Assembly (NCBI GenBank): GCA_963767365.1
Contig: CAVYEE010000030.1
Location: forward strand, 132,475-196,474
Origin: an uncultured Peptococcaceae bacterium
GTDB lineage: Bacteria > Bacillota > DSM-12270 > Thermacetogeniales > Thermacetogeniaceae
Length of the DNA: 64,000 nt
Direction of reading: 5' to 3'
Part shown: in pieces, positions 1 to 64,000 of the stretch
Layout: each line of letters begins with the position of its first letter
Position numbering within the stretch: position 1 is the stretch's first letter
The notes under the pieces: model-generated
What the model was told of the DNA's origin: nothing
Databases searched by the model: none
What the model saw: the letters and a program-made list of their open reading frames with translations, nothing else
Made by a program: the position numbers and the translations under genes

Positions 1-752
1 ATCCCCGGCACACCGGTTTGCATGTACCGGGCCATCTTGGCGGACTTGACCGGCAACAGCCCGGCGCTGATAAAGACCTGCTTGTGCAGGCCGCGCTCCC
101 GGACCCTTTCCATGAACAGCTCAAACCGCTCCATATCCATGATACACTGGGTCTGCACGAAGTCGGCCCCGGCCTCGATCTTCTTTTCCAGGCGCACTGC
201 CCGGAACTCGAAGGGGTCGCCGAAGGGGTTCTCGGCACAGCCGATAAAGAACTTCGGATTGTTCTTGCACTCCTCGCCGCACTCGAAGCAGCCCTCGTCA
301 CGGAGCTTCTTCACCATGCCGATCAGTTGCACGGAGTCCATGTCGAACACACCCTTGCAGCCGGGATGGTTGCCGAAAGACTGGTGGTCGCCGGAGAGGC
401 AGAGAAGGTTCCGCACGCCGTGGGCATAGGCTGCCAGCAGGTCGCTCTGCATGGCCAGGCGGTTGCGGTCGCGGCAGACCATCTGCATGTTCGGCTCCAA
501 CCCAACGTGGTTGACCAGCCGGATGGCAGCGCCCCAACTGGCGAGACGCACGATGGACGTCTGGTTGTCGGTGAGGTTGGCGGAGTCGACTCTCCCCTTC
601 AGCATCCGGCCGAAGAGATCGATGTGATGAAAGCTGGACTCCTTGGGGGGGCCAATCTCGCCGGTGCAGACAAATTGACCTGATCTGTAGGTCTTTTCCA
701 AAATGCTGCCGGATTTAAGGTTGTCTTCGGGTTTGCTGTTAGCCTCTGTCAA
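1..752 (-). CDS. metF: methylenetetrahydrofolate reductase MetF (3' end cut by window edge)
   Basis: The minus-strand frame is open from the window edge. My translation ...LEKTYRSGQFVCTGEIGPPK...MVCRDRNRLAMQSDLLAAYAHGVRNLLCLSGDHQ...FVQTQCIMD... is MetF-like. It is absent from the ORF track because it runs off the window. The start is a TTG at 752, 8 nt after GGGAGGA, and it overlaps the metV stop. Confidence 0.85.
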   Translation of the reverse strand, partial: MTEANSKPEDNLKSGSILEKTYRSGQFVCTGEIGPPKESSFHHIDLFGRMLKGRVDSANLTDNQTSIVRLASWGAAIRLVNHVGLEPNMQMVCRDRNRLAMQSDLLAAYAHGVRNLLCLSGDHQSFGNHPGCKGVFDMDSVQLIGMVKKLRDEGCFECGEECKNNPKFFIGCAENPFGDPFEFRAVRLEKKIEAGADFVQTQCIMDMERFELFMERVRERGLHKQVFISAGLLPVKSAKMARYMQTGVPG

Positions 753-1410
753 GGGTCAGATCCTCCCTTACATAAGTTCTCGGGCCCTTGGCGCGCAGCC
801 AGTCCTTCGCCGGGATGATCTCCCTCATCTTATCCAACTGGCCTATTGCCGACAACCGGTCATAGATCAGTTGCCAGCCGCAAGGGGTATCCTTGGAAAC
901 CTCGCACTTGCCATACTGGGAACCGCCGCAGGGCCCGTTCAGCAGGCTCTTGGAGCAGCGGGTAATCGGGCAGATCCCGCCGGTCCTGTCCAGGACGCAG
1001 TCGCCACAGGCATGGCACCGCTCCTCCCACCTGCCGACGTCAACGTTGGCGCCCAGCATCAGGGTGTTGACGCCCGGGTAGATCGGTGTTCCCGGATACT
1101 TCTCGCCCAGGAACTGGATCCCGATGCCACAGGCGAGAGACACGATGGCATCGACTTTCTCGACATTTTCCAGGAACTTGGCGTTGTACTCAGCATCGCA
1201 CTGGCGCTCTTCCGTCTGCTCCAGGACCTCGATCGGAGCGCCGTCCTTGCTGCGGGCCATCCGGACCTGGGAGGCCAGGACACCGACCTCCTTCTCGCCA
1301 CCGGTCAGACATACTGTCACGCACCCGCGGCATCCGGCGATCAGAACCTTCTTGTAGGGCGCGATCATCTCCAGGATCTTCTCAATGGGTTTTCCTTCAG
1401 CAACGATCAT
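739..1410 (-). CDS. metV: methylene-THF reductase-associated Zn/Fe-S subunit MetV
   Basis: This 223 aa ORF is Cys-rich (GCRGCVTVC, CHACGDC, RCSKSLLNGPCGG). It sits between the mvhD-like gene and metF, as in acetogen acs clusters. Confidence 0.85.
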   Translation of the reverse strand: MIVAEGKPIEKILEMIAPYKKVLIAGCRGCVTVCLTGGEKEVGVLASQVRMARSKDGAPIEVLEQTEERQCDAEYNAKFLENVEKVDAIVSLACGIGIQFLGEKYPGTPIYPGVNTLMLGANVDVGRWEERCHACGDCVLDRTGGICPITRCSKSLLNGPCGGSQYGKCEVSKDTPCGWQLIYDRLSAIGQLDKMREIIPAKDWLRAKGPRTYVREDLTLDRG

Positions 1411-3015
1411 TTATTTACCACCTTCCCCGGGTTTGCTCCTGATTGGCGGATCTTCTCCGCCATCGCCTGCACGGCCGTATTGAACTGGTTTCCCTGATTA
1501 GCCGCTACATGGACGAAATCGATGCGTTCACCCAACCCGATCCGGTTCAGGATCTGCCGGGCACGCTCTTGGCGCTGCTCCGCCCGGTTGTTGCCCCAGA
1601 CGTACTTGCAGTTTTCCTTGTGGCAAACACACAGCATCACACCGTCGGCTCCGTTCTCCAGGGCTTTCAGCAGGTAGATGATGTCGATCTTCCCGGAGCA
1701 GGGAACCTCCACGATCTGCAAGTCTTTTTGCAGTTCGGAATCCAGTGTTTTTGCAAACTCCGCCGCCAGCGATCCGGAATTCTCGCAGGCATAGGCCACG
1801 ATCCTGGCAGGCTGTCTGACTGTGTCCAGGATCTCCTGGTCCGTATAGAGGGGCAGTTGGATCGCCTTGCCCGGGCACTCGGCGGCGCACACCCCGCACC
1901 GCTGGCAGGCCAGTGGATTCATGCGGGCCGCAGAATGGTACATATTGTTGTACGCTTCGTCGTGCACGATCTCGATGGCATGATGCGGGCAACAACGGTA
2001 ACAGGTCAGACAGACCGCGCACTTCTCCGCCTCGACCTGCGGCTGCAAGGCCGGCACCTCAATCTTGCCCTTGGCAAAGGGCTGAGACCTCGGCAACCAC
2101 AGCGGCGACCTCGTTGTGGAGATCGGTGCCGTGGATCGGCCCGTGGCAACTGCCTACAAAGAAGATACCGTACCGGTTCGACCTGACCGGCAGGAAATGG
2201 ACGTTGTCCTTTTGGAAAAAGCCCCCCGGGCCGGTCCTGATGTCCATGATCTCTGCCAATTCCCGGGTGGCCGCCGCGGGCACAAAATCCTCTGCCAGGA
2301 CCAGGTAATCCGCCGCTACCGTCACCGGGTCCAGAGAGAGGAACGGCTCACGATACTGGAAAGCGGCCCCGGTAGACGTCCTGGAGACCTGAAATGATCC
2401 GGTATACTTGAGAAAGTTGACGCCCTTTTTCCGGGCCAGCTCGTATTCCTGCTCCAGGTTGTCGGCGCAGACCTTCATCTCCTCATAGATCACATCGATT
2501 TCGGAGGCGCCCTTCCCTTTCAGGTCCAAGACGGTCTTCAACACTGCAGCAAAGGAGAGCAGGGAATCCGCGTCGGCCTTTCCCAACACGAAGCTGACCT
2601 TATTGCCTGTATAACTCTGGCCAGGATCGAACTGGGAAAGGGAAAGAATGCGGTCATCGAGCTTAACCCCGCCGTACTTGCCGGGATCATACCTGGGCTC
2701 GGCCTCCAGCGCCAGGACGATGGCTCCGAAAGTTTGCTTTTTTGCCTGTCCGCCTTCCAGAAAACGGACTGTAAAGTTGCCCGGAAAACCATCCAGCCCG
2801 ATCACCCTGGTTCCTGTTTTGATCGTGATGTTGGGCTTTCCTTCAAGCGGGTTCAGGCTGGCGGGGCCGCCGCCGTCGATGACAACAACCGGCTGGCTTT
2901 GGGAGATGGCCAGAGCCGCCGCGACGGCTTCGTTTCCGGCGCCGATCACCAGGACATCCGGAGATACGGCCAGGTCCTCAGAGCCAATTTTTATGTTTGT
3001 TATTTGTTTAGCCAT
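1407..3015 (-). pseudogene. HdrA-like flavoprotein fused to a ferredoxin + MvhD-like domain; one apparent 1-nt frameshift near 2075
   Basis: ORF 2059..3015 (VLVIGAGNEA...GIFFVGSCHGP...AAVVAEVSAL) continues in ORF 1407..2096 (AKGKIEVPALQPQVEAEKCAVCLTCYRCCP...MvhD-like CENSGS...CSGKID...LCVCHKENCKY) if one T is removed from GCCCTTTGCC. The junction aligns with the HdrA-ferredoxin linkers of the two other HdrA proteins in this window. Confidence 0.7.
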
Positions 3016-3077
3016 TAGATTTCCCCCTGAAAGTAAAGCTTCAAAACCTCCCCAATAGAGACTTAAAGCATTTTTAG

Positions 3078-3104
3078 CAAGGTCCCGCCGACGGCGGGAC
3101 CTTG
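3078..3104 (-). other. 11-bp GC-rich hairpin in the acsE/hdrA-like spacer
   Basis: AAGGTCCCGCC-gac-GGCGGGACCTT forms the stem. In the transcribed sense it is followed by an A-run rather than a U-run, so it is more likely an intra-operon RNA structure than a terminator. Confidence 0.3.
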
Positions 3105-3130
3105 CCTGTTGGTCATCGGAGGTCGGCTTC

Positions 3131-3985
<855 letters not shown>

Positions 3986-3996
3986 TTACTCATCAC

Positions 3997-4968
3997 TCAG
4001 TATTGGTTCGGCACCATCAGGGCCTCGAGCTGCTTCTTGACGATCTTGACCGCCTCGGGATGCCTCATGAGCACCAGGTCACCGCCAGCCTGCAGCAGAG
4101 CGGCAGCGGTCATGGCCTCCCACATGACGCCTCGGTCCTTCTGGTCGCCCCAGCCCGGACGTCCTCGTTGGCCGCATTCGGCTCCTTTTGCCCGCCACGC
4201 TTCCGGGCCGGCCAGGCAGACCACCGGCAGGGCCATCATCTTGTCGCCGATGAGGGCGCCCCAGCGGGCTCGCTCCATGATGGAGAAGGAGTATTCAATA
4301 CCGTAGCCGAGGCCGCCGGTCAGCGGGTCGTTGATGATCTTGTCGACCGGCACGCCCATCTCCGTGATCATGATGTTCAACTGCTTCAGGATGTTGATGT
4401 CCACGGGGGAGCGCCCGATGATGCAGTGCCTGCCCATCATGGCGGCGGCGGCAATGCCGCGGTAGTTGTCCTTCTCCGCCACGCCCAAGGCGATGTTCTC
4501 TCCGGCGGCAGCCTCAGCTACAGCCTGCAGGACATCATTGTCCTTGTCCGGCTGGCCGGGTCCTTCGACCATCAGCGGAGCGCCGGTGGCAGCCAGCACG
4601 TCCTTGACTACCTTGACGCAATCCGCCACGCTCCTGGAGTTCTCCAGTTCCGGGTCAGCGCCCTGCAAGCGCAGGTAGATAACGTCCGCCCCATACTCCT
4701 CGGCCTTCTTCGCCCAGGCAGCCGGGTCGTTCCAGACAGCGCCGTAATATGGCTCGAAGCAGGCGTTCCACTCGGGCTTGATATCCCAGACCTCCATGGC
4801 AACCACGGGACGGTTGGGGATCTCCCCCTCGTAGAACAGGAACGGCAGCGTGGAACTTCCGCCGAGTTTGACCGTATATGCCCTGGTGCCACCTTCAGCT
4901 TTGGTAGCGCCGAGGATCACTTCCTGAACCTTACCGGTAAACTTGTCCTTGTAAATTTCCACTGGCAT
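3997..4968 (-). CDS. acsD: corrinoid/Fe-S protein small subunit AcsD
   Basis: This 323 aa ORF (MPVEIYKDKFTGKVQEV...VAMEVWDIKPEW...) has the typical CFeSP delta subunit sequence and position. Confidence 0.9.
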   Translation of the reverse strand: MPVEIYKDKFTGKVQEVILGATKAEGGTRAYTVKLGGSSTLPFLFYEGEIPNRPVVAMEVWDIKPEWNACFEPYYGAVWNDPAAWAKKAEEYGADVIYLRLQGADPELENSRSVADCVKVVKDVLAATGAPLMVEGPGQPDKDNDVLQAVAEAAAGENIALGVAEKDNYRGIAAAAMMGRHCIIGRSPVDINILKQLNIMITEMGVPVDKIINDPLTGGLGYGIEYSFSIMERARWGALIGDKMMALPVVCLAGPEAWRAKGAECGQRGRPGWGDQKDRGVMWEAMTAAALLQAGGDLVLMRHPEAVKIVKKQLEALMVPNQY

Positions 4969-4989
4969 TAATGTACTCTCCTTTCTCAG

Positions 4990-5734
4990 TTAAAACCTTA
5001 GTTTTTCGAACAGGTTGCTTGAGGCGCTGACCGCCGGACTATCAGCAGGAAGATCCAGCAAAGGTTTTCCTTGCAGGTCGTATTCCGTGACCAGCGGATC
5101 GTCGGGGATCGCTCCCAGCAGCTTGAGGCCGGTGGCGGCGATCTCCTTCGCAAGTGGCGCCGGGTCGTCAATCCTGGTGACGATCAGATAGGCAGCGCCG
5201 ATCTTGATCTGGAGGCGGCTGGGCCAGGCCGTAAATCCGGCCGGCTGTCCGCACGCCTTTGGCCGTGGCGTCGGAGATGACCAGCAGGATATCGATCTTC
5301 TCGATCGTCTTCCGGCTGATGTGCTCCATTCCCGCCTCGTTGTCAATGACCATGTAGTCATAGTTCTGATCGAGGGTCTCCAGGCCCCGCTTCAGGATCT
5401 CGCTCGGAAAGCAATAGCATCCCGGGCCCTGCGGCCCTCCCATCACCAGCAGATCGTAGTCCCTGGTCTCGATCAATGCCTGGTGCAGCTTCAGTTCGAT
5501 GAACACATCCTTGGTCATTCCGGTCGGAACCTTGTTCTGCTTGGCATCAGCCAGGATGTTGGCGATGGTGGCTTCCACCTTCAGCCCCAGGGCATCGTTC
5601 AGGGTGGAGTTGAAATCCGCATCCACCGCCAGGATCGAGCCCTTCCCGGCCTCCACCAGGTACCTGATCAGCATCGCCGCCAGGGTTGTCTTGCCCGTTC
5701 CGCCCTTACCCGCTATGGCAATGTGTTTTGACAC
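4990..5734 (-). pseudogene. cooC: CooC/AcsF-type Ni-insertion ATPase; apparent 1-nt frameshift near 5218
   Basis: A P-loop (IAIAGKGGTGKTT) follows a GTG at 5734. ORFs 5168..5824 and 4990..5361 join as ...TAGRIYGLAQ/RLQIKIGAAYLIVTR... if one C is removed. Confidence 0.75.
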
Positions 5735-5777
5735 GTCCGGTTGCACCTCACGACGATTCAAATTGACTCCTGAGTAG

Positions 5778-7102
5778 TTAGCCCAGGCGCAGTTTGGCAA
5801 AGGAGCCGATACCACTGGCGTCACGCGGTCCGACGATGACTTCCCAGCCGGAGAGGTCCTCGATCTTGCCCTTGATGGCGGCCACGCCGCCCGGGATGAT
5901 CATCTTCTTGTGGTTGACCTTCTGGTTGATCTCGGAATCCTTCAACCAGGGGCCGATCGCCTCGCCGATGAACTTGCCACCAGCCCAGGCGGTCATGACG
6001 GACAGGCCGTCGGTGTCGAAGGCGATCAGGTAGCTGGGGATCCTGGTCGACTCGACTTCGGTGGCCACCGTGTAGAAGGTCAGGGAGAAGTTGGTGGTAA
6101 TGTACACCGGCGAATCCGGCGTCACAACTCCGTAAGGATAGACTCCCGGCTGCACCGCGATCGGCTTCTGCGGGTCGGTATAGAGGTTCCTTCTCCAGGT
6201 GAACAGCGCCATCAGGTATTCGATCTTGGTAGTCTTCAGCACCACGATGCTGGCGTATTTGGAAACGAAAACCTGGGCCTCCAGCACTTCCATGGCCGGG
6301 TCATGCCTCGGTGGTGAAGGCGATCGTGGGATACCCGTACGGCCGGAACCGCTTCTTGACAGCGCCGTTGCGGATCTGGGTCTGATCGGCAATCACCTGG
6401 GATACCTGGCGCGCCCCGGAATCGATGACCAGTTCCTTGTAATCAATCTTGGCCACCAGGTCGGCCATGCCATTCAGGTCCTTGCCCCTTACCGCCAGCG
6501 GAGCGGCGACCTTCTTGGCCACACTCCACCATCTTCTCGTAGTTGGCGTCGGTGGCGGCATACAGCAGCGGCTTCCGGGCCGCGATGGCGCTTGCTGCCG
6601 CATCCATGGCCGCCGGGTCTTCGGTCATCAGGATGATGGCCTTGTCAGTCTTTCCGGCCACAGTTGCGGCTGCCGCCTTGAAGGTATCGGCGCTGCCGGA
6701 GGTGTTAGCGATGGCGATGCCGTCCAGCTCGTACTTCTCGCCCACACGCTCGACGACAACGCCGTTGATCTCCTCGACCTTGGCGGCGAGGTTGGCGTCG
6801 TTATCAGCCACCTCGACAAAAATACCGGTCGGGTGATAGAAGGTCTTGTCATGACGGAAGATAACCTGCTCGTCGCCGAGTTCCAGCACCTTGTCCCCCG
6901 ATCCCATTTTGACCAGCTTGATCGGCGGCGCCGTGGCGGAATCCAGTTCCTCACGCGCCGCATCGGACACGTAGGGGCACTGGCTCAGCATAGCCTTACC
7001 GGTAGCCAGCGCCATGGCGAAGGCCAGGCATGTCGGAACGCCACATTCTCCACAGTTCGTCTTCGGTAGCAGCTTGAAGATTGCCAGTCCTGTCAAACCC
7101 AT
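5778..7102 (-). pseudogene. acsC: corrinoid/Fe-S protein large subunit AcsC; two apparent 1-nt frameshifts near 6523 and 6303
   Basis: The N-terminal 4Fe-4S motif (CGECGVPTCLAFAMA) follows an ATG at 7102, 9 nt after GGGAGGA. The three ORFs 6443..7108, 6301..6603 and 5778..6392 join into one AcsC-length protein: ...ANYEKMVE/VAKKVAAPLAV... and ...PTIAFTTEA/DPAMEVLEAQ.... Confidence 0.8.
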
Positions 7103-7324
7103 TGTCACTAATCCTCCCTTATCTTTTTGTATTTCTCGGGTATTCAGAATTTAGCACTTCGAATCTGCCCGAGTATGCTTCCATATGGCACCATCCTCCT
7201 GACACTGATTTACAACCTGTGCCGGGCGCCGTCTGATTCTGAAGCCGGCAGCGCCCGATCCATGTTGCTTTTAGGGTTATCAGGGACACCGGGGCGGTTC
7301 TCCGCCAGCTTTGTCCCATCTCTG

Positions 7325-9541
7325 CTACATCAAGGGATCCATGTTCAGAGCCGGATGTCCCTTTTCCTGCAGGTAGGGCATGATCTCGTCGGGCGTGATG
7401 CCCACGGTCTCATCGGCGATCATATCTGTAAAGTTGTCGCCAAAGCCCTCCTCCTTGCCGCGTTCGTTGAGCCCGTCACGCAACTGTTCTTTCAGTTCCT
7501 TGGGCATCCAGACCATTCTGCCGAGGCCGCCGTCCGCCGGGAAGAACTTGCGGCTGACCATGTACAGGCGTCCGACACCGGCGAAGCCTGGTGTCTGGCT
7601 GCCGCCGCCGACCATACCGGCCAGGCTGGAGAAGGTCATGCCGACCGGGGTCATCCCCTTGTGCTCACGGGTGGTGACCATAAATCCGTTCAACTCGGGA
7701 ACCATGGCCATGATGCACTCGCAGCAGCCGCAGGTGGTCATCGGGCGCTCCATCATGGTGTACATCAGGACCGATTCGGTCTTGCCCTGGGTGCGGGCGG
7801 AAGCGGTCTCGTTGATGGATGTCCACTCGCCCTTCACGGCGTCGATCACGTACTCGCCGGTGATCGGCACCGGCTGGCAGACTCCGATCGGGTCAATCTC
7901 GTAGGTGGCCTTGGCATCCAGCCAGCTCACCGCCCCGCAGAGGCCGGTGCGTTCCGCCGACACGAAGCAGATGTGGGTGGGGGCGAAGGACTGGCACAGG
8001 GTGCAGGTATAGAACTCGGTGACGTTCTCGTCGCGCAGGTTGGTCAGCCGGTCATCCCTCTTCTGATAGGCCTCGCGGGCCTCGGCCAGCCACTTCTCCA
8101 CCTCCGCCCCATCGGTGATCAGGGTCACCTGCAGGCGGTCGACAATGGCGGCGTACTCCTTCTTGAAGTAGGCGTAGATCAATTTGCCCAGGTCACGCAT
8201 TTTGAAGCCCTTCTCCACGGCAGCCTTGCTGAAGCGCATCCAGTTCTGGTCGCGCTGGCCCATGTGCCAGATGCCCTCGCCATAGTTCGTGAAGTAGTGG
8301 ACGCGGCGCTCCAGGACCGGCTCGAAGTCGATCTGGAACTTGCGGCCGTAAACCTTGATCACGATGCCGATCGGGTAGGCCTCGCCATCCTGCATCTGGT
8401 CGACATCGGGGCCGATAATCTCGATCTTGCCGTCGGTCACCTCGTCGGCCTCCGACATCTTAACCAACTCGAAGCCCGGAGTGCGCCCACCGCCAAACTC
8501 GGCGAACATGTCCGCCTTGCGGATCGACTCGCCCTCGAAGGCGGCGCCGTGGTTGATCGGAACATCGATCTCGATGGTCGTGATCCTGATGCCACGGACC
8601 TCGATGCCGAGCTGGATCGCCTCATCGTAGTCAGGCACAGAGAAGTACCAGTCCTTCCAGACCTCGTCCTCGTCCAGCGGCTGGTCGACGATGACCGGGA
8701 AGCCCATGTAGATGGCGGCGAAGGAGGCGGCGACCTTGACGATGTCCCGCTCTCCCAGCAGCAGGCACATGACCAGGATCCGGTCACGCTGGTAGTTCCG
8801 GTGCATGAACTTGTCTCCCGGAGGAATGCCCGGGAACATCAGGGACGCCCGGAAGGCGTAGTTGACGGCATGGATCACCTGGGTGAAGTTGCCCAGCGGG
8901 TACACCGGCCAGGCCTCGACGTCGAACTTGTAGCCCTGCTCCAGCAACTGCTCGATGACCTCGTCGACCAGGAACAACATGAAGCCCTTCTGGACGAGCT
9001 TGTTGACGACCCGCAGGGCGTCTTCCGAGGTCCGGAACCGCCCGCAGATCACAGTCTCGCCCGGGATCGTCCAGTCCACGTGCTTGATGCCCCACTTGCG
9101 GACGTACATGTCGGGAATGAACCCGGTCCAGGGCTTGGGCAGCTTCTCGGTCTTGCCGGTCGCCATCCTCACGGCCTCGATGATCTCCGCCGCATAGATG
9201 ACCGCCTCACCCCAGAGCATTGCGTTCTCCAGGCTGGCCTGCGGGTGTACCTGGTTCCGCTTCTCGTTAAGCAGAGGCACCATGTCTCCCAGTTTGGTGA
9301 CCTCGCTGCCGCCCAACGCCCGGATCGCCGGCACGAAGTAGGCGGTTTCCGGGTACTGCACTTTATGATCGGGGCCGTAATTCTTGATCGCAGTGTTCAG
9401 AAGTATCTCAGCATAGCTAAGCGCTACGATCGTTCCCTCGTAGGCCTGCCTGAAGAGCTTCTTCGGTTCCTTGCCCGGTTCGATCGAACCGGCGTATATG
9501 TCTTCAAATTTCTGTCTGTCTACGCGCCATGCTGTGGACAT
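7325..9541 (-). CDS. acsB: acetyl-CoA synthase catalytic subunit (A-cluster) AcsB
   Basis: This is an intact 738 aa ORF. It carries A-cluster Cys motifs (CTLCQSFAPTHICFVSAERTGLCG; TTCGCCECI). Confidence 0.92.
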   Translation of the reverse strand: MSTAWRVDRQKFEDIYAGSIEPGKEPKKLFRQAYEGTIVALSYAEILLNTAIKNYGPDHKVQYPETAYFVPAIRALGGSEVTKLGDMVPLLNEKRNQVHPQASLENAMLWGEAVIYAAEIIEAVRMATGKTEKLPKPWTGFIPDMYVRKWGIKHVDWTIPGETVICGRFRTSEDALRVVNKLVQKGFMLFLVDEVIEQLLEQGYKFDVEAWPVYPLGNFTQVIHAVNYAFRASLMFPGIPPGDKFMHRNYQRDRILVMCLLLGERDIVKVAASFAAIYMGFPVIVDQPLDEDEVWKDWYFSVPDYDEAIQLGIEVRGIRITTIEIDVPINHGAAFEGESIRKADMFAEFGGGRTPGFELVKMSEADEVTDGKIEIIGPDVDQMQDGEAYPIGIVIKVYGRKFQIDFEPVLERRVHYFTNYGEGIWHMGQRDQNWMRFSKAAVEKGFKMRDLGKLIYAYFKKEYAAIVDRLQVTLITDGAEVEKWLAEAREAYQKRDDRLTNLRDENVTEFYTCTLCQSFAPTHICFVSAERTGLCGAVSWLDAKATYEIDPIGVCQPVPITGEYVIDAVKGEWTSINETASARTQGKTESVLMYTMMERPMTTCGCCECIMAMVPELNGFMVTTREHKGMTPVGMTFSSLAGMVGGGSQTPGFAGVGRLYMVSRKFFPADGGLGRMVWMPKELKEQLRDGLNERGKEEGFGDNFTDMIADETVGITPDEIMPYLQEKGHPALNMDPLM

Positions 9542-9570
9542 GCTTTTTTCTCCCTTCCCTTCAGCTATAT

Positions 9571-9744
9571 ATTCAAACGAAGCGGAGCGAAGTTTGAATC
9601 AGCCATGTGCCTGTTTGCGAAGCAAACATATGGCACGGCTCTTCAATCATTTAACTTCGCTTAATCAGAGGGAGATTGAACCCCCACCGATTTACCGCCC
9701 TGAACCCACCGACTAAATAGGCGGGGAACTTCTAAGCGAAGTTA
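9571..9744 (+). repeat. structured dispersed repeat, family B, full copy B1
   Basis: About 174 nt, near-identical to the reverse complement of 51842..52014. It contains 4 hairpins plus a 10-bp closing stem, TAACTTCGCT...AGCGAAGTTA. The cooS stop codon (9742-9744) lies inside that closing stem. Confidence 0.8.
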
Positions 9745-11784
9745 AAACGCCCCGACTAACTCGGTCTCGTACTCTGCAGCGGCCTTCTTGTGGATGCCGA
9801 GCTTCCAGGTGCGGTATTCGAGTGCGGAGACCAGCTTGTCGACAGCCACCTTCGGGTCGGTTTCGAAGATGAAGTAACCGCCGAACACGTCGTGGGCGAT
9901 GCTGGTGACGACGCTCCAGACCAGGCTGCTGCCCTCCAGCGGCGGGATGGGGCCGACGTGGGTCGGGATGCCGTTGAGGATGACCCAGGCGCCAATGGAG
10001 ACAGCCTTCTCACTCATAGCTTCAGGAGCACTGGCGACAAACGGCACCTTCGGCACGTCCACGCCCATCTCCTCGGCCATCATCATCCACATGTTGGCCG
10101 GACGGCTGTTATCCACGCAGGAACCCATGTGGAAAGCCAGCGGCAGCTTGTCTGGCAACCTGTTCTTGTTAGCCTCATAGAGCCGGTCGATGAAGGATTT
10201 CAGGCCGGGGCCGGCATACTTCTCCACGGCGTCGTAGTTCAACAGGCCGTGCTTGGCGGCGGCCTGCATCACGCAGCCGGTGCCTACCAGGAACACGTTC
10301 CTGGCGGCCAGGCCCTTGATCACCTCGATGTTGGTCAGGTCATGCATCACCGCCAGGTTGTTGCAGCCTGCCAGCAGGCAGACGCCGGCGATCTCGCCGC
10401 TCTCGATGGCGTCGGTCAGGACCTTGATCGGCTTGTCCGGGTTGATGGCGGCAAACAGGTCCAACATGGCTTCCAGGCTGAAGCCTGCCATGGTCTTGCT
10501 CTTGTAGTTCGGGATCTGCACCGGCGCACCGCTCGCCTTGCGTACCTTGAAGGTCTCGATGGCGAGCCGGATGACTCCCTTGGCGCTCTCCATCGCCCTG
10601 GTGTCGTCGAAGGCGAAGTGATAGGAGCCCGGGATCTTGGAGATCGGCATGGTCGTGACCAGCTTGGTGCTGAAGCATTCGGCGGCATTGCGGAGACCAG
10701 GCATAATGCATTGGACGTCTACCACCATGACGTCGACGGCCCCGGTGGCGATGACCAGTTCGGCGCCCATGTAGTTGTTGGCGATCGGGATGCCGGACCG
10801 CATCAAAACCTCGTTGCCGGTGCAGCAGATGCCAGCGATGACAATACCGCTGGCGCCGGCAGCCTTGACCTCGCCCTGGATGTCCTGTTCCTTACTGGCA
10901 TAGACTACCATCTGGCTGAGCAGCGGGTTGTGCCCGTGGACGATGATGTTTACCTTATCAGCATCCAACACGCCCATGTTGGCCTCGCTCATGACGGGCT
11001 TCGGAGTGCCAAACAGGATGTCGGACAGGTCGGTGGCCACTTGCATACCGGTCTGGTCTGCCAGGGAAGCCTTGAGGCCGCCGAAGATCAGGTTGACCGG
11101 GTCGGCGTCCACACCGATGTGGGTGCGGTGCATGACCTCAACCACCGAACGGTCGATGGCGGTCGGAACAACGTCCATCTCTGTCCACTTGCTCTTGCGA
11201 GCTTCGATGGCAGTAGACCAAAGGAAAGTGCAGGGAGATTCGTCCTGCTTCCCGAAGTCCTCCAGGGCAACCTCGGCCAATTCCTTGGCCAATGCCATGT
11301 CGGACTTTCCTTCAACGTTCAGGCCAATACGCTTGGCCACGCGATGCAATTTGTCCGGGTCAGTGATCTTGTAGTCGGGGGCGTGTCCCTCGGAGGCTGC
11401 GTGCAGCACGTGGGCGATGTGGCGCCCGTGGTCGGAGTGGGCGGAGGCGCCGCCGGCCATCATCCTGATGGCGTTCCGGGAGACGATCGTGTAGTCCTTG
11501 GCGCCGCAGATGCCCATGCTGCCCGGGCCCTCCTCGGCCCTGATGCGGCAGGGGCCCTGGAAGCAGATGCGGCAGCAGATGCCGGTATAGCCGAACTGGC
11601 ACTGCGGCTGCTGGGCGGACCAGCGGTCGAAGGTGGTGATGATGTTCTTCTCTTTGGCTACGTCGAGCATTTCCAGGATTGCCGGGTCGATGGTGCGCTT
11701 GATGTTCTTGGGGTCCTTGATCCGGTCTTTGCGCGCCACCGAAGGCTTGGAGTTCTGAAGCGAAGTATCTCTAAATCTCGGCAT
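9742..11784 (-). CDS. cooS: anaerobic Ni-CO dehydrogenase catalytic subunit (CooS/AcsA)
   Basis: The ORF is 680-686 aa. It has N-terminal B/D-cluster cysteines (CQFGYTGICCRICFQGPC) and C-cluster regions. The preferred start is ATG 11784, 9 nt after GGAGG. Confidence 0.92.
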   Translation of the reverse strand: MPRFRDTSLQNSKPSVARKDRIKDPKNIKRTIDPAILEMLDVAKEKNIITTFDRWSAQQPQCQFGYTGICCRICFQGPCRIRAEEGPGSMGICGAKDYTIVSRNAIRMMAGGASAHSDHGRHIAHVLHAASEGHAPDYKITDPDKLHRVAKRIGLNVEGKSDMALAKELAEVALEDFGKQDESPCTFLWSTAIEARKSKWTEMDVVPTAIDRSVVEVMHRTHIGVDADPVNLIFGGLKASLADQTGMQVATDLSDILFGTPKPVMSEANMGVLDADKVNIIVHGHNPLLSQMVVYASKEQDIQGEVKAAGASGIVIAGICCTGNEVLMRSGIPIANNYMGAELVIATGAVDVMVVDVQCIMPGLRNAAECFSTKLVTTMPISKIPGSYHFAFDDTRAMESAKGVIRLAIETFKVRKASGAPVQIPNYKSKTMAGFSLEAMLDLFAAINPDKPIKVLTDAIESGEIAGVCLLAGCNNLAVMHDLTNIEVIKGLAARNVFLVGTGCVMQAAAKHGLLNYDAVEKYAGPGLKSFIDRLYEANKNRLPDKLPLAFHMGSCVDNSRPANMWMMMAEEMGVDVPKVPFVASAPEAMSEKAVSIGAWVILNGIPTHVGPIPPLEGSSLVWSVVTSIAHDVFGGYFIFETDPKVAVDKLVSALEYRTWKLGIHKKAAAEYETELVGAF

Positions 11785-12062
11785 ACTTTTTAACCTCCCC
11801 ATAAGTAAAGACTTAAGGCAAGAACTTGTGCTTCCTCCCCGGGCATGTTCTTTTCGGACGAGCCATGCCAGGCGCCGCTTGAATCGGAAGTCGACCTCCG
11901 GCTTCTTGCCTCAATCGCAAGCGCGCCTTATCCAGCATACAACCACACTTTTTGGGAGGTGTGAGGTGAGAGGTCCGCTTCCCACTTCTCAATTCCGGGG
12001 TTGAGTGCCGGAGAAGCAAGGGTCTGTCTTTTATGTTGCCGCGGCGCCAGGGAAGCATTGCG

Positions 12063-12845
12063 TCACTTTGTTTGGCCTGTCGCCTCACCTACCTCCTGTA
12101 AAATTTGGTCAAAAACCTGCCTGACAGAATGTAATAAAACCTCTTCCAACCCCTGGGGATCTTCCATCATCGCCCTTTCCCAGAGTGTCTCGTCAAAGTC
12201 GAGGCAACCCAGCAATTCGCCCGGCGCAAAAGAGGAGGCAAGGAATTCCCTTTCTTTGGCAGAACGAACCTTATTGCCGACCACCCTCACCCTGGGCGCG
12301 TTCAACTCCCCCGCCAGCTTTTGAATCACATGCGCCGTGTCCACACTCACCCGCGTGGGTTCGGTGACGACCAGCAGCATGTCCACGCCCCGGGTCGTGC
12401 CGCGCGTCAATTGTTCGATGCCTGCGCCCAGGTCCAGGATGACGATCTGGCGATTCCCAAGGAGAAGAGAATTGATGGCAGCGTTCAGAAAAGCATTTTC
12501 CGGACAATAACAAGCACTGCTGGCATGCTTGACCGCCCCCATGCGCAGCAGCTTGATCTTCCCGACGTTGATCGCATACTGCTCCAGGATGTCGTCAACC
12601 TCGGGGTTAAGAATATACATCAGCCCGCCCCCGCCGGTCCGCTCGGCGATCAACTCTTTCATTTCCAACATCGGCGGTTGTGCAGAAAGCTGTGACTCAG
12701 GTACACCTAGGGTAGTCCCGAGACTGACATCGGGGTCCGCGTCCACTGCATAGACTTCAAAGCCGCGTTGTGCAAAGAGCTTCGCTAGTCCAGCCGCCAG
12801 GGTGGTCTTGCCGACCCCACCCTTTCCGGCGATGGCGATTTTCAC
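12063..12845 (-). CDS. cooC: CO dehydrogenase maturation ATPase CooC
   Basis: It has a P-loop (IAIAGKGGVGKTT) and CooC-like length. The start is a GTG at 12845, 7 nt after GGGGAG; the ORF track start at 12875 has no RBS. Confidence 0.85.
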   Translation of the reverse strand: MKIAIAGKGGVGKTTLAAGLAKLFAQRGFEVYAVDADPDVSLGTTLGVPESQLSAQPPMLEMKELIAERTGGGGLMYILNPEVDDILEQYAINVGKIKLLRMGAVKHASSACYCPENAFLNAAINSLLLGNRQIVILDLGAGIEQLTRGTTRGVDMLLVVTEPTRVSVDTAHVIQKLAGELNAPRVRVVGNKVRSAKEREFLASSFAPGELLGCLDFDETLWERAMMEDPQGLEEVLLHSVRQVFDQILQEVGEATGQTK

Positions 12846-12908
12846 ATTAACACTCCCCTGCCTAAAGTGGCTCACCTACAACCGGACAACCATCTAAAAA
12901 TGCTTTCT

Positions 12909-13040
12909 TTACCGATGGCTACCCGCTCTAATGCCCCCGCTTCTAAAGCGGTGGGATAAGAGCGGCTACGCCCCTAATTAACTGGCTCTAATCTTCAGTG
13001 GGGGAGGCAATCCCCCTCTGAAGCCAAGACCCAGTTGAAT
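12909..13040 (+). repeat. structured dispersed repeat, family A, copy A1
   Basis: TTACCGATGGCTACCCGCTCTAATGCCCCCGCTTCTAAAGCGGTGGGATAAGAGCGGCTAC...CTTCAGTGGGGG..CCCCCTCTGAAGCCAAGACCCAGTTGAAT. It has the same two-module architecture as the other 7 copies. Confidence 0.85.
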
Positions 13041-13137
13041 CCCTCCGTCCTGATTTCTACGCAAGCAGCCCTTCCTATAGACCCTCCGGCCCAGTCACAT
13101 ACCACCTGACAATTCTACATTGACGGGATAATTCCTG

Positions 13138-13162
13138 CATCAGCAACAAATTTTTGCTGATG
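13138..13162 (-). terminator. hairpin downstream of degV (possible terminator)
   Basis: CATCAGCAA-caaattt-TTGCTGATG lies 35 nt after the degV stop. There is no clear U-tract. Confidence 0.3.
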
Positions 13163-13196
13163 GATGTGTACCGGCAGGGAAGAGATAAGTGGTGTG

Positions 13197-14087
13197 TTAC
13201 GTCAACTTGTATTTGATTATTTCTTTCATGTCGTCCCTCACAGGATAGCAGCATAAAGCCAGGACTGGACCAATGTGAGCCCCGATCACCGGGCCCAACG
13301 GGCACAGTTCCAGGTACAGCTCCGGGTAAAGCCCTTGTACCCGCTGCAACAGGGCCTTCCCTTCAGCCTCGGCGCCAACGTGCACAAGCTCCACCTTCAG
13401 GTCGGGCGACTGCCGGTAGGCCTTGTCCACCTCGGCCAGGATCCGCTGCAACCCCTTCTCCTTTGTCCTGATCTTCTCGTAGACGTCGATGATGTTGTTC
13501 TTGCCGGGATTGAAATACAGGATTGGCTTCACCTGCAGCAGCGTTCCTACCAGTGCGGCAGCGCCGCCGATCCGTCCGCCCCTCCGCAGGTATTCCAGGC
13601 CGTCCGGTAAAAACAACAGCGTCAGGTGCTCCCTGATGTACTCGACGGCCTGCAGCACCCGCTCCTTTGACCAGCCGGCGGCAGCAGCCCGGGAGGCGGC
13701 ATCGACCATCACATAGAGTCCTAAGGAGGTAACGCCGGAATCCACCACGGAGATGTCCACTCCCGGCAGCATCCTGGCGGCAGAGCGGGCGGACTGCACG
13801 GTCCCGCTGATGCCCCCTGAGATATGGATGGAGATGATGCTGTCCACCTTGCCGGCCAGGCGCTCATAGACCTTTAAGAAATCGCCCATGGACGGCTGCG
13901 AGGTGGTGGGAAGATAGGATACCTGGCGCAGTTGTTCATAAAAATCCCGGTAGTCGGTAACGCTCGCTTCCGCCCAGCTCTGGTCGCCAAAGTTGACGAT
14001 CAGGGAGACCACCTCTACTTGCAGCTCTTCAATCTGCCCTGGAGTAAGATAAGCGGTACTGTCCGTCACGATCCCGATTTTTCCCAT
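13197..14087 (-). CDS. DegV family fatty-acid-binding protein
   Basis: This 296 aa ORF starts MGKIGIVTDSTAYL..., contains ...HISGGISGT..., and has DegV-typical length. Confidence 0.8.
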   Translation of the reverse strand: MGKIGIVTDSTAYLTPGQIEELQVEVVSLIVNFGDQSWAEASVTDYRDFYEQLRQVSYLPTTSQPSMGDFLKVYERLAGKVDSIISIHISGGISGTVQSARSAARMLPGVDISVVDSGVTSLGLYVMVDAASRAAAAGWSKERVLQAVEYIREHLTLLFLPDGLEYLRRGGRIGGAAALVGTLLQVKPILYFNPGKNNIIDVYEKIRTKEKGLQRILAEVDKAYRQSPDLKVELVHVGAEAEGKALLQRVQGLYPELYLELCPLGPVIGAHIGPVLALCCYPVRDDMKEIIKYKLT

Positions 14088-14257
14088 ATCGTTTCCTCCC
14101 GTCTCATTTGATCCTGCATAACTACTACTACAGTATTTGCGCTGTGGAACTTTAGTTGTACTTATTCTTGTTTCCTTGATGTTTATTCAATGCAAGTATA
14201 GCATTTTTTGAGTTTTAACTATACCTAAATCTTATTGTTTTGAACACAAGATACTTT

Positions 14258-14286
14258 CTTGACGCGTATTCACCGTAGTGCTATTT
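14258..14286 (+). promoter_or_regulatory. putative sigma70-type promoter for the cupin gene
   Basis: TTGACG-17 nt-TATTTT lies about 75 nt upstream of ATG 14362. Confidence 0.35.
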
Positions 14287-14361
14287 TGTTGGCAGGTGGC
14301 GCAATCTCCGGATAAGATACCGGAGGACGGCAAAGCACAACTTGAAAGGACGGGGAGAAGA

Positions 14362-14709
14362 ATGTATCTCAAAGAGGTAAAAAACATCGATTCCAAGGCT
14401 GTGAACGCCCCGGGAGTTGTTAATGCGTTCAAGCAAGTCCTGGTGGGGCCGCAGCAAGGCTGGTCAGGCTGGGTGATGCGCCTGTTTACCCTGGGCAAGG
14501 GCGGCAGCACCCCGAAGCACTCACATCCCTGGCCGCACATCAACTATATCGTCAGGGGGACGGGAACTCTGTTTCTGGAAGGTGAAGAGCGGGGGATCGG
14601 ATCTGATTACGTTGCCTACATCCCCGGCGGAGTAGCGCATCAGTTTAAAAACACGGGGGAGTCCGAGCTATCTTTTATCTGTATCGTGCCGGAAGAGGGA
14701 GATGTGTAA
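14362..14709 (+). CDS. cupin domain protein
   Basis: It carries cupin motifs (GGSTPKHSHPWPH ... GGVAHQFKNTG). I prefer the internal ATG at 14362, preceded by GGGGAG, over the track start at 14278. Confidence 0.7.
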   Translation: MYLKEVKNIDSKAVNAPGVVNAFKQVLVGPQQGWSGWVMRLFTLGKGGSTPKHSHPWPHINYIVRGTGTLFLEGEERGIGSDYVAYIPGGVAHQFKNTGESELSFICIVPEEGDV

Positions 14710-14858
14710 GGGAAGCACTTCCATCCCATTGCCGATGCTTCAAACAATAACAGCGGATAGACTCTTCCTTTTTCAGGAGAGCCTATCCGCTATCCATCTG
14801 TCCCGAAGCTCGACAGCATCAAGAAAGTTATTGCCGGCTTCAGACCGCCGGAACAGGT

Positions 14859-15374
14859 TCAAAGACAGTTTCCTAGCAGGTAATCACACACCGGAAGCAC
14901 CGTGTCCTGAAGTTTCCGGGACAGTCCCGGAGCAACCTCCTCGGGGATAGATTGCGGTTCAACGGCAACAAGCAGCACATCGAGCTGACACTGGTGCTTC
15001 ATCTCTTTTAAAAGGCTGGATGTTGGCAGATGGTGCAGCGAAAAATCGCCGCCTTTAACCGAAGGGAAATCTTCAACAGGCCTCACGGACACTTCTCCCG
15101 GCTGTCTTCCTGCAATCATGGTGTCTATGGCGACTATTTTTTGCGGTCTGATGGGGGACAAGGCAACAGTACACAGGATATCCCTGATGCCAGTCCCCAC
15201 ATCCAGGATGCAGACATCATCCGGCACTTTGCAATGAGTTTGGAGATGCGCAGCTACGGCCGGACCGAAGCCGTCGTCACCAAAGAGGATGTTTCCGCAT
15301 CCCAAGACGAGCACACGACTCCTGCAGAATTCTGGGATACAATCTTCAATAGATACGCCTGGCCTGCTCATCAC
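14859..15374 (-). CDS. [NiFe] hydrogenase maturation endopeptidase
   Basis: It has VLVLGCGNILFGDDGFGP and a later ...H motif. It lies directly downstream of the large subunit with a 4-nt overlap. Confidence 0.8.
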   Translation of the reverse strand: MMSRPGVSIEDCIPEFCRSRVLVLGCGNILFGDDGFGPAVAAHLQTHCKVPDDVCILDVGTGIRDILCTVALSPIRPQKIVAIDTMIAGRQPGEVSVRPVEDFPSVKGGDFSLHHLPTSSLLKEMKHQCQLDVLLVAVEPQSIPEEVAPGLSRKLQDTVLPVCDYLLGNCL

Positions 15375-16811
15375 TCTGTTATTGTCCCGGCCAGGTTCCC
15401 ATTACAGTCAAAGACGTCTATCTTGACGGGGATCCTGGCATCAAGACTATGAGTCGCGCATGATAGGCACGGATCATAGGCCCGAATTGCCATTTCTACG
15501 GTGTTAAGCACTCCCTGGTCATATTGACCGCCTTTGATGTTGTCCTGAGCCGCTTTCTTGACCGACATATTGATGGCGGCATTGTTGTGGGTTGTTCCCA
15601 CAATAATATTGACGTCCGTCACTATGCCTTTCTCATCAGTCTGGTAGTCATGAATGAGCGTCCCGCCGAGGCGCCTCCACCACTCCAATGCCCCGGGCAG
15701 CCCGGGGGCTGACCGCTTTTCTGGTATTCGGATCTGTGATCTCGGGATCATTCAAAAGTTCGATCGCCCTTTCCGCCGCATACACCGACTCGATCAGTCT
15801 TGCCCAATGATAGAGCAGAGTTAATTGGGTTGGCCTCCCGAAGCTTGCCCTGAACTCCTCCAGTTCTTTGTTGGCAAGAGGCGTGGCGATGCGGTCACAC
15901 ACGTTGATTCTGGCCAGGGCGTTCGTCCTGTAGATACCGATCGGGTTAGCCAGGTCCATGGAGAAGGGTTCTGCTGCTTTCCGGTAATAGGGGAACTTCA
16001 TGTAAGTCCAGGGCTCGACATGTTCGGCAATATAGTCCAGGTACTGCTCGGCGGCAAAGTCTTCGTATGACCCATCCCGGGTCATCATCCGGAGGTTGCC
16101 GTCGTAGAGGTTCAACGCTCCGTCCTTGACCATTCCAAGAAAGCCAGTGCTGATGGGGGCAAAGGACTTGACCAGATCAAGGTACTTGGGGAAGATCTGC
16201 GTCTTGGCAAAGTCAATGGCAAAAGTAGTGAAATCCAGGCATTCCTCGGCCATACCCTTCAGGCGTTCGACCTCATCCTTAGTAACTGGCTTGCTCCAAC
16301 CCCCGGGAACGGAGACATCGGGGTGGATGGCCTTTCCGCCCAGAATTTGAGTCATCATCTGGGCTAAAAATCTGGTGCGTACCACTCGCTTAGCCAAGTC
16401 GGGAGCCCTCTGGACAATGCCTACCACATTCCTGATGGAGTAATCGGCATCCGGTCCCAGGACAAAGTCTGGTCCTGATAGGATGAAGAAATGCAACACG
16501 TGGCTGGAGATGAAATGGGCCATGTAGGCAAGCTCGCGCAGCTTCTTTGCCGCTGACGGTATCTCTACCCCGAAAACGGCATCGCAAGCCTTGGAGGATG
16601 CCAAATGGTGTGCCCAGGGACAGACACCACAGATACGGCACACAATGCGAGGCAGTTCCTCGACCGGCCGGCCGATGCAAAATCTTTCAAATCCCCTCAG
16701 TTCAACCACGTTGACCTTCGCATCAGCGACATTTCCCTGGTCATCGAGTTGAATCGTAACCTTGGCATGACCTTCAATCCTTGTTACAGGCTGAATTACA
16801 ATCTGCTTCAT
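15371..16811 (-). pseudogene. mvhA: [NiFe] hydrogenase large subunit (Mvh/F420-non-reducing type); apparent 1-nt frameshift near 15665
   Basis: The N-terminus has RIEGH and RICGVCPWAHH, and the C-terminus has DPCLSCATH. ORFs 15648..16868 and 15371..15751 join at the conserved EAPRG/TLIHDY motif if one C is removed. The start is ATG 16811, after AAGGAAGGAG. Confidence 0.8.
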
Positions 16812-16827
16812 GGCAATTTCTCCTTCC

Positions 16828-17751
16828 TTATTTTGTCGGTGTGGGCCGGAGCCGTCCCACCACACCAATGAACCGGTTAAAAGTGGCCGCCCGATCCTCT
16901 ATTTCCTTGACATCGAGCCCAATGCTCGAGAGGGCGCCCATCATATCGACCATCGGGTTAGCTCCGGCCCGGATGGGACCGAAACAACCACGGCAGGCCA
17001 TATAAGCCTTGATACAGCGAGGGGTTTTTTCCGACCCACCACAGCCAGACCTTGTTGCCGGTCCCAGGCAGAGGAAGCCCTGTTCCATCAGGCAGCGCAC
17101 CTCATTCATGGGTTGACCCGGCACGAACTCAGCATTCTCAAGCGGCCTCTTCAACTTCACTACAGCCTTCTTCTCCCTCCTGGTAGGGCAGTCGTCGCAG
17201 ACACTCCTCTCTGCAAGGGCGAAAGGCTTCCCCGCCAAGAGGCTGGTCAAGGCCTCAGCAATTAATTCAGGCGTGGGTGGACAGCCAGGCAACTGGACAT
17301 CAACCTTGACAACCTCACTCACTGAATATACCCTGTCCATGAAGGGGGGGATATCTGCAGCCGGGGTATCCGCCGGTTCGGTGCTGCTCGTGCCCCGGTA
17401 GACTTTATCGAAGATATCCTGTGTGGTGGACAGATTGCCTAAAGCTGGTATGCCGCCAAAGTTGGCACAGGAGCCGATGGCAATCAGTGTCTTACACTTG
17501 TTGCGCAGTTCCACGGCCACCTGTTTATTCTCCTCGGTACGGATGCCCCCGCTGATGATCCCCACATCGGCCTCCGGGATTTCCAGAGTGCTTTTCTCTC
17601 CCATTTGCCCATAATACTTATGGTCCATGAGCACGGGCATATGGACAAACTCCAACTCGGGCAACAAATCCAGCAATGGCTCTCCTATATCGAGAATACT
17701 GACCTCACAACCGCCGCAGGTGGCTAGCCACTCTTCCGCTACTCGCACCAT
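16828..17751 (-). CDS. mvhG: [NiFe] hydrogenase small subunit (MvhG-like)
   Basis: This 307 aa ORF has CGGCEVS, GSCANFGGIP and distal Fe-S Cys clusters, and no Tat signal. That fits a cytoplasmic Mvh-type enzyme. Confidence 0.8.
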   Translation of the reverse strand: MVRVAEEWLATCGGCEVSILDIGEPLLDLLPELEFVHMPVLMDHKYYGQMGEKSTLEIPEADVGIISGGIRTEENKQVAVELRNKCKTLIAIGSCANFGGIPALGNLSTTQDIFDKVYRGTSSTEPADTPAADIPPFMDRVYSVSEVVKVDVQLPGCPPTPELIAEALTSLLAGKPFALAERSVCDDCPTRREKKAVVKLKRPLENAEFVPGQPMNEVRCLMEQGFLCLGPATRSGCGGSEKTPRCIKAYMACRGCFGPIRAGANPMVDMMGALSSIGLDVKEIEDRAATFNRFIGVVGRLRPTPTK

Positions 17752-17776
17752 AGACTTAACCTCCCTTCAGTTATTT

Positions 17777-17962
17777 TCACTCTCCTACCGCTTGAACCAC
17801 TCTTCTCGTGAATAAAAAGCATTGTCCACCATCCTCGATCATCTCGACATCAAATCCATCACTGCTGTATTTTTGCATCCCCTCCTCCGCCTCTTGACGA
17901 CCTGGATAGGTCATTCCATCCCACATAAATTTCTTTCCGCTGAACGTCTTTACCAGGTCCAT
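17777..17962 (-). CDS. small hypothetical protein (61 aa) inside the hydrogenase/Hdr operon
   Basis: A good RBS (GAGGTGA, 4 nt before the ATG) precedes it, and it sits tightly between mvhD and mvhG. I recognised no family. Confidence 0.5.
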   Translation of the reverse strand: MDLVKTFSGKKFMWDGMTYPGRQEAEEGMQKYSSDGFDVEMIEDGGQCFLFTRRVVQAVGE

Positions 17963-17988
17963 AACATCACCTCAAAAAGTAAGTAGTA

Positions 17989-18405
17989 CTACATTTTAAA
18001 TGGGCTAGGCCCCAGAGCCTTTACTTGAGCTGTCATCTCGGTGACAACCTCGGCAAACCTGGGCGCCTCGGATGCCGATACCCATTCCAGCCTGAATCTC
18101 TCTTCTTCAATGCCCATGTCCTGCATCATCAGCTTGATGGCATCGGCCCTGGTTTGCGCCTTCAGGTTTCCCTCCAGGTAATGGCAATCTCCAATATGAC
18201 AGCCGCAAACAAGCACTCCGTCAGCGCCTTTAGTCAAAGCATCGATGATCAGGTTTGGATGCACCATCCCACTGCACATAACCCTGATGATCCGGATATT
18301 CGGCGGATATTGGAGCCGGGAAACTCCTGTCAGATCCGCCCCCGCATAAGAGCACCAGTTGCAGCAGAAGGTCACAATCAATGGTTCAAAAGTTTCTGTA
18401 CTCAT
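17989..18405 (-). CDS. mvhD: MvhD-type [2Fe-2S] hydrogenase/Hdr electron-transfer subunit (Cys form)
   Basis: This 138 aa ORF has [12 protein letters not shown]...RVMCSG...VCGCHIGDCHY. Confidence 0.85.
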   Translation of the reverse strand: MSTETFEPLIVTFCCNWCSYAGADLTGVSRLQYPPNIRIIRVMCSGMVHPNLIIDALTKGADGVLVCGCHIGDCHYLEGNLKAQTRADAIKLMMQDMGIEEERFRLEWVSASEAPRFAEVVTEMTAQVKALGPSPFKM

Positions 18406-21400
18406 TTTATCAACGCCGCCTCCACCATAGCTTCAATCTGGTCCAGCCTGAAATTCCGCACGATAATACCCCTCTTGGGACAGGTAGCCTGACAGACGCC
18501 ACAGCCCCGGCACTTGGCGGGGTCTGACTCCACCGTCTTTTTAACGCTGCCGTCTTTCATGTACTCGATCAGGGTGAGGGCATCGTAGGGACACGGGTCA
18601 ATACAGTAGGCACAGCCGTCGCAATTCTCGTCCACCACCTGGGAGACCCTCGGGTCAAGCTCCATCCGGCGCTTGGAAAGCACTGTGGAGGCCCGGGCTG
18701 CGGCAGCGCCTGCCTGAACCAGGCTCTCAGTCAAAGACTTGGGCCCGTGCGCCAAACCACAGAAGAAGATCCCCTCATAGGCAAAATCCACCGGCCTGAG
18801 CTTCATGTGGGCTTCCAGGAAGAATCCGTCCTGTGTCAAGGGCAGCTTGAGCTTCTTGGCCAGGGCGCCGCTGTCATTCTGAGGCGTCATGCCGGTGGAT
18901 AAGATAACGGCATCGCAGTCAATATTGAGCTTCATATTCAGCAATTCATCATCCACCGCTACTGCAAGATGCCCGTTTGCGGCTGCTAATTCAGGCTTGT
19001 GGGCGGCATTGAAACGGATAAACCGCACTCCCGCTTCCCGCGCCTGACGATAATAGGCTTCATTGAAGCCGTAGGTGCGGATATCGTGGTTGAGGATGAA
19101 GACGCTGGCTTGCCGGTTCCTTTCCTTGATCTTCAGGGCGTTCTTCACCGCTTGTGAGCAGCATACCCGGCTGCAATAACCTCCCGGTGACTCGCACGGG
19201 CCAACACACTGCACCATAACAACCGAGTTTGCTTTGAAGGCGCCGCCGCTCAGTTGCTCCTCCAACTCAAGCTGGGTCATTACCCTCTGGTCTTGACCAT
19301 AGAGATATCCCTGGGGCTCATACTCTTTAGCGCCGGTAGCCACTATGGCAGCCCCGTGCTCCAGCACACGGCGCTCGCCATCTGCCTGGAACTCCGTCTT
19401 AAAGTTGCCCACCGACCCCTGGAAGTCAAGAATCTCGGCATTGGTGTAGATCTGGATCTTGGGATGAGCGGTTACCCTCTGGACCAGGGCATCCAGCATC
19501 TCCTGGGGATTATCGCCGTTCATCATGAATTTCAGACGGCGGGCATTGCCTCCTAGTTGTGGGCCCTTTTCCAGCAGGTAAGTCTGGAAGCCTTCCTCTG
19601 CCAGGTTAAGGGCAGCCGTCATCCCCGCCATGCCACCCCCGATGACCAGACCCCTGGGAACGACTTCGATGAACTGCGGGTATAGCGGCTCCAGCAATCT
19701 TGCCTTCGCCGCAGCCATTCTGACCAAGTCTTTTGCCTTTTCGGTCGCAGCCACCGGTTCATGCATGTGCACCCAGGAACACTGGTCACGGATATTGGCC
19801 ATCTCAAAGAGACAGGGATTGAGCCCGGCCTCCCGCAAGGTATCCTGGAAAAGCGGCTCATGGGTTCTTGGTGTGCATGAGGCGACGATAACCCGGTTCA
19901 GGTTATGCTCCTCAATTTTCTGCTTGATCGCCTGCTGCGTATCGGTGGAGCAGGTGTACAGGTTATCTTCGGCATAGACGACGTCAGGTAATGTTTTTAC
20001 GTATTCAACGACCTCGGGGACATTGACCACCGCTCCAATGTTCCGTCCACAATGGCAGACAAAGATACCAATCCGTGGTTCTTCTCCAACCACGTTCCTT
20101 TCCGGCGGATATGTCTTGTCACGGATCAGGGCGCCCCTCTCATCGGCAAGAAGACACATCACCTTGGCGGCTGCCGCTGAAGCCTCCATGACGCTCTCCG
20201 GAATATCCTTAGGCCCGGAAAACATGCCGGTCACGTAAATGCCGGGCTTTGAAGATTCAGTCGGCGCCAATTCCCGGGTACTGGCAAAACCGTACTCGTT
20301 AAGGTCAATGCCAAAGGTCCGGGCCAGTGAGGCGCTCTCAGATAATGGCTTTACTCCTACAGAGAGAACGATCAGGTCGAACTCGTCGCTCGCTACCTGA
20401 CCATCCTCCTGCTGGTACTGGATGGTCAGATTTTTTGTCGCCGGAATCTCCTTGACCGCTGAAGGGCGAGACCGGATGTAGCTGACGCCGAGTTCCTTGG
20501 CCCGGTGATAGTAAGCCTCGTAGCCCTTGCCGAAGGCCCGCATATCGATATAGAAAATGGTGCAGTCGGTATCAGGAGCATGCTCCTTGACAATGACAGC
20601 CTCCTTGGTGGCATACATGCAACAGATTGAAGAGCAGTATTCGTGGTCCACTTCCCACGAGCCCACGCATTGAATAAAGGCTATTTTCCTTGGCGGCTTG
20701 AGGTCGGAGGGGCGAAGGACATGACCCATGTGGGGGCCGCTTGCCGAAAGCAACCGTTCAAACTGGAGGCTGGAGACAACATTGGGATACCGCCCGTAGC
20801 CGAGTTCCTGCCTGGGTACCGGGTCGACGGTCTCGTAGCCGGGTGCCAGGATCACGGCGCCTGCCTCGATCTCGACGATTTCGTCCTCCTGATCGTAGTC
20901 GATCGCCTTTGGCCCGCAGAAGTTCTCGCAGGTCCGGCAGGCATCCTGACCATCCCTGAGAAAATGCATGCAGGTAGTCCGGTCAATGACCGGTACCTTG
21001 GGTATGGCCTGGGCGAAGGGAATGTAAATCGACCGTCTCCCGGCAAGGCCCTCATCGTATTCGGAGAGGATTGGCCGCGGCTTATTCCTAGTGATTTTTG
21101 CCAGATCGATTGCTCCGGTGGGGCACACTGTCACGCAGGCGCCACAGGTGACACAGGCGTCGGAAAACTCGCCGAAAGGCGGGCTGACCTTCCTCTTATG
21201 GCCGCGGCCGACGAAATCAATGGCGCCGACCTTCATCCTTTCCCGGCATACCCGGACGCAAAGCCCACACAGGATGCACTGCTCATTCTCATCCGGTTGG
21301 AAGCGCCGCATGAACGCCTCGTCGACACCGATTTCCCCTGCCAGTTCTTTCAGCTTGGGGACATCTGGGCAACGCAGGAGCAGCAGTTCCATCACGAGCC

Positions 21401-21647
21401 GGCGCGCCGCCATGACGCGGGGAGATGCCGTCTGGACCTCCATCCCTTCCTCTACCGGGGCGGCGCAGGAAGCAGTCAGTTCTCTGCCATTGACTTCCAC
21501 CAGGCACAAACGGCAGGCTCCCTGTGGGAGCAAGGCTTTATGATAGCAGAGGGTGGGGATCCTGATGCCGGCCAACTCGGCGGCCTGCAGGATGGTTGTT
21601 CCCGGCTCTGCCTGGACGGGCCTCCCGTCAATGTTCAACTTCAGCAT
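18402..21647 (-). CDS. giant fusion: NuoG/HndD-like 2Fe-2S+4Fe-4S N-terminus + N-terminally truncated HdrA unit + complete HdrA unit
   Basis: This is an intact ORF of about 1081 aa starting at ATG 21647, after GGAGGAG. The N-terminus reads MLKLNIDGRPV...CYH...CRLCLVEV. The sequence then picks up HdrA at EYDEGLAGRRSIYIPFAQAIPKVPVID... A second full HdrA unit follows (FVCHCGRNIG...GLVIGGGMAGM...FFLEAHMKLRPV...). Confidence 0.8.
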   Translation of the reverse strand: MLKLNIDGRPVQAEPGTTILQAAELAGIRIPTLCYHKALLPQGACRLCLVEVNGRELTASCAAPVEEGMEVQTASPRVMAARRLVMELLLLRCPDVPKLKELAGEIGVDEAFMRRFQPDENEQCILCGLCVRVCRERMKVGAIDFVGRGHKRKVSPPFGEFSDACVTCGACVTVCPTGAIDLAKITRNKPRPILSEYDEGLAGRRSIYIPFAQAIPKVPVIDRTTCMHFLRDGQDACRTCENFCGPKAIDYDQEDEIVEIEAGAVILAPGYETVDPVPRQELGYGRYPNVVSSLQFERLLSASGPHMGHVLRPSDLKPPRKIAFIQCVGSWEVDHEYCSSICCMYATKEAVIVKEHAPDTDCTIFYIDMRAFGKGYEAYYHRAKELGVSYIRSRPSAVKEIPATKNLTIQYQQEDGQVASDEFDLIVLSVGVKPLSESASLARTFGIDLNEYGFASTRELAPTESSKPGIYVTGMFSGPKDIPESVMEASAAAAKVMCLLADERGALIRDKTYPPERNVVGEEPRIGIFVCHCGRNIGAVVNVPEVVEYVKTLPDVVYAEDNLYTCSTDTQQAIKQKIEEHNLNRVIVASCTPRTHEPLFQDTLREAGLNPCLFEMANIRDQCSWVHMHEPVAATEKAKDLVRMAAAKARLLEPLYPQFIEVVPRGLVIGGGMAGMTAALNLAEEGFQTYLLEKGPQLGGNARRLKFMMNGDNPQEMLDALVQRVTAHPKIQIYTNAEILDFQGSVGNFKTEFQADGERRVLEHGAAIVATGAKEYEPQGYLYGQDQRVMTQLELEEQLSGGAFKANSVVMVQCVGPCESPGGYCSRVCCSQAVKNALKIKERNRQASVFILNHDIRTYGFNEAYYRQAREAGVRFIRFNAAHKPELAAANGHLAVAVDDELLNMKLNIDCDAVILSTGMTPQNDSGALAKKLKLPLTQDGFFLEAHMKLRPVDFAYEGIFFCGLAHGPKSLTESLVQAGAAAARASTVLSKRRMELDPRVSQVVDENCDGCAYCIDPCPYDALTLIEYMKDGSVKKTVESDPAKCRGCGVCQATCPKRGIIVRNFRLDQIEAMVEAALIK

Positions 21648-24600
21648 GGCTCTCACTCCTCCGCCAGTCGTCCTTGGTAGCTGCTGCCAGATCACAACGA
21701 AGACAACGCCGGGCCTCTTTAATGGCCATCTCTTCAGTTAAACCTAGCTCCACCAAATTGAAGTTGTTTACTCTCTGGGACACCTCGGCACAAGGCATGG
21801 GAAAACGCTTCGCCTCAAGATCTTCCTCTGTCCGCGGGACCGGTTCCACATAAGGTGATGGCTGAGTAACGGTGTATTCATGCCTCACCGATTGACCCCG
21901 CAGGAACCTGTGGATACTGGCCGCGGCTAACTTACCGCTGGCTATGGAATCAGCAATGGTGGAAGGCCCGGTCACGGCATCGCCGGCGGCAAAGATACCC
22001 TCTCGTCCCGTAGCCAGGGTTTCCGGATAAATTACAATCGTGTTGCGATTGGATAGCTCCAACCCATGCCCGGGAGGCAGGAAGGAGAGGTCGGGTTCCT
22101 CACCGACAGCCAGGATGAGAGTATCTACCTGGCGAACGGATTCAGACCCCTTGATGAGGACTGGCAGGCGTCGGTCAGTCTCATCATATTCTCCCAATTC
22201 CACATCGAGACACTCGATGCCGCTCAACTTGCCATCACTGGCAACAATCCGGGAGGGGGCGCAGAGTTCGATGATCTTTATCCCTTCCTCAACCCCGGCT
22301 TCGATCTCTCGTTTCATGGCCGGCATTTCTGCCTTGCTTCTTCGGTAGATGATGGAGACATCCTTAGCGCCGGCTCGCAGGGCGGTACGGGCGGCATCAA
22401 TCGCCGCGTTGCCGCCGCCGATGACCCCCACCTTCTCGCCCAGCAGGACGCTGTTGCCTGCCTTAATTGCCTTCAGAAAGTCAAAAGCATACATTACACC
22501 GGGGGTATCTTCACCGGGCAGACCTAATCTCAAACTCCTGTGGGCACCTACAGCCAGGAGGATCGCTTTATAATCCCTGGCAAAAAGGTTGTCAAAGGTC
22601 AGATCCGGCCCTACAGGCGTATTGGTAAGGATTTCTATACCGGCCTGCCTGATGCAATCAATTTCTTGATCCAGGATATTTCGCGGCAAGCGATACTCCG
22701 GGATAACCATCGCCAGGTTTCCGCCCACAACGGAGCCCGCCTCAAAAATAGTGGGCTGGTAACCCAGTCGTGCCAGATCGAAAGCCGCAGCTAGGCCGGC
22801 CGGGCCGGAGCCAACAATGGCTATTTTCTCCAGCTTGGACGTCTCGGGGTTAGGCAACGGTTTCAAGCCGTTCTTGAGGGCATAATCGCCAACAAAGCGT
22901 TCAGGGCCTTGATGGATATCGATTCACCACCGGTCTCAAGAGAGCGGCACCGCTCCTCGCAGGGATGGTGGCAGATATAGCCGCAAGTGATTGGCAGAGG
23001 ATTCGGCCTGCGGATCACGTCGAAGGCTTCCCGGTATTCTTTCCTGGCAATATGGGCAACAAAGGTTGGCACATCGGTTTTCACCGGGCAATTGTATTTG
23101 CAAGGGGTGAAGATTATCTTCTTGCACACCATGGCGGGGCAGCGCTTGTACTTGATGTGCTGTTCATATTCATCCCGGAAATAGCGGGTGGTGGTCAGGA
23201 CCGGGTTGGGCGCCGAATTTCCCAGGCCGCACAGCGAGGAATCGATGATTACCCCGGCCATCTGCTCCAACAGCTCGATGTCGCCCTCCCGTCCGCGCCC
23301 TTCGGTGATGTCGGTGAGGATTTCCAGCATCCTTTTCGTCCCTTCACGGCAGGGAGTGCATTTACCGCAGGATTCATCCACGGTAAAGGTGAGAAAGTAC
23401 TTGGCCACGTTGACCATGCAGGTGTCCTCATCCATCACCACCATGCCACCCGAACCCATGATGGAGCCAGCCCCGGCCAGGGTCTCGTAGTCTGCCGAAA
23501 GATGCGCCAACCGCGCTGGGATACAGCCTCCCGAGGGACCGCCGGTCTGCACTGCCTTGAACCTCTTCCCAGCGGGAATGCCTCCGCCGACATCATAGAC
23601 AAGCGACTTCAGGCTGATGCCCATGGGCACTTCCACCAGCCCGGTGTTATTCACCTTTCCCACCAGGGAGAAGACTACCGTCCCCTTGCTCCGTTCCGTA
23701 CCCACGGCAGAGAACCAGTCACTCCCCCGGACGATAATCAGCGGGACATTGGCCCAGGTTTTAACATTGTTCAGGAGGGTCGGCTTGCCCCAGAGCCCGC
23801 TTTCTGCCGTCCGTGGCGGGCGCTGGCGCGGCTCCCCCGCCAAACCCTCGATTGAGGCGATCAGGGCGGTGGCTTCCCCGCAAACAAAAGCGCCGGCGCC
23901 CTCCTTGATCTGCAGGTGGAAGCTGAAGTCTGTGCCGAGGATCTTGTCTCCCAGCAATCCCAGCTCCTCCGCCTGGGCGATGGCGATCGTCAAGCGCCTG
24001 ATTGCCAGCGGGTACTCCGCCCGGCAGTAAATATAGCCTTCCGTGGCCCCAATGGCATAAGCGCCGATGATCATCCCCTCGATGACGCTGTGTGGGTCAC
24101 CCTCGAGAATGCTCCGGTCCATGTAGGCTCCAGGGTCGCCCTCGTCTGCGTTGCAGATGATATATTTGAGGCTGCCTTTAGCCCGACGGCATGTAGCCCA
24201 TTTTCTTCCGGCGGGAAAACCGGCGCCTCCCCTCCCCCGTAAACCCGAGTTGGTCACCTGTTGGATTATTTCCTCGGGCTTCAATTGATGGAGCGCCTTA
24301 TAGAGCGCAAAATACCCTCCACCGGCAATGTACTCCGTAATCTGTTCGGGATCGATGAGGCCGCAATTCCGCAGGATCCGCTTCTCTTGTTTGCTAAAGA
24401 AAGGTAAATCGGCATAGTCGGGGATCTCTTCAATTTCCGCCGGCAGCGTGCCCAAAGGGTAGCTTCTGACCGTATCCTCAAGCAGATTTACCTCTTCCCT
24501 GATCTTGCAGAGAAGGTACTTGGGAAGAATACGCCCGTCAGCCAGGGCGTCAATGATTTCCCTTGCTTTTCCTTCGTCCACCTTGGCGTAAATAATTCTC

Positions 24601-24848
24601 GGCCAGCCGGGCCTGGTGATATCTACAATGGGTTCTTTCTCACAGAACCCCAGGCAGCCGGTGCTGGTAACCATGCAGTCCAGGTTGCTGCTGGCGACCT
24701 CCTGCTGGATCGCTGCCAGGACTTCCGTAGCGCCCGCTGCGCGGCCACAACTGGCCATCCCTACCGCAATCTTGGTCGAGGCCGGGAAAAGAGAATGTAG
24801 ACCATCTTCCTTAAGCTGATTGAGGTCTTCCAAATTGCAGATCCTCAT
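21628..24848 (-). pseudogene. NuoF-like FMN/NADH module fused to GltD/NfnB-like FAD subunit; apparent 1-nt frameshift near 22901
   Basis: ORF 22863..24923 has NuoF motifs (GRGGAGFP, CGKCTPCREG) followed by a GltD N-terminal Fe-S domain. It runs into ORF 21628..22866 as ...GESISIKAL/ERFVGDYALKNGLKPLPNPETSKLEKIAIVGSGPAGL... after correcting one missing nucleotide. The start is ATG 24848. Confidence 0.75.
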
Positions 24849-25295
24849 CTTCACCACTCCCATATTTTGCCAAAACTTCTTTGACCAACTCCGGCCGCAT
24901 ATGGGCATATACTTGCTGATCAACCTGGATGACCGGCGCTAGGGCGCAACAACCGAGACACCGCACAATTTGCAGGCCGAACTTCCCGTCGGGAGTGACT
25001 TCGCCGGGCTTGATCTCCAGGGCTCTTTCCAGTTCATCCAGGATTCTGTCCGATCCGCGCACGAAGCAACTAGTGCCCTGGCAGATATTGATGACATGTT
25101 TGCCTTTCGGTTTGAGACTGAAAACGAGTAAAACGTAGCCACCTTCAAGATAGCGGCGAGAGGAATGTCGAGTTCTTGCGACACATGACGCAATACAGGC
25201 TCCGGCAGGTAGTTGAACTCTTTTGAATATCCTGAAGCACACTGATGAGTGGGCCGGCCTCGGCAACGGCGGTTGATAATGTCGTCAACTTTCAT
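24811..25295 (-). pseudogene. NuoE-like [2Fe-2S] thioredoxin-fold subunit; several apparent indels (about 25122, 25221, 25269)
   Basis: The conserved NuoE/HydC string can only be read by frame hopping: MKVDDIINR / VAEAGPLISVLQDIQK / EFNYLPEPVLRHVSQELDIPLAAILKVATFYS / FSLKPKGKHVINICQGTSCFVRG...CLGCCALAP. Confidence 0.65.
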
Positions 25296-25329
25296 TCGCC
25301 CTTCAGCCGGTAAGCCCGTTTCCTTCTGT

Positions 25330-25718
25330 TCAGGCTTGGGGTAAGATCGGTATTGGACCAGGCAATTTTGGGCGCATTCCCCACAGCCGGTGCATTTGTC
25401 CGGGTCAACCGAACGTGCTTTTTTCCTAATCCGGACACGGAACCGGCCCGGTGTTCCCTCAATATCAATTACCTCCGCATAAGTCAGCTTCTCGATGTTG
25501 ATGTGCCTGCCGCAGTCAACCATCCTGGGCGCTAAGGTGCACATGGCGCAATCATTCGTCGGGAAGGTCTTGTCGAGCTGGGCCATCACGCCGCCAATGG
25601 CGGGGTCCTTCTCCACCAGGTAAACCTTGAAACCAGATTCGGCCAGGTCAAGGGATGCCTGCATCCCGGCAATGCCGCCCCCCACCACCAGCACCGCGCC
25701 CACCTTTTGATCAGGCAT
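25330..25718 (-). pseudogene. hdrA: orphan HdrA N-terminal fragment (Rossmann GGGIAG + DKTFPTNDCAMC + first ferredoxin motif only)
   Basis: MPDQKVGAVLVVGGGIAGMQASLDLAESGFKVYLVEK...QLDKTFPTNDCAMC...CTGCGECAQNC, after which HdrA similarity stops. As sequenced, the frame runs on into nuoE. One extra C would give ...NCPGPIPILPQA-stop at 25330. Confidence 0.6.
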
Positions 25719-26583
25719 ATTGCGTCACCTCCAGCAGTCTGTCCGCCGTTATAAAATTATTTCCGAGCATCAGTTCCTGCGAAGAGAGCCCAAGACCGAT
25801 CCCCATCAATTGAGTGAAATAAAGAATGGGCAACTCATAGTTCATACCATAAGCCGTTTTAATTTCTTTCTGGCGCGTATCTAAATTCATATGGCAGAGT
25901 GGGCAAGCAACAGCTATCACATCGGCGCCCACCGACCTGGCCCCTTCCAGGATCTCATGGCAGAGTTTCAACACGATGTCTGTCCTTGTCGTAGCGAAAG
26001 AAGCCCCGCAGCAATCTGTCTTATAGGACCAGTCCAGGGTAACGATGCCCAGCGCCCTTAATATTTGGTCCATGCTTTCCGGATACTCACAGGCATCAAA
26101 CTGGACGACCTTCGGCGGTCTGGTCAGGAGGCACCCGTAATAGCAAGCCACTTTGAGGTCGTTTAATTCTCGTTTCACCAGGCGGGAAATTGTCGTCAAG
26201 AGAGGCTCTTGGGAGAACAACTGGAGCGGGTGATAAACCGCCACGTCGTCGCTCCATGAGCCTTTGACGACTTGCTTCGCCTCTTCTTTCAGGCCGGCGT
26301 CATTTTTCACATCGTGCAGAGCCGACTTGAAGCGTGAGAAGCAAGAGGCGCAGGGAACGACGACCTCCCTGAGTCCCATCCTTTCAATAATGGCCAGGTT
26401 GCCCAATGGCAGGGCCGTAGCAAGCAACCTGGAGACACTGTGAGCCGGAGTCGTGCCGCAGCAGAACCAGTCCTTGACCTCCTCCAGTTCAATATCCAAC
26501 TGGCTACAGACCTTGCGAAGAGACAAATCGTATTCTTTTGCGTAGGAATGCAAAGAGCAACCAGGGTAATAGGCGTATCTCAT
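25711..26583 (-). CDS. hdrB: heterodisulfide reductase subunit B (two CCG domains)
   Basis: This 290 aa ORF has YYPGCSL...WFCCGT and ...YYGCLLTRP...TDCCGA. Confidence 0.88.
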   Translation of the reverse strand: MRYAYYPGCSLHSYAKEYDLSLRKVCSQLDIELEEVKDWFCCGTTPAHSVSRLLATALPLGNLAIIERMGLREVVVPCASCFSRFKSALHDVKNDAGLKEEAKQVVKGSWSDDVAVYHPLQLFSQEPLLTTISRLVKRELNDLKVACYYGCLLTRPPKVVQFDACEYPESMDQILRALGIVTLDWSYKTDCCGASFATTRTDIVLKLCHEILEGARSVGADVIAVACPLCHMNLDTRQKEIKTAYGMNYELPILYFTQLMGIGLGLSSQELMLGNNFITADRLLEVTQYA

Positions 26584-27155
26584 ATCTTCCCCCTACTCTT
26601 TTCCCTGCGTTTGACTTGGGAAAATATTCTCCTTGCTGATGATGCCCCATTAAAGCTGGGCAAGAGATTCAGCTTTCCCTTTTTCAGCATCTCCAACCCC
26701 AGCCCCACATCCTTCGTAAAGCTGCGGGTGGAGACCTTGAAAGCAGCCATTAACCCCAGGTCGTACATCCGGCCGAAAAGTCTGATGCTATATAAGGCAC
26801 TCTGATTAAAGATCGGGATTTCGGGGACTTTAGCCTTGATCTTCTGACGCTGGGCAAGTATCCTGACGGCATCCATTACCGCAGCAATGTCCACGTCCTG
26901 CGGGCACCGGGTGGTGCATGTCTGACATGAAGCACAGAGCCAGATTGTTTTGCTTTTGAAGACGAGATCGCTCAATCCTAACTGGATCGCATGGAGTATT
27001 TGCGGAGGCGTATAATCCATGGCATAGGCAACTGGACACCCGCTAGCACACTTTGTGCATTGGAAACACGAGTTGACATTAACGCCGCTGACATTTCTCA
27101 AGGTTTCAGCAAAATTGGAGAATCCTTGCGCAACACTAAAGGTTTGTTTAATCAT
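26580..27155 (-). CDS. hdrC: heterodisulfide reductase subunit C
   Basis: It has two 4Fe-4S motifs (CFQCTKCASGCP, CASCQTCTTRCP). I prefer ATG 27155, after a GGAGG/GGGGAG-rich RBS, over GTG 27185. Confidence 0.85.
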   Translation of the reverse strand: MIKQTFSVAQGFSNFAETLRNVSGVNVNSCFQCTKCASGCPVAYAMDYTPPQILHAIQLGLSDLVFKSKTIWLCASCQTCTTRCPQDVDIAAVMDAVRILAQRQKIKAKVPEIPIFNQSALYSIRLFGRMYDLGLMAAFKVSTRSFTKDVGLGLEMLKKGKLNLLPSFNGASSARRIFSQVKRREKSRGKI

Positions 27156-27185
27156 CTCCCCACCTGCCTCCCCGTTTATGACCAC

Positions 27186-27345
27186 TAACGTTTACTATAA
27201 CTGCAGTTTACTATGGTATTAGGATAATCACTAATTATATTTCGAGATGCTACCATAAGATATTACTATTATTAAGTTTTGATATGATACCATAAGATAT
27301 TGTTACTATTATTAATTTTTGATATACTGCCATAAGATATTTTTA
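27186..27345 (-). promoter_or_regulatory. AT-rich promoter/operator cassette C1 (three direct operator repeats + TATAAT)
   Basis: In the minus sense it reads 3 x ATATCTTATGGnnnnATATCAAAA at a period of about 40 nt. The last repeat abuts TATAAT, followed by CCATAGTAAAC-n5-TTATAGTAAACGTTAG immediately upstream of hdrC. Confidence 0.6.
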
Positions 27346-27369
27346 TATAATTCCGTGGCCGCTTCCGGG

Positions 27370-28272
27370 CTACAGCACCTGCTCCTGGCAGAATTTGATG
27401 AAATCCTCCCTGATACTGAAGGGGTCATAAAGATCATCCAAGTTATCCAAAAAGATAAAATTAAACTCCCTGAGCATCCGGAAGTCGTCGATGGGAACAA
27501 TTTTAATGGTCTGGTTGGCTACGGGTTGCTTCAAAACCTCCCTGGAGAGGATGGTGCACCCCAGGTTGGACTCCACCAGGGAAACGATCGCCGTGATATC
27601 CCCGATCTCTATGTAAACGCTATCTTCATTCAACCTGTGCCCGGCCCGCCGCAGACAGTCCTCGATCACCATTCTGGTTCCCGAGCCCTTTTCTCTCAGA
27701 ATCAACCTGTCTGCCAGCAATTCGTCGATGCTCACGGATTTCTTGCCGGCGAAGGGATGATGCACAGACACCGCCAGCACCAGTTCGTCATCTTTCAACT
27801 TTGCGTAGCGGAACCTCGTTCTGTCAAAAAGACTTTCGATGACCGCCAGATCGATCTCGCCGGCGTATAGTTTTTTGATGATGGTCTCATGGTTGCCGAC
27901 CTGGAGAATGATATCGACGCTTTCCTTCTCTTTCTTGTATCTGCCGATGATGTCGGGCAGCACGTAACCGCCGTTCGTAAGGGTGGCGCCCACCCGGTAT
28001 TTCCTGATGATCCCCGGTTTATTGTCCAACATGGCTTTGACGATCTTGCCCAGGCGTTCCGCCTCTGTGGCGTACTGCAGCAAAATTTCGCCTTCCTTGG
28101 TCAACTCCATCTGCCGGTTCTTTTGATAGAAAAGAGGCGCCCGATAGTACTCCTCAAGGAATTTTACGTGCTGGGAAACGGCGGGCTGGGTAAGATTCAG
28201 GAGATTGGCGGCCTTGGTGTAATTATTGGTTTGAGCCACCACAATAAAGGTCTGGATCCTGATGTCGATCAC
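27370..28272 (-). CDS. LysR-family transcriptional regulator (paralog 1)
   Basis: This 300 aa ORF has an N-terminal wHTH (FIVVAQTNNYTKAANLLNLTQPAVSQHVKFLE). It is about 92% nt-identical to 38023..38952. Confidence 0.88.
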   Translation of the reverse strand: MIDIRIQTFIVVAQTNNYTKAANLLNLTQPAVSQHVKFLEEYYRAPLFYQKNRQMELTKEGEILLQYATEAERLGKIVKAMLDNKPGIIRKYRVGATLTNGGYVLPDIIGRYKKEKESVDIILQVGNHETIIKKLYAGEIDLAVIESLFDRTRFRYAKLKDDELVLAVSVHHPFAGKKSVSIDELLADRLILREKGSGTRMVIEDCLRRAGHRLNEDSVYIEIGDITAIVSLVESNLGCTILSREVLKQPVANQTIKIVPIDDFRMLREFNFIFLDNLDDLYDPFSIREDFIKFCQEQVL

Positions 28273-28314
28273 CTGGCTACCCCCTTTCGTCTTCCCTTAT
28301 CCTGAGTTCATCAG

Positions 28315-28503
28315 TTACCAGATGACTACCCGCTCTAATGCCCCCGCTTCTGCGAAGCGGTGGGATAAGAGCGGCTACGTCACTGTATTAACGATTTCTA
28401 AGCTGCAGCGGGGGAAGACAATCTCCGCTGCAGCCAAGAACTCGTTGAATGATAATTCAGTGGGGGAAAGCAAACCCCCACTGAAGCCAAGAACTAGTTG
28501 AAC
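28315..28503 (+). repeat. family A repeat, copy A2 (3' hairpin module duplicated)
   Basis: Module 1 is canonical. Module 2 is present twice: CTGCAGCGGGGG...CCGCTGCAGCCAAGAACTCGTTGAAT, then TTCAGTGGGGG...CCCCCACTGAAGCCAAGAACTAGTTGAAC. Confidence 0.85.
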
Positions 28504-28764
28504 TGGTAGGGTCCGAATAGAAGATCCGCTATAAGGTCATCGATACGTGAATACTACCAGGAACGATAACGGGAAGATCTACAAGCTCCCAGAGCATCTG
28601 GTGATCACCTGTTCGGAGAAGAGAGCCAAAATCGAGAGGTCCGGAATCACCGGCTACGAAAAGGCCGGGACTTTACGGGAAGACAAGTCCAAGATCAAGG
28701 CAGGCAACAAGCGAGGTGACAAAAAGTAGTTCGAGGAGATCGAGTCTGGCCAGGTTAACTGGGA

Positions 28765-28846
28765 TAACGTTTACTATAACTAAAGTTTACTATGGCATAA
28801 CGATAATCACTAATTATATTTTGATATGCTCCCATAAGATATTTCT
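28765..28846 (-). promoter_or_regulatory. AT-rich promoter/operator cassette C2 (single unit)
   Basis: In the minus sense it reads ATATCTTATGGGAGCATATCAAAATATAATTAGTGATTATC...CCATAGTAAACTTTAGTTATAGTAAACGTTA. It lies about 490 nt upstream of lysR paralog 1. Confidence 0.5.
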
Positions 28847-28847
28847 A

Positions 28848-28873
28848 TAACTTCGCTTCGCTTCGTTTTAATC
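28848..28873 (-). repeat. family B fragment
   Basis: AACTTCGCTTCGCTTCGTTTTAATC matches the 5' hairpin of family B (AACTTCGCTTCGCTTCGTTTGAATC). Confidence 0.5.
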
Positions 28874-28896
28874 ATCCAGTTGTGGAGCGAAGCGAG

Positions 28897-29660
28897 TTAG
28901 CGAATCAGGTAGATTACAGCTACCGCAACCCCGATCACCACCACAATAGATCGCAGAACATCCGGTTTCACCCGCCCCGCCAGTTTTCCGCCCAGCGCCC
29001 CACCAAGCAACGCCCCCACGAACATCACCAGCGCCACCGGCCACACAATCCTTCGCGAAAACACGAATAATACTGCTGCCGCCACATTTGCACTGAACGA
29101 GATCGTCTGTTTGAGAGCATTGAGCCTCGTCAATGAGTCATCGACGGTGACTCCCAAAACAGCCAGCACAATCACGTTCATCCCCCCGACAAAGTATCCC
29201 CCATAAAGGGCTGTCAATCCCACCGGGATCAGCCCCATAAATCTGAGCCTGTTGGGGATGCGGCTACCTGTGTTCGGCGCGTCAACCAGTCGCGCACACG
29301 TTTTTGAAAAGCCAGCAGCCCTACGGCTAGTAGAATCAAATAGGGTACCAATTCACGAAAGATGTTCTCGGACGTGGCTTTCAAGAGCAGCCCGCCCAGC
29401 AGTCCGCCGGCCAAACCCACAGGAATGTACAACCAGAGGCGTCGCTTTTGTCCCTGCAAGTCCTTGAGTTGGGAATAAATGCCCCCCAGGTAGCCAGGGC
29501 ACAGGGCCACAGTGTTGGTCATTTTGGCAGCAACAGGAGGTATGCCCACCACAGTCAGCACTAGGAATGCGATGAGAGTGCCCCCGCCGGCGAGAGCGTT
29601 AATTGCTCCTGCGGCTAGGGCTGCCAGGGCTACTAACATATAATCCAGCAGGTTGAGCAT
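28897..29660 (-). pseudogene. TauE/SafE (DUF81) family anion exporter; two overlapping half-ORFs (frameshift about 29240-29290, or a natural split)
   Basis: The two halves are 143 aa and 113 aa. Both are polytopic and Gly/Leu-rich (AGAINALAGGGTL..., GGALGGKLAG...). Together they equal one DUF81 protein of about 255 aa. Confidence 0.6.
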
Positions 29661-29851
29661 TACTTGTTTCCTCTACATTATATTATTTCTCTTCAATATA
29701 TTTCACCAGCTTTTCTATTTTGACCACTACAACAGCCAAAACATTGAGCAAATAATGATCCGACTTGTTTAGTAATTCAAACGAAGCAAAGCGAGGGGGA
29801 GACTGCCTGGATGGAAGGAACGAGTCCTGCGGAATGCCGACACGCCTATTT

Positions 29852-30691
29852 CTACCACTCGGGAGGCAATTTACGGAGTTGGGCCAGGTTGAAGACCGGA
29901 CCGTCGAGACAGATATACTTGGATCCGATGTTACAGCGGCCACATTGACCGATGCCGCACTTCATGCGCCCCTCAAGAGTGGTCACAATCTGGTTATCCT
30001 GGAAGCCTAGCTTCTGCAGCGATGCCAGCACCAGCCTGATCATGATCGGCGGCCCACAGACAACGGCAGTAACGTTATCCGAACTGGGAGCGAGCTCCTC
30101 CAGGCATGTGGGCACAAAAGCCACGTTGCCGTCCCAGCCTGACTCCGGGCGGTCGATCGTGGTGATCACCCTGGTATCCGGCTGGGATGGCCATAACTCG
30201 AACAGCTCTTTCTTAAAGCAGAGGTCTGCCACGCTGCGCGCCCCGTAGAGAATCTGGATGCTGCCATATTTCTCCCGGTTGGTAAAGCAGTGCTTGATCA
30301 GGGAGCGGAGCGGCGCCAGTCCGATCCCGCCTCCGATGAACAGCATGTTTTTCCCCTCGTACTCATCCACCGGAAAGCCGTTGCCATAGGGCCCCCTGAC
30401 CCCTAATTCCTGATCGATCTCGATCTCGTGCAGGGCGTCCGTCAAGAGGCCCACCCTTCTGATGGCAAACTCCAGGTGGTCTTCGGCCTGCCAGGCGACG
30501 GAAAACATCCCCTCGCCGACAGGCAGCAGGGAGACCATGCACAACTGCCCCGGCCTCACCTGAAAAGGCACACCATTTTCAGCGGTTAAGTGAAAGTTCT
30601 TAACGTCATAAGTTTCCTCGATGATGTCGATGACCTTGAAAATCCTCGGAACAAGCAGATTATTGCCATTGCTAACGGGAGACATCTGCAT
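29852..30691 (-). CDS. FAD/NAD(P)-binding + C-terminal [2Fe-2S] oxidoreductase (FlxA / AsrB / sulfhydrogenase-gamma-like)
   Basis: This 279 aa ORF has a ferredoxin-reductase fold (MLFIGGGIGLAPL) and a C-terminal CGIGQCGRCNIG. Confidence 0.75.
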   Translation of the reverse strand: MQMSPVSNGNNLLVPRIFKVIDIIEETYDVKNFHLTAENGVPFQVRPGQLCMVSLLPVGEGMFSVAWQAEDHLEFAIRRVGLLTDALHEIEIDQELGVRGPYGNGFPVDEYEGKNMLFIGGGIGLAPLRSLIKHCFTNREKYGSIQILYGARSVADLCFKKELFELWPSQPDTRVITTIDRPESGWDGNVAFVPTCLEELAPSSDNVTAVVCGPPIMIRLVLASLQKLGFQDNQIVTTLEGRMKCGIGQCGRCNIGSKYICLDGPVFNLAQLRKLPPEW

Positions 30692-31690
30692 TGACCTCCC
30701 CCATCCGGTTGATGATTGATACTATACTGATGCCGCTCGGGCACAGCGCCACACAACGTCCACAACCGCTGCAGCCAAAAGAGCCGTAGCGCTCGGGGAA
30801 GAATTCCAGCTTGTCGAGGAACCGGTTGCGGAACCGGTCGCGCTTATTCGCCCTGGGGTTATGTCCGCCGGCCATCAGGTTGTATTCCTGGTACATGCAA
30901 GAGTCCCAGCAACGGAAACGGCTCCCTGACTGACCGCGATTTTCTACCTGGATGTCAAAGCAGTGGCAGCTCGGGCAGACATACGTGCAGATACCGCAGT
31001 TGATGCAGCGGGATGACAGCTCATCCCACACCGGATGGTCGAACAGGCCGTTCAACCTGGCAGGCAGATCCCGCGTCCTGAGTTCCAGTTGGCAGCCAGC
31101 CGCGGGCTGCCTCGCAAAATCCCCGGCGTCAACCAGCAGGTCGTCCAACCGGTTAGTGAGGTCCCGCCCCTTTGTGGTTACCGGTTCCCAGGCATACCAT
31201 CCGATCCTTCATGGAGTAGCACGTCGGCTACTTCGGCGCCCATCGGGTCAACGCCCATCGATGAGCAGAAGCATAACGGGCCGGGCCGGGCACACGTGAT
31301 GCCGATCACGGTCAACCGGTCTCTTCGTGCCTGGTAAGAGGTATCTACATAGCCCCGCCTCAGGAACACCTGGTCAAGGTTGGCGATACCCCTCCGGTCA
31401 CAGGCCCGCGCCCCGAAGAGGATGCTGGGGTCTAACCCGTCATGCGTCCCGGTGATCTTGACTTGCTGGTGGTCTGCTGTGAAGCCATACATTGTTTCCG
31501 TTTGCGGGAAAACCAACCCTTTTGGGGAAAAGGTGGTATTCAGGCTGTCCAGAACCAGGTCGGACGTGCGCTCAACCGACCACAGCCCGAAACTGCTGGT
31601 TGCCTCATCTTGCAACGGGACATAGATACGGGCCTCTCCTGCCAACCGGTCAAGGACGGCTGTGATCTTATCTTTAGGCAAGCTCTTCAT
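30672..31690 (-). pseudogene. 4Fe-4S dicluster protein (AsrA / FlxB-like); apparent frameshift near 31200-31212
   Basis: ORF 31178..31690 ends ...ADVLLHEGSDGMPGNR-stop. A neighbouring frame is open from (R)IGWYAWEPVTTKGRDLTNRLDDLLVDAG... into ORF 30672..31148 (CINCGICTYVCPSCHC, CSGCGRCVALCP). Confidence 0.65.
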
Positions 31691-31696
31691 CTGATG

Positions 31697-32620
31697 TCAC
31701 CTCTCTGTGGCGAAGGGATCCGGGTCTTCCGCCCCGTACCTGCTCAGGGGTGGTTTTGCCCCCTCTTCCAGGCTCAAGGCGGCCTCGTATGGTCCGAAAA
31801 GCTGATCGACGTCCTTGATCAGCTTGCTGTTCAATAACATCAAGGGAAGCCCCGCCGGGCAGGCCCTTTCACATTCTCCGCACTCCACGCACCGGCCGGC
31901 AACATGCATCGCCCTGATCACATGGAACATCATATTGTCTGCGACATTGATCGACCGCTCGACCCACTGGGGGCGGGTCTCATCAAAAATACAGCGGCGG
32001 CAGTTGCAGGCGACACAGATGTTCCGGCAGGCGTAGCAGCGGATGCACCTGGAGAACAGGTTCGTGAAGAACCGGCTGCGCTCATCGGCGCTCATCGATT
32101 CGATCCGCTTGACGTCGGCAAACCGCTCCCCGCTCAGGTGCGGCGGCTGAGGATCGCCGAGTGTCTCATCGTAGATGACCGGGTTCGGGTGAACGCACTG
32201 CAGGCATTTGCCGGCCAATGAGAGGTGAGATGTGTTCGCACGTCCCAACGCCAGGCCTGATGAGTCCAGGGCTTCGGCCACCGGGTCTTTCATCCCGGGA
32301 CAGGCGATGCCGATGATATAGAGCCTCTCCCGCGGGAATTGCCCATCCTCCGCCAGGCGCACGATGCCGCGGGAATCGCAGCCCTTGACAAAGATGCCGA
32401 TCTTCTCCTGCCTGTCGCGGTAATCGAGCAGATACACGCTCAGGTTGTGGATGCAATACTCGTCGAAGATCAGCCGTCCGGCTTCCTCCTGACGGCTGAT
32501 GAAGGCGGGAACGCTCTGGTTCGTTCCCTGTTCCTTGGCCCAGCCAAAGACCAGGTCTACCTGCCTGTTTTCCAACAGCGTTCTGGCTAACCGCTGTACG
32601 TCGGGCGTTAGATCGTTCAT
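31697..32620 (-). CDS. Fe-S oxidoreductase (FlxC / FrhB-like, two 4Fe-4S motifs)
   Basis: The start is ATG 32620 (MNDLTPDV...), overlapping the corrected upstream stop as ATGA. Motifs are CIRCYACRNICVACNC and CVECGECERACP. The first 52 aa of track ORF 31697..32776 belong to the upstream MvhD domain. Confidence 0.7.
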   Translation of the reverse strand: MNDLTPDVQRLARTLLENRQVDLVFGWAKEQGTNQSVPAFISRQEEAGRLIFDEYCIHNLSVYLLDYRDRQEKIGIFVKGCDSRGIVRLAEDGQFPRERLYIIGIACPGMKDPVAEALDSSGLALGRANTSHLSLAGKCLQCVHPNPVIYDETLGDPQPPHLSGERFADVKRIESMSADERSRFFTNLFSRCIRCYACRNICVACNCRRCIFDETRPQWVERSINVADNMMFHVIRAMHVAGRCVECGECERACPAGLPLMLLNSKLIKDVDQLFGPYEAALSLEEGAKPPLSRYGAEDPDPFATER

Positions 32621-32806
32621 ACGACATCCCTCATTGTTCTGCATGGCCCGAGCCTGCGCACGTCGTCGACCACCATCCTCATATGGTCGGCAAACTTCTC
32701 CCCTCTCGGACCCGGAGATCCAGACCGTATGGTATCTCTCCCGTTCGATGCCCAGGTATTCCATGAGATTTTTCATCAGCGCATGACGCCGTCTGGTATA
32801 ATAATT

Positions 32807-32823
32807 GCCACTAGCATAGTGGC
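32807..32823 (-). other. SECIS-like hairpin 13 nt downstream of TGA 32837-32839
   Basis: GCCACUA-ugc-UAGUGGC lies at the distance expected for a bacterial SECIS. Confidence 0.4.
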
Positions 32824-34399
32824 AGTCACCGATGTGTCAGCCGGACACCAGGACGGCATCGGCTCCCTGATGAAATGCCCGCAGCACGAACTGGGGATCT
32901 ACCCGGCCGGAACAGGGGACACGGATCAGCCTGATGTCGGCCGGATACTGCAAGCGGCTCAACCCCGCCAGGTCGGCCCCGGCATAGGAGCACCAGTTAC
33001 AGGCAAAGGCCACAATCTTAGGCTTCCAATCGCCGTCTAGAGACATAAACGCATCCACCTCCGCAACCAGTTGTTCATCGGTGAAACCCTTCAGATTCAG
33101 CGCTCCCGGCCGGCAGGCACAGACGCAGGCGCCACAGCCCTGGCACAATGCCTCATTGACGGATGCCACCTGGCGCTCGATACCCTGATGGCCGCCCGAC
33201 CGCACAGTTTCCAAGCTGATCGCCTTGTAGGGACAGATCGGAACGCAGAGCCCACAACCGGAGCACTTGAGCGGGTCGACCCCGGAGACCATCGGCTGGG
33301 TGGCCAGTTCTGACTTGGAGAAGAGCCCACAGACCTTGACGGCTGCAGCGCCGGCCTGGGCAACGGTATCCGGAATGTCCTTGGGTCCCTGGCAGGCGCC
33401 TGCCAGGTAGACACCCCCGGTGAATGTCTCCACGGGTTGGAGCTTGCGGATGGGCCTCCTGGAAGAAGCCGTCCTTGTCGGTCGAGAACCCGACCACCTT
33501 GGCAACCTCGTCTGACCCGCCGGACGGAACCATTGCCGTGGCGAGCACCACCATGTCGACTTCCACCTCGAGCAGCAGTCCGAGCAGGGTATCCTCGCTC
33601 TTCAAAACCAACCGCTGGCCGCGGGGGTAGATCTTGCTCACCCGTCCCCGGATGTACTTGACCCCCTTGTTCAGGGCACGCTGGTAAAACTCTTCGTATC
33701 CCTTGCCGGCGGTGCGGACGTCCATGTAAAAGACGTAGGCCTCGCCGCCCGGGATCTTGTCCACCACCTGCATGGCGTGTTTAGCCGTATACATGCAGCA
33801 GGCACGCGAGCAGTAGGACTTGCCCTTGGTGTTGTCCCGCGAGCCAACGCACTTGATGAAGGCCACGCTCCGCGGTTCTTCATGATCGGATGGGCGCTTG
33901 ATCTTACCGCCCGTGGGGCCGGAGGCGTTGACCAGCCGCTCGAAGTGCAGCCCGGAGATCACGTCGGGGAACTGGCCATAGCCGTATTCTCCGTACTTGC
34001 TCGCCCAGTCGAACTGGTCGTATCCGGTGGCCATCACGATGGCACCCACCGACTCGGTCACCAGTTCGTCCTGGTCTTTAAAATTGATTGCCTGGGTGGG
34101 GCAGACCTTCTCGCACACCCCGCATTTGCCATCCGTCAACATGCGGCAGTTTTGCGCGTCAATGACCGGTTTGTTGGGCACAGACTGTGCAAATACTTTA
34201 TGGATGGCCGTTCTGGTTCCCAGTCCCAGGTCAAATTCGTTCGGAATCTTCTTTCTCGGGCACTTGGTCTCACAGGTGCCGCAACCGTTGCATTTATCCC
34301 AATCAACATACTTGGCCTTGCGCCGTATAGTCGCCGAAAAGTTCCCGATATAGCCGTTGACTGCCTCGACCTCTGACAGGGTATAGATTTTAATGTGAG

Positions 34400-34420
34400 G
34401 ATGCTGTGCCACAGCAACCA
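34400..34420 (-). other. SECIS-like hairpin about 19 nt downstream of TGA 34437-34439
   Basis: GGUUGCUG-uggca-CAGCAUCC forms an 8-bp stem with one U.U mismatch. Confidence 0.35.
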
Positions 34421-35040
34421 TCTTGGGGGTGCTAATTCAGGCGGAACAGTCCAGGGTGGGGAAAGTCTTGTCCAACTGGGCCATCTTTCCCCCAATGGTG
34501 GCCTCCCGCTCCACCAGCACCACTTCGTATCCGGCGTCGGCGATATCCAGGGCCGACTGCATGCCGGCGATGCCGCCCCCAACCACCAGCGCCCGTTTGG
34601 TGACCGGGATGGTACCGGTCTGTAGCGGCTTGTTCTTCAACACCTTGAAGACCGCCATTCTGACCAGGTCGCATGCCTTGCGGGTGGCCTCTTCGCCGTC
34701 GGAGTGGACCCAGGCGTCCTGCTCCCGAATGTTGACCATTTCAAAGAGATATGGATTCAAGCCCGCCCTGGCGACCGCCTGGCGGAAAGTGTTCTCGTGC
34801 ATCCGCGGGGAGCAGGATGCCACCACCACCTGGCTTAACCTTTGTTCCCTGATAGCTTTTTTGATCAGCTCCTGTCCCGGATCAGAACACATGTACTTGT
34901 ATGTAGTGCTGAAGACCACGCCGGACATCTTGGCGGCTGACTCGGCCACCTTCCCGGTATCCACGGTTCCCGCGATATTGGAACCACAATCACAAACGAA
35001 GACTCCAACTCTCTTCATCCAAGTCACCTCATTTTTTGAG

Positions 35041-35073
35041 TGATGAGTGATGAGTGATGAGCATGCTCATCAC
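35041..35073. repeat. 3 x TGATGAG heptamer run merging into a perfect 20-nt palindrome (hdrB/hdrA spacer)
   Basis: TGATGAG occurs three times at 35041-35061. GTGATGAGCATGCTCATCAC occupies 35054-35073. Both lie inside the 100-nt spacer between the hdrC/B stop and the hdrA start. Confidence 0.7.
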
Positions 35074-35118
35074 TTCTTTTTAGACTCATTACTTTTTACT
35101 TTTTCACTCATTACATTT

Positions 35119-36535
35119 TTAGCGGGCAAGATGTCTTACCGCTTCCACGAAGTGACGGTTGACCCCGACGCTTTCTGGCGAGGCGCCGCAGGCCACTGCT
35201 ACCAGTTCGGTGATGTAATAGACAGGGATGGTCACTCTTGTCCCCAGCATTCTCTCGATCTGGCGGCGCCGCATATCCAGGTTCGTGTGACAGAGCGGGC
35301 AGGCGGTTACTATACTGTCGGCGCCGCTCTCCTCAGCGTTTTTCAAGATTTTGTAGGCCATCCGGAGACCCACATCCGGAAGGGTGGTTGCCAGGCTGGC
35401 CCCGCAGCATTCAGTCTGATGCGACCAGGCAACCGGCTCGGCCCAGAACCCGCATGATGTTATCCATCGACTGAGGATACTCGGGATCATCGAACCCGGT
35501 GTACTCTACCGGTCTGACCAGAAAACATCCATAATAACAGGCCGGCCGCAGCCTTTGCAGCGGCTGCGTAATTTTACCGGCTACGGCCTCCAGCCCGACA
35601 TCGACTGCCAGTAACTCCAGCACCGAAACTGTTCGGTTGGTCGCCCTGTATTCTATGCCGATCGCTTCATTGATCACCTTGAGCATGGTTGACTGATGCG
35701 CATGGTGTTCAGTCGCCCGGAAGCGGTTGTAGCAGGCGGCACACGGCGCCAGGACATTCAGCCCTTCCTGCTCGGCCAGGGCGAGATTGCGGGCGGGCAG
35801 GGCCAGCGAGAGAAGCTTGCTGGTACTATGAGCGGAAGTGGCTCCGCAACAGCTCCAGTCCTTGATCTCTTGCAATTCGACTCCCAGCAGATCCGCCGTT
35901 TTTTGCACGGAGGACCCGTATTCGGCTGCGGATGTCTCCAGTGAACAACCGGGATAATAGGCGATCCTCAACTCTCTTCCGCCCTCCATCCGTTTCACCC
36001 GGGCATAGATCCGACTGACGGCGTTCCGGTCCTTGACCATATTGGGGAACACGTGCATTTTACCACGCTGCGCCATCGGTATCCCCAGGTCTGTATCCTT
36101 TAACAGTTGACCGGTTCGCAGGTTGTATTCCATCAGCAGGCCAGCCTCGAATAACCGCCCGAATCTGACCACCGACCTGAGGAATACATCATTGAAAACG
36201 GCGATCTTACGATTGGTAACGATCTTTCTTCTCAGGGCTTCTCTTCGTAAAGCATCCATCAGCGCCGCGACATTCACTCCCTGGGGGCAACGGGTCGTAC
36301 AGGTTTCACAGGTGACGCACAACCAGATGCCGTCAGCCTTCAGCGCCTCGTCTACCATCTCCAACTGCAGCAGCCGGATCACCCGCCTGGGCGTGAAGCT
36401 CATGCCAAAACCCGCCGGACATCCCGCCGAGCATTTCCCGCACTGGTAGCACAGGCTGACCTTTGTTCCGCTTTCCTGCTCGATCCGTCTGATCAGATTT
36501 TTTTTAGATTCGTCGGGAGCGAGGATCGCTTCCAA
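35119..36535 (-). pseudogene. HdrC-HdrB fusion protein; apparent 1-nt frameshift near 35441
   Basis: The HdrC part has CYQCGKCSAGCP and CVTCETCTTRCP. The HdrB part has YYPGCSL..WSCCGA and ...ACYYGCFLVRP. It continues in ORF 35119..35490 as ...DNIMRVLG/EPVAWSHQTECCGAS... The preferred start is TTG 36535, 6 nt after GAGGGGGAG, because the track start GTG 36628 lies inside repeat A3. Confidence 0.75.
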
Positions 36536-36596
36536 AAGGGTCTCCCCCTCTATAAAATATCTATGCTTATTTCTCGATTCTCTGTCGTCTTCCTCT

Positions 36597-36733
36597 TTAC
36601 CACAAATGACTACCCGCTCTAATGCCACCGCTTCTGAAGCGGTTGGATAAGAGCGGCTACGCCTCTAGTTAACTATTTCTAAGCTTCAGTGGGGGTAAGA
36701 CAATCTCCCACTGAAGCCAAGAACTAGTTGAAC
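36597..36733 (+). repeat. family A repeat, copy A3
   Basis: This is a full two-module copy, with the inner stem variant GCCACCGCTTCTGAAGCGGTTGG. Confidence 0.85.
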
Positions 36734-36783
36734 AAATTGTATCTACTTCATTATTTCAACCCCGTACCTTGTTTTCGCGAAGG

Positions 36784-36827
36784 CTACTCACGAGAAAAGC
36801 GCCTGGAGGCGCTTTTCTCGTGAGTAG
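36784..36827 (-). terminator. perfect 20-bp stem hairpin downstream of the 157-aa gene
   Basis: CTACTCACGAGAAAAGCGCC-tgga-GGCGCTTTTCTCGTGAGTAG lies 46 nt after the stop at 36873. It has no U-tract, so it could be a terminator or a processing/stability element. Confidence 0.45.
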
Positions 36828-36872
36828 AACTCCGTAACCATAACCTGGTAAATATTCCGTATCAAGGGGTGA

Positions 36873-37346
36873 TTATGAATCATACAACCTAAACAACTTA
36901 CACTCCGGCTGTTTCGCTCGAATTTCAGGCCCGTAGCCATCACGATGTTCAATCTCCAGAGTTTCGCCTTTAAGAGTCGCCCTCATACCTAACGCTGATA
37001 CTTTTACGTAGTTATAACCGTCCTGATATCCGGCAACGCCCTTTTGGTAGACCTGACCATTGGGTATGACCACTGTGTTGCAGCCCGGGACATTTACCTT
37101 TATTTGTTTTCCATCCCAATAGGTATAAATAAAAAACGCAGTGAGTCCAACATACCATTCTCCATCGCGCTTCGTTGCCATAATCAAATTATCGGGATCC
37201 ACTTTTGCGTCCAACATTATAAAACGCACCCTGAGACGTAAAGACTCAGTCTTCGGCCGCCCGAAAATAGCGGTGATCGTGCTGAAATCCCTCGCTTCTT
37301 CATCCTGATAACAAGGATCCTCGATATCCCTCTGTACGACGGCCAT
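36873..37346 (-). CDS. hypothetical protein (157 aa, beta-rich, no recognised family)
   Basis: It has a strong RBS (GAAAGGAGG) and coding-like composition. It is co-oriented with, and 96 nt downstream of, the 64-aa membrane peptide. Confidence 0.6.
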   Translation of the reverse strand: MAVVQRDIEDPCYQDEEARDFSTITAIFGRPKTESLRLRVRFIMLDAKVDPDNLIMATKRDGEWYVGLTAFFIYTYWDGKQIKVNVPGCNTVVIPNGQVYQKGVAGYQDGYNYVKVSALGMRATLKGETLEIEHRDGYGPEIRAKQPECKLFRLYDS

Positions 37347-37441
37347 CCTCGTCGCCTCCTTTCTGGGCAGCTTTTTGCCCCTGACCTTTTTCTGTAACCG
37401 CCGGGTTTTTTACCCGATGGTATGACATGGGTGACGCAAGC

Positions 37442-37636
37442 TCAAACTGTTTCGGCATCGGCATTAGGGAAAGAGACCGGGAACTTGTATATGAGCTTGC
37501 GTCTCTTCTTAGCCATTGAGTAAACCAGGCCAATCGGTGTGCCAGCTAAGCCAATTACCCCTAGCATGATGGTTATGACGGGAACACAAAGCAAATATAG
37601 TATGCCCACAACGATTTTGACGATTACCATGCTCAT
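37442..37636 (-). CDS. small two-TM membrane protein (64 aa)
   Basis: It has an RBS (AAAGGAGGG), two hydrophobic segments (IVKIVVGILYLLCVPVITIMLGVIGLAG) and a basic tail (KKRRK). Confidence 0.55.
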   Translation of the reverse strand: MSMVIVKIVVGILYLLCVPVITIMLGVIGLAGTPIGLVYSMAKKRRKLIYKFPVSFPNADAETV

Positions 37637-37722
37637 TCCCTCCTTTCATGACTTTTGAACCGACACTGTTCTGGCGCCAACATCCTGCATCGACTTGAAA
37701 CAAAGCCAAGGAGCATTTTCAC

Positions 37723-37935
37723 TAACATTTACTATAACTACGATTTCAGTTTAATATGGTTTTAAGGTAATTACCAATTATAATTTGATATGCCACCATA
37801 AGATTTTTCACTAATTATATTTCAATATGCCAGCATAAGATATTTTTATTAATGAACATTTACTATAACTACGATTTCAGTTTAATATGGTTTTAAGGTA
37901 ATTACCAATTATAATTTGATATGCCACCATAAGAT
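37723..37935 (-). promoter_or_regulatory. AT-rich promoter/operator cassettes C3+C4 (exact 81-nt unit duplicated at 131-nt period)
   Basis: 37724-37804 and 37855-37935 are identical by eye. Each carries ATCTTATGGTGGCATATCAAATTATAAT in the minus sense. An extra operator, ATATCTTATGCTGGCATATTGAAATATAAT, lies between them. Confidence 0.6.
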
Positions 37936-38022
37936 AATTCTATATTTGTCGGTTTCCCAAAGGAAACAGAAGTGGAGAATAAACGCAGCATGGGGGGTCA
38001 ATCAGGTGGGGGGAAAATGGTC

Positions 38023-38952
38023 TTATTTCTGCGTCAGCTCTCCGCCGGGCTGCAGCACCTGCTCCTGGCAGAATTTGATGAAGTCCTCCCTGAGACTGAA
38101 GGGGTCATAAAGATCATCCAGATCATCCAAAAAGATAAAATTAAACTCCCTGAGCATCCGGAAGTCGTTGATGGGAACAATTTTAATGGTATGGTTGGCT
38201 ACGGGTTGCTTCAAAACCTTCCTGGAGATGATGGTGCACCCAAGGTTGGACTCCACCAGGGAAACGATCGCCGTGATATCCCCGATCTCTATGTAAACGC
38301 TCTTTTCGTCCAACCTGTACCCGGCCCGGTGCAGATAGTCCTCGAAAACTGTTCTGGTTCCCGAACCCCTTTCTCTTAGGATCAACCTGTCTGCCAGCAC
38401 TTCGTCGATGCTCACGGATTCCTTGCCGGCGAAGGGATGATGCGCAGACACCGCCAGCACCAGTTCGTCGTCTTTCAACTTTGCGTAGCGGAACCTCGTT
38501 CTGTCAAAAAGACCTTCGATGACCGCCAGATCGATCTCGCCGGCGAATAATTTTTTAATGATGGTTTCGGTGTTTGCAGCCTGGAGAATGATATCGAAGT
38601 TTTCCTTCTCTTTCTTGTATCTGCCGATGATGTCGGGCAGAACGTAACCGCTGATCGTCAGGGTGGCACCCACCCGGTATTTCCTGATGATCCCCGGTTT
38701 ATTGTCCAACTTGGCTTTGACGATCTTGCCCAGGCGTTCCGCCTCTGTGGCGTACTGCAGCAAAATTTCGCCTTCCTTGGTCAACTCCATCTGCCGGTTC
38801 TTTTGATAGAAAAGAGACGCCCGATAGTACTCCTCAAGGAATTTTATGTGCTGGGAAACGGCGGGCTGAGTAATATTCAAGAGATTGGCGGCCTTGGTGA
38901 AGTTCTTGGTTTGAGCCACCACAATAAAGGTCTGGATCCTGATGTCGATCAC
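38023..38952 (-). CDS. LysR-family transcriptional regulator (paralog 2)
   Basis: The start is GTG 38952, homologous to the paralog 1 start. It is 309 aa, with a 9-aa C-terminal extension relative to paralog 1. Confidence 0.88.
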   Translation of the reverse strand: MIDIRIQTFIVVAQTKNFTKAANLLNITQPAVSQHIKFLEEYYRASLFYQKNRQMELTKEGEILLQYATEAERLGKIVKAKLDNKPGIIRKYRVGATLTISGYVLPDIIGRYKKEKENFDIILQAANTETIIKKLFAGEIDLAVIEGLFDRTRFRYAKLKDDELVLAVSAHHPFAGKESVSIDEVLADRLILRERGSGTRTVFEDYLHRAGYRLDEKSVYIEIGDITAIVSLVESNLGCTIISRKVLKQPVANHTIKIVPINDFRMLREFNFIFLDDLDDLYDPFSLREDFIKFCQEQVLQPGGELTQK

Positions 38953-39653
38953 CTGACGTACCTCCGCCCGGATCTGAATACTCCCCAATAACGTCATTCT
39001 ACCCGCTACCACTCAACCAAAACAATCAGTTGCCTTTAACCAAAAAGTTATTCGGTTAAACTAAAACTGGTCACAAGGGTTGAGCGCTGGGTCGGCACAA
39101 GCCAAGTTTTACTGATAATTCAGCCCCGGCGGCAGCCCGGGCCTCTCCCTTTGTCCTGCATCCCGCTTCCCCTGACACTTTTCACACTGCATTTTGATTA
39201 CATCCCTTTCCACTAATATATTAATTAACATTTACATTTAATGCCATATTCATCATAGTTACAGTAATAGGGGATGTCAAGATTTAGTCCCGCGTATCAG
39301 TGTTGACACCTAAATTATTGAGCCAGGTCAGCCGGGGCTGTCCAAGATGCTAGGAGGGCAAACGGCGTAGCGTCTAAAATCTGAGCAGACAGCCAGATCC
39401 GGAAGGTAATCGCTGGAATGCCGTCAAATATTTAAGGGGTGGCAGATTATCTCAATTATATTGGAGGAAGATTATATGCAACTGTGGGCACCGGGCAAGC
39501 TGCATGTTTACAGTATTTTCGAGCTAGATGAAAAACCGGAGATTCGCCGACTTTACTATTATGTGGTATGGGTGGTGGTGGTGGATAATGGCTAGGTAAT
39601 AGCAAGATTTTGGCAAGGCAAAGCTATTACCGCCTGATTACTTACCCTTAAAT

Positions 39654-40442
39654 TTAGAACTGTCCGTGTCTACCTGTACCCGAAGTAAACTTTGAGGCGC
39701 CCTGAGCAGTCTCGCCACTAACTATAACTATTTCGTAACCTTTTAAGAATTCCTGTTCCATAGCATCAGCAAAATTCACATTGAATCCTTCATAAACGGA
39801 CTGCCGATCACTAAGCATGCATTTCTGGGGGAAGGTCGCTATTTGTTCAGCCAATTTCTCAGCTTCTTTTCTGGCTGTGCCAGTTTCTACGACCCGGTTA
39901 GCAAGTCCTATCTGTAGGGCCTCATCTGCACTAACTGGCCTACCAGTTAGAATTAAATCCAGAGCACGACTCATACCTATTAAGCGAGGTAAACGCTGAG
40001 TTCCTCCATCAATCAGGGGAACACCGAATCTTCGGCAGAATACGCCAAGAATTGCATCCTGTTCCATAACTCGCAGGTCACACCATAGAGCAAGTTCCAT
40101 TCCACCTGCCACAGCGTAGCCTGAAACAGCAGCAATAACTGGTTTGGAGAGATGCATTCTGGACGGTCCCATCGGTCCATCCTTCGTCATATCTTTATCC
40201 AATCTATTTGCTGGTCCATTCGGATCATCCACATGAACAGCAGCTTTTAAATCAGCTCCCGCACAAAAAGATCCTCCTGCGCCACACAGTACAGCTACTG
40301 AATAATTAGGATCACTGTCGAAGGCACGAAATGCGTAGGCTAGCTGATCGGCTGTCTTTCGGTCTACGCAATTTTTTACCTCCGGTCTATTAATGATTAC
40401 AGTATAAACTGATCCTTTAGTTTCAACGAGAACTTCGCTCAT
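39654..40442 (-). CDS. enoyl-CoA hydratase/isomerase (crotonase) family protein
   Basis: This 262 aa ORF has FCAGADLK and ...GGMELALWCDLR oxyanion-hole motifs. Confidence 0.85.
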   Translation of the reverse strand: MSEVLVETKGSVYTVIINRPEVKNCVDRKTADQLAYAFRAFDSDPNYSVAVLCGAGGSFCAGADLKAAVHVDDPNGPANRLDKDMTKDGPMGPSRMHLSKPVIAAVSGYAVAGGMELALWCDLRVMEQDAILGVFCRRFGVPLIDGGTQRLPRLIGMSRALDLILTGRPVSADEALQIGLANRVVETGTARKEAEKLAEQIATFPQKCMLSDRQSVYEGFNVNFADAMEQEFLKGYEIVIVSGETAQGASKFTSGTGRHGQF

Positions 40443-40485
40443 ATCAGCACTCCTTTTAGTTACTAATGTTTAATCAATACGACAG

Positions 40486-40770
40486 TTATCTAGTACCATA
40501 AATATTTAGAGGATCAACTTTGGTACGCAAAACCATTACTTCTTCCTTGGTAATCCAATCAGCTTCTCTGGCGCGGGATACATCCAGATTAAATCCGGTA
40601 TTATCTAGAACTTCTTCGATGGTGACTCTCATTTTAGGGGTAAAAAGCGTCTTGGTCAAGGACGCGATGACAACCCGGTTGCCATCCAACCTGCAAGTTT
40701 TGACAACTTTATCAGTAGTCAAAACCTTCGATGGGGATATCCAACACTGAAGTATCACCGTCTTCGACAA
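40486..40770 (-). pseudogene. probable C-terminal relic of a CoA-transferase beta subunit (GctB/AtoA-like)
   Basis: Only about 90 aa are present (...RVTIEEVLDNTGFNLDV...ITKEEVMVLRTKVDPLNIY). They resemble the extreme C-terminus of class I CoA-transferase B subunits. There is no N-terminal part, and the ORF overlaps the upstream ACAD end by 59 nt. Confidence 0.4.
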
Positions 40771-42568
40771 TAGTAGCTACTGTACATACATTAGGGACTA
40801 CGTTTCTCAAATAGTAGCACGCAGAAGCTACTTTGCTTGAATAGAAATTATAGTCAAAATGCTGGGGGCCCAAATCCTCTGCCTTTTTCTTGGCAATTAA
40901 AGCTTGTTCAAGGAGAAGACTTCCCCCCCACATCTGGGCTGTTGCAGTAAGTATACGCCGGGCAAACACAGGAACCATTGAATATTTTTTGTTTTCTGAG
41001 TAATGAGTGATAGCTTTGAGGATTTTAGCATAAGCATTCAAAGCATTGCCAAGGATATGAAATTCTTTTTCGAAATAATGTGAATTTTTATTTGCCTCAT
41101 AAAAATTCTGTATTTGTGCTAAAAATGAAGAAAAGACGGCACCCTTTTTCATTGTTAATTTACGCCCTATTAAATCCATGGATTGGATGTAATTAGTTCC
41201 TTCCCAAATACTTAATACTTTGCAGTCACGAGCAAGCTGAGCAACTGGATAGTCTTCGCAGTAGCCATAACCGCCATAAGCCTGAATCGCTTCACCGATC
41301 AGCCACCACGCTTCGTCAGTCGGATAGGCTTTACATAATGGTGTGGCGACTTCAATAAATTCATCGGCTTTTTTTCTTTTCTCTGGATCTGGATCAAACC
41401 TTCTCACGTCAAAATTGAAATAGGTTTTATAGATCATGGCGCGCATGGCTTCAACATGTGCTTTTCCCATCAACAAGGTTCGTTTAATATCTTCGTGATT
41501 GATAATAGCGACCCTGTCTCCTTTAGGATCATTGATTAGCCTGCCTTGAATTCGCTCTTTACAGTAATCGCGAGCGTTATAAAACGCATTAGCAATTAAG
41601 GCGGTACCAAATAAGCCGGTGGCCATCCGAGCCTCATTCATCAGATGAAACATTAAGGCCATTCCGTCTCCTTTGCCATCATTCTGCAACGGATTTTTTC
41701 CTATGAGCCATCCCCGGCAATTGTTGCTTTCTCCCACGCTTACACCGCAGGTAGGTGACCCATGCAGTCCCAGTTTATGCTCGATCCCTGTAACCTGAAA
41801 ATCGTTAATCTCAGTTTCTTGCGTGCCATCTTCATTAACCCAGTACTTGGGAATGAGAAACAAAGATATACCGGCTGTACCTGGAACAGCACCTTCAACT
41901 CTGGCCAAAAAAAGGTTGACAATATTAGCTGTAAAATCATTGTCTGCTCCAGTGATGAATAGTTTCTGCCCTTTTATTTTGAATATTCTCGGGTCATCAG
42001 TAGGAAAAGCTTTAGTGATTATGTCCCCAACATCAGAACCTGCCGAGGTCTCCGTCAAACCCATGGTACCTGTCCAGCTTCCGTCCATCATTTTTGGTAA
42101 AAACATATGCTTAAGTTCGGCACTGGCAAAAGACTGAATGACTCGCGCTGCATCGGTGGTAATTTCTAAAAAGGGCATAAGGGCTGGATAGGCTGCCGAA
42201 AACATTTCCGTACACATGCTGAGTAGGATTGAAGGGAGAACCATAGCCCCCTGTGAATCATCAATGTTGGATGTTCCCCAGCCTTCTTGCTGCAGTTTTT
42301 TATATATTGGGCCGGTTAGAGGAGGAGTAATAACTTTACCTTTTTCATAACGGACCGGATTTTTCTCTGAATCTTCGTTAGCCGGCTCGACTATTTTTTT
42401 TGACATTTTTAAAATGGGCACTAAAACCGATTCAATATCTTCTTTTGCATAGTAGCCGGCAAATTCTTTATACGAGAATATTTCCTCGCAGGGAAGCCAT
42501 TCTTGTAGTATAAAACTAAAGTCTCTAATATTTGTATAGGCGAAATTCGCTGACATTTTAATGAACAC
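40712..42568 (-). CDS. long (618 aa) acyl-CoA dehydrogenase
   Basis: ACAD middle and C-terminal domain motifs are present (GLTETSAGSD, IWEGTNYIQ) plus an extended C-terminal domain. GC is low, about 35-40% by eye. Confidence 0.8.
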   Translation of the reverse strand: MFIKMSANFAYTNIRDFSFILQEWLPCEEIFSYKEFAGYYAKEDIESVLVPILKMSKKIVEPANEDSEKNPVRYEKGKVITPPLTGPIYKKLQQEGWGTSNIDDSQGAMVLPSILLSMCTEMFSAAYPALMPFLEITTDAARVIQSFASAELKHMFLPKMMDGSWTGTMGLTETSAGSDVGDIITKAFPTDDPRIFKIKGQKLFITGADNDFTANIVNLFLARVEGAVPGTAGISLFLIPKYWVNEDGTQETEINDFQVTGIEHKLGLHGSPTCGVSVGESNNCRGWLIGKNPLQNDGKGDGMALMFHLMNEARMATGLFGTALIANAFYNARDYCKERIQGRLINDPKGDRVAIINHEDIKRTLLMGKAHVEAMRAMIYKTYFNFDVRRFDPDPEKRKKADEFIEVATPLCKAYPTDEAWWLIGEAIQAYGGYGYCEDYPVAQLARDCKVLSIWEGTNYIQSMDLIGRKLTMKKGAVFSSFLAQIQNFYEANKNSHYFEKEFHILGNALNAYAKILKAITHYSENKKYSMVPVFARRILTATAQMWGGSLLLEQALIAKKKAEDLGPQHFDYNFYSSKVASACYYLRNVVPNVCTVATIVEDGDTSVLDIPIEGFDY

Positions 42569-42656
42569 CTCTTTTACTTAACATTATCTGTAAAGAATAC
42601 CCTGGCAGCACAGGGCTTCTTTCGCCGGAAACTTCGCCGCGTTGTGGGCCCAAAGA

Positions 42657-44342
42657 TCAAAGACGGTCATGAGCCCCCTCCCCTCCTGTCGCCTTTAGGC
42701 GGCGCATGAGCTCCTCCCGTAGGACGTTCTTCAGGACCTTGCCCACCGGGTTGCGGGGAAGCCGGTCGATAATCTCCAGCCGTTCGGGCACCTTGTAGAC
42801 GGCCATGTCCTTGCCCTTCATGAAGGAAACTAGTTCCGCCAGGTCGACGGTCTGACCCGGCCGGGGCACCACGAAGACGCAGGTCCGCTCCCCCATCACC
42901 TCGTCCGGTAAGGCCACGGCCGCCACTTCCAGGATTTTCGGGTGGCCCTGCAGGCTGTTTTCCACCTCCTGGGCGCTGATGTTGAAGCCGCCCCGAATGA
43001 TGATGTCCTTGCGGCGGTCAAAAAAGGCGAGGTGCTTTTCGTCCCTGATCAGGAAGAGGTCGCCGGTGTAAAAGAAGCCCTCGTCGTCAAAAGCCTTCCG
43101 GCTCAGGTCGGGACGGCCGAAATAGCCGGGCATGACGTTGGGGCCCCGGTAGGCCAGTTCCCCCACCCCACCGGGTTCGGTGACCGGCCGGCCGTTTTCC
43201 GGATCGATCACTTTCGTTTCCAGGCCGGACACCGACCAGACCACGCCGGACCGGCCCCAGTCGGGAAAGACCTCGGCCCGTTTGGCCAGGTCCGGAACGT
43301 CTGCCGGGCCGGAAACGAGGGCGGTACCTTCGTTTTGCCCCCAGATGTTGACCACCTCTATCCCCCAGCGCTGGTGGAACTCCTGCACGGCCCAGGGTGA
43401 GAGGGGGGCCGAACCGGAGGCGACGCTTCGGACGGTCCCGAGGTCATAGTCGTCGATGCGGGGATGCTTGAGAATCATGTTCATCATTGCCGGGGGCAGG
43501 ATGGTGTAGGTGACCTTCTCGTCCACCAGTTGGCGGAGGGAAAGCTCCACATCCAGGGGGTGGTGCAGGACAAAAGTGCCCCCGAACAGGAGCCAGGGTA
43601 TGAACAGCACGCCCAAGGCGGTCATGTTCACCAGGGGGGCCAGACAGAGTTGGACGTCCCCAGGCTGGAACCCGGTCGCCCTTTTCACGATGTTGCCCTC
43701 GAAAGTCCAGTTGTTATGGCTTAAAGGGCAGCCCTTGGGCTCGGCCTCGGTACCCGAAGTCCAGCAGATGGAGAACACGTCGTCAGCGGTCATGGGAATG
43801 GCCACCAGCCGGTCCCGGTCGACCGGGCCGGCGATTGCTTCCCGTAGCCAGGCAAGGGAAAGGACATATTTCAGGCCGGGCAGGACCGTCTTTTGTTCTT
43901 CCGCCATACGCTGATGGTGGAACCCCTTGAATTCCTCCGCCGTAATGAAGGCTTTCGCGCCAGTCAGGGCGGCGACGTAGGAAAACTCCTTGCCGCGCCA
44001 CTGTACCGGCAGGGGCGCGATGACCGCGCCCGCCCTGGCGATGGCGACGTAGAGTAGGGCAAGTTCCCAGATGTTGGGCAACTGGACCATGATCACATCA
44101 TCCTTTTGGATCCCCAAATCCAGCAAGGCCGTGGCCACGGCATCCGCCGCCCGGTCCAGTTCCCTGAAACAAACCCGCCGGGGAGCCATCCCGACCAACT
44201 CCTCTTTGTTGGGCGGGTCGACCAGGGCCACCCGCTCCGGGCCCGCCTGCACCTGCTCCCTAAAAGCATCCAGCAGGGTCCGGTCGCCCCAGTAGCCCTT
44301 TTCCCGGTACTCCCGGATCTTTTCTGATGAACATAGAATCAT
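42657..44342 (-). CDS. AMP-dependent acyl-CoA synthetase/ligase
   Basis: This 561 aa ORF has adenylation motifs (WTSGTEAEPKG, YRGPNVMPGY, GDLF...DRRKDIIIRGG). GC is very high, about 65% by eye, unlike its operon neighbours. Confidence 0.85.
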   Translation of the reverse strand: MILCSSEKIREYREKGYWGDRTLLDAFREQVQAGPERVALVDPPNKEELVGMAPRRVCFRELDRAADAVATALLDLGIQKDDVIMVQLPNIWELALLYVAIARAGAVIAPLPVQWRGKEFSYVAALTGAKAFITAEEFKGFHHQRMAEEQKTVLPGLKYVLSLAWLREAIAGPVDRDRLVAIPMTADDVFSICWTSGTEAEPKGCPLSHNNWTFEGNIVKRATGFQPGDVQLCLAPLVNMTALGVLFIPWLLFGGTFVLHHPLDVELSLRQLVDEKVTYTILPPAMMNMILKHPRIDDYDLGTVRSVASGSAPLSPWAVQEFHQRWGIEVVNIWGQNEGTALVSGPADVPDLAKRAEVFPDWGRSGVVWSVSGLETKVIDPENGRPVTEPGGVGELAYRGPNVMPGYFGRPDLSRKAFDDEGFFYTGDLFLIRDEKHLAFFDRRKDIIIRGGFNISAQEVENSLQGHPKILEVAAVALPDEVMGERTCVFVVPRPGQTVDLAELVSFMKGKDMAVYKVPERLEIIDRLPRNPVGKVLKNVLREELMRRLKATGGEGAHDRL

Positions 44343-44465
44343 TTCAATTCACCCCCAGTTTCTCCGGGCTTTTCCCGGACATGGAAAGCTAATGCGGGGT
44401 ACCGATCTGGGAGAAGAGAACCGCCGGCTGAAGAAAAAGCCGCAACGCTTTATAACTGTTTTAGT

Positions 44466-44481
44466 TGCAAATTATATGCCT
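44466..44481 (-). promoter_or_regulatory. sigma54 (-24/-12) promoter for the 44342..39654 operon
   Basis: In the minus sense it reads AGGCAT-ATAAT-TTGCA, with GG and GC at canonical spacing. It lies about 123 nt upstream of ATG 44342. Confidence 0.55.
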
Positions 44482-44518
44482 GCTAAATGTTTCCTTCATA
44501 TTGTCGAGGATTAAAGAA

Positions 44519-44566
44519 GGGCCGCTTCAGAAAAGCGGGGGCATTAGAGCGGGTAGTCATCTGGGA
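44519..44566 (-). repeat. family A repeat, truncated copy A4 (module 1 only)
   Basis: The reverse complement reads CCCAGATGACTACCCGCTCTAATGCCCCCGCTTTTCTGAAGCGGCCC. It lacks the outer-stem 3' arm and module 2. Confidence 0.7.
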
Positions 44567-44589
44567 AATACTACGCAATATTAGAGTTG

Positions 44590-44632
44590 AACAGGCACGT
44601 GGCATTAAACTTCGCTTCGCTTCGTTTGAATG
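44590..44632 (-). repeat. family B fragment (B3)
   Basis: AACAGGCACGTGGCATTAAACTTCGCTTCGCTTCGTTTGAATG matches 51970-52014 of copy B2. Confidence 0.65.
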
Positions 44633-44854
44633 TTCGAAATCCTGTACAAACATTTTTATGAAAATCCGGACATTAGTTAAGAGTTTCCGGTCCTTCCACC
44701 TGCCGCCCGCCTTTCTCTTGGTCTTTTATCCAGTTCAGGAAAAGAAGGCGCTCTTCGGTTACAGCACCGAATGTTCCTGCATTCAAGCCACTCACCGGCT
44801 TGCGGGCTACCGCATCCCATCTCTGTCTCAGAAAATATTCCGAATGCTTTACAA

Positions 44855-44870
44855 TGGCAGGACATTTGCT
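44855..44870 (+). promoter_or_regulatory. sigma54 (-24/-12) promoter for the 44993..50312 operon
   Basis: TGGCAG-GACAT-TTGCT matches 15 of 16 positions of TGGCACG-N4-TTGCW. It lies 122 nt upstream of ATG 44993, and a sigma54 activator gene ends this operon's locus. Confidence 0.65.
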
Positions 44871-44992
44871 AAAGAATACATCAAACCTATTTTAAGTATC
44901 TGACCATGGTGGATATACGGGCGGTAAAAAAAGGGGGGGATCTGACACTGCAGGCTGTCTAATTAGTCCATTTGAGAGGAGTGTTGTAACCA

Positions 44993-46204
44993 ATGAAGGA
45001 TAATGATGTAGTAATTGTTGCCTACGCCAGAACGGCGTTTGATAAGTTTGGGGGAGTAACCAGGAATGTTCATAGCACTCAATACGTAGCATGGGTGATC
45101 CAGGAACTAATTAAACGGTCCGGACTTCAAAAAGAGGCTATTGATTTTATCCATATAGGAAGCGCACTTTGTGTAGAGCAGGGAATCCAGACAGATGTCC
45201 AGGGCCGCCAGGGGCTACTTCTTGCAGGAATGCCGCCGGAAACCCTGAGTTTTAATATTGACCGGGCTTGTTGTTCATCAACTACCGCACTGCAGCTTTC
45301 ATTCCTGTATTTAAAGCACGGCTTGGGCTCGGTGTGTATGTCAATCGGGGTTGACAATATGAGTAATACCCCGTTGTTGCTTCCATCACGTCTGCGGTGG
45401 GAAGGTTACCGTCTAGGTCACGTATCATTGATCGATCTGCTTTTTCCCATATCCTATCCTGGTTATACCGTAGCAGTGGATGCCGGAGAAGTTGCTGTTG
45501 AGTATGGGCAAACCCGGGAGATGCAGGATGATTGGGCCTTAAACAGCCAGTTGAAAGCTGGCATGGCTATAGCCAGCGGATTCCTCGAAGAAGAGATCTT
45601 CCCAATCGAAATACCTCAGGGTAAGGGAAAGACTCCTGTAATATTCGCTCAGGACAGTCAGCCCAGACCTGACGTCAAAATTGAGGATTTGGCCAAGCTG
45701 CCTACAGTGTATGGAAGCCCCACCGTTACTGCTGGAAATGCTCCCAGCATGAATTCAGGGGGATCCGGTGTAGTTGTTACTACAAGAAAAAAAGCCCAGG
45801 AATTAGATTTGGAACCGCTGGCAGAAATACTGGATGTGGTCAGTGTTGCGCTACCCCCCAAATATATTGCTAAGGCGCCAGCAGAGGCAATTATTAAAGG
45901 TTTGAGTAAAACTGGTCTGAAAATTGACGATTTAAAACAGATAGAGATCAATGAGGCATTTGCGGCAGTTCCCTTGGTGAGCACTCACCTTCTGGCTGGC
46001 GGAGATCAGGCTGAAACGAAGAAAATAAGGGATAGAACCAACCCTAATGGTGGAGCCGTTGCCTTTGGTCACCCCGTAGGAGCCAGTGGATTACGGATCA
46101 CTGCAACCATAATCAATAATTTGCGCCGTCAAGGTGGTGGCTATGGCGCAGCCGCAATATGCGGGGGATTGGCTCAGGGCGACGCAGTAATTCTCAAGGT
46201 GTAA
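44993..46204 (+). CDS. acetyl-CoA C-acyltransferase (thiolase)
   Basis: This 403 aa ORF has the active-site Cys context (NIDRACCSS) and C-terminal GGGYGAAAICGG. Confidence 0.88.
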   Translation: MKDNDVVIVAYARTAFDKFGGVTRNVHSTQYVAWVIQELIKRSGLQKEAIDFIHIGSALCVEQGIQTDVQGRQGLLLAGMPPETLSFNIDRACCSSTTALQLSFLYLKHGLGSVCMSIGVDNMSNTPLLLPSRLRWEGYRLGHVSLIDLLFPISYPGYTVAVDAGEVAVEYGQTREMQDDWALNSQLKAGMAIASGFLEEEIFPIEIPQGKGKTPVIFAQDSQPRPDVKIEDLAKLPTVYGSPTVTAGNAPSMNSGGSGVVVTTRKKAQELDLEPLAEILDVVSVALPPKYIAKAPAEAIIKGLSKTGLKIDDLKQIEINEAFAAVPLVSTHLLAGGDQAETKKIRDRTNPNGGAVAFGHPVGASGLRITATIINNLRRQGGGYGAAAICGGLAQGDAVILKV

Positions 46205-46251
46205 GGTGACACCCCTGTGGAACCTGTATAATCTAAACTGCAGAAGGGAGA

Positions 46252-47028
46252 ATGAACGTGAATATTGAGGGAAAGACAGCGCTGGTTACCGGAGGGGCTT
46301 CCGGACTTGGGGAAGCAACAATAAGAACTCTCTTCAACCATGGCGGCAATGTTGTAATACTGGACCTCAATCAGGAGAGAGGCAGGGCATTGGCGGAGGA
46401 ACTGGGTGAGCGTGCCATGTTCATCAAGATGGATGTTTCCAAAACAGAAGATATTCAGGCAGCTATCGAACAGGCTGTCAAAAAGTTTGGCGGGGTTCAC
46501 ATCCTTGTTAATTGCGCAGGAATCGGCATAATCATGAAAACCACGGATAGAAAGCGAGGACCAGCCGACATCGCCCTCTTTAAAAAGACCATTGACGTCA
46601 ACCTAGTCGGCACCTTCGATATGATTCGTAATGCTGCCACTGCTATGTTGAACAATGAACCGGAAGGATATGACGGGCGTGGTGTCATCATCAACACGGC
46701 TTCGGTGGCTGCATTTGAAGGGCAGATCGGCCAAATAGCCTATACGGCGAGCAAGGCGGCAATTGTTGGCATGACGATTACCTTGGCCCGCGATCTCTCT
46801 GCGGAAGGCATCCGTGTGAATACGATTGCTCCGGGAACCTTCGATACGCCAATGTTGGCCTCGCTGCCGGACAATGTCAAAGAATCCCTGGGCAAAGCAG
46901 TTCCTTTCCCGTCCAGGTTAGGACGGCCGGAAGAATTCGGCATGCTGGTCCGGCAGATCGTGGAAAATCCCATGCTCAACGGTGAGACTATCCGTTTGGA
47001 CGGAGCTATTCGCATGCAGCCCAGATAG
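46252..47028 (+). CDS. SDR-family 3-hydroxyacyl-CoA dehydrogenase (type II / 3-hydroxy-2-methylbutyryl-CoA DH-like)
   Basis: This 258 aa ORF has TGGASGLG and a YTASKAA catalytic motif. Confidence 0.8.
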   Translation: MNVNIEGKTALVTGGASGLGEATIRTLFNHGGNVVILDLNQERGRALAEELGERAMFIKMDVSKTEDIQAAIEQAVKKFGGVHILVNCAGIGIIMKTTDRKRGPADIALFKKTIDVNLVGTFDMIRNAATAMLNNEPEGYDGRGVIINTASVAAFEGQIGQIAYTASKAAIVGMTITLARDLSAEGIRVNTIAPGTFDTPMLASLPDNVKESLGKAVPFPSRLGRPEEFGMLVRQIVENPMLNGETIRLDGAIRMQPR

Positions 47029-47068
47029 CCGCCCTGCCTATCATCCTCGTAGGAAAAGGAAGAGGTAA

Positions 47069-48259
47069 ATGGCTGAAAACATGCCTTTAAGCGGAATTCG
47101 TGTCCTTGATTTGTCGATGTACTTACCCGGGCCTTTGTGTTCACAGATGATGGCTGATTTTGGCGCCGAAGTGATTAAAGTAGAACCGCTCACGGGTGAT
47201 TGGATCCGCGCCTTTAATCCCAAAATCGCAGGAGAAAGTGTTTTATTTTATAGTGTGAACCGTAACAAGAAGAGCATAGGTTTGGATCTGAAACGCCGGG
47301 AGGGACAGGAAATATATCGCAGGCTGGTGGGCCTTAGTGACATAGTACTGGAGCAATTCCGGCCTGGAGTGATGGGAAAACTGGGACTGGACTACGAAGC
47401 CTTGAAAGAAATTAATCAAAGGCTAATTTATTGCACTATTACCGGGTATGGATATTCTGGCCCTCTAAAGAACACAGCAGGTCATGATGTTAACTATTTA
47501 AGTTTGGCGGGAATAACTGGAATGACCGGGACTGGAGATTGCTCCCCATGCTTGGCAGGTACGCAAATAGCAGATATAGGGGGAGGATCTTACTCGGCTC
47601 TTATTGCTATCCTTTTGGCTTTAGTGAGCCGAGCCAAGACCGGAAAAGGGCAATTTTGCGATGTGGCTATGTTTGATGGGGCAGTAAATATGACCGCCCT
47701 GTCCCTCGGTGAGTTATCCGGATGGGGTAAATCTCCGGAGCGGGGGCAAGAAATGTTGTTGGGCGGATATGCTTGCTACAACATCTATGAAACAAAGGAT
47801 GGCAAGTATGTTTCGTTTGGCGGGCTAGAAACCAAATTCTGGGAAGGTTTCTGCTTGGCTTTGGGTATGCCCGAGTTCGTTGAACTGCAATGGTTGAAGA
47901 ATAAACAAAAAGAAATGATTGATCGTATCAAAAGTACTATGCGGCAGAAAACCCAGCAGGAATGGGTGGATTTCTTTGCCGATAGTGATATTTGCTTTAC
48001 TCCGGTGCTGACTGTTAAAGAGATGGTTGAGCATCCACAAGTAGTAGATCGGGAAACAGTAACAAAAATTGATAACTATGAAGGATTAGGAAAAGACCTG
48101 TATATTCCCGGGATACCATTTAAACTTTCCGAAACACCTGGTAAGGTAAAGGGTATCTTTCCCAGGGTTGGCGAACACACGAATGAAATTCTGAAAGAAG
48201 CCGGCTACTCTGAAGCAGAAATTAATAAATTGAGCAGCGATGGAGTTTTGAAGCTGTGA
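47069..48259 (+). CDS. family III CoA-transferase (CaiB/BaiF; alpha-methylacyl-CoA racemase-like)
   Basis: This 396 aa ORF has GIRVLDLSMYLPGPLCSQMMADFGAEVIKVE. Confidence 0.8.
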   Translation: MAENMPLSGIRVLDLSMYLPGPLCSQMMADFGAEVIKVEPLTGDWIRAFNPKIAGESVLFYSVNRNKKSIGLDLKRREGQEIYRRLVGLSDIVLEQFRPGVMGKLGLDYEALKEINQRLIYCTITGYGYSGPLKNTAGHDVNYLSLAGITGMTGTGDCSPCLAGTQIADIGGGSYSALIAILLALVSRAKTGKGQFCDVAMFDGAVNMTALSLGELSGWGKSPERGQEMLLGGYACYNIYETKDGKYVSFGGLETKFWEGFCLALGMPEFVELQWLKNKQKEMIDRIKSTMRQKTQQEWVDFFADSDICFTPVLTVKEMVEHPQVVDRETVTKIDNYEGLGKDLYIPGIPFKLSETPGKVKGIFPRVGEHTNEILKEAGYSEAEINKLSSDGVLKL

Positions 48260-48331
48260 AAACTGAGCAGTAGCTCATGACATCCTTGGTATATGAATCA
48301 ATGATAAATGAAATGGTGGGAGGAGTTATTT

Positions 48332-49111
48332 GTGGACTTAAAGACTTTATTATACGAAAAAGAGGCAGGAATTGGCATCGTAACTTTTAATCGTCCCCAA
48401 GTTCTCAACGCTCTGAACGAAGATGCACTTATGGAGATCGTACAGGTGATGGATCAGATAAGCTGCGATGACGAGGTTAAATGTGTAATTTTAACGGGCA
48501 ACGAGAAGGCTTTTGTAGCCGGCGCCGATGTTGCTTATATGTCACAAATTAATCCACTTGAATGCGAAAAATTTATGGTTCTTGTTCATAAAGCAATGAA
48601 CAGAATCAGTAACCTGAACAAACCGGTAATAGCTGCAATGGCAGGATTTGTCCTGGGTGGTGGTTGTGAAATAGCTTTGGCCTGTGATCTCCGGCTTGCC
48701 GCAGAAGGCACCCGGTTTGGCTTTCCCGAAATAAATCTTGGCCTGTTCCCAGCGGGAGGCGGCACCCAAAGGTTAGGCCGGGTGGTCGGATTTGGATGGG
48801 CCAAAGACTTGATCTTGACAGGCGACACCATCGATGCTGCCACTGCTCTTAAAATTGGATTGATAACCAGAGTGTTCCCAGCGGAAGTACTCCTTGTGGA
48901 AGCAAAAAAAGTTGCAGCGAAACTAGCTGCTAAATCACCTGTAACGATGAGAGTCGCTAAGCAGTGTCTGAATATGTCAATTAGTACTGATTTAGCCTCC
49001 GGATTATTGCATGAGGAGCGAGGTTTTTCTTTCCTGTTTTCTACCGAAGACCATCTTGAAGGCATGAAAGCGTTCCTGGAAAAACGCAAGCCCGTGTTTA
49101 AAGGGTGTTAA
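48332..49111 (+). CDS. enoyl-CoA hydratase
   Basis: It has crotonase motifs (AFVAGADV, GGGCEIALACDLR). The start is GTG 48332, 6 nt after GGGAGGAG; the track start is 48308. Confidence 0.85.
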   Translation: MDLKTLLYEKEAGIGIVTFNRPQVLNALNEDALMEIVQVMDQISCDDEVKCVILTGNEKAFVAGADVAYMSQINPLECEKFMVLVHKAMNRISNLNKPVIAAMAGFVLGGGCEIALACDLRLAAEGTRFGFPEINLGLFPAGGGTQRLGRVVGFGWAKDLILTGDTIDAATALKIGLITRVFPAEVLLVEAKKVAAKLAAKSPVTMRVAKQCLNMSISTDLASGLLHEERGFSFLFSTEDHLEGMKAFLEKRKPVFKGC

Positions 49112-49169
49112 CCAGAGAGGTCCATTGACTTAGAGGCGGAGAACATCAAGGCGATGTCGGGAGGAAAAA

Positions 49170-50312
49170 ATGGATCGAATATTGCCATTTACCAGTGAGC
49201 ATCTGATGTTTAGAGATACTTTCAGGAAATTTGTCGCCAATGAAATTGTGCCTCATTATGAACAATGGGAAACGGAGAATATCGTATCAAGAGATATTTA
49301 TAAAAAAATGGGTCAATATGGCTTTTTATGCACATGGGCCGATGAGAAATACGGCGGTGCAGGCGGGGATTTCCTATGCTCAGTCATCATTACAGAGGAA
49401 ATAGCACGCCATGGAGTCAGAGGACTTTTCTGCTACTTGCATAGTGATGTCGTTGCACCATATATTGAAACGTTTGGTACAGAAGAACAGAAGGCGCGCT
49501 GGTTGCCAGATTGCGTTAGTGGCGACAAGATATTGGCTATAGCTATGACTGAACCGGGAGCGGGATCGGACCTTGCGGCCATGCGGACCAAGGCTGTCAA
49601 ACAAGGCAGTGACTTTATCATCAACGGTTCAAAAACCTTTATTTCCAACGGCATTTTAGCTGATCTGGTTATTGTAGCAGCCAGGACGGGCCCGAACGCA
49701 GGGCATAAAGACATTACTCTCTTTGTTGTAGAGAGAGGCATGCCTGGTTTTGAACGGGGCAAACAGATTCCCAAAGTGGGGTTACATGCCCAGGATACCG
49801 TCGAATTATTCTTTGAAGACTGCCGCGTTCCGGCGGAAAATGTTCTTGGCGGGGAAGACAACGGGTTTAAATGCCTAATGCAAAAGCTGCAACAAGAAAG
49901 AATCCTGGTTTCATTGTCTGCACAGGCATCCGCGGAAAGATGCTTGAGTTTAACCTTGGATTACGTTAAGGAGAGAAGTGTATTTGGTAAGCCATTAGCA
50001 AAGTTTCAAAACACTCAGTTTACCTTGGCTGAAATTGCCAGCGAGATTCAGGTTGGTAGAAGTTTTCTGGATACGTTAATCCTAGAGCATATGGCAGGAA
50101 AAGATGTGGTTCAGGAAGTAAGCATGGCGAAATATTGGATTTGCGAGATGGAAAACCGGGTGGCCTCACGCTGTCTGCAGTTGTTTGGAGGATATGGCTA
50201 CTGCAAAGAGTACGAAATCTCAAGAATGTGGACTGATGCCAGGGTTCAGACTATATATGCGGGCACTTCGGAAGTCATGAAAGTTATTATCAGCCGTGGA
50301 TTAGGGCTCTAG
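49170..50312 (+). CDS. acyl-CoA dehydrogenase
   Basis: This 380 aa ORF has AMTEPGAGSD and ...YAGTSEVMK. Confidence 0.88.
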   Translation: MDRILPFTSEHLMFRDTFRKFVANEIVPHYEQWETENIVSRDIYKKMGQYGFLCTWADEKYGGAGGDFLCSVIITEEIARHGVRGLFCYLHSDVVAPYIETFGTEEQKARWLPDCVSGDKILAIAMTEPGAGSDLAAMRTKAVKQGSDFIINGSKTFISNGILADLVIVAARTGPNAGHKDITLFVVERGMPGFERGKQIPKVGLHAQDTVELFFEDCRVPAENVLGGEDNGFKCLMQKLQQERILVSLSAQASAERCLSLTLDYVKERSVFGKPLAKFQNTQFTLAEIASEIQVGRSFLDTLILEHMAGKDVVQEVSMAKYWICEMENRVASRCLQLFGGYGYCKEYEISRMWTDARVQTIYAGTSEVMKVIISRGLGL

Positions 50313-50364
50313 CAATTGATTTGAAAAAAACCTGCATGTGCGCCTGCACTCAAACAAATGATCT

Positions 50365-51813
50365 TTAATAAACAACTTCCAACTTCTTCATTTTTTCATA
50401 AAGCGTAGACCTGCTCACCCCTAGGAATTTGGCGGCCTTAAGTCGATTGCCACCATTTTTCTGTAATGCCTCTAGTATGATCTGCCGGTCAGCGCAATCT
50501 TTTTTGTCGTGGTATTTTTCTGCATCAGAGGTATCATACCTGATACTACATCTAGTAATGTGCATGGGTAAATGCTCTACCCCCAAAGAACCCTCTCTCG
50601 CTATTTGCACTCCTCTCTCAATACAATTTTCTAATTCCCTAATATTACCTGGCCAGCGATAATTTAATAGCATGACTCTTGCTTCATAAGAAAGTCCGGA
50701 TATTTTTGTTCCAAACATCTCATTAAACCTTTTTATAAAAAAATCGCACAGTAGCTCAATGTCCTCCCGGCGCTCCCTTAATGGTGGCAACCATAGCTCC
50801 ATGACATTTATACGATAATAAAGATCTCCTCTAAACTGCCCATCCGCTACAGCTTTCTCAAGATTTTTATTTGTAGCAGCTATGATCCTCACATCTACTT
50901 TTATTGGCTCAATTCCACCAACTCTTTCAAACTGGCATGTTTCGATAGCCCTAAGTATTTTGGCCTGTAAAACCAAACTCATGTCGCCGATTTCATCTAG
51001 AAAAAGCGTTCCTTCATTGGCTAGTTCAAACCGCCCGGGTTTTCCCTTGCTTCCTGCGCCAGTAAACGCTCCTGGAGCATAACCAAATAATTCTGATTCT
51101 AAAAGGTTTTCGGGAATAGCCGCACAATTTAACATGATTATAGGTTTTTTCCATCGACTACTATTAAAGTGGATCGCTTGAGCAAAAAGTTCTTTCCCGG
51201 TTCCGCTTTCACCCATTATAAGAACAGTAGAGCTTGAATTAGAAAACCTCCGAGCTTCTTCTTTAATACTTGCCATTTGTTTATTCTTTGTAATAATATT
51301 ATCAAAATCCAATTTACTTACTTTGCTTTTTTGTAGCTCACCACGATAATACTCAACCTTCTTCTGTAAGGAAGCTAATCGGTTTACTAATTCTAAAGTT
51401 TCTCGATTATTAGCAAAATGAATCACTCCTACTGCCCCAACTACTAATCCTTCCTTGATTATGGGCAGCCCTGAAACTACGAAAGGAGTATTCTGAATAT
51501 ATAATATCTCACTAGTCTCTGGTACACCTGTTTTCGCTATTATTGGCAATCTGCATTTAGGGAATATTTGATGAATATGTCTACCCTGCAGTTCATTCAA
51601 GGTATGCATACTAAATTCTAGGAAGGAATGATTGGCATGGGTTACTAAACCCTGCTCGTCTATTACGATGATGCCGTTGTACGTTATTTCTAGAATAGTT
51701 GATAGAGTCTCTTGAAGCTTTTTTACACTTTCCAGTTCTGTTAGATCTTGGGATAAGGTATCACTGGGCCTCAATATGGAAACATCTTTATTCATGATTT
51801 CTTCAATTAACAC
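50365..51813 (-). CDS. sigma54-dependent transcriptional activator (PAS sensor + AAA+ + Fis HTH)
   Basis: This 482 aa ORF has Walker A (GESGTGKE), a GAFTGA loop (YAPGAFTGA) and a C-terminal HTH ([18 protein letters not shown]). Confidence 0.9.
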
Positions 51814-51841
51814 AATATCACCCCCTTCAGTTAAGTCCTTA

Positions 51842-52014
51842 TAACTTCGCTGAGAAGTCCCCCGCCTCTTAGGCGGTGGGTTCAGGTTGATAGAATCAGT
51901 GGGGGTTCAATCCCCTCTGATTCAGCGAAGTTAAATGATTTAAGAGCCGTGCCATATGTTTGCTTCGCAAACAGGCACATGGCAAATTCAAACTTCGCTT
52001 CGCTTCGTTTGAAT
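51842..52014 (-). repeat. family B repeat, full copy B2
   Basis: This is the reverse complement of B1 with about 90% identity. It lies immediately upstream of the sigma54 activator gene and abuts A5. Confidence 0.8.
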
Positions 52015-52100
52015 CAGATGCAGCGAATCTGAGGAGGAAAAGGGTTTCGCTGATGTTGTGGCAGACATTGCTTTGCCGCAAAAGTACCGACAACGCCTGC

Positions 52101-52239
52101 GTACCACAGATGACTACCCGCCCTAATGCCCCCGCTTCTAAAGCGGCGGGATAAGGGCGGCTACATCACTGAGTATTAACTGGCTCTAAGCTTCAGTGGG
52201 GGAAAGCAATCCCCCACTGAAGCCAAGGCCCAGTTGAAT
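52101..52239 (+). repeat. family A repeat, copy A5
   Basis: This is a full copy. The outer stem carries the compensated pair CCGCCCT/AGGGCGG, against CCGCTCT/AGAGCGG elsewhere. Confidence 0.85.
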
Positions 52240-52500
52240 ACCCTGAAGGCCTTTTGTAGGTTTATATGATGATGCACATAATTCCACGTAAAGGGCAAAA
52301 ACTCCTGCTATTTTGGCAGGGCACGCCATTTCCCTTCCATAGAATTTGGAATTCTTCTGATTGCAGCAGCTTGATGCAGTCGTCGTTGGTGAACTGCCAT
52401 CCTAGTCGCGGCGATACTGCCGCCGGCCCTCTTGGCCTGCTGGCGTTCCAAAGTTTGAACGATAAGTCATTTTAACATATGATAAACTGTAAAGAGTGTT

Positions 52501-52628
52501 TTACCGATGCTACCCGCTCTAATGCCCCCGCTTCTGAAGCGGTGGGATAAGAGCGGCTACGCCCCTAATTAACTATTTCTAAGCTTCAGCGGGGGAAGGC
52601 ACCCACTGAAGCCAAGAACTAGTTGAAC
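52501..52628 (+). repeat. family A repeat, copy A6
   Basis: This is a full copy with a small deletion in the module 2 loop and 3' arm. Confidence 0.85.
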
Positions 52629-52667
52629 TAAATACCTGATCAGGACCAGTCTATTGCGGAGGGCGCT

Positions 52668-53300
52668 ATGTCAAACAATATCCTCGAGGAAATCAGAAAA
52701 GAACAGGTTCTTAACGCCACGAAAAAACTAATAGTAGAAAAGGGCTACAATAACTTTTCCATGAAGGATATCGCTTCAGAACTGGACATGACAACTGGTA
52801 TGATATACCATTACTTCGAAAATAAAGAGGAACTATTCCTAAACGTACTTAAGAGCTCGTTTTTTAACTCTTATCGAAGGGTAATGGAAACGGTTGCGCC
52901 ATTAGATAATTTCGTGGATAAGCTATCTGCTTACTTTGATAACGTCAGTGATTCTCAGATCACTAACATCGACTTCTGGATTTTGCTCATTAATTATCTT
53001 GGGCAGGTACAATATGTCCCGGAGATAAAGCATATACTGCGCAGTTTTATGGAGAACATCCGAAAGTTTATAGACGGCATTTTTCGTGAGGGTATTGACC
53101 AGGGTATCATTGACAGGGGAACCTGCGAGGGTCTCCCTGAAATCATCGCAGGCATCTCCATTGGAATGGCTTTTCAACACATCATTGACCCTGAGAGCAT
53201 TGATTTGTTAGGGGCGATGGCTAAACAAAAGGAGATTATTCTCCATTATCTCATTTCCAGAAATCCGGGAGACCCATCCACTGACAATTCAGTTAAGTAG
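52668..53300 (+). CDS. TetR/AcrR family transcriptional regulator
   Basis: This 210 aa ORF has an N-terminal HTH (KGYNNFSMKDIASELDMTTGMIYHYFENKEELF). Confidence 0.88.
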   Translation: MSNNILEEIRKEQVLNATKKLIVEKGYNNFSMKDIASELDMTTGMIYHYFENKEELFLNVLKSSFFNSYRRVMETVAPLDNFVDKLSAYFDNVSDSQITNIDFWILLINYLGQVQYVPEIKHILRSFMENIRKFIDGIFREGIDQGIIDRGTCEGLPEIIAGISIGMAFQHIIDPESIDLLGAMAKQKEIILHYLISRNPGDPSTDNSVK

Positions 53301-53331
53301 TATTGTCTGATGGAATTGCCTGGCTGAAGAA

Positions 53332-54936
53332 CTACGACACCTGGACGACCCCATCATCCCAATATTTCTTCCGCAACTCCTTTTTCAGGATTTTCCCGGT
53401 TAGTGATCGGGGAAGCTCCGCCACAAAATCCACGGTCTTGGGAATCTTGAACCCGGCCAGCTTGTCTCTGCAATACTCAATGACCTCTTCTTCTGATACA
53501 TTCACCCCAGGTTTGGCTACAACGATTGCTTTGACGGCCTCCCCCCACTTTTTGTCCGGCACCCCGATCACCGCGACGTCCTGAATCTTGTCAAGTCCTC
53601 TAATGACCGCTTCAACTTCCAGAGGATACACGTTCGTTCCCCCGGTTATAATCATGTCCTTGAGCCTGTCCACGATATAGTAATGTCCCTCTTCATCCTG
53701 GCGGGCCATGTCCCCGACGGTTGCCCATTCGTGGTCAAGAAATGCTTCTTCGGTGCCGCTTTGATCGTTCCAGTAACCCCGCAGGCCCCGAAGTCCTCGG
53801 GAATAGAGTAAACCAACCTTGCCTCGGGCCACTTCTTTGCCGGTTGCCGGGTCAACGAGCTTTAGCTCAAGATCTTGTAAAGGCTTGCCTACGCAACGGT
53901 CATTGCGCAGTTGGTCTTCGTGGCGCAGTGTGGTGCTAACTCCGAGTTCTGTGCTGCCGTAGAATTCGTTGAGTTCGGCATTCTTGAAGAATTTCAGGAT
54001 CTTGTGCTTGGTGTCGGTATGGAGCGGAGAGCCCCCGGAAATCACTGTCCGCAGTGAACTCACGTCATACTGGTTCAGAACCTCTTCCGGCAGGGAGAGC
54101 AGCCAGTCATACATGATTGGCACCATCATGGTCCAGGTCGGCTTGAACCGCTCGATTGACTCCAGGACTTTCTCCGGATCAAATGCCGGCGCCACAACGA
54201 TTGTTCCCCCCGAAACCAATACGGCGCAGTACCAGGCGCAACTCCCCGCGTGATACAGCGGTACAACAGCCAGATGGATGTCACCTGAGCGAATCCTCCA
54301 CTCCACGCACACCGTCATCCCGGTATGGTAGTTCTCCATGTACCCTCTTATGGCCCCTTTTGGTTGCCCAGTGGTGCCCGAGGTATACAAAATCATGTGA
54401 ATGTCATGAGGGGAGATCTCAGTAGTGATCTCGGCAGGATCGGATTCATCAATCAATGCCTCATAAGATATGGTGCCTTGCGGGGCATTTTTCCCCAAGA
54501 CGATGACGTGTTTCAGGTTGGGAACCTCTCCAGCAATTGACTTCAGAAGGTTAACAAATTCAGGATCGGTGACAACCGCAACTGCCCCGCAGTTGTTGAG
54601 CTGGTAGGCTACTTCTTCTGCTGTGAGGCGATAATTCACCGGGCTCATGATAAATCCTGACTTTGTAGTCGCTATGAATGTCTCGGGAAACTCAAGACAG
54701 TTCTTGAGATAAATGGCCACCCGGTCCCCTTTCCTTGCCCCTAATCTGTGCAGACCATTGCTCAGCCGGTTCGTGCGCGCCCACATCTCGGCCCACGTTT
54801 CAGCCCGCTCTTCACAGATAATCGCCAGCATGTCCGGATTCTTGTTCAGGTTCATCCTCATACTGCTAACAAGATTGTTGGAGTATCCGGTTGCAGGCCT
54901 CGTCCCAGTCCCATCAGGTTTTGAAGTGACTCCCAT
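53332..54936 (-). CDS. AMP-dependent acyl-CoA synthetase
   Basis: It has adenylation motifs (YTSGTTGQPKG, GDMA..DEEGHYYIVDRLKDMIITGG). The start is ATG 54936, after AAAGGAGG. Confidence 0.85.
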   Translation of the reverse strand: MGVTSKPDGTGTRPATGYSNNLVSSMRMNLNKNPDMLAIICEERAETWAEMWARTNRLSNGLHRLGARKGDRVAIYLKNCLEFPETFIATTKSGFIMSPVNYRLTAEEVAYQLNNCGAVAVVTDPEFVNLLKSIAGEVPNLKHVIVLGKNAPQGTISYEALIDESDPAEITTEISPHDIHMILYTSGTTGQPKGAIRGYMENYHTGMTVCVEWRIRSGDIHLAVVPLYHAGSCAWYCAVLVSGGTIVVAPAFDPEKVLESIERFKPTWTMMVPIMYDWLLSLPEEVLNQYDVSSLRTVISGGSPLHTDTKHKILKFFKNAELNEFYGSTELGVSTTLRHEDQLRNDRCVGKPLQDLELKLVDPATGKEVARGKVGLLYSRGLRGLRGYWNDQSGTEEAFLDHEWATVGDMARQDEEGHYYIVDRLKDMIITGGTNVYPLEVEAVIRGLDKIQDVAVIGVPDKKWGEAVKAIVVAKPGVNVSEEEVIEYCRDKLAGFKIPKTVDFVAELPRSLTGKILKKELRKKYWDDGVVQVS

Positions 54937-54984
54937 TCTTCTTGCCTCCTTTTTAATCATTAATCACCAAAAGAACCTTCCTGT

Positions 54985-56172
54985 TCAACCAAGTTCTTTT
55001 CCCACAATACACACCGAAACAACGCAATAGGCCGGCTGTCCACCCAGGTTGTGGGTCAGCGCCAACCGGGGATTCTCCAATTGCCGTGAACCGGCCTCAC
55101 CCTTGAACTGCAGGTAGCATTCGTACAGCATGCGCAGTCCAGTCGCACCGATGGGATGACCGAAAGACTTAAGGCCTCCGTCCGGGTTTACCGGAAGTTT
55201 TCCTTTCAGTTCGAAGTAGCAGCTTTCTACGTCTTTCCAGGCTTCGCCCCTGGGGCTGAATCCCAGGTCCTCATAAATGATTAGCTCTGTGATGGTAAAG
55301 CAGTCATGTACTTCAGCAAAGCTGAGCTCCTGGCGCGGATTACTGATGCCTGCCTCCTTGTAGGCGGCCTGTGCGGCGTAGTAGGTTTCCCACACTGTGG
55401 TATAGTCGTAGCCCTGGTGACGCTCTCCGTAGCCGGGGCCGGCGGCGATTGACATCCCCTTCACATACATGGGGTTCTTGGTGTACTTGTGGGCGTCCTC
55501 GACCCGGCAGATGATGGCGCATGATGCTCCGTCAGCTACGCCGGAACAATCGTAAATTCCAAGCGGGTAGGCTACCATGGGAGACTTCATGATTACATCA
55601 AGCGGGACTTCAGTCCTGTACTGGGCTTTAGGATTAAGCGATCCATTTAAATGGTTTTTCCAGGCAATTTTTCCTATGACTTCTTTCAGGTGGCTCATTT
55701 TCAGATTGTATTTTTCGGCATAGGCTGGAGCCAGCAGCGCAAATCGGGCTGGTGCAGTCGGTTCCGGTGTTGTCCGGTCAGAATGCACCATGGGGGTTTC
55801 CAGCCCACTGTACCCACAGTCTTTCAGCTTTTCCGCCCCGATCGCCATGACGACGTTATACGCTCCCGAGGCTACGGCGTAGCATGCGTTTCGAAATGCA
55901 TCGCTTCCGGTAGCGCACATGTTCTCCACCCGGGTGACCGGCTTGTACTGGGTTTTCAGCGCCATGGAAAAAGGCAGCGCTCCGGTAGTGCTGGAACTGT
56001 AAGTTCCGAACCAGAAAGCGTCGATGTCCTTTAGCTCTACGCCCGCATCATTACAGCATTCCATGATGGCTTCTATCATTAAATCATCAAGACTGCAGTC
56101 CCATCTCTCTCCAAACTTGCTGCACCCCATGCCAATCACCGCTATCTTGTCCTTGATTCCCATCTGTTTCAT
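54985..56172 (-). CDS. SCP-x-type thiolase-like protein
   Basis: This 395 aa ORF has IAVIGMGCSKFGERW and NMCATGS, and lacks the classical C-terminal thiolase II signature. It is paired with an HMGS-like/DUF35 gene. Confidence 0.8.
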   Translation of the reverse strand: MKQMGIKDKIAVIGMGCSKFGERWDCSLDDLMIEAIMECCNDAGVELKDIDAFWFGTYSSSTTGALPFSMALKTQYKPVTRVENMCATGSDAFRNACYAVASGAYNVVMAIGAEKLKDCGYSGLETPMVHSDRTTPEPTAPARFALLAPAYAEKYNLKMSHLKEVIGKIAWKNHLNGSLNPKAQYRTEVPLDVIMKSPMVAYPLGIYDCSGVADGASCAIICRVEDAHKYTKNPMYVKGMSIAAGPGYGERHQGYDYTTVWETYYAAQAAYKEAGISNPRQELSFAEVHDCFTITELIIYEDLGFSPRGEAWKDVESCYFELKGKLPVNPDGGLKSFGHPIGATGLRMLYECYLQFKGEAGSRQLENPRLALTHNLGGQPAYCVVSVCIVGKELG

Positions 56173-56179
56173 CCCCCCT

Positions 56180-57589
56180 CTACCTTTTCGGTATGGCTTT
56201 CCAGAAGTGTGTTACAATCCCTTCCGCTTCGAACAGCTTTCTGAAAGACAGCTCTAGTTCCATCCCCACTTCAATTCTGGCCGGATCGCAGTCCGTCATG
56301 AGGCACACAAACCGGCCACCGCCTTCAAAGTCCATGACCGCCAGGATCGTCGGGGGGTCTAGCGACGGCGCCAGATAATCCATGGTATAGGTGGCCAACT
56401 TGGCCTTTCTGCCGAGGAACTTGTAGTCCTCCATCTGGTCGATAGCCTGACAGTTAATGCATACCCTCTGGGAAGGGAACTGGGGAGTTCCGCAGGAGGT
56501 GCAACGACTACCGTAGAAGCTCAGGATTTTTTTCAGGTTTCTATAGCGATCAGGCAAGGAGGGCCTTACCAGCGGGGGTCTTCGCTGGGGTTCCAGCGGA
56601 ATCAGCTCGCGCCACCTCAGGTACTTGCCGTAGTCCATGTCCGTCTTTTTGCTGTTAAGGTACCCTTGGATGCCACGACGGGCAGGCAGGCTCTTTATAG
56701 CATCCGTTACCTGAAAAACCATTGCATCGCTGCCTTCACCATAGGTAATAAACAGAATCTTGTCCCCGGGCTCCGACTTCTCCAGGGCTGCAACCAAGGC
56801 CATGGGCGCACTGGCGGCTCCTGTGTTGCCGATCGCACTAATCATGTTATCTTGGACCTGTTCAGGGCTGAACCCCAACTTTCTGGCTACTTCAACGGCG
56901 TCTTTGTCTTTCAGACCATAAATGACTGTCCGGGCAAAGTCTCGGGGGGCCAACCCGGTCTTTTTCATGGCTTCCCTTGCTGCTTCGACCGTGAAGATAT
57001 TGTAGCCCTGGCTCTGACAGAACCGTTCTTCCCAGTTCCTCACGAAATCGTCATGCTGTGACCGCCAATGGTCATAGAAGTCTGCTGCCACAGTGTGTGA
57101 CCCCAGAAAAGCAGCTACCACGTTCTTATTTCCCAGAAGAAAAGCTGCTGCTCCATCCCCAAACAAGGCTTCCAGCGCCCCTCCGGCACCACCCAGACGG
57201 CTGTCACTGATGGCTAACAGTACTTTTTCGCCCTTTTCTGCCGCGTCAAGACCAGCCATCATGGCACTGGACCCTGACCGCAGCGATCCGGTGATGTCCA
57301 TAGTACGGACACCTCTGTTCGCATCCAGGGTGCCAGCAAGGGTCGTAGCGCTCTGTTTTTCCCTGTAGGGAGGAGTTGTGCTGGCAAAAAAGACAGCGCT
57401 AAGGTCCTTCGTGTCCAGTCCCGAAGCACAATCCAAGGCTGCAGCGACCGCCATTGTAAGGCTGTCCTCATCGTAATTGGACACCGCTTTTTCGCCCTGA
57501 GGAACAGGGCTCCCGTAAACATCTCTGATATGCTGTCGATTCAGACGGTTAAATGGGATGTAGGCACCGTATGCAACAATTCCTGTCAT
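56180..57589 (-). CDS. HMG-CoA-synthase-like condensing-enzyme domain fused to Zn-ribbon/OB-fold (DUF35) domain
   Basis: The N-terminus has a thiolase-fold/HMGS-like sequence (VAYGAYIP...). The C-terminus has CTSCGTPQFPSQRVCINC followed by an OB-fold. The start is ATG 57589, 9 nt after GAAGGAGGG. Confidence 0.75.
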   Translation of the reverse strand: MTGIVAYGAYIPFNRLNRQHIRDVYGSPVPQGEKAVSNYDEDSLTMAVAAALDCASGLDTKDLSAVFFASTTPPYREKQSATTLAGTLDANRGVRTMDITGSLRSGSSAMMAGLDAAEKGEKVLLAISDSRLGGAGGALEALFGDGAAAFLLGNKNVVAAFLGSHTVAADFYDHWRSQHDDFVRNWEERFCQSQGYNIFTVEAAREAMKKTGLAPRDFARTVIYGLKDKDAVEVARKLGFSPEQVQDNMISAIGNTGAASAPMALVAALEKSEPGDKILFITYGEGSDAMVFQVTDAIKSLPARRGIQGYLNSKKTDMDYGKYLRWRELIPLEPQRRPPLVRPSLPDRYRNLKKILSFYGSRCTSCGTPQFPSQRVCINCQAIDQMEDYKFLGRKAKLATYTMDYLAPSLDPPTILAVMDFEGGGRFVCLMTDCDPARIEVGMELELSFRKLFEAEGIVTHFWKAIPKR

Positions 57590-57638
57590 CCTGGTAAACC
57601 CTCCTTCATATGCAAGAAGACTAGCATCCATTCGGTAA

Positions 57639-58508
57639 TTATTGCTTGGCCGTATAGTCGTAGAACCCCCTGCCCGTTTTCTGTCCGAAATCCCCGGCTT
57701 TAACCTTGTTACGTGTACCTACTCCAATGCAGAATCTGTCGCCAAAGGCCGCACGCAGGCCATCTCCAACCCTCACTATGGTGTCAATCCCGCTAAAATC
57801 AAATAGTTCAAAGGGTCCCATGGGATGTCCCAGAGCATATTTGATGGCCTTGTCGATCTCTTCAACGCTGGCCAGCTTCTCATCATAAACACGACTGGCT
57901 TCCACCATAAGTCCGGCAAGAATGCGGTTAACCACAAAGCCGGGGGTGTCCTTGCACGTACACGTTTCTTTTCCCATTCTCCTGGCCAAATCCACTACTG
58001 CCTCGACACAAGCCGGTGCGGTGTGCTCTCCTGCTGGAATCTCAACAAGTTTCATGACCTGGGCCGGATAAAAGAAGTGCATGCCGATCACCTGCTCTGC
58101 TCTTCCGGTAACAGAGGCAAGTTCCGTGATGCTCAGTTGAGAGGTATTCGTGGCCAGAATCGCATCCGGTTTCAGGATTTGGTCCAACCTGGTAATTATA
58201 TCTTTCTTGAGTTCTATGATCTCCGGTACAGCCTCTATGACAATGTCACAGTCCGCAAAATCGTTCATGTCCAACGAAGTATGTATCTTCGTCAGTAGAG
58301 CATCCGCCTGCTCCTGGAGCATCTTACCGGCCGCAACAGACTTCAGCAGGAGCTTCTTAATCCTCCCTAAACCTTTTTCCAGCTCGTCTGTGTTAATATC
58401 AGCCAGAATCACGTCGCATCCGGCCTGGGCAGCGAGTTGAGCAATTCCGTGTCCCATCAGGCCAGCACCGAGAACCCCGACCTTGTCAATCGTACTTACC
58501 ATTTTCAT
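57639..58508 (-). CDS. hbd: 3-hydroxyacyl(butyryl)-CoA dehydrogenase
   Basis: This 289 aa ORF has an N-terminal Rossmann fold (VGVLGAGLMGHGIAQ) and Hbd-like length. Confidence 0.88.
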   Translation of the reverse strand: MKMVSTIDKVGVLGAGLMGHGIAQLAAQAGCDVILADINTDELEKGLGRIKKLLLKSVAAGKMLQEQADALLTKIHTSLDMNDFADCDIVIEAVPEIIELKKDIITRLDQILKPDAILATNTSQLSITELASVTGRAEQVIGMHFFYPAQVMKLVEIPAGEHTAPACVEAVVDLARRMGKETCTCKDTPGFVVNRILAGLMVEASRVYDEKLASVEEIDKAIKYALGHPMGPFELFDFSGIDTIVRVGDGLRAAFGDRFCIGVGTRNKVKAGDFGQKTGRGFYDYTAKQ

Positions 58509-58529
58509 CGTCCTCCTATCTCATAAGCC

Positions 58530-59672
58530 CTATTTCAAGATTTCACGCGCAATGATCAGCCTCTGAATCTGTGACGTACCTTCAACGATCTGCAACAACT
58601 TGGCATCCCGCATCGTCTTTTCCAGGGGATAATCCCGCATATATCCATATCCCCCGAGAATCTGAATAGCATCGGTGACAACCTTCTGTACCATATCAGC
58701 ACCGAAGCATTTGGCCATAGCTGCATTTCGGGGGGCAGCCATGCCATTGTCCAGCATCCAGGCTGCTTTCTGATATAGAAGTCTGGCTGCTTCAATGCTT
58801 ATATCCATATCGGCCAACATGAATTGAATGATCTGCATATTGGCAATGGGGCCTCCAAACTGTTTGCGATCCTTGGCGTAGTCCCGGGCTGTTTCCATCG
58901 CAAACTGGCCGATGCCAACCCCCATGGCTCCAATAACCGGACGAGAAGCGTTAAAAGCATTCATAGCAATTTTGAACCCAATTCCTTCTTCGCCAAGCCG
59001 GAATTCCTTGGGGACCTTAACTTGATCGAAGATAACTTCAGCAGTATCAGCAGCCCGGATGCCCATCTTCTTCTCTTTCTTCCCAACACTGACTCCATTC
59101 CAGTTCCGGTCTACCAGAAAAAAGGTGAGTCCTTTGTGGCGTTTGCTCTTATCCAGAGTAGCGAGCACGACATACTTTGAGGCAACACTTCCGTTACTGA
59201 TGAAGCACTTGGCGCCATTCAAAACATAGTGGTCTCCCTCAACTGTGGCCGTCGTTGATATGCTGCTAATGTCTGATCCCGCATTGGGCTCGGTAACGCA
59301 GTATGCACCGATTTCCCCTTTCTGGCACAAGCCGGTAAACCACCACTCCTTCTGTTCTTCATTTCCGGCAAGTTCTACCGGTTCACAGGCAAGCAGGTTC
59401 GCCATGGGGATAGTGGCGATACCACCACACCCCTTGGCTATACCCTCCATGACCATGCATCGGGTTAGATGGTCCCATGGATAGCCGCTGATTCTCTCCG
59501 GCCCGGCCATGCACAAAATCCCTATCCCCGCCATTTTGTGGATTACTGGCCACGGAAACTGCTCCGTCTCATCATAATAGGCTCTTACCGGGATGATTTC
59601 TTTTTCCACAAAGCGCCGTATTGTCCGGATTATCTCGGTCTGTTCGGGTGTCATGGAAAAGCTGAATGGCAC
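58530..59672 (-). CDS. acyl-CoA dehydrogenase (short/medium chain type)
   Basis: It has [10 protein letters not shown] and ...VEGTSQIQR. The start is GTG 59672, 7 nt after GGGAGGG. Confidence 0.88.
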
Positions 59673-59779
59673 GCTATTGCCCTCCCTTCTCACTCCACGT
59701 TGTGCGAGGCTTAATGCCAGAACTGTGTTGGTCCGCCACCTTACGCAAACGGGAGCTTAGTGGCGGTTAGCCATCGGGG

Positions 59780-59862
59780 AAATCGTTGAACCAGTGACTT
59801 AACCGCTCTTATCCTACCGTTTCAGAGAAACGGGGGTATTAGAGCGGGTAGTCATCTGGTAA
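59780..59862 (-). repeat. family A repeat, variant copy A7 (module 1 only, tail inverted)
   Basis: The reverse complement reads TTACCAGATGACTACCCGCTCTAATACCCCCGTTTCTCTGAAACGGTAGGATAAGAGCGGTT... The inner stem is compensated (CCGTTTC/GAAACGG). It is followed by GGTTCAAC instead of module 2. Confidence 0.7.
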
Positions 59863-60072
59863 ATAACGATAATAATATAAATATAATGATAGTTATATTT
59901 ATATATTACATCGTACCAATAAGATGTCAATCCACCATCCTTGGGTAAGCTTGTAAAGGTTTCTTCGGTGGTTGCATTCGTTGATACGGAGATACAGGAT
60001 ACTTCTTAGCCCCTTTGTCTTGCACTGCTTAACAATATGTGAAAAAATAAGTTAAAAAGGGGATGGTTTGAG

Positions 60073-60681
60073 ATGGGCGAAGAAAAAAGCGATTGGGAGA
60101 AATGCAGCGAGTTTCATGGCCATATCTGTCCCGGGCTGGCGATCGGCTACCGGGCGGCCAAAATCGGCCTGCAGGAACTTGCCGCAAGACGGGCGTTGGA
60201 CGAAGAACTGGTGGCCATTGTCGAGAACGATGCCTGTGGTGTGGATGCAGTGATGGTCGTCACGGGGTGCACCCTGGGCAAGGGCAACCTCCTGTTCCGG
60301 GATTTCGGCAAGAGCGCCTACACCTTCATGAGCCGCCAGAGCGGGGTTGGGGTGCGCATCTCCGTGAAAACAAGGGCCCGGGATATCCAGCCGGCTTCGC
60401 TACGGTCCGGGCCGAGCATCGTGCAGCAGATCCTGGATTTACCCCAGGAGGAGTTTTGCACGGTTCAGAATATCGAAGAGGAGCTACCGAAGCCGGCCCG
60501 GATTTTCAACTCGATCACCTGTGCCTTCTGTGGCGAAGCAGTTTCTGAATCCAGGGCGCGGGTGAAAGACGGCAAACTTGCCTGCATCCCCTGCGCCGGA
60601 CAATACACCAGGGGCTGTTCAACTAGTTCTTGGCTTCAGTGGGAGATTGTCTTACCCCCACTGAAGCCTAGAAATAGTTAA
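60073..60681 (+). CDS. FmdE-family protein whose last ~21 codons and stop are supplied by repeat A8
   Basis: It has the FmdE N-terminal motif (FHGHICPGLAIGYR) and a C-terminal Zn-ribbon (CAFCGE...CIPCAG). After ...QYTRG the frame enters the repeat (CSTSSWLQWEIVLPPLKPRNS-stop). Confidence 0.75.
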   Translation: MGEEKSDWEKCSEFHGHICPGLAIGYRAAKIGLQELAARRALDEELVAIVENDACGVDAVMVVTGCTLGKGNLLFRDFGKSAYTFMSRQSGVGVRISVKTRARDIQPASLRSGPSIVQQILDLPQEEFCTVQNIEEELPKPARIFNSITCAFCGEAVSESRARVKDGKLACIPCAGQYTRGCSTSSWLQWEIVLPPLKPRNS

Positions 60682-60754
60682 TACAGTGATGTAGCCGCTC
60701 TTATTCCACCGCTTCAGAAGCGGGGGCATTAGAGCGGGTAGTCATCTGTGGTAC
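60617..60754 (-). repeat. family A repeat, copy A8
   Basis: This is a full two-module copy in inverted orientation. It overlaps the 3' end of the fmdE-like ORF. Confidence 0.85.
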
Positions 60755-60795
60755 ACAAGAATGTCTGGGAACTGCCCGGGCAATCCATTGACACA

Positions 60796-60819
60796 CTCCC
60801 ACGAATTAATTCGTGGGAG
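60796..60819. promoter_or_regulatory. perfect 24-nt palindrome (candidate operator) upstream of arsR
   Basis: CTCCCACGAATTAATTCGTGGGAG lies between a TTGACA (60788-93) and a CATAAT (60820-25). Confidence 0.45.
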
Positions 60820-60837
60820 CATAATTATCTTGATCTA

Positions 60838-60867
60838 TATATTCATTTATCGTAATATATGAATATA
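60838..60867. promoter_or_regulatory. 9-12-9 inverted repeat overlapping the arsR start region
   Basis: TATATTCAT-n12-ATGAATATA. AT-rich dyads are typical of ArsR/SmtB operators. Confidence 0.4.
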
Positions 60868-61188
60868 ATGGTTATGGGGATGGTGATTTCAATTTTAGAC
60901 ATCGATACTTTTATCACAAACCCGGAGCTATATTATGGAAAGTCGGAGTTGCTTAAGGCGATGGCCCACCCGGTCAGGTTGTGCATTATCAGGGGGTTGA
61001 TGGTCCAGGGGGACCGCAGTGTTTCTTACATTCAATCATGTCTGGGCATGCCGCAGTCAACGATCTCGCAGCACCTTGCCAGGCTCAGGTCGTCAGGCAT
61101 CATCGAGGGGCAACGCCACGGCCTGGAGGTTCATTACCGCGTGGTCAACGAAGACGCCCGTAAGATCATCCAATCTCTGTTCGATTAA
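60859..61188 (+). CDS. ArsR/SmtB family transcriptional regulator
   Basis: This 109 aa ORF has a wHTH (LLKAMAHPVRLCIIRGL...QSTISQHLARLRSSGII). The exact ATG among four in-frame ATGs is uncertain. Confidence 0.85.
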   Translation: MNIMVMGMVISILDIDTFITNPELYYGKSELLKAMAHPVRLCIIRGLMVQGDRSVSYIQSCLGMPQSTISQHLARLRSSGIIEGQRHGLEVHYRVVNEDARKIIQSLFD

Positions 61189-61257
61189 CTTCCCGTTATT
61201 TTCGAGAATATTCTTCATTAAGGTCTTTTATTTCAATAAATGAGGGGGTTGAAATAC

Positions 61258-62969
61258 TTGGGTAAAAAAGTCTTAATCGTCGGCGGCGTCGCCGGAGGGG
61301 CGAGTTGCGCCGCCAGGCTGCGGCGGCTGGACGAGGAGGCGGAGATCGTGGTCTTCGAGCGCGGCCCCTACGTCTCCTTTGCCAACTGCGGTCTGCCCTA
61401 CCACGTAGGAGGCGCCATTCCCAAGCGGGCGAACCTGCTGGTGGCCACCCCTGATCTGCTGCGGCAACGCTTCCGGATTGACATCCGGTCACGCCAGGAG
61501 GTGGCGCGGATCGACCGCACCGGGCAGCAGGTGCAGGTAACCGACCTGGATTCCGGGCGCACCTACCAGGAGAGCTACGACTACCTGGTGCTGGCGCCCG
61601 GTGCTGCACCATTGCGGCCGCCCATCCCGGGAGCCGAGTTGCCAGGAGTCTTCACCCTGCGGACGATCCCGGACACCGACACCATCATCGCCTGGATCGA
61701 GGAGCGGCAAGCACGGGATGCAGTGGTGATCGGAGCCGGATTTATCGGCCTGGAGATGGCGGAGAACTTCAAACAGCGCGGCCTGGCAGTCTCAGTGGTG
61801 GAGTTGGCCGACCAAGTGCTACCCGTCTCCCTGGACTACGAGATGGCCGCCCTGGTGCAGACCTACCTGCATCAGCAGGAGATCGGGCTGTACTTCGGCG
61901 AGCAGGTGCAGGAGATCCGGGAGCATGCCCGGCGGCTGGTGGTGCGCACCGGGCAGCGGGAGTTGCCCGCCGGCCTGGTGTTGATGGCTGTCGGCCTGCG
62001 CCCGGAAACCGGCCTGGCGAGAGAGGCCGGACTGGAACTGGGACCCACCGGGGGCATCAAGACCGACGCCTTCCTGCGCACATCGGACCCCCGGATCTAC
62101 GCCGTGGGGGACGCAATCGAGGTTGTCAACCCGGTCAGCACGGCCCCGTCCCTCATTCCTCTGGCTGGGCCTGCCAACCGCCAGGGGCGCCTGGCCGCGG
62201 ACAACATCTGCGGGCGGGAGATCGCCTACCGGGGCACGGTGGGCGCCTCCATCATCAAGCTCTTCGACCTGGCAGCAGCAGCCGTCGGCCTCAATGCCCG
62301 TCAACTGCAGAAGTTGAACATCGACTACCGGAGCGTCATCGTGCACCCCCTGGCCAGGGCCGGCTATTACCCCGGCGGCTCACAGGTAAGCCTGAAGCTG
62401 CTGTTCAGCCCTTCTGACGGGCATCTCCTGGGCGCCCAGGCAGTCGGCCGGGAGGGGGTCGACAAGCGGGTCGACGTCCTGGCCACGGCCCTGCAGGCCG
62501 GGATGACCGTCTACGACCTGGAGCGGCTGGAACTGGCCTACGCCCCACCATTCTCCTCCGCCCGGGACCCGGTCAATCTCCTTGGCATGGCGGCAGCCAA
62601 CGTCATGCGGGGCGATGTGGCCACGGTGGAGTGGGACCAGGTGGAGGCGCTGCAGAACGAAGGAGCCCTGGTCCTGGACGTACGCACGCCCGACGAGGTC
62701 AAGGTGGGCGCCATTAAAGGCGCCCTGCACATCCCGGTGGACGAACTGCGCCGGCGGATGGGCGAGGTGGAGGCCGGGCTAACGCCCGGGCGCAAGGTAG
62801 TCGTTTACTGCGCCACCGGGCTGCGCTCATATATCGCCTGCCGCATCCTCAAGGCGCACGCTTGGAATGAGATGTCTTTAACCTGAGCGGCGGCTGGCGC
62901 ACTTACCGGTCTGCCACTGCCGAAGCGGGCCAGGTTGGCTCCAAAACTCTGAAACACTGTCCCTGTTAG
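61258..62969 (+). pseudogene. CoA-disulfide/persulfide reductase with C-terminal rhodanese domain; apparent frameshift near 62872
   Basis: It has VLIVGGVAGGASCAARLRR, the redox Cys context SFANCGLPY and the rhodanese loop VYCATGLRS. The true C-terminus, FNLSGGWRTYRSATAEAGQ...CPC-stop (62967-69), is in another frame. The start is TTG 61258, 9 nt after GAGGGGG; the track start is ATG 61240. Confidence 0.75.
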
Positions 62970-63017
62970 CACAGCATAGGAGTACGTTTTCAAAAAATAT
63001 GGGGGAGGTCGGAAGCC

Positions 63018-64000
63018 GTGGCAGAAGCTGATCGCGTCGATGAGGTCAAGGATTTCGGGTTCGAGGAGAATGGCGAACAGGACAAGGATTGGAAAGCGGA
63101 GTTGGTGAAACGCTTCGGGAACCGGGCCGCCCTGGGCAAGATCGAGCGGCTGCTCTACTCTCACGACGTGGGCGCCATGCCCGGAATGGTGAAAATGCTC
63201 TACAAGGGCATGCCCGATGCCGTAGCGCAACCGGAGAGCAAGGATGACCTGGTCTTCCTGACCGAACTGTCTCACCGCTACGGGGTGCCCCTGGTACCCC
63301 GGGGCAGCGGCACCGGAGGGTTCGGGGGCTGTGTGCCGTCCCGGGGCGGGATCGTGGTGGAGTTCAACCGGATGAACAGGATCCTGGATGTTAACCAGGC
63401 CGGAATGACCGTCACCGTGGAGCCCGGTATAATCATCAAGGACCTGGACGACTACCTGCGCCGTGAGCACGGCCTGGCCCTGCCGATCGCGCCGACCAGC
63501 GCCCCCGGCGCCTCCCTGGGCGGTTGGGTGGCCGCCGGCGGCGCCGGGATCGGCAGCAACACAGGGGGCTATGTGAACGAGAACGTGGTCGCCGTGGATG
63601 TCATCGCTCCCACCGGCGCCCCTCTGAACGAGATCGGGCATGTGGTCAGGGCTGGAAGGCACCACCGGTTTTATTGCCAGCGTCACCTTCCGGGTGGTGT
63701 CCGCCGAGGATGTCAGGCCGTTCCTGATCGGCTTCAAGACTATGAATGAGCTGATCGCCGCCCTGGCCGCCCTGGCCGAGGCCGGGATCGCGGTCTGGCA
63801 CGTCGGCTTCGGCAGCGGCCGCTTCCGCCGCCTTAACGAGGAGGCCGCATGCCTGACGAGCGGTTGGCAGGAGCCAGCCCTGCTGTTGGCGCCCTTGCAG
63901 TCCGAGGCGCCTGCGGTGGAGCAGTTCATCTCCTCCAGGTTGACCGCTCTTGGCGGCGAGGTGCTGCCTGCCGCCCAGGCGCAGCACGACTGGGAGGAGC
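63018..64000 (+). pseudogene. FAD-linked oxidase (GlcD/D-lactate dehydrogenase-like), partial at window end; apparent frameshift near 63647
   Basis: The FAD-binding PCMH domain is present (VPLVPRGSGTGGFGG...). After ...IGHVV the conserved continuation GLEGTTGFIASVTFRVVSAEDV... is in another frame and stays open to position 64000. Confidence 0.7.

Follow-up and report, generated by a model that had tools for sequence, protein, structure and literature searches.

An AT-rich cassette, present in seven copies over three loci in the window (the whole 64,000-nt stretch of DNA analysed here), has a conserved operator layout that accompanies LysR-type regulators from Clostridia-type Bacillota to E. 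coli. Based on this layout, on the position of the copies and on their association with regulator genes, we propose, with a probability of roughly three in four, that the cassettes serve a YeiE/CysL-type LysR regulator as operator-promoter regions and would be bound by the two LysR paralogs encoded next to it. Most likely, a YeiE/CysL-like oxyanion sensor thereby controls Hdr/Flx/hydrogenase operons in this uncultured Bacillota.

The cassette core, ATCTTATGG-N3-CATATCAAA, is found on the minus strand in all seven copies. When up to three mismatches were allowed, ATCTTATGGNNGCATATCAAA matched the window seven times, always on the minus strand: three times at site A (27241, 27278, 27318), once at site B (28820) and three times at site C (37784, 37821, 37915), compared to 0.01 matches expected from shuffles; none of 100 shuffles reached seven, and the core had no match in the window away from the three loci. 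Repeats resembling TTATAGTAAACGTTAG were found five times versus 0.11 expected. The original prediction of an AT-rich cassette at three loci is borne out by these counts, and so is most of what it said about position: before hdrC the operator part is repeated three times at a period of about 40 nt (spacings of 40 and 37 nt), site B stops 493 nt short of the lysR-1 start codon (about 490 nt had been given), site C precedes the gene pair encoding 64 and 157 aa, and each of the two lysR paralogs is placed directly upstream of a cassette and co-directional with it. The conserved unit begins about 12 nt upstream of the core as first described, at (A)TA(A/G)-N7-TTAT. The exact core itself is lineage-specific, because a scan with a strict 18-base core of 185,579 reference genomes, a set that does not include the source genome, gave only 11 single chance-like matches.

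The layout, by comparison, is shared widely. Around 40 loci with LysR homologues of 31-72% identity have one common arrangement, in which ATAA-N7-TTAT, TTAT-N6-ATAA and another ATAA-N7-TTAT are followed, about 13 nt on, by an extended -10 (TGnTAnAAT). When 80 metagenome loci, together 990,682 nt with both strands counted, were searched with this pattern, there were 44 matches, 36 of them within 250 nt upstream of a lysR gene on the opposite strand and each in a different locus, and the consensus of 26 non-redundant sites reads ATAA-N7-TTAT-N6-ATAA-N6-ATAA-N7-TTAT, then TG.TA.AAT at offsets 55-63. In closer relatives, with LysR homologues 57-72% identical (L013, L014, L096, L098, L017), the module lies just downstream of the gene and co-directional, and L095 has a weak copy beside its LysR homologue. 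A family matrix built solely from the distant loci and then run on the window ranked the window cassettes at the top (B 27.4, C1 23.9, A3 18.2 and C2 15.2 bits), while nothing away from these three loci exceeded 7 bits and whole-window shuffles reached -0.4 at most. Using the same matrix, the yeiE-yeiH intergenic site of E. coli K-12 was the top match in an 8-kb locus, at 27.4 bits versus a shuffle maximum of 1.1. YeiH or asrABC is the usual target in relatives: the neighbouring target gene at distant loci encodes the PF03601 protein YeiH in all five cases tested; YeiH also lies beside the LysR relatives in L096, L017 and many distant loci, and asrABC sulfite reductase genes are found behind LysR orthologues of 60-69% identity, with L013 and L095 having them as neighbours. 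In about 40 independent loci the module has a fixed place beside the gene of a LysR homologue, which ties the cassette to the adjacent lysR paralogs. Thus, the suggestion that it is a LysR operator and promoter is supported by its location and matrix ranking, but not in the register in which it had been read.

A complete module consists of three AT-rich dyads, assembled from ATAA/TTAT half-sites and all lying on the same helical face: Box 0, (A)TA(A/G)-N7-TTAT; Box 1, TTATG-N4-CATAT, which overlaps Box 0; and Box 2, ATAAT-N5-ATTAT, a 15-bp dyad. At site A, all on the minus strand, the complete proximal module A3 (27185..27269) comprises Box 0 (27255-27269), Box 1 (27245-27258), Box 2 (ATAATTAGTGATTAT, 27224-27238), a predicted -10 (TAAACT, 27205-27210) and the second repeat TTATAGTAAACGTTAG (27185-27200), and the hdrC ATG follows downstream at 27155. 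The extra upstream units A1 and A2 (27270..27346, minus strand) each hold Box 0 and Box 1, have a degenerate Box 2 (TTAATAATAGTAA) and score 8.5 and 2.0 bits on the family matrix. Site B (28764..28848, minus strand) is one complete module with the best score in the window, consisting of Box 0 (28834-28848), Box 1 (28824-28837), Box 2 (28803-28817), TAAACT (28784-28789) and the second repeat (28764-28779); it stands just past operon 2, is followed by no immediately adjacent gene and is identical in sequence in a strain variant (L012). Site C (37722..37943, minus strand) consists of two complete 94-nt modules, C1 (37853-37943) and C3 (37722-37812, 10.1 bits; Box 2 at 37767-37781, TAAACT at 37748-37753), with one truncated unit, C2 (37804-37849), between them. 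Sites A and C stand at proper distances from their start codons.

In the original prediction TATAAT was taken for the -10 box. Across the family, it forms the left arm of the Box 2 dyad, at about -40 to -35, and a conserved extended -10 lies about 22 nt downstream of it, at a position where the window holds TAAACT. The classical LysR-activator architecture that had been claimed does not hold in the earlier register, which would place the dyad at -31 to -18. With the start predicted from the family -10 offset, the dyad centres come out at -64 (Box 0), -53.5 (Box 1) and -33 (Box 2), and the predicted geometry would be that of a classical LysR promoter, i.e. T-N11-A dyads near -65 and -45/-35 and a weak -35. 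TAAACT, which falls inside the first CCATAGTAAAC repeat, is the likely -10, as it occurs at the exact family -10 offset, 13 nt after Box 2, in all four complete window modules. Counting against it, it agrees with only four of six consensus positions and lacks the family TG extension, and there are competing hexamers, namely the TATAAT of Box 2, which fits the -10 consensus at every position, and the TATAGT of the second repeat, which fits it at five of six.

In a rival reading, TATAAT is the working -10 and the TATG-N4-CATA dyad lies in the spacer, so that LysR would repress by occlusion or activate from the spacer in a MerR-like manner and the tandem units would be tandem promoters. The hexamer is indeed perfect in A3, B, C1, C2 and C3, the alternative TAAACT is weak, and uninduced LysR proteins do cover the core promoter (PMC11495319). 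However, the right arm of the dyad (TTAT, offsets 41-44) is as conserved as the hexamer, no TG precedes the hexamer while the separate TGnTAnAAT downstream of it is strongly conserved, close relatives differ at that offset (TGATATAAT in L096, TGGTATACT in L017 and TATATT in L013), and A1 and A2 have no TATAAT. We consider this reading fairly unlikely, and the perfect TATAAT is most likely a regulator half-site at -35 and not a -10.

Both regulators, LysR-1 (300 aa, 27370..28272, minus strand) and LysR-2 (309 aa, 38023..38952, minus strand), have the build of LysR-type proteins, with an N-terminal HTH_1 domain (PF00126, E = 2e-18 and 2e-19), a C-terminal LysR_substrate domain (PF03466, E = 2e-36 and 4e-37) and a length of about 300 aa. 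Their identity is 89% at the protein level and 93.5% at the DNA level (over 922 nt), roughly as first estimated (about 92%). Five of their differences, all conservative, are in the DNA-binding domain and 27 of 32 are in the effector domain, including H128 in LysR-1 versus T128 in LysR-2 in the effector pocket (the position of YeiE S127) and NG versus IS at 100-101. Their best NCBIfam match is the selenium metabolism-associated LysR family (NF040786, LysR_Sec_metab), at 183 bits for LysR-1 and 192 bits for LysR-2 and hence below its curated cut-off of 250 bits; the YeiE equivalog NF040889 gives 128 and 126 bits, below a cut-off of 480. YeiE is a sulfite-binding activator of yeiH and cysJI (PMC8931317, PMC12880088), and its residue E145 excludes sulfate (PMC8931317). 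While the paralogs are only 26-27% identical to E. coli YeiE, five of its eight sulfite contacts (N126, E145, R191, S195 and T197) are identical in both; among the other three, S96 has become T, S97 has changed non-conservatively to L, and S127 corresponds to H in LysR-1 and to T in LysR-2. The two paralogs fall into the known CysL/YeiE/LysR_Se group of sulfur- and selenium-linked LysR proteins, and the sensed oxyanion is probably sulfite.

The putative targets are two minus-strand operons. Operon 1 (21628..27155), the target of site A, was defined by Pfam matches and translation and encodes HdrC and HdrB, the Cys form of an HdrA-like N-terminal domain together with NuoE/NuoF-like parts, and a GltD-like protein. 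Its probable continuation comprises a 1097-aa FeS/FAD protein along with NiFe hydrogenase subunits (15648-21695). Operon 2 (28897..37636), the target of site C, was defined by Pfam and NCBIfam matches and translation and encodes the 64-aa and 157-aa proteins, an HdrD-like protein, HdrA, a 359-aa FeS protein, AsrA/AsrB-like (Flx-like) subunits and TauE. Its HdrA carries an in-frame TGA, a probable selenocysteine codon, and operon 1 has Cys at the homologous position. A sulfite sensor of this group would be expected to control sulfite-handling genes (yeiH, cysJI, asr); in this respect the window has only the AsrA/B-like subunits and TauE of operon 2, and no siroheme sulfite reductase is encoded within the two operons. 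The source organism carries CODH/ACS.

In the mechanism we propose, the dyads would supply a LysR regulatory site and, after it, activation sites overlapping the missing -35. Without ligand, a LysR tetramer anchored on Box 0 and touching Box 2 would occlude the promoter; upon binding of a small oxyanion, most likely sulfite, the tetramer would shift to the inner half-sites and recruit RNA polymerase, switching on the Hdr/Flx/hydrogenase operons. Cooperative binding to the extra units is not obvious, since spacings of 37 and 40 nt are not whole helical turns. Sulfite and selenite have a common geometry. It is conceivable, albeit quite unlikely, that the paralogs combine a shared DNA specificity with diverged effector pockets and work together as a switch with two inputs, or as a cascade that runs through site B, upstream of lysR-1; one input would lead to the Cys-type Hdr/NuoF/hydrogenase operon and the other to the selenocysteine HdrA/Flx operon, the signal being sulfur versus selenium oxyanions. 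If true, bacteria would have their own counterpart to the archaeal HrsM selenium switch, one that would tie oxyanion sensing to electron-bifurcating Hdr complexes.

The cassette had also been described as portable. In a strain variant (L099) a fourth cassette immediately follows lysR-2, the 3' flank matching that of lysR-1, and a 492-nt indel removes this cassette in the window's strain. This arrangement indicates that the cassette was duplicated together with lysR, i.e. by segmental duplication and not by mobility; local tandem duplications would then have added the extra Box 0/1 units of site A and the second full module of site C. A MITE-like element was rejected, as copies occur only beside lysR or its targets and have no terminal inverted repeats or target-site duplications. 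The same absence of flanking repeats speaks against the highly improbable view that the copies are duplication relics or a small mobile repeat with only some functional, site B, A1, A2 and C2 perhaps being inert. That view could draw on the indel, on the 493 nt without a gene after site B, a gap that contains a dispersed repeat, and on the poor matrix scores of A1 and A2, but site B scores best and is unchanged in a second strain, and sites A and C are properly spaced. Binding by another regulator, for example a global repressor of the sulfur, iron or redox kind, with lysR nearby incidentally, is just as hard to credit: the surroundings of Box 2 (TAATTAGTGATTATC) loosely resemble AT-rich operators of other families, but the module follows the LysR family from Firmicutes to E. 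coli at a fixed distance and orientation, with dyads of the LysR T-N11-A form.

The claim that such a combination had not been described is only partly true, given the known regulator group and the presence of the layout at yeiE-yeiH. Indeed, the sulfite-sensing YeiE system of E. coli, Salmonella and Cronobacter has the same operator layout as the window, with ATAA-N7-TTAT overlapping TTAT-N6-ATAA about 16 nt from the E. coli yeiE start codon, and close relatives of the window regulators adjoin YeiH homologues. Unlike in yeiE-yeiH, the window module is downstream of lysR and co-directional instead of divergent, its units stand in tandem, and its targets are Hdr/Flx/hydrogenase operons and not yeiH or cysJI. 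Several homologues of the window regulators (48-55% identity) are labelled in the database as CysL (YwfK), the Firmicutes LysR activator of cysJI sulfite reductase and sulfite metabolism in Bacillus subtilis, although the two operons differ from CysL targets in having no siroheme enzyme. HrsM controls genes for Sec/Cys isoenzymes in Methanococcus (PMC5322559); as with LysR_Se/HrsM (NF040786), one target operon has an HdrA TGA at the known selenocysteine position and the other Cys, but selA, selB and selD do not adjoin the window regulators and the two Hdr proteins are not isoenzymes. The predicted regulatory site near -65 and activation sites near -45 and -35, the T-N11-A form and the weak or absent -35 resemble classical sliding-dimer promoters (BenM, CbnR, OccR, FinR; PMC11495319); the dyad bound by FinR, itself homologous to YeiE, spans -46 to -83 of fprA (PMC5302815). 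The half-sites differ (ATAA/TTAT in the window, TATCCA in FinR, ATAC in BenM), as do the co-directional arrangement and the extra operator units.

The cassette is thus a real but fairly ordinary regulatory element that adds nothing mechanistically new for LysR regulators, and a tempting but most likely mistaken reading of TATAAT as a -10 has been corrected. What it does provide is an explicit operator consensus, one that YeiE/CysL/LysR_Se-like regulators share from Clostridia-type Bacillota to E. coli and that is usable for regulon prediction in genomes and metagenomes. Furthermore, it suggests a sulfite-type oxyanion sensor over Hdr/Flx/hydrogenase operons, including a selenocysteine HdrA, which may hint at the role of these poorly understood Hdr-like complexes.

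The AT-rich cassette of the original prediction was borne out in the window: allowing up to 3 mismatches, its 21-nt core ATCTTATGGNNGCATATCAAA matches seven times, on the minus strand only, where shuffles predict 0.01 matches, and the TTATAGTAAACGTTAG-type repeat downstream of the core matches five times against 0.11 expected. Three core matches lie ahead of hdrC (site A; 27241, 27278 and 27318), one upstream of lysR-1 (site B; 28820) and three ahead of a gene pair encoding proteins of 64 and 157 aa (site C; 37784, 37821 and 37915). In 185,579 reference genomes, which do not include the source genome, the strict core gave only 11 single matches in unrelated taxa, consistent with chance level. 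At one of these, in an uncultured Clostridia MAG (L008, 7100-7910), a repeat of about 36 nt, ATTATATCATATCAAAATTTAGTAGCAAACTATAAC, forms a regular array with a 66-nt period that looks like a CRISPR array unrelated to the cassette.

Both regulators, lysR-1 (27370-28272) and lysR-2 (38023-38952), encode HTH_1 and LysR_substrate domains; downstream of each, co-directional with it, lie first a cassette and then an operon. The two proteins share 89% identity and their genes 93.5% over 922 nt, the differing codons being non-synonymous in 32 cases and synonymous in 17. An exact-protein look-up of LysR-1 returned no record; homologues are many, and the names given to some of them include 'selenium metabolism-associated LysR' and CysL. 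The top NCBIfam model for both paralogs is NF040786 (LysR_Sec_metab), which at 183-192 bits stays below its cut-off of 250 bits, as does the YeiE model at 128 bits with a cut-off of 480. The 32 amino-acid differences are split unevenly, with 27 in the effector domain and only 5, all conservative, in the DNA-binding domain. LysR-1 and LysR-2 should therefore share operator specificity, both reading the same operator, and may differ in their response to ligand.

A common operator layout emerged from more distant homologues. The pattern TTAT-N6-ATA[AT]-N5-nAnAAT, run on 80 metagenome loci whose LysR homologues have 31-51% identity (990,682 nt with the two strands added together), gave 44 matches, of which 36 lie on the opposite strand within 250 nt upstream of lysR, one per locus, and eight elsewhere. 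The ungapped alignment of 26 non-redundant sites yielded the consensus ATAA-N7-TTAT-N6-ATAA-N6-ATAA-N7-TTAT, followed after a gap of about 10 nt by TG.TA.AAT. With offset 0 placed 10 nt ahead of the first TTAT, the half-sites occupy offsets -1 to 2, 10 to 13, 20 to 23, 30 to 33 and 41 to 44, about one per helical turn, and the extended -10 hexamer offsets 58 to 63; in all five distant loci tested, the gene starting 20-35 nt past it encodes YeiH. Reckoned from this -10, the dyads are centred at -64 (Box 0, ATAA-N7-TTAT), -53.5 (Box 1, TTAT-N6-ATAA) and -33 (Box 2, ATAA-N7-TTAT). Textbook LysR promoters have a regulatory site near -65 and activation sites overlapping an absent -35 (PMC11495319), and the predicted geometry of the family is this arrangement.

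A position matrix built from the 26 distant sites only (offsets -2 to 45) was scanned over the whole window. It ranked B first with 27.4 bits, followed by units C1 (23.9), A3 (18.2), C2 (15.2), C3 (10.1) and A1 (8.5), and scores stayed at or below 7 bits everywhere outside these loci of the cassette; shuffles of the whole window reached at most -0.4 bits, and those of AT-rich segments alone had a 95th percentile of 8.6. As a matrix from distant sites places the window cassettes on top, the original guess of a LysR operator/promoter was right in kind. Within 8 kb of E. coli K-12 sequence surrounding yeiE, the matrix scored highest between yeiE and yeiH (L100, 3634-3681), at 27.4 bits where shuffles peaked at 1.1; in this site the arms of Box 0 and Box 1 are perfect and the distance to the regulator start codon is as in the family. 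Here ATAA-N7-TTAT overlaps TTAT-N6-ATAA, and the start codon of yeiE is 16 nt away; the matrix is Firmicutes-derived. We found no explicit statement of this operator in the YeiE literature examined. The suggestion that the cassette is not a described element holds only in part, the operator being common to the YeiE-like family including E. coli yeiE-yeiH.

Closer relatives carry a recognisably similar element, co-oriented between lysR and its target, in each contig. L012 (LysR 98% identical) is a strain variant with sites A and B identical to those of the window. In L013 (69%; 49.9 bits with the same matrix) and L095 (60%; only -5.4 bits, a weak score) lysR is followed by the anaerobic sulfite reductase genes asrABC, and in L096 (58%; 35.8 bits) and L017 (50%; 34.2 bits) by a PF03601 (YeiH) gene; L098 scores 32.3 bits. 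L014 (72%; 15.1 bits) has a gene for a CCG-domain FeS protein near lysR; on comparison, the target in L014 was rejected as an orthologue of the HdrD-like gene of the window.

Mapping the complete modules of the window (A3, B, C1 and C3) onto the layout changes the promoter register. Box 0 reads ATAG-N7-TTAT in A3, B and C1 and has lost its left arm in C3 (AGTG) at the junction with the truncated unit C2; Box 1 is TTATGG-N2-GCAT(A/C)T throughout and includes the dyad TATG-N4-CATA noted originally; Box 2 is ATAATTAGTGATTAT, with perfect arms, or ATAATTGGTAATTAC. TAAACT lies in all four exactly at offsets 58-63, the family -10 offset, and inside the first 'CCATAGTAAAC' repeat. On this mapping the TATAAT of the original prediction would consist of a T and the Box 2 left arm, roughly at -40 to -35, so that its use as the -10 is most likely wrong and keeps only a small probability. 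L014 lacks the second repeat, TTATAGTAAAC, which is a 16-nt duplication of local origin and whose TATAGT is an alternative -10 candidate. At the offset of TAAACT, good -10 elements are present in close relatives, namely TGATATAAT (L096), TGGTATACT (L017) and TATATT (L013), and the element just downstream of lysR in L098 has TGACATAAT, shifted by one nt. A simple sigma-70 scan of the cassettes on the minus strand found no -35/-10 pair, which fits an activator-dependent promoter. With the geometry thus corrected, we estimate a probability of about 75% that the LysR proteins of the window have their binding region in the cassette. A riboswitch or leader RNA found no support, as Rfam searches of the whole window (gathering thresholds) and of 27000-29000 (E values up to 1) gave no RNA family. 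Sigma-54, Fur, Rex, IscR and CymR sites were rejected for wrong spacing or half-sites in a by-eye comparison with the consensus sequences, as was the FinR box (TATCCA-N5-TGGATA, PMC5302815), whose half-site is different.

A contig from the metagenome of L012, L099, which shares the assembly GCA_052915985.1 with L012, informs on the origin of the copies. Its identity to the window is 99.8% through lysR-2 and 97.9% beyond an indel of 492 nt (L099 1127-1618, absent from the window at 38042-38045). This extra piece opens, right after the lysR-2 stop codon, with a fourth cassette (25.9 bits), the rest being some 400 nt of non-coding sequence. Because the flank of this cassette (agcccggaagcggccacggaat...) is that of lysR-1, lysR and its downstream cassette were duplicated as one unit, and the window strain has since lost one copy. 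The non-coding stretch contains a short dispersed repeat also found at window 44568-44630, 51971-52013 and 9572-9614. The extra units in sites A and C are tandem duplications with periods of 40, 37 and 131 nt; A1 and A2, in which Boxes 0 and 1 are retained but not Box 2, are spaced out of helical phase and may be added anchoring sites or neutral. Site B lies just past the end of operon 2 (28897-37636), 493 nt ahead of lysR-1, and may drive lysR-1 in a cascade or be a relic; the gap holds a dispersed repeat and a 60-aa antisense ORF (28547-28729, plus strand) without a Pfam match. Between the stop codon of tauE and site B, an inverted repeat (28850-28896; CTCGCTTCGCT ... AGCGAAGCGAAG) could be the operon 2 terminator, and its motif GCGAAGCGAAG also occurs in the L099 insertion. 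The dispersed repeat of the gap, about 130-190 nt long, has at least seven copies in the window with 80-92% identity and two similar GC-rich hairpins (for example TTCAGTGGGGG...CCCCCACTGAA), and no Rfam match; it was located at 28315-28502 (between site B and lysR-1), 36603-36733 (within operon 2, ahead of the HdrD-like gene), 60618-60748, 52501-52627, 52107-52239, 12909-13040, 59779-59862 and 44522-44567.

Downstream of site A, operon 1 (21628-27155) encodes HdrC, HdrB, an HdrA-like/NuoE/NuoF-like protein and a GltD-like protein, and beyond these a 1097-aa FeS/FAD protein and NiFe hydrogenase subunits. Operon 2, downstream of site C, encodes the 64-aa and 157-aa proteins, an HdrD-like protein, HdrA, a 359-aa FeS protein, AsrA/AsrB-like subunits and TauE. 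CODH/ACS is also encoded in the window; the nearest named relatives of its AcsB are uncultured Bacillota (86%), with Carboxydothermus, Desulfofundulus, Moorella and other cultured genera at 62% or below, which places the host among the uncultured Bacillota. Frame breaks are apparent in both operons (29229-29238, 31148-31178, about 33505 and about 24939-25100) and are either assembly indel errors or pseudogenes: TauE is broken into 143 + 113 aa and the AsrA-like protein into 170 + 158 aa, and the HdrA C-terminus and the NuoE-like part preceding the NuoF-like domain are out of frame. In the hdrA gene of operon 2, a TGA in frame (34437-34439, minus strand) occupies a known selenocysteine position (KTFPTLDCSA-TGA-ISTPKM; DCSA-U-IS), at which the HdrA-like protein encoded in operon 1 carries Cys (25580-25640; KTFPTNDCAMCTLAPRM). 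A SECIS fold was rejected: a hairpin does lie 3' of the TGA, with a stability no greater than that of shuffles (z = -0.5).

The sulfite-binding pocket of YeiE, an activator of cysJI and yeiH, is made up of S96, S97, N126, S127, E145, R191, S195 and T197 (PMC8931317, PMC12880088), and CysL has been proposed to act in the same way (PMC8931317). N126, E145, R191, S195 and T197 are identical in both paralogs; S96 is changed to T, S97 to L, and S127 to T in LysR-2 or H in LysR-1. Among the 27 differences in the effector domain, eight are no more than three residues away from a pocket position, with about 4.6 expected by our own count, a clustering that is only suggestive. The conserved pocket residues, the asrABC and YeiH targets of the relatives, and TauE, a member of the sulfite-exporter family that ends operon 2 and adjoins lysR in L013, all point to sulfite or a similar oxyanion as ligand; sulfite itself is a possible choice, at somewhat less than even odds. 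Selenite has the shape of sulfite, and selenium stays among the possible ligands because the best family model is selenium-associated. The TGA-containing HdrA of operon 2 against the Cys version of operon 1 is the basis of a more adventurous reading, in our view a long shot, in which the paralogs would form a two-input switch, sulfur versus selenium oxyanions, over Cys- and Sec-type Hdr operons.

As the matrix from distant sites matches both the relatives and E. coli, the operator is a trait of the whole YeiE-like family and no peculiarity of the source genome. The cassette is most likely the YeiE/CysL-family operator-promoter in a lineage-specific form, which was duplicated together with its regulator and stands ahead of Hdr/Flx/hydrogenase operons.

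Follow-up and report, generated by a model that had tools for sequence, protein, structure and literature searches.

Among prokaryotic selenoproteins, HdrA, with its CxxU motif, and FrhD/MvhD/VhuD are two of the longest-known families (PMC9312934, PMC13188914). Selenocysteine forms of both HdrA and FrhD/MvhD have been listed for Syntrophomonas wolfei, Carboxydothermus hydrogenoformans, Desulfotomaculum reducens and Moorella thermoacetica (Zhang et al. 2006, PMC1794560). Desulfobacterium autotrophicum has selenocysteine-encoding hdrA and mvhD beside paralogues with cysteine, and fusions of HdrA to MvhD are known in Methanosarcina and Archaeoglobus (PMC2702500). In the HdrA of Methanococcus maripaludis the selenocysteine is residue 197, and a 2026 cryo-EM study found density between a cysteine and Sec197, between the A3 cluster and FAD; its authors propose a selenylsulfide relay at Sec197, a residue whose role they themselves call unresolved (PMC13518236). 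FlxABCD-HdrABC complexes are proposed to be NADH-linked bifurcating enzymes in anaerobic bacteria, Syntrophomonas included (PMC6687939).

The DNA considered here, a stretch of 64,000 nucleotides referred to below as the window, belongs to a MAG of an uncultured Bacillota bacterium (2.99 Mb in 42 contigs, 86% complete). The closest named record for the hdr locus within it is 'Peptococcaceae bacterium nzgw226' (G004 below), of the same genus as the host, with 79% nucleotide identity to the locus and an HdrA that is 88% identical; after it the next relatives are many Syntrophomonadaceae, Syntrophothermus and Thermosyntropha genomes. The locus is transcribed from the minus strand and its gene order, which is collinear in G004, is as follows.

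35119..36628, minus strand: hdrC-hdrB, encoding a 4Fe-4S dicluster domain and two CCG domains (Pfam Fer4_8 and CCG matches), 5′ of hdrA and in the same operon
33037..35018, minus strand: hdrA, encoding an HdrA-type flavoprotein of about 660 amino acids, with its ATG at 35018 and its ancestral stop, TAG, at 33039-33037
32617..33046, minus strand: mvhD/flxD, about 142 amino acids, with its ATG at 33046-33044 and a stop, TGA at 32619-32617, that overlaps the ATG of the next gene
32620-31697, minus strand: gene for a flxC-like 4Fe-4S protein (Pfam), 3′ of mvhD
31690-30672, minus strand: gene for a flxB/AsrA-like Fer4_22 protein (Pfam), with a frame break at about 31197
30691-29852, minus strand: gene for a flxA/AsrB-like NAD-binding flavoprotein (Pfam)

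The flx-like genes match NCBIfam TIGR02911 and PRK08345 with scores under cut-off. Judged from domain content, the operon appears to hold the module set of FlxABCD-HdrABC complexes. As these are described (Ramos et al. 2015, cited in PMC6687939), the modules are the same, namely HdrC/B, HdrA, an MvhD-like FlxD, two FeS proteins and an NAD(P)-binding flavoprotein, the likeness being one of domain content; in this operon the genes run hdrCB-hdrA-flxD-C-B-A, with an apparent fusion of hdrC to hdrB. In contrast to the MvhAGD-HdrABC complex (5ODC, the cysteine form), the partners of HdrA are Flx-like NAD(P)H modules and not hydrogenase, and so its substrate is probably not CoM-S-S-CoB. Selenocysteine is absent from the upstream HdrB, which has cysteines at its motif and reads ...TECCGAS..., and from MvhA, the large subunit of the [NiFe] hydrogenase encoded in the window, which reads DPCLSC.

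It is in hdrA and mvhD that a TGA interrupts conserved coding sequence, and each of the two, read directly from the sequence, is followed by a hairpin.

34437..34439, minus strand: UGA, candidate selenocysteine codon 1, at HdrA residue 194, in the motif DCSA-U (CxxU)
34399..34419, minus strand: hdrA bSECIS-type hairpin, GGUUGCUGU-GGC-ACAGCAUCC, starting 17 nt past the UGA, with its apical loop 26 nt past the UGA
32837..32839, minus strand: UGA, candidate selenocysteine codon 2, at MvhD residue 70, in the motif SG-U-HIGDCHY
32806..32824, minus strand: mvhD bSECIS-type hairpin, UGCCACUA-UGC-UAGUGGCA, starting 12 nt past the UGA, with its apical loop 20 nt past the UGA

A sequence-only reading of the window had proposed these two codons as selenocysteine candidates opposite cysteines of paralogues 7-15 kb away, and both alignments hold. 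With TGA read as U, codon 1 lies in QLDKTFPTLDCSA-U-ISTPKMVAVAQ, which aligns with the cysteine-bearing MAQLDKTFPTNDCAMCTLAPRMV of the paralogue encoded by ORF 24939-25718, about 8.7 kb off, and the peptide around codon 2 aligns with the cysteine-bearing GADGVLVCGCHIGDCHY of the mvhD paralogue at 17989-18405, about 14.4 kb off.

The hdrA product is a full-length member of the HdrA family, with the N-terminal four-cysteine region, a FAD/thioredoxin-reductase domain bearing the CxxC/U motif, and ferredoxin domains, inserted and C-terminal; its residues 3-656 align with residues 5-648 of chain A of PDB 5ODC (E = 1e-220). Its scores against NCBIfam models of HdrA2 (NF040770, 830 bits with a cut-off of 1100) and against NF041778 (604 bits with a cut-off of 1400) are below the equivalog cut-offs for methanogen HdrA/HdrA2, so that it is to be seen as a homologue and not as the methanogen equivalog. 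Residue 194 is in the column of Cys197 of the Methanothermococcus HdrA in 5ODC, the same column that is Sec197 in M. maripaludis (PMC13518236). The selenocysteine-containing HdrA of M. maripaludis and Methanocaldococcus thus shares with that encoded here its architecture, this column and the DCSxC/U motif near FAD, whereas the methanogen SECIS is archaeal and in the 3′-UTR and the hairpin here is of bacterial type and within the ORF. MvhD matches PF02662 over its full length (all 123 profile positions, 1-123) with 178.8 bits, which exceeds the Pfam gathering score, and matches chain D of 5ODC with E = 2e-53, and its residue 70 is in the column of the invariant Cys67 of GCHxGDCHY in that chain and in other solved MvhD/VhuD chains. 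Literature searches on the [2Fe-2S] ligands of MvhD and on IfoAB with heterodisulfide reductase returned nothing.

The host genome has the machinery for selenocysteine insertion whose search had been suggested with the original reading: selA (601.8 bits), selB (342.9 bits, split over two frames), selD (400.7 bits) and a tRNA-Sec (75.8 bits) for which ARAGORN gives the anticodon TCA/UCA. The selD gene has an in-frame TGA, ...LAHCAG-U-AAKISP..., and so is itself selenocysteine-containing. The recommended alignment with orthologues, too, gave selenocysteine/cysteine pairs at exactly the two columns. Of the best 11 loci from relatives, with the locus itself excluded, 10 have TGA at the HdrA column and 9 have it at the MvhD column, cysteine codons taking its place in the rest, and the closest named relatives of the locus (Syntrophomonadaceae, Thermosyntropha and 'Peptococcaceae' MAGs) have TGA at both sites. 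In a wider set of 80 species-level loci from GTDB genomes, 76 of them with an mvhD match, the HdrA column is TGA in 63 and TGT/TGC in 17, while the MvhD column, for those 76, is TGA in 63 and TGT/TGC in 13. When the two columns are taken together the comparison is a clean selenocysteine/cysteine series in which the hairpin comes and goes with the UGA: both genes have TGA (U/U) in 57 of the 80 loci, hdrA has cysteine and mvhD TGA (C/U) in 6, the converse (U/C) holds in 2, both have cysteine (C/C) in 11, and a further 4 have TGA in hdrA and no mvhD match.

The published constraints for a bSECIS are a loop of 3-9 nt with G in one of its first two positions, a spacing of 16-37 nt and an MFE of at most -7.5 (PMC13188914). 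They are satisfied by both hairpins, that of hdrA with the loop GGC at 26 nt and an MFE of -10.7 to -10.9 kcal/mol and one U.U mismatch, and that of mvhD, of 8 bp, with the loop UGC at 20 nt and an MFE of -11.1 kcal/mol. The hairpin earlier proposed behind each TGA does exist. Taken alone, the hdrA hairpin is no better than chance when compared with shuffled sequence (z = -0.5 for 55 nt and -1.9 for the minimal hairpin), and that of mvhD is moderately better (z = -2.2 and -3.6, respectively). The hairpins nevertheless have real support, and that support is comparative, coming from conservation that tracks the TGA and not from the folding energy of the window alone. Both are at a fixed register to the TGA across relatives, kept in all genes of selenocysteine type and lost in those of cysteine type, though the sequences compared are coding and phylogenetically related and so are not independent. 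Among 67 distinct selenocysteine-type sequences the five core pairs of the hdrA hairpin are 100% canonical and all nine pairs 88%, in comparison with pairing in 42% of cells for 17 distinct cysteine-type sequences; for mvhD the figures are 99.6% of cells (64 distinct selenocysteine-type sequences) versus 62.5% (14 distinct cysteine-type). In selenocysteine-type relatives the mvhD hairpin is UGCCACUA-UGN-UAGUGGCA, with UGG, UGU or UGC as its loop, and cysteine-type genes have Thr and other codons in place of the Ser codon AGU of its 3′ arm. Because the pairs are mostly invariant and are inside coding sequence, true compensatory change is seen at only one of them, the loop-closing pair of hdrA, which among selenocysteine-type sequences is U-A in 24, U.G in 24 and C-G in 19. 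Rfam gave no SECIS or other credible family, either for the whole window at gathering score or for 32600-34600 at E <= 10, a null that is uninformative since no curated model matched here; its two weak matches, to a miRNA and a hammerhead with E of 3-4, were dismissed as chance.

With the insertion machinery, the selenocysteine/cysteine pairs in relatives and the hairpins that track the TGA, the case for both TGAs serving as selenocysteine codons is well supported. Insertion of selenocysteine by way of SelB and a hairpin is established for bacteria. By analogy, SelB-GTP with Sec-tRNA(Sec) would bind the in-coding hairpin 20-26 nt past each UGA and the complex would compete with release factor 2 in delivering selenocysteine to the ribosome. 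The selenocysteine of HdrA would then take the place of the second cysteine of the CxxC beside the bifurcating FAD, and that of MvhD would take the place of the invariant cysteine of GCHxGDCHY in the [2Fe-2S] subunit from which HdrA receives electrons, the two genes being adjacent and probably translationally coupled in an operon of hdrCB-hdrA-flxDCBA type.

Whether the two proteins are separate is a different matter, as the frame had been described as running on through both stops, with both selenocysteines in one fused polypeptide. Coding does continue past each TGA, but there are frame breaks near 33447 and near 32704. A distance of 1600 nt, no multiple of 3, separates the two TGAs, and so they are not in one frame; no sensible ORF holds both, even with TGA read as U. 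Nor was a single uninterrupted frame through both domains, conserved in relatives, found for an HdrA-MvhD fusion. Alignment with G004 reveals exactly three extra single bases in the window (33447, 33049 and 32704) and otherwise one 3-nt indel.

33446..33447, minus strand: extra base in hdrA relative to G004, shifting the frame between EAHP and KLQPVET
33047..33049, minus strand: TTT run with one T more than in relatives, the window having GCGTTTATGTCTCTAG and G004 GCA-TTATGCCTGTAG
32704, minus strand: extra base in mvhD relative to G004, shifting the frame between WISGSE and GEKFA

Guided translation shows the conserved protein carrying on in another frame past 33447 and past 32704, and the C-terminus of MvhD, GEKFADHMRMVVDDVRRLGPCRTMRDVV followed by the stop, is read in the shifted frame of the assembly. 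The T at 33049-33047 removes the hdrA stop and is alone in putting the C-terminus of hdrA in frame with mvhD. In G004 the junction reads GAT GCA TTA TGC CTG TAG (...DALCL and stop), with the ATG of mvhD embedded in it (ATGCCTGTAG), and that of the window, GATGCGTTTATGTCTCTAG, is arranged likewise, apart from a single T added in the T run. An end in ...AEVDALCL with a 10-nt overlap of stop and start (ATGTCTATAG) is present in 26 of the 34 relatives scored, the exceptions being mostly an artefact of the script having chosen the wrong upstream ATG, and mvhD is in the -1 frame relative to hdrA across the 80 loci, with the exception of Scalindua.

Breaks of this kind are not confined to hdrA and mvhD. 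The operon is also broken in hdrB (about 35441-35484, two frames by tblastn with G004 proteins) and in the AsrA-like gene (about 31197), giving five frame-disrupting indels per ~6.8 kb, a density somewhat above that in rpoBC. In the same assembly rpoB is split over two frames and rpoC over three, the latter with two 1-nt insertions compared with G004 (C10:60762 and C10:61422), whereas in the relatives G004 and G011 one open frame of about 1200 amino acids covers rpoC, and in G002 the gene is interrupted by contig ends only; in selB the C-terminal half is intact, in the +1 frame. As rpoB, rpoC and selB carry similar +1 breaks, those at the locus are very probably assembly errors. With essential genes hit likewise and the corrected frames of the locus all open, conserved and ~88% identical to G004, insertion error in the assembly is the parsimonious reading, and the apparent HdrA-MvhD fusion most likely stems from such single-base insertions.

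The account of the locus that is held with high confidence is thus that hdrA and mvhD would be separate, coupled genes with one selenocysteine-decoded UGA each, the frame breaks and the fusion being products of assembly insertion errors. Were the frameshifts real, the hdr-flx operon would be decaying to pseudogenes and its TGAs would be unexpressed relics of ancestral selenocysteine codons, a prospect to which the five indels in ~6.8 kb, denser than in rpoBC, lend something; it is unlikely, as rpoB and rpoC, which are essential, and selB have the same +1 breaks, marking the assembly itself as indel-prone, while the corrected frames are free of stops at their ~88% identity to G004, deletions or other decay are absent and both hairpins are intact. 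Programmed +1 frameshifting was considered for the same breaks and rejected because CCG-C-AAG, GAG-A-GGG and GCG-TTT-ATG are not slippery, relatives lack these sites and have uninterrupted frames, and rpoB, rpoC and selB break alike.

A genuine T at 33049, with only the breaks at 33447 and 32704 being errors, would yield one polypeptide with two selenocysteines. This would be a recent fusion of hdrA and flxD/mvhD in which each selenocysteine has its own in-ORF SECIS, and two successive SelB-dependent recoding events would be needed per mRNA. The assembled frame is indeed continuous from the C-terminus of HdrA into MvhD, and such fusions exist elsewhere, in Scalindua loci, in Methanosarcina and Archaeoglobus (PMC2702500) and as HdrA2 of NF040770, which spans both parts of what in the assembled window is one frame. 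That join needs the extra T, however, and the T lengthens a T run in an insertion-prone assembly, the ancestral tail ALCL with its stop and the overlapping ATG both survive, shifted in register by exactly one base, and the genes are separate in G004 and ~76 other relatives, making a real fusion very improbable. Slighter still is the chance that the TGAs are ordinary stops or base-call errors, in genes that are truncated or cysteine-coding and without selenocysteine. The assembly does have errors and gene callers would stop at both TGAs, but the same TGA recurs at the same column in assemblies independent of one another, dozens in number, where conserved coding sequence and a TGA-linked hairpin follow it, the errors found in this assembly are insertions and not substitutions, and the selenocysteine machinery is complete. 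An alternative code with UGA as Trp or Gly was also rejected, as both UGAs align with cysteine, TGA is the stop codon of many genes in the window and the genome has a tRNA-Sec.

With separate selenocysteine-containing hdrA and mvhD as the preferred reading, the locus resembles closely the Clostridia and Deltaproteobacteria systems, including that of Syntrophobacter fumaroxidans: the same two families are encoded by adjacent genes, here in an anaerobic member of the Bacillota. Only the host differs, the MAG being absent from the papers on those systems, and no functional difference is seen. The earlier placing of selenocysteine forms in methanococci, Deltaproteobacteria and Firmicutes was broadly right for a host that is a Bacillota MAG, and selenocysteine-containing HdrA and MvhD as predicted here are of the kind listed for Clostridia since 2006, leaving current understanding unchanged.

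From an annotation perspective, standard gene finders would call hdrA and mvhD truncated or pseudogenes, and annotation as selenoproteins with transl_except is appropriate. In the genes examined, insertions in the MAG come at about one per 1.5-4 kb and make false fusions and false pseudogenes; because they are so frequent, other findings of frame continuity on this genome need the same caution. A true fusion of hdrA and mvhD does appear to exist in Scalindua, for which there are four loci, two of them reading through as a single match.

The selenocysteine (Sec) or cysteine state of hdrA varies independently of that of the adjacent mvhD (flxD) gene among 80 related loci: 57 have Sec in both and 11 Cys in both, while two combine Sec-HdrA with Cys-MvhD, and six combine Cys-HdrA with Sec-MvhD. 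Cys-HdrA with Sec-MvhD is the state of the Desulforudis-like group. In all Sec-type mvhD genes among the 80, a serine encoded by AGU directly follows Tyr-(Gly/Ala/Val), and this codon makes up the hairpin's 3′ arm; threonine or other codons take its place in mvhD genes of the Cys type. The selD product of the source assembly (contig C29:45039-45962) is itself a predicted selenoprotein, with an in-frame TGA within ...LAHCAG-U-AAKISP..., at the UxxK motif position.

Reading frames of essential genes are broken elsewhere in the same assembly, as follows.

C10:56717-63607, rpoB and rpoC, frame broken by +1 shifts into two or three frames
C17:113151-115026, selB, frame broken by a +1 shift

With the same-genus relative nzgw226 as reference, rpoC has two 1-nt insertions (C10:60762 and C10:61422). 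The assembly appears to be systematically prone to insertions, and every gene fusion, split gene or pseudogene called on this genome therefore needs confirmation at the level of reads.

This indel problem bears on hdrC and hdrB, which are a single fused frame as assembled (window 35119-36628; …RMEGGRELRIAYYPGC…) but occupy two frames in nzgw226 (contig C109, 6097-7577; …RMEAEERCE* / …RALRIAYYPGC…), and either may be the true arrangement. The window hdrB frame is also broken at about 35441-35484. An AsrA/FlxB-like Fer4_22 gene (30672-31690) is broken at about 31197 into ORFs 31178-31690 and 30672-31148, whereas its nzgw226 counterpart is one 340-aa ORF. In the other cluster of the window, the MvhA-type [NiFe] hydrogenase large subunit (15371-16868) has Cys, not Sec, in its C-terminal DPCLSC, and its frame is broken near 15665-15750. 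In ORF 24939-25718, the Cys paralogue, a segment that is plausibly from the N-terminus of HdrA gives way to a tail resembling out-of-frame NuoE (…ATFYSFSVSNRKANMSS…), which suggests further indels within this ORF.

An ATGA at 32617-32620, where the mvhD stop overlaps the start of the next gene, together with the 10-nt overlap of hdrA and mvhD, indicates tight translational coupling along the hdr-flx operon.
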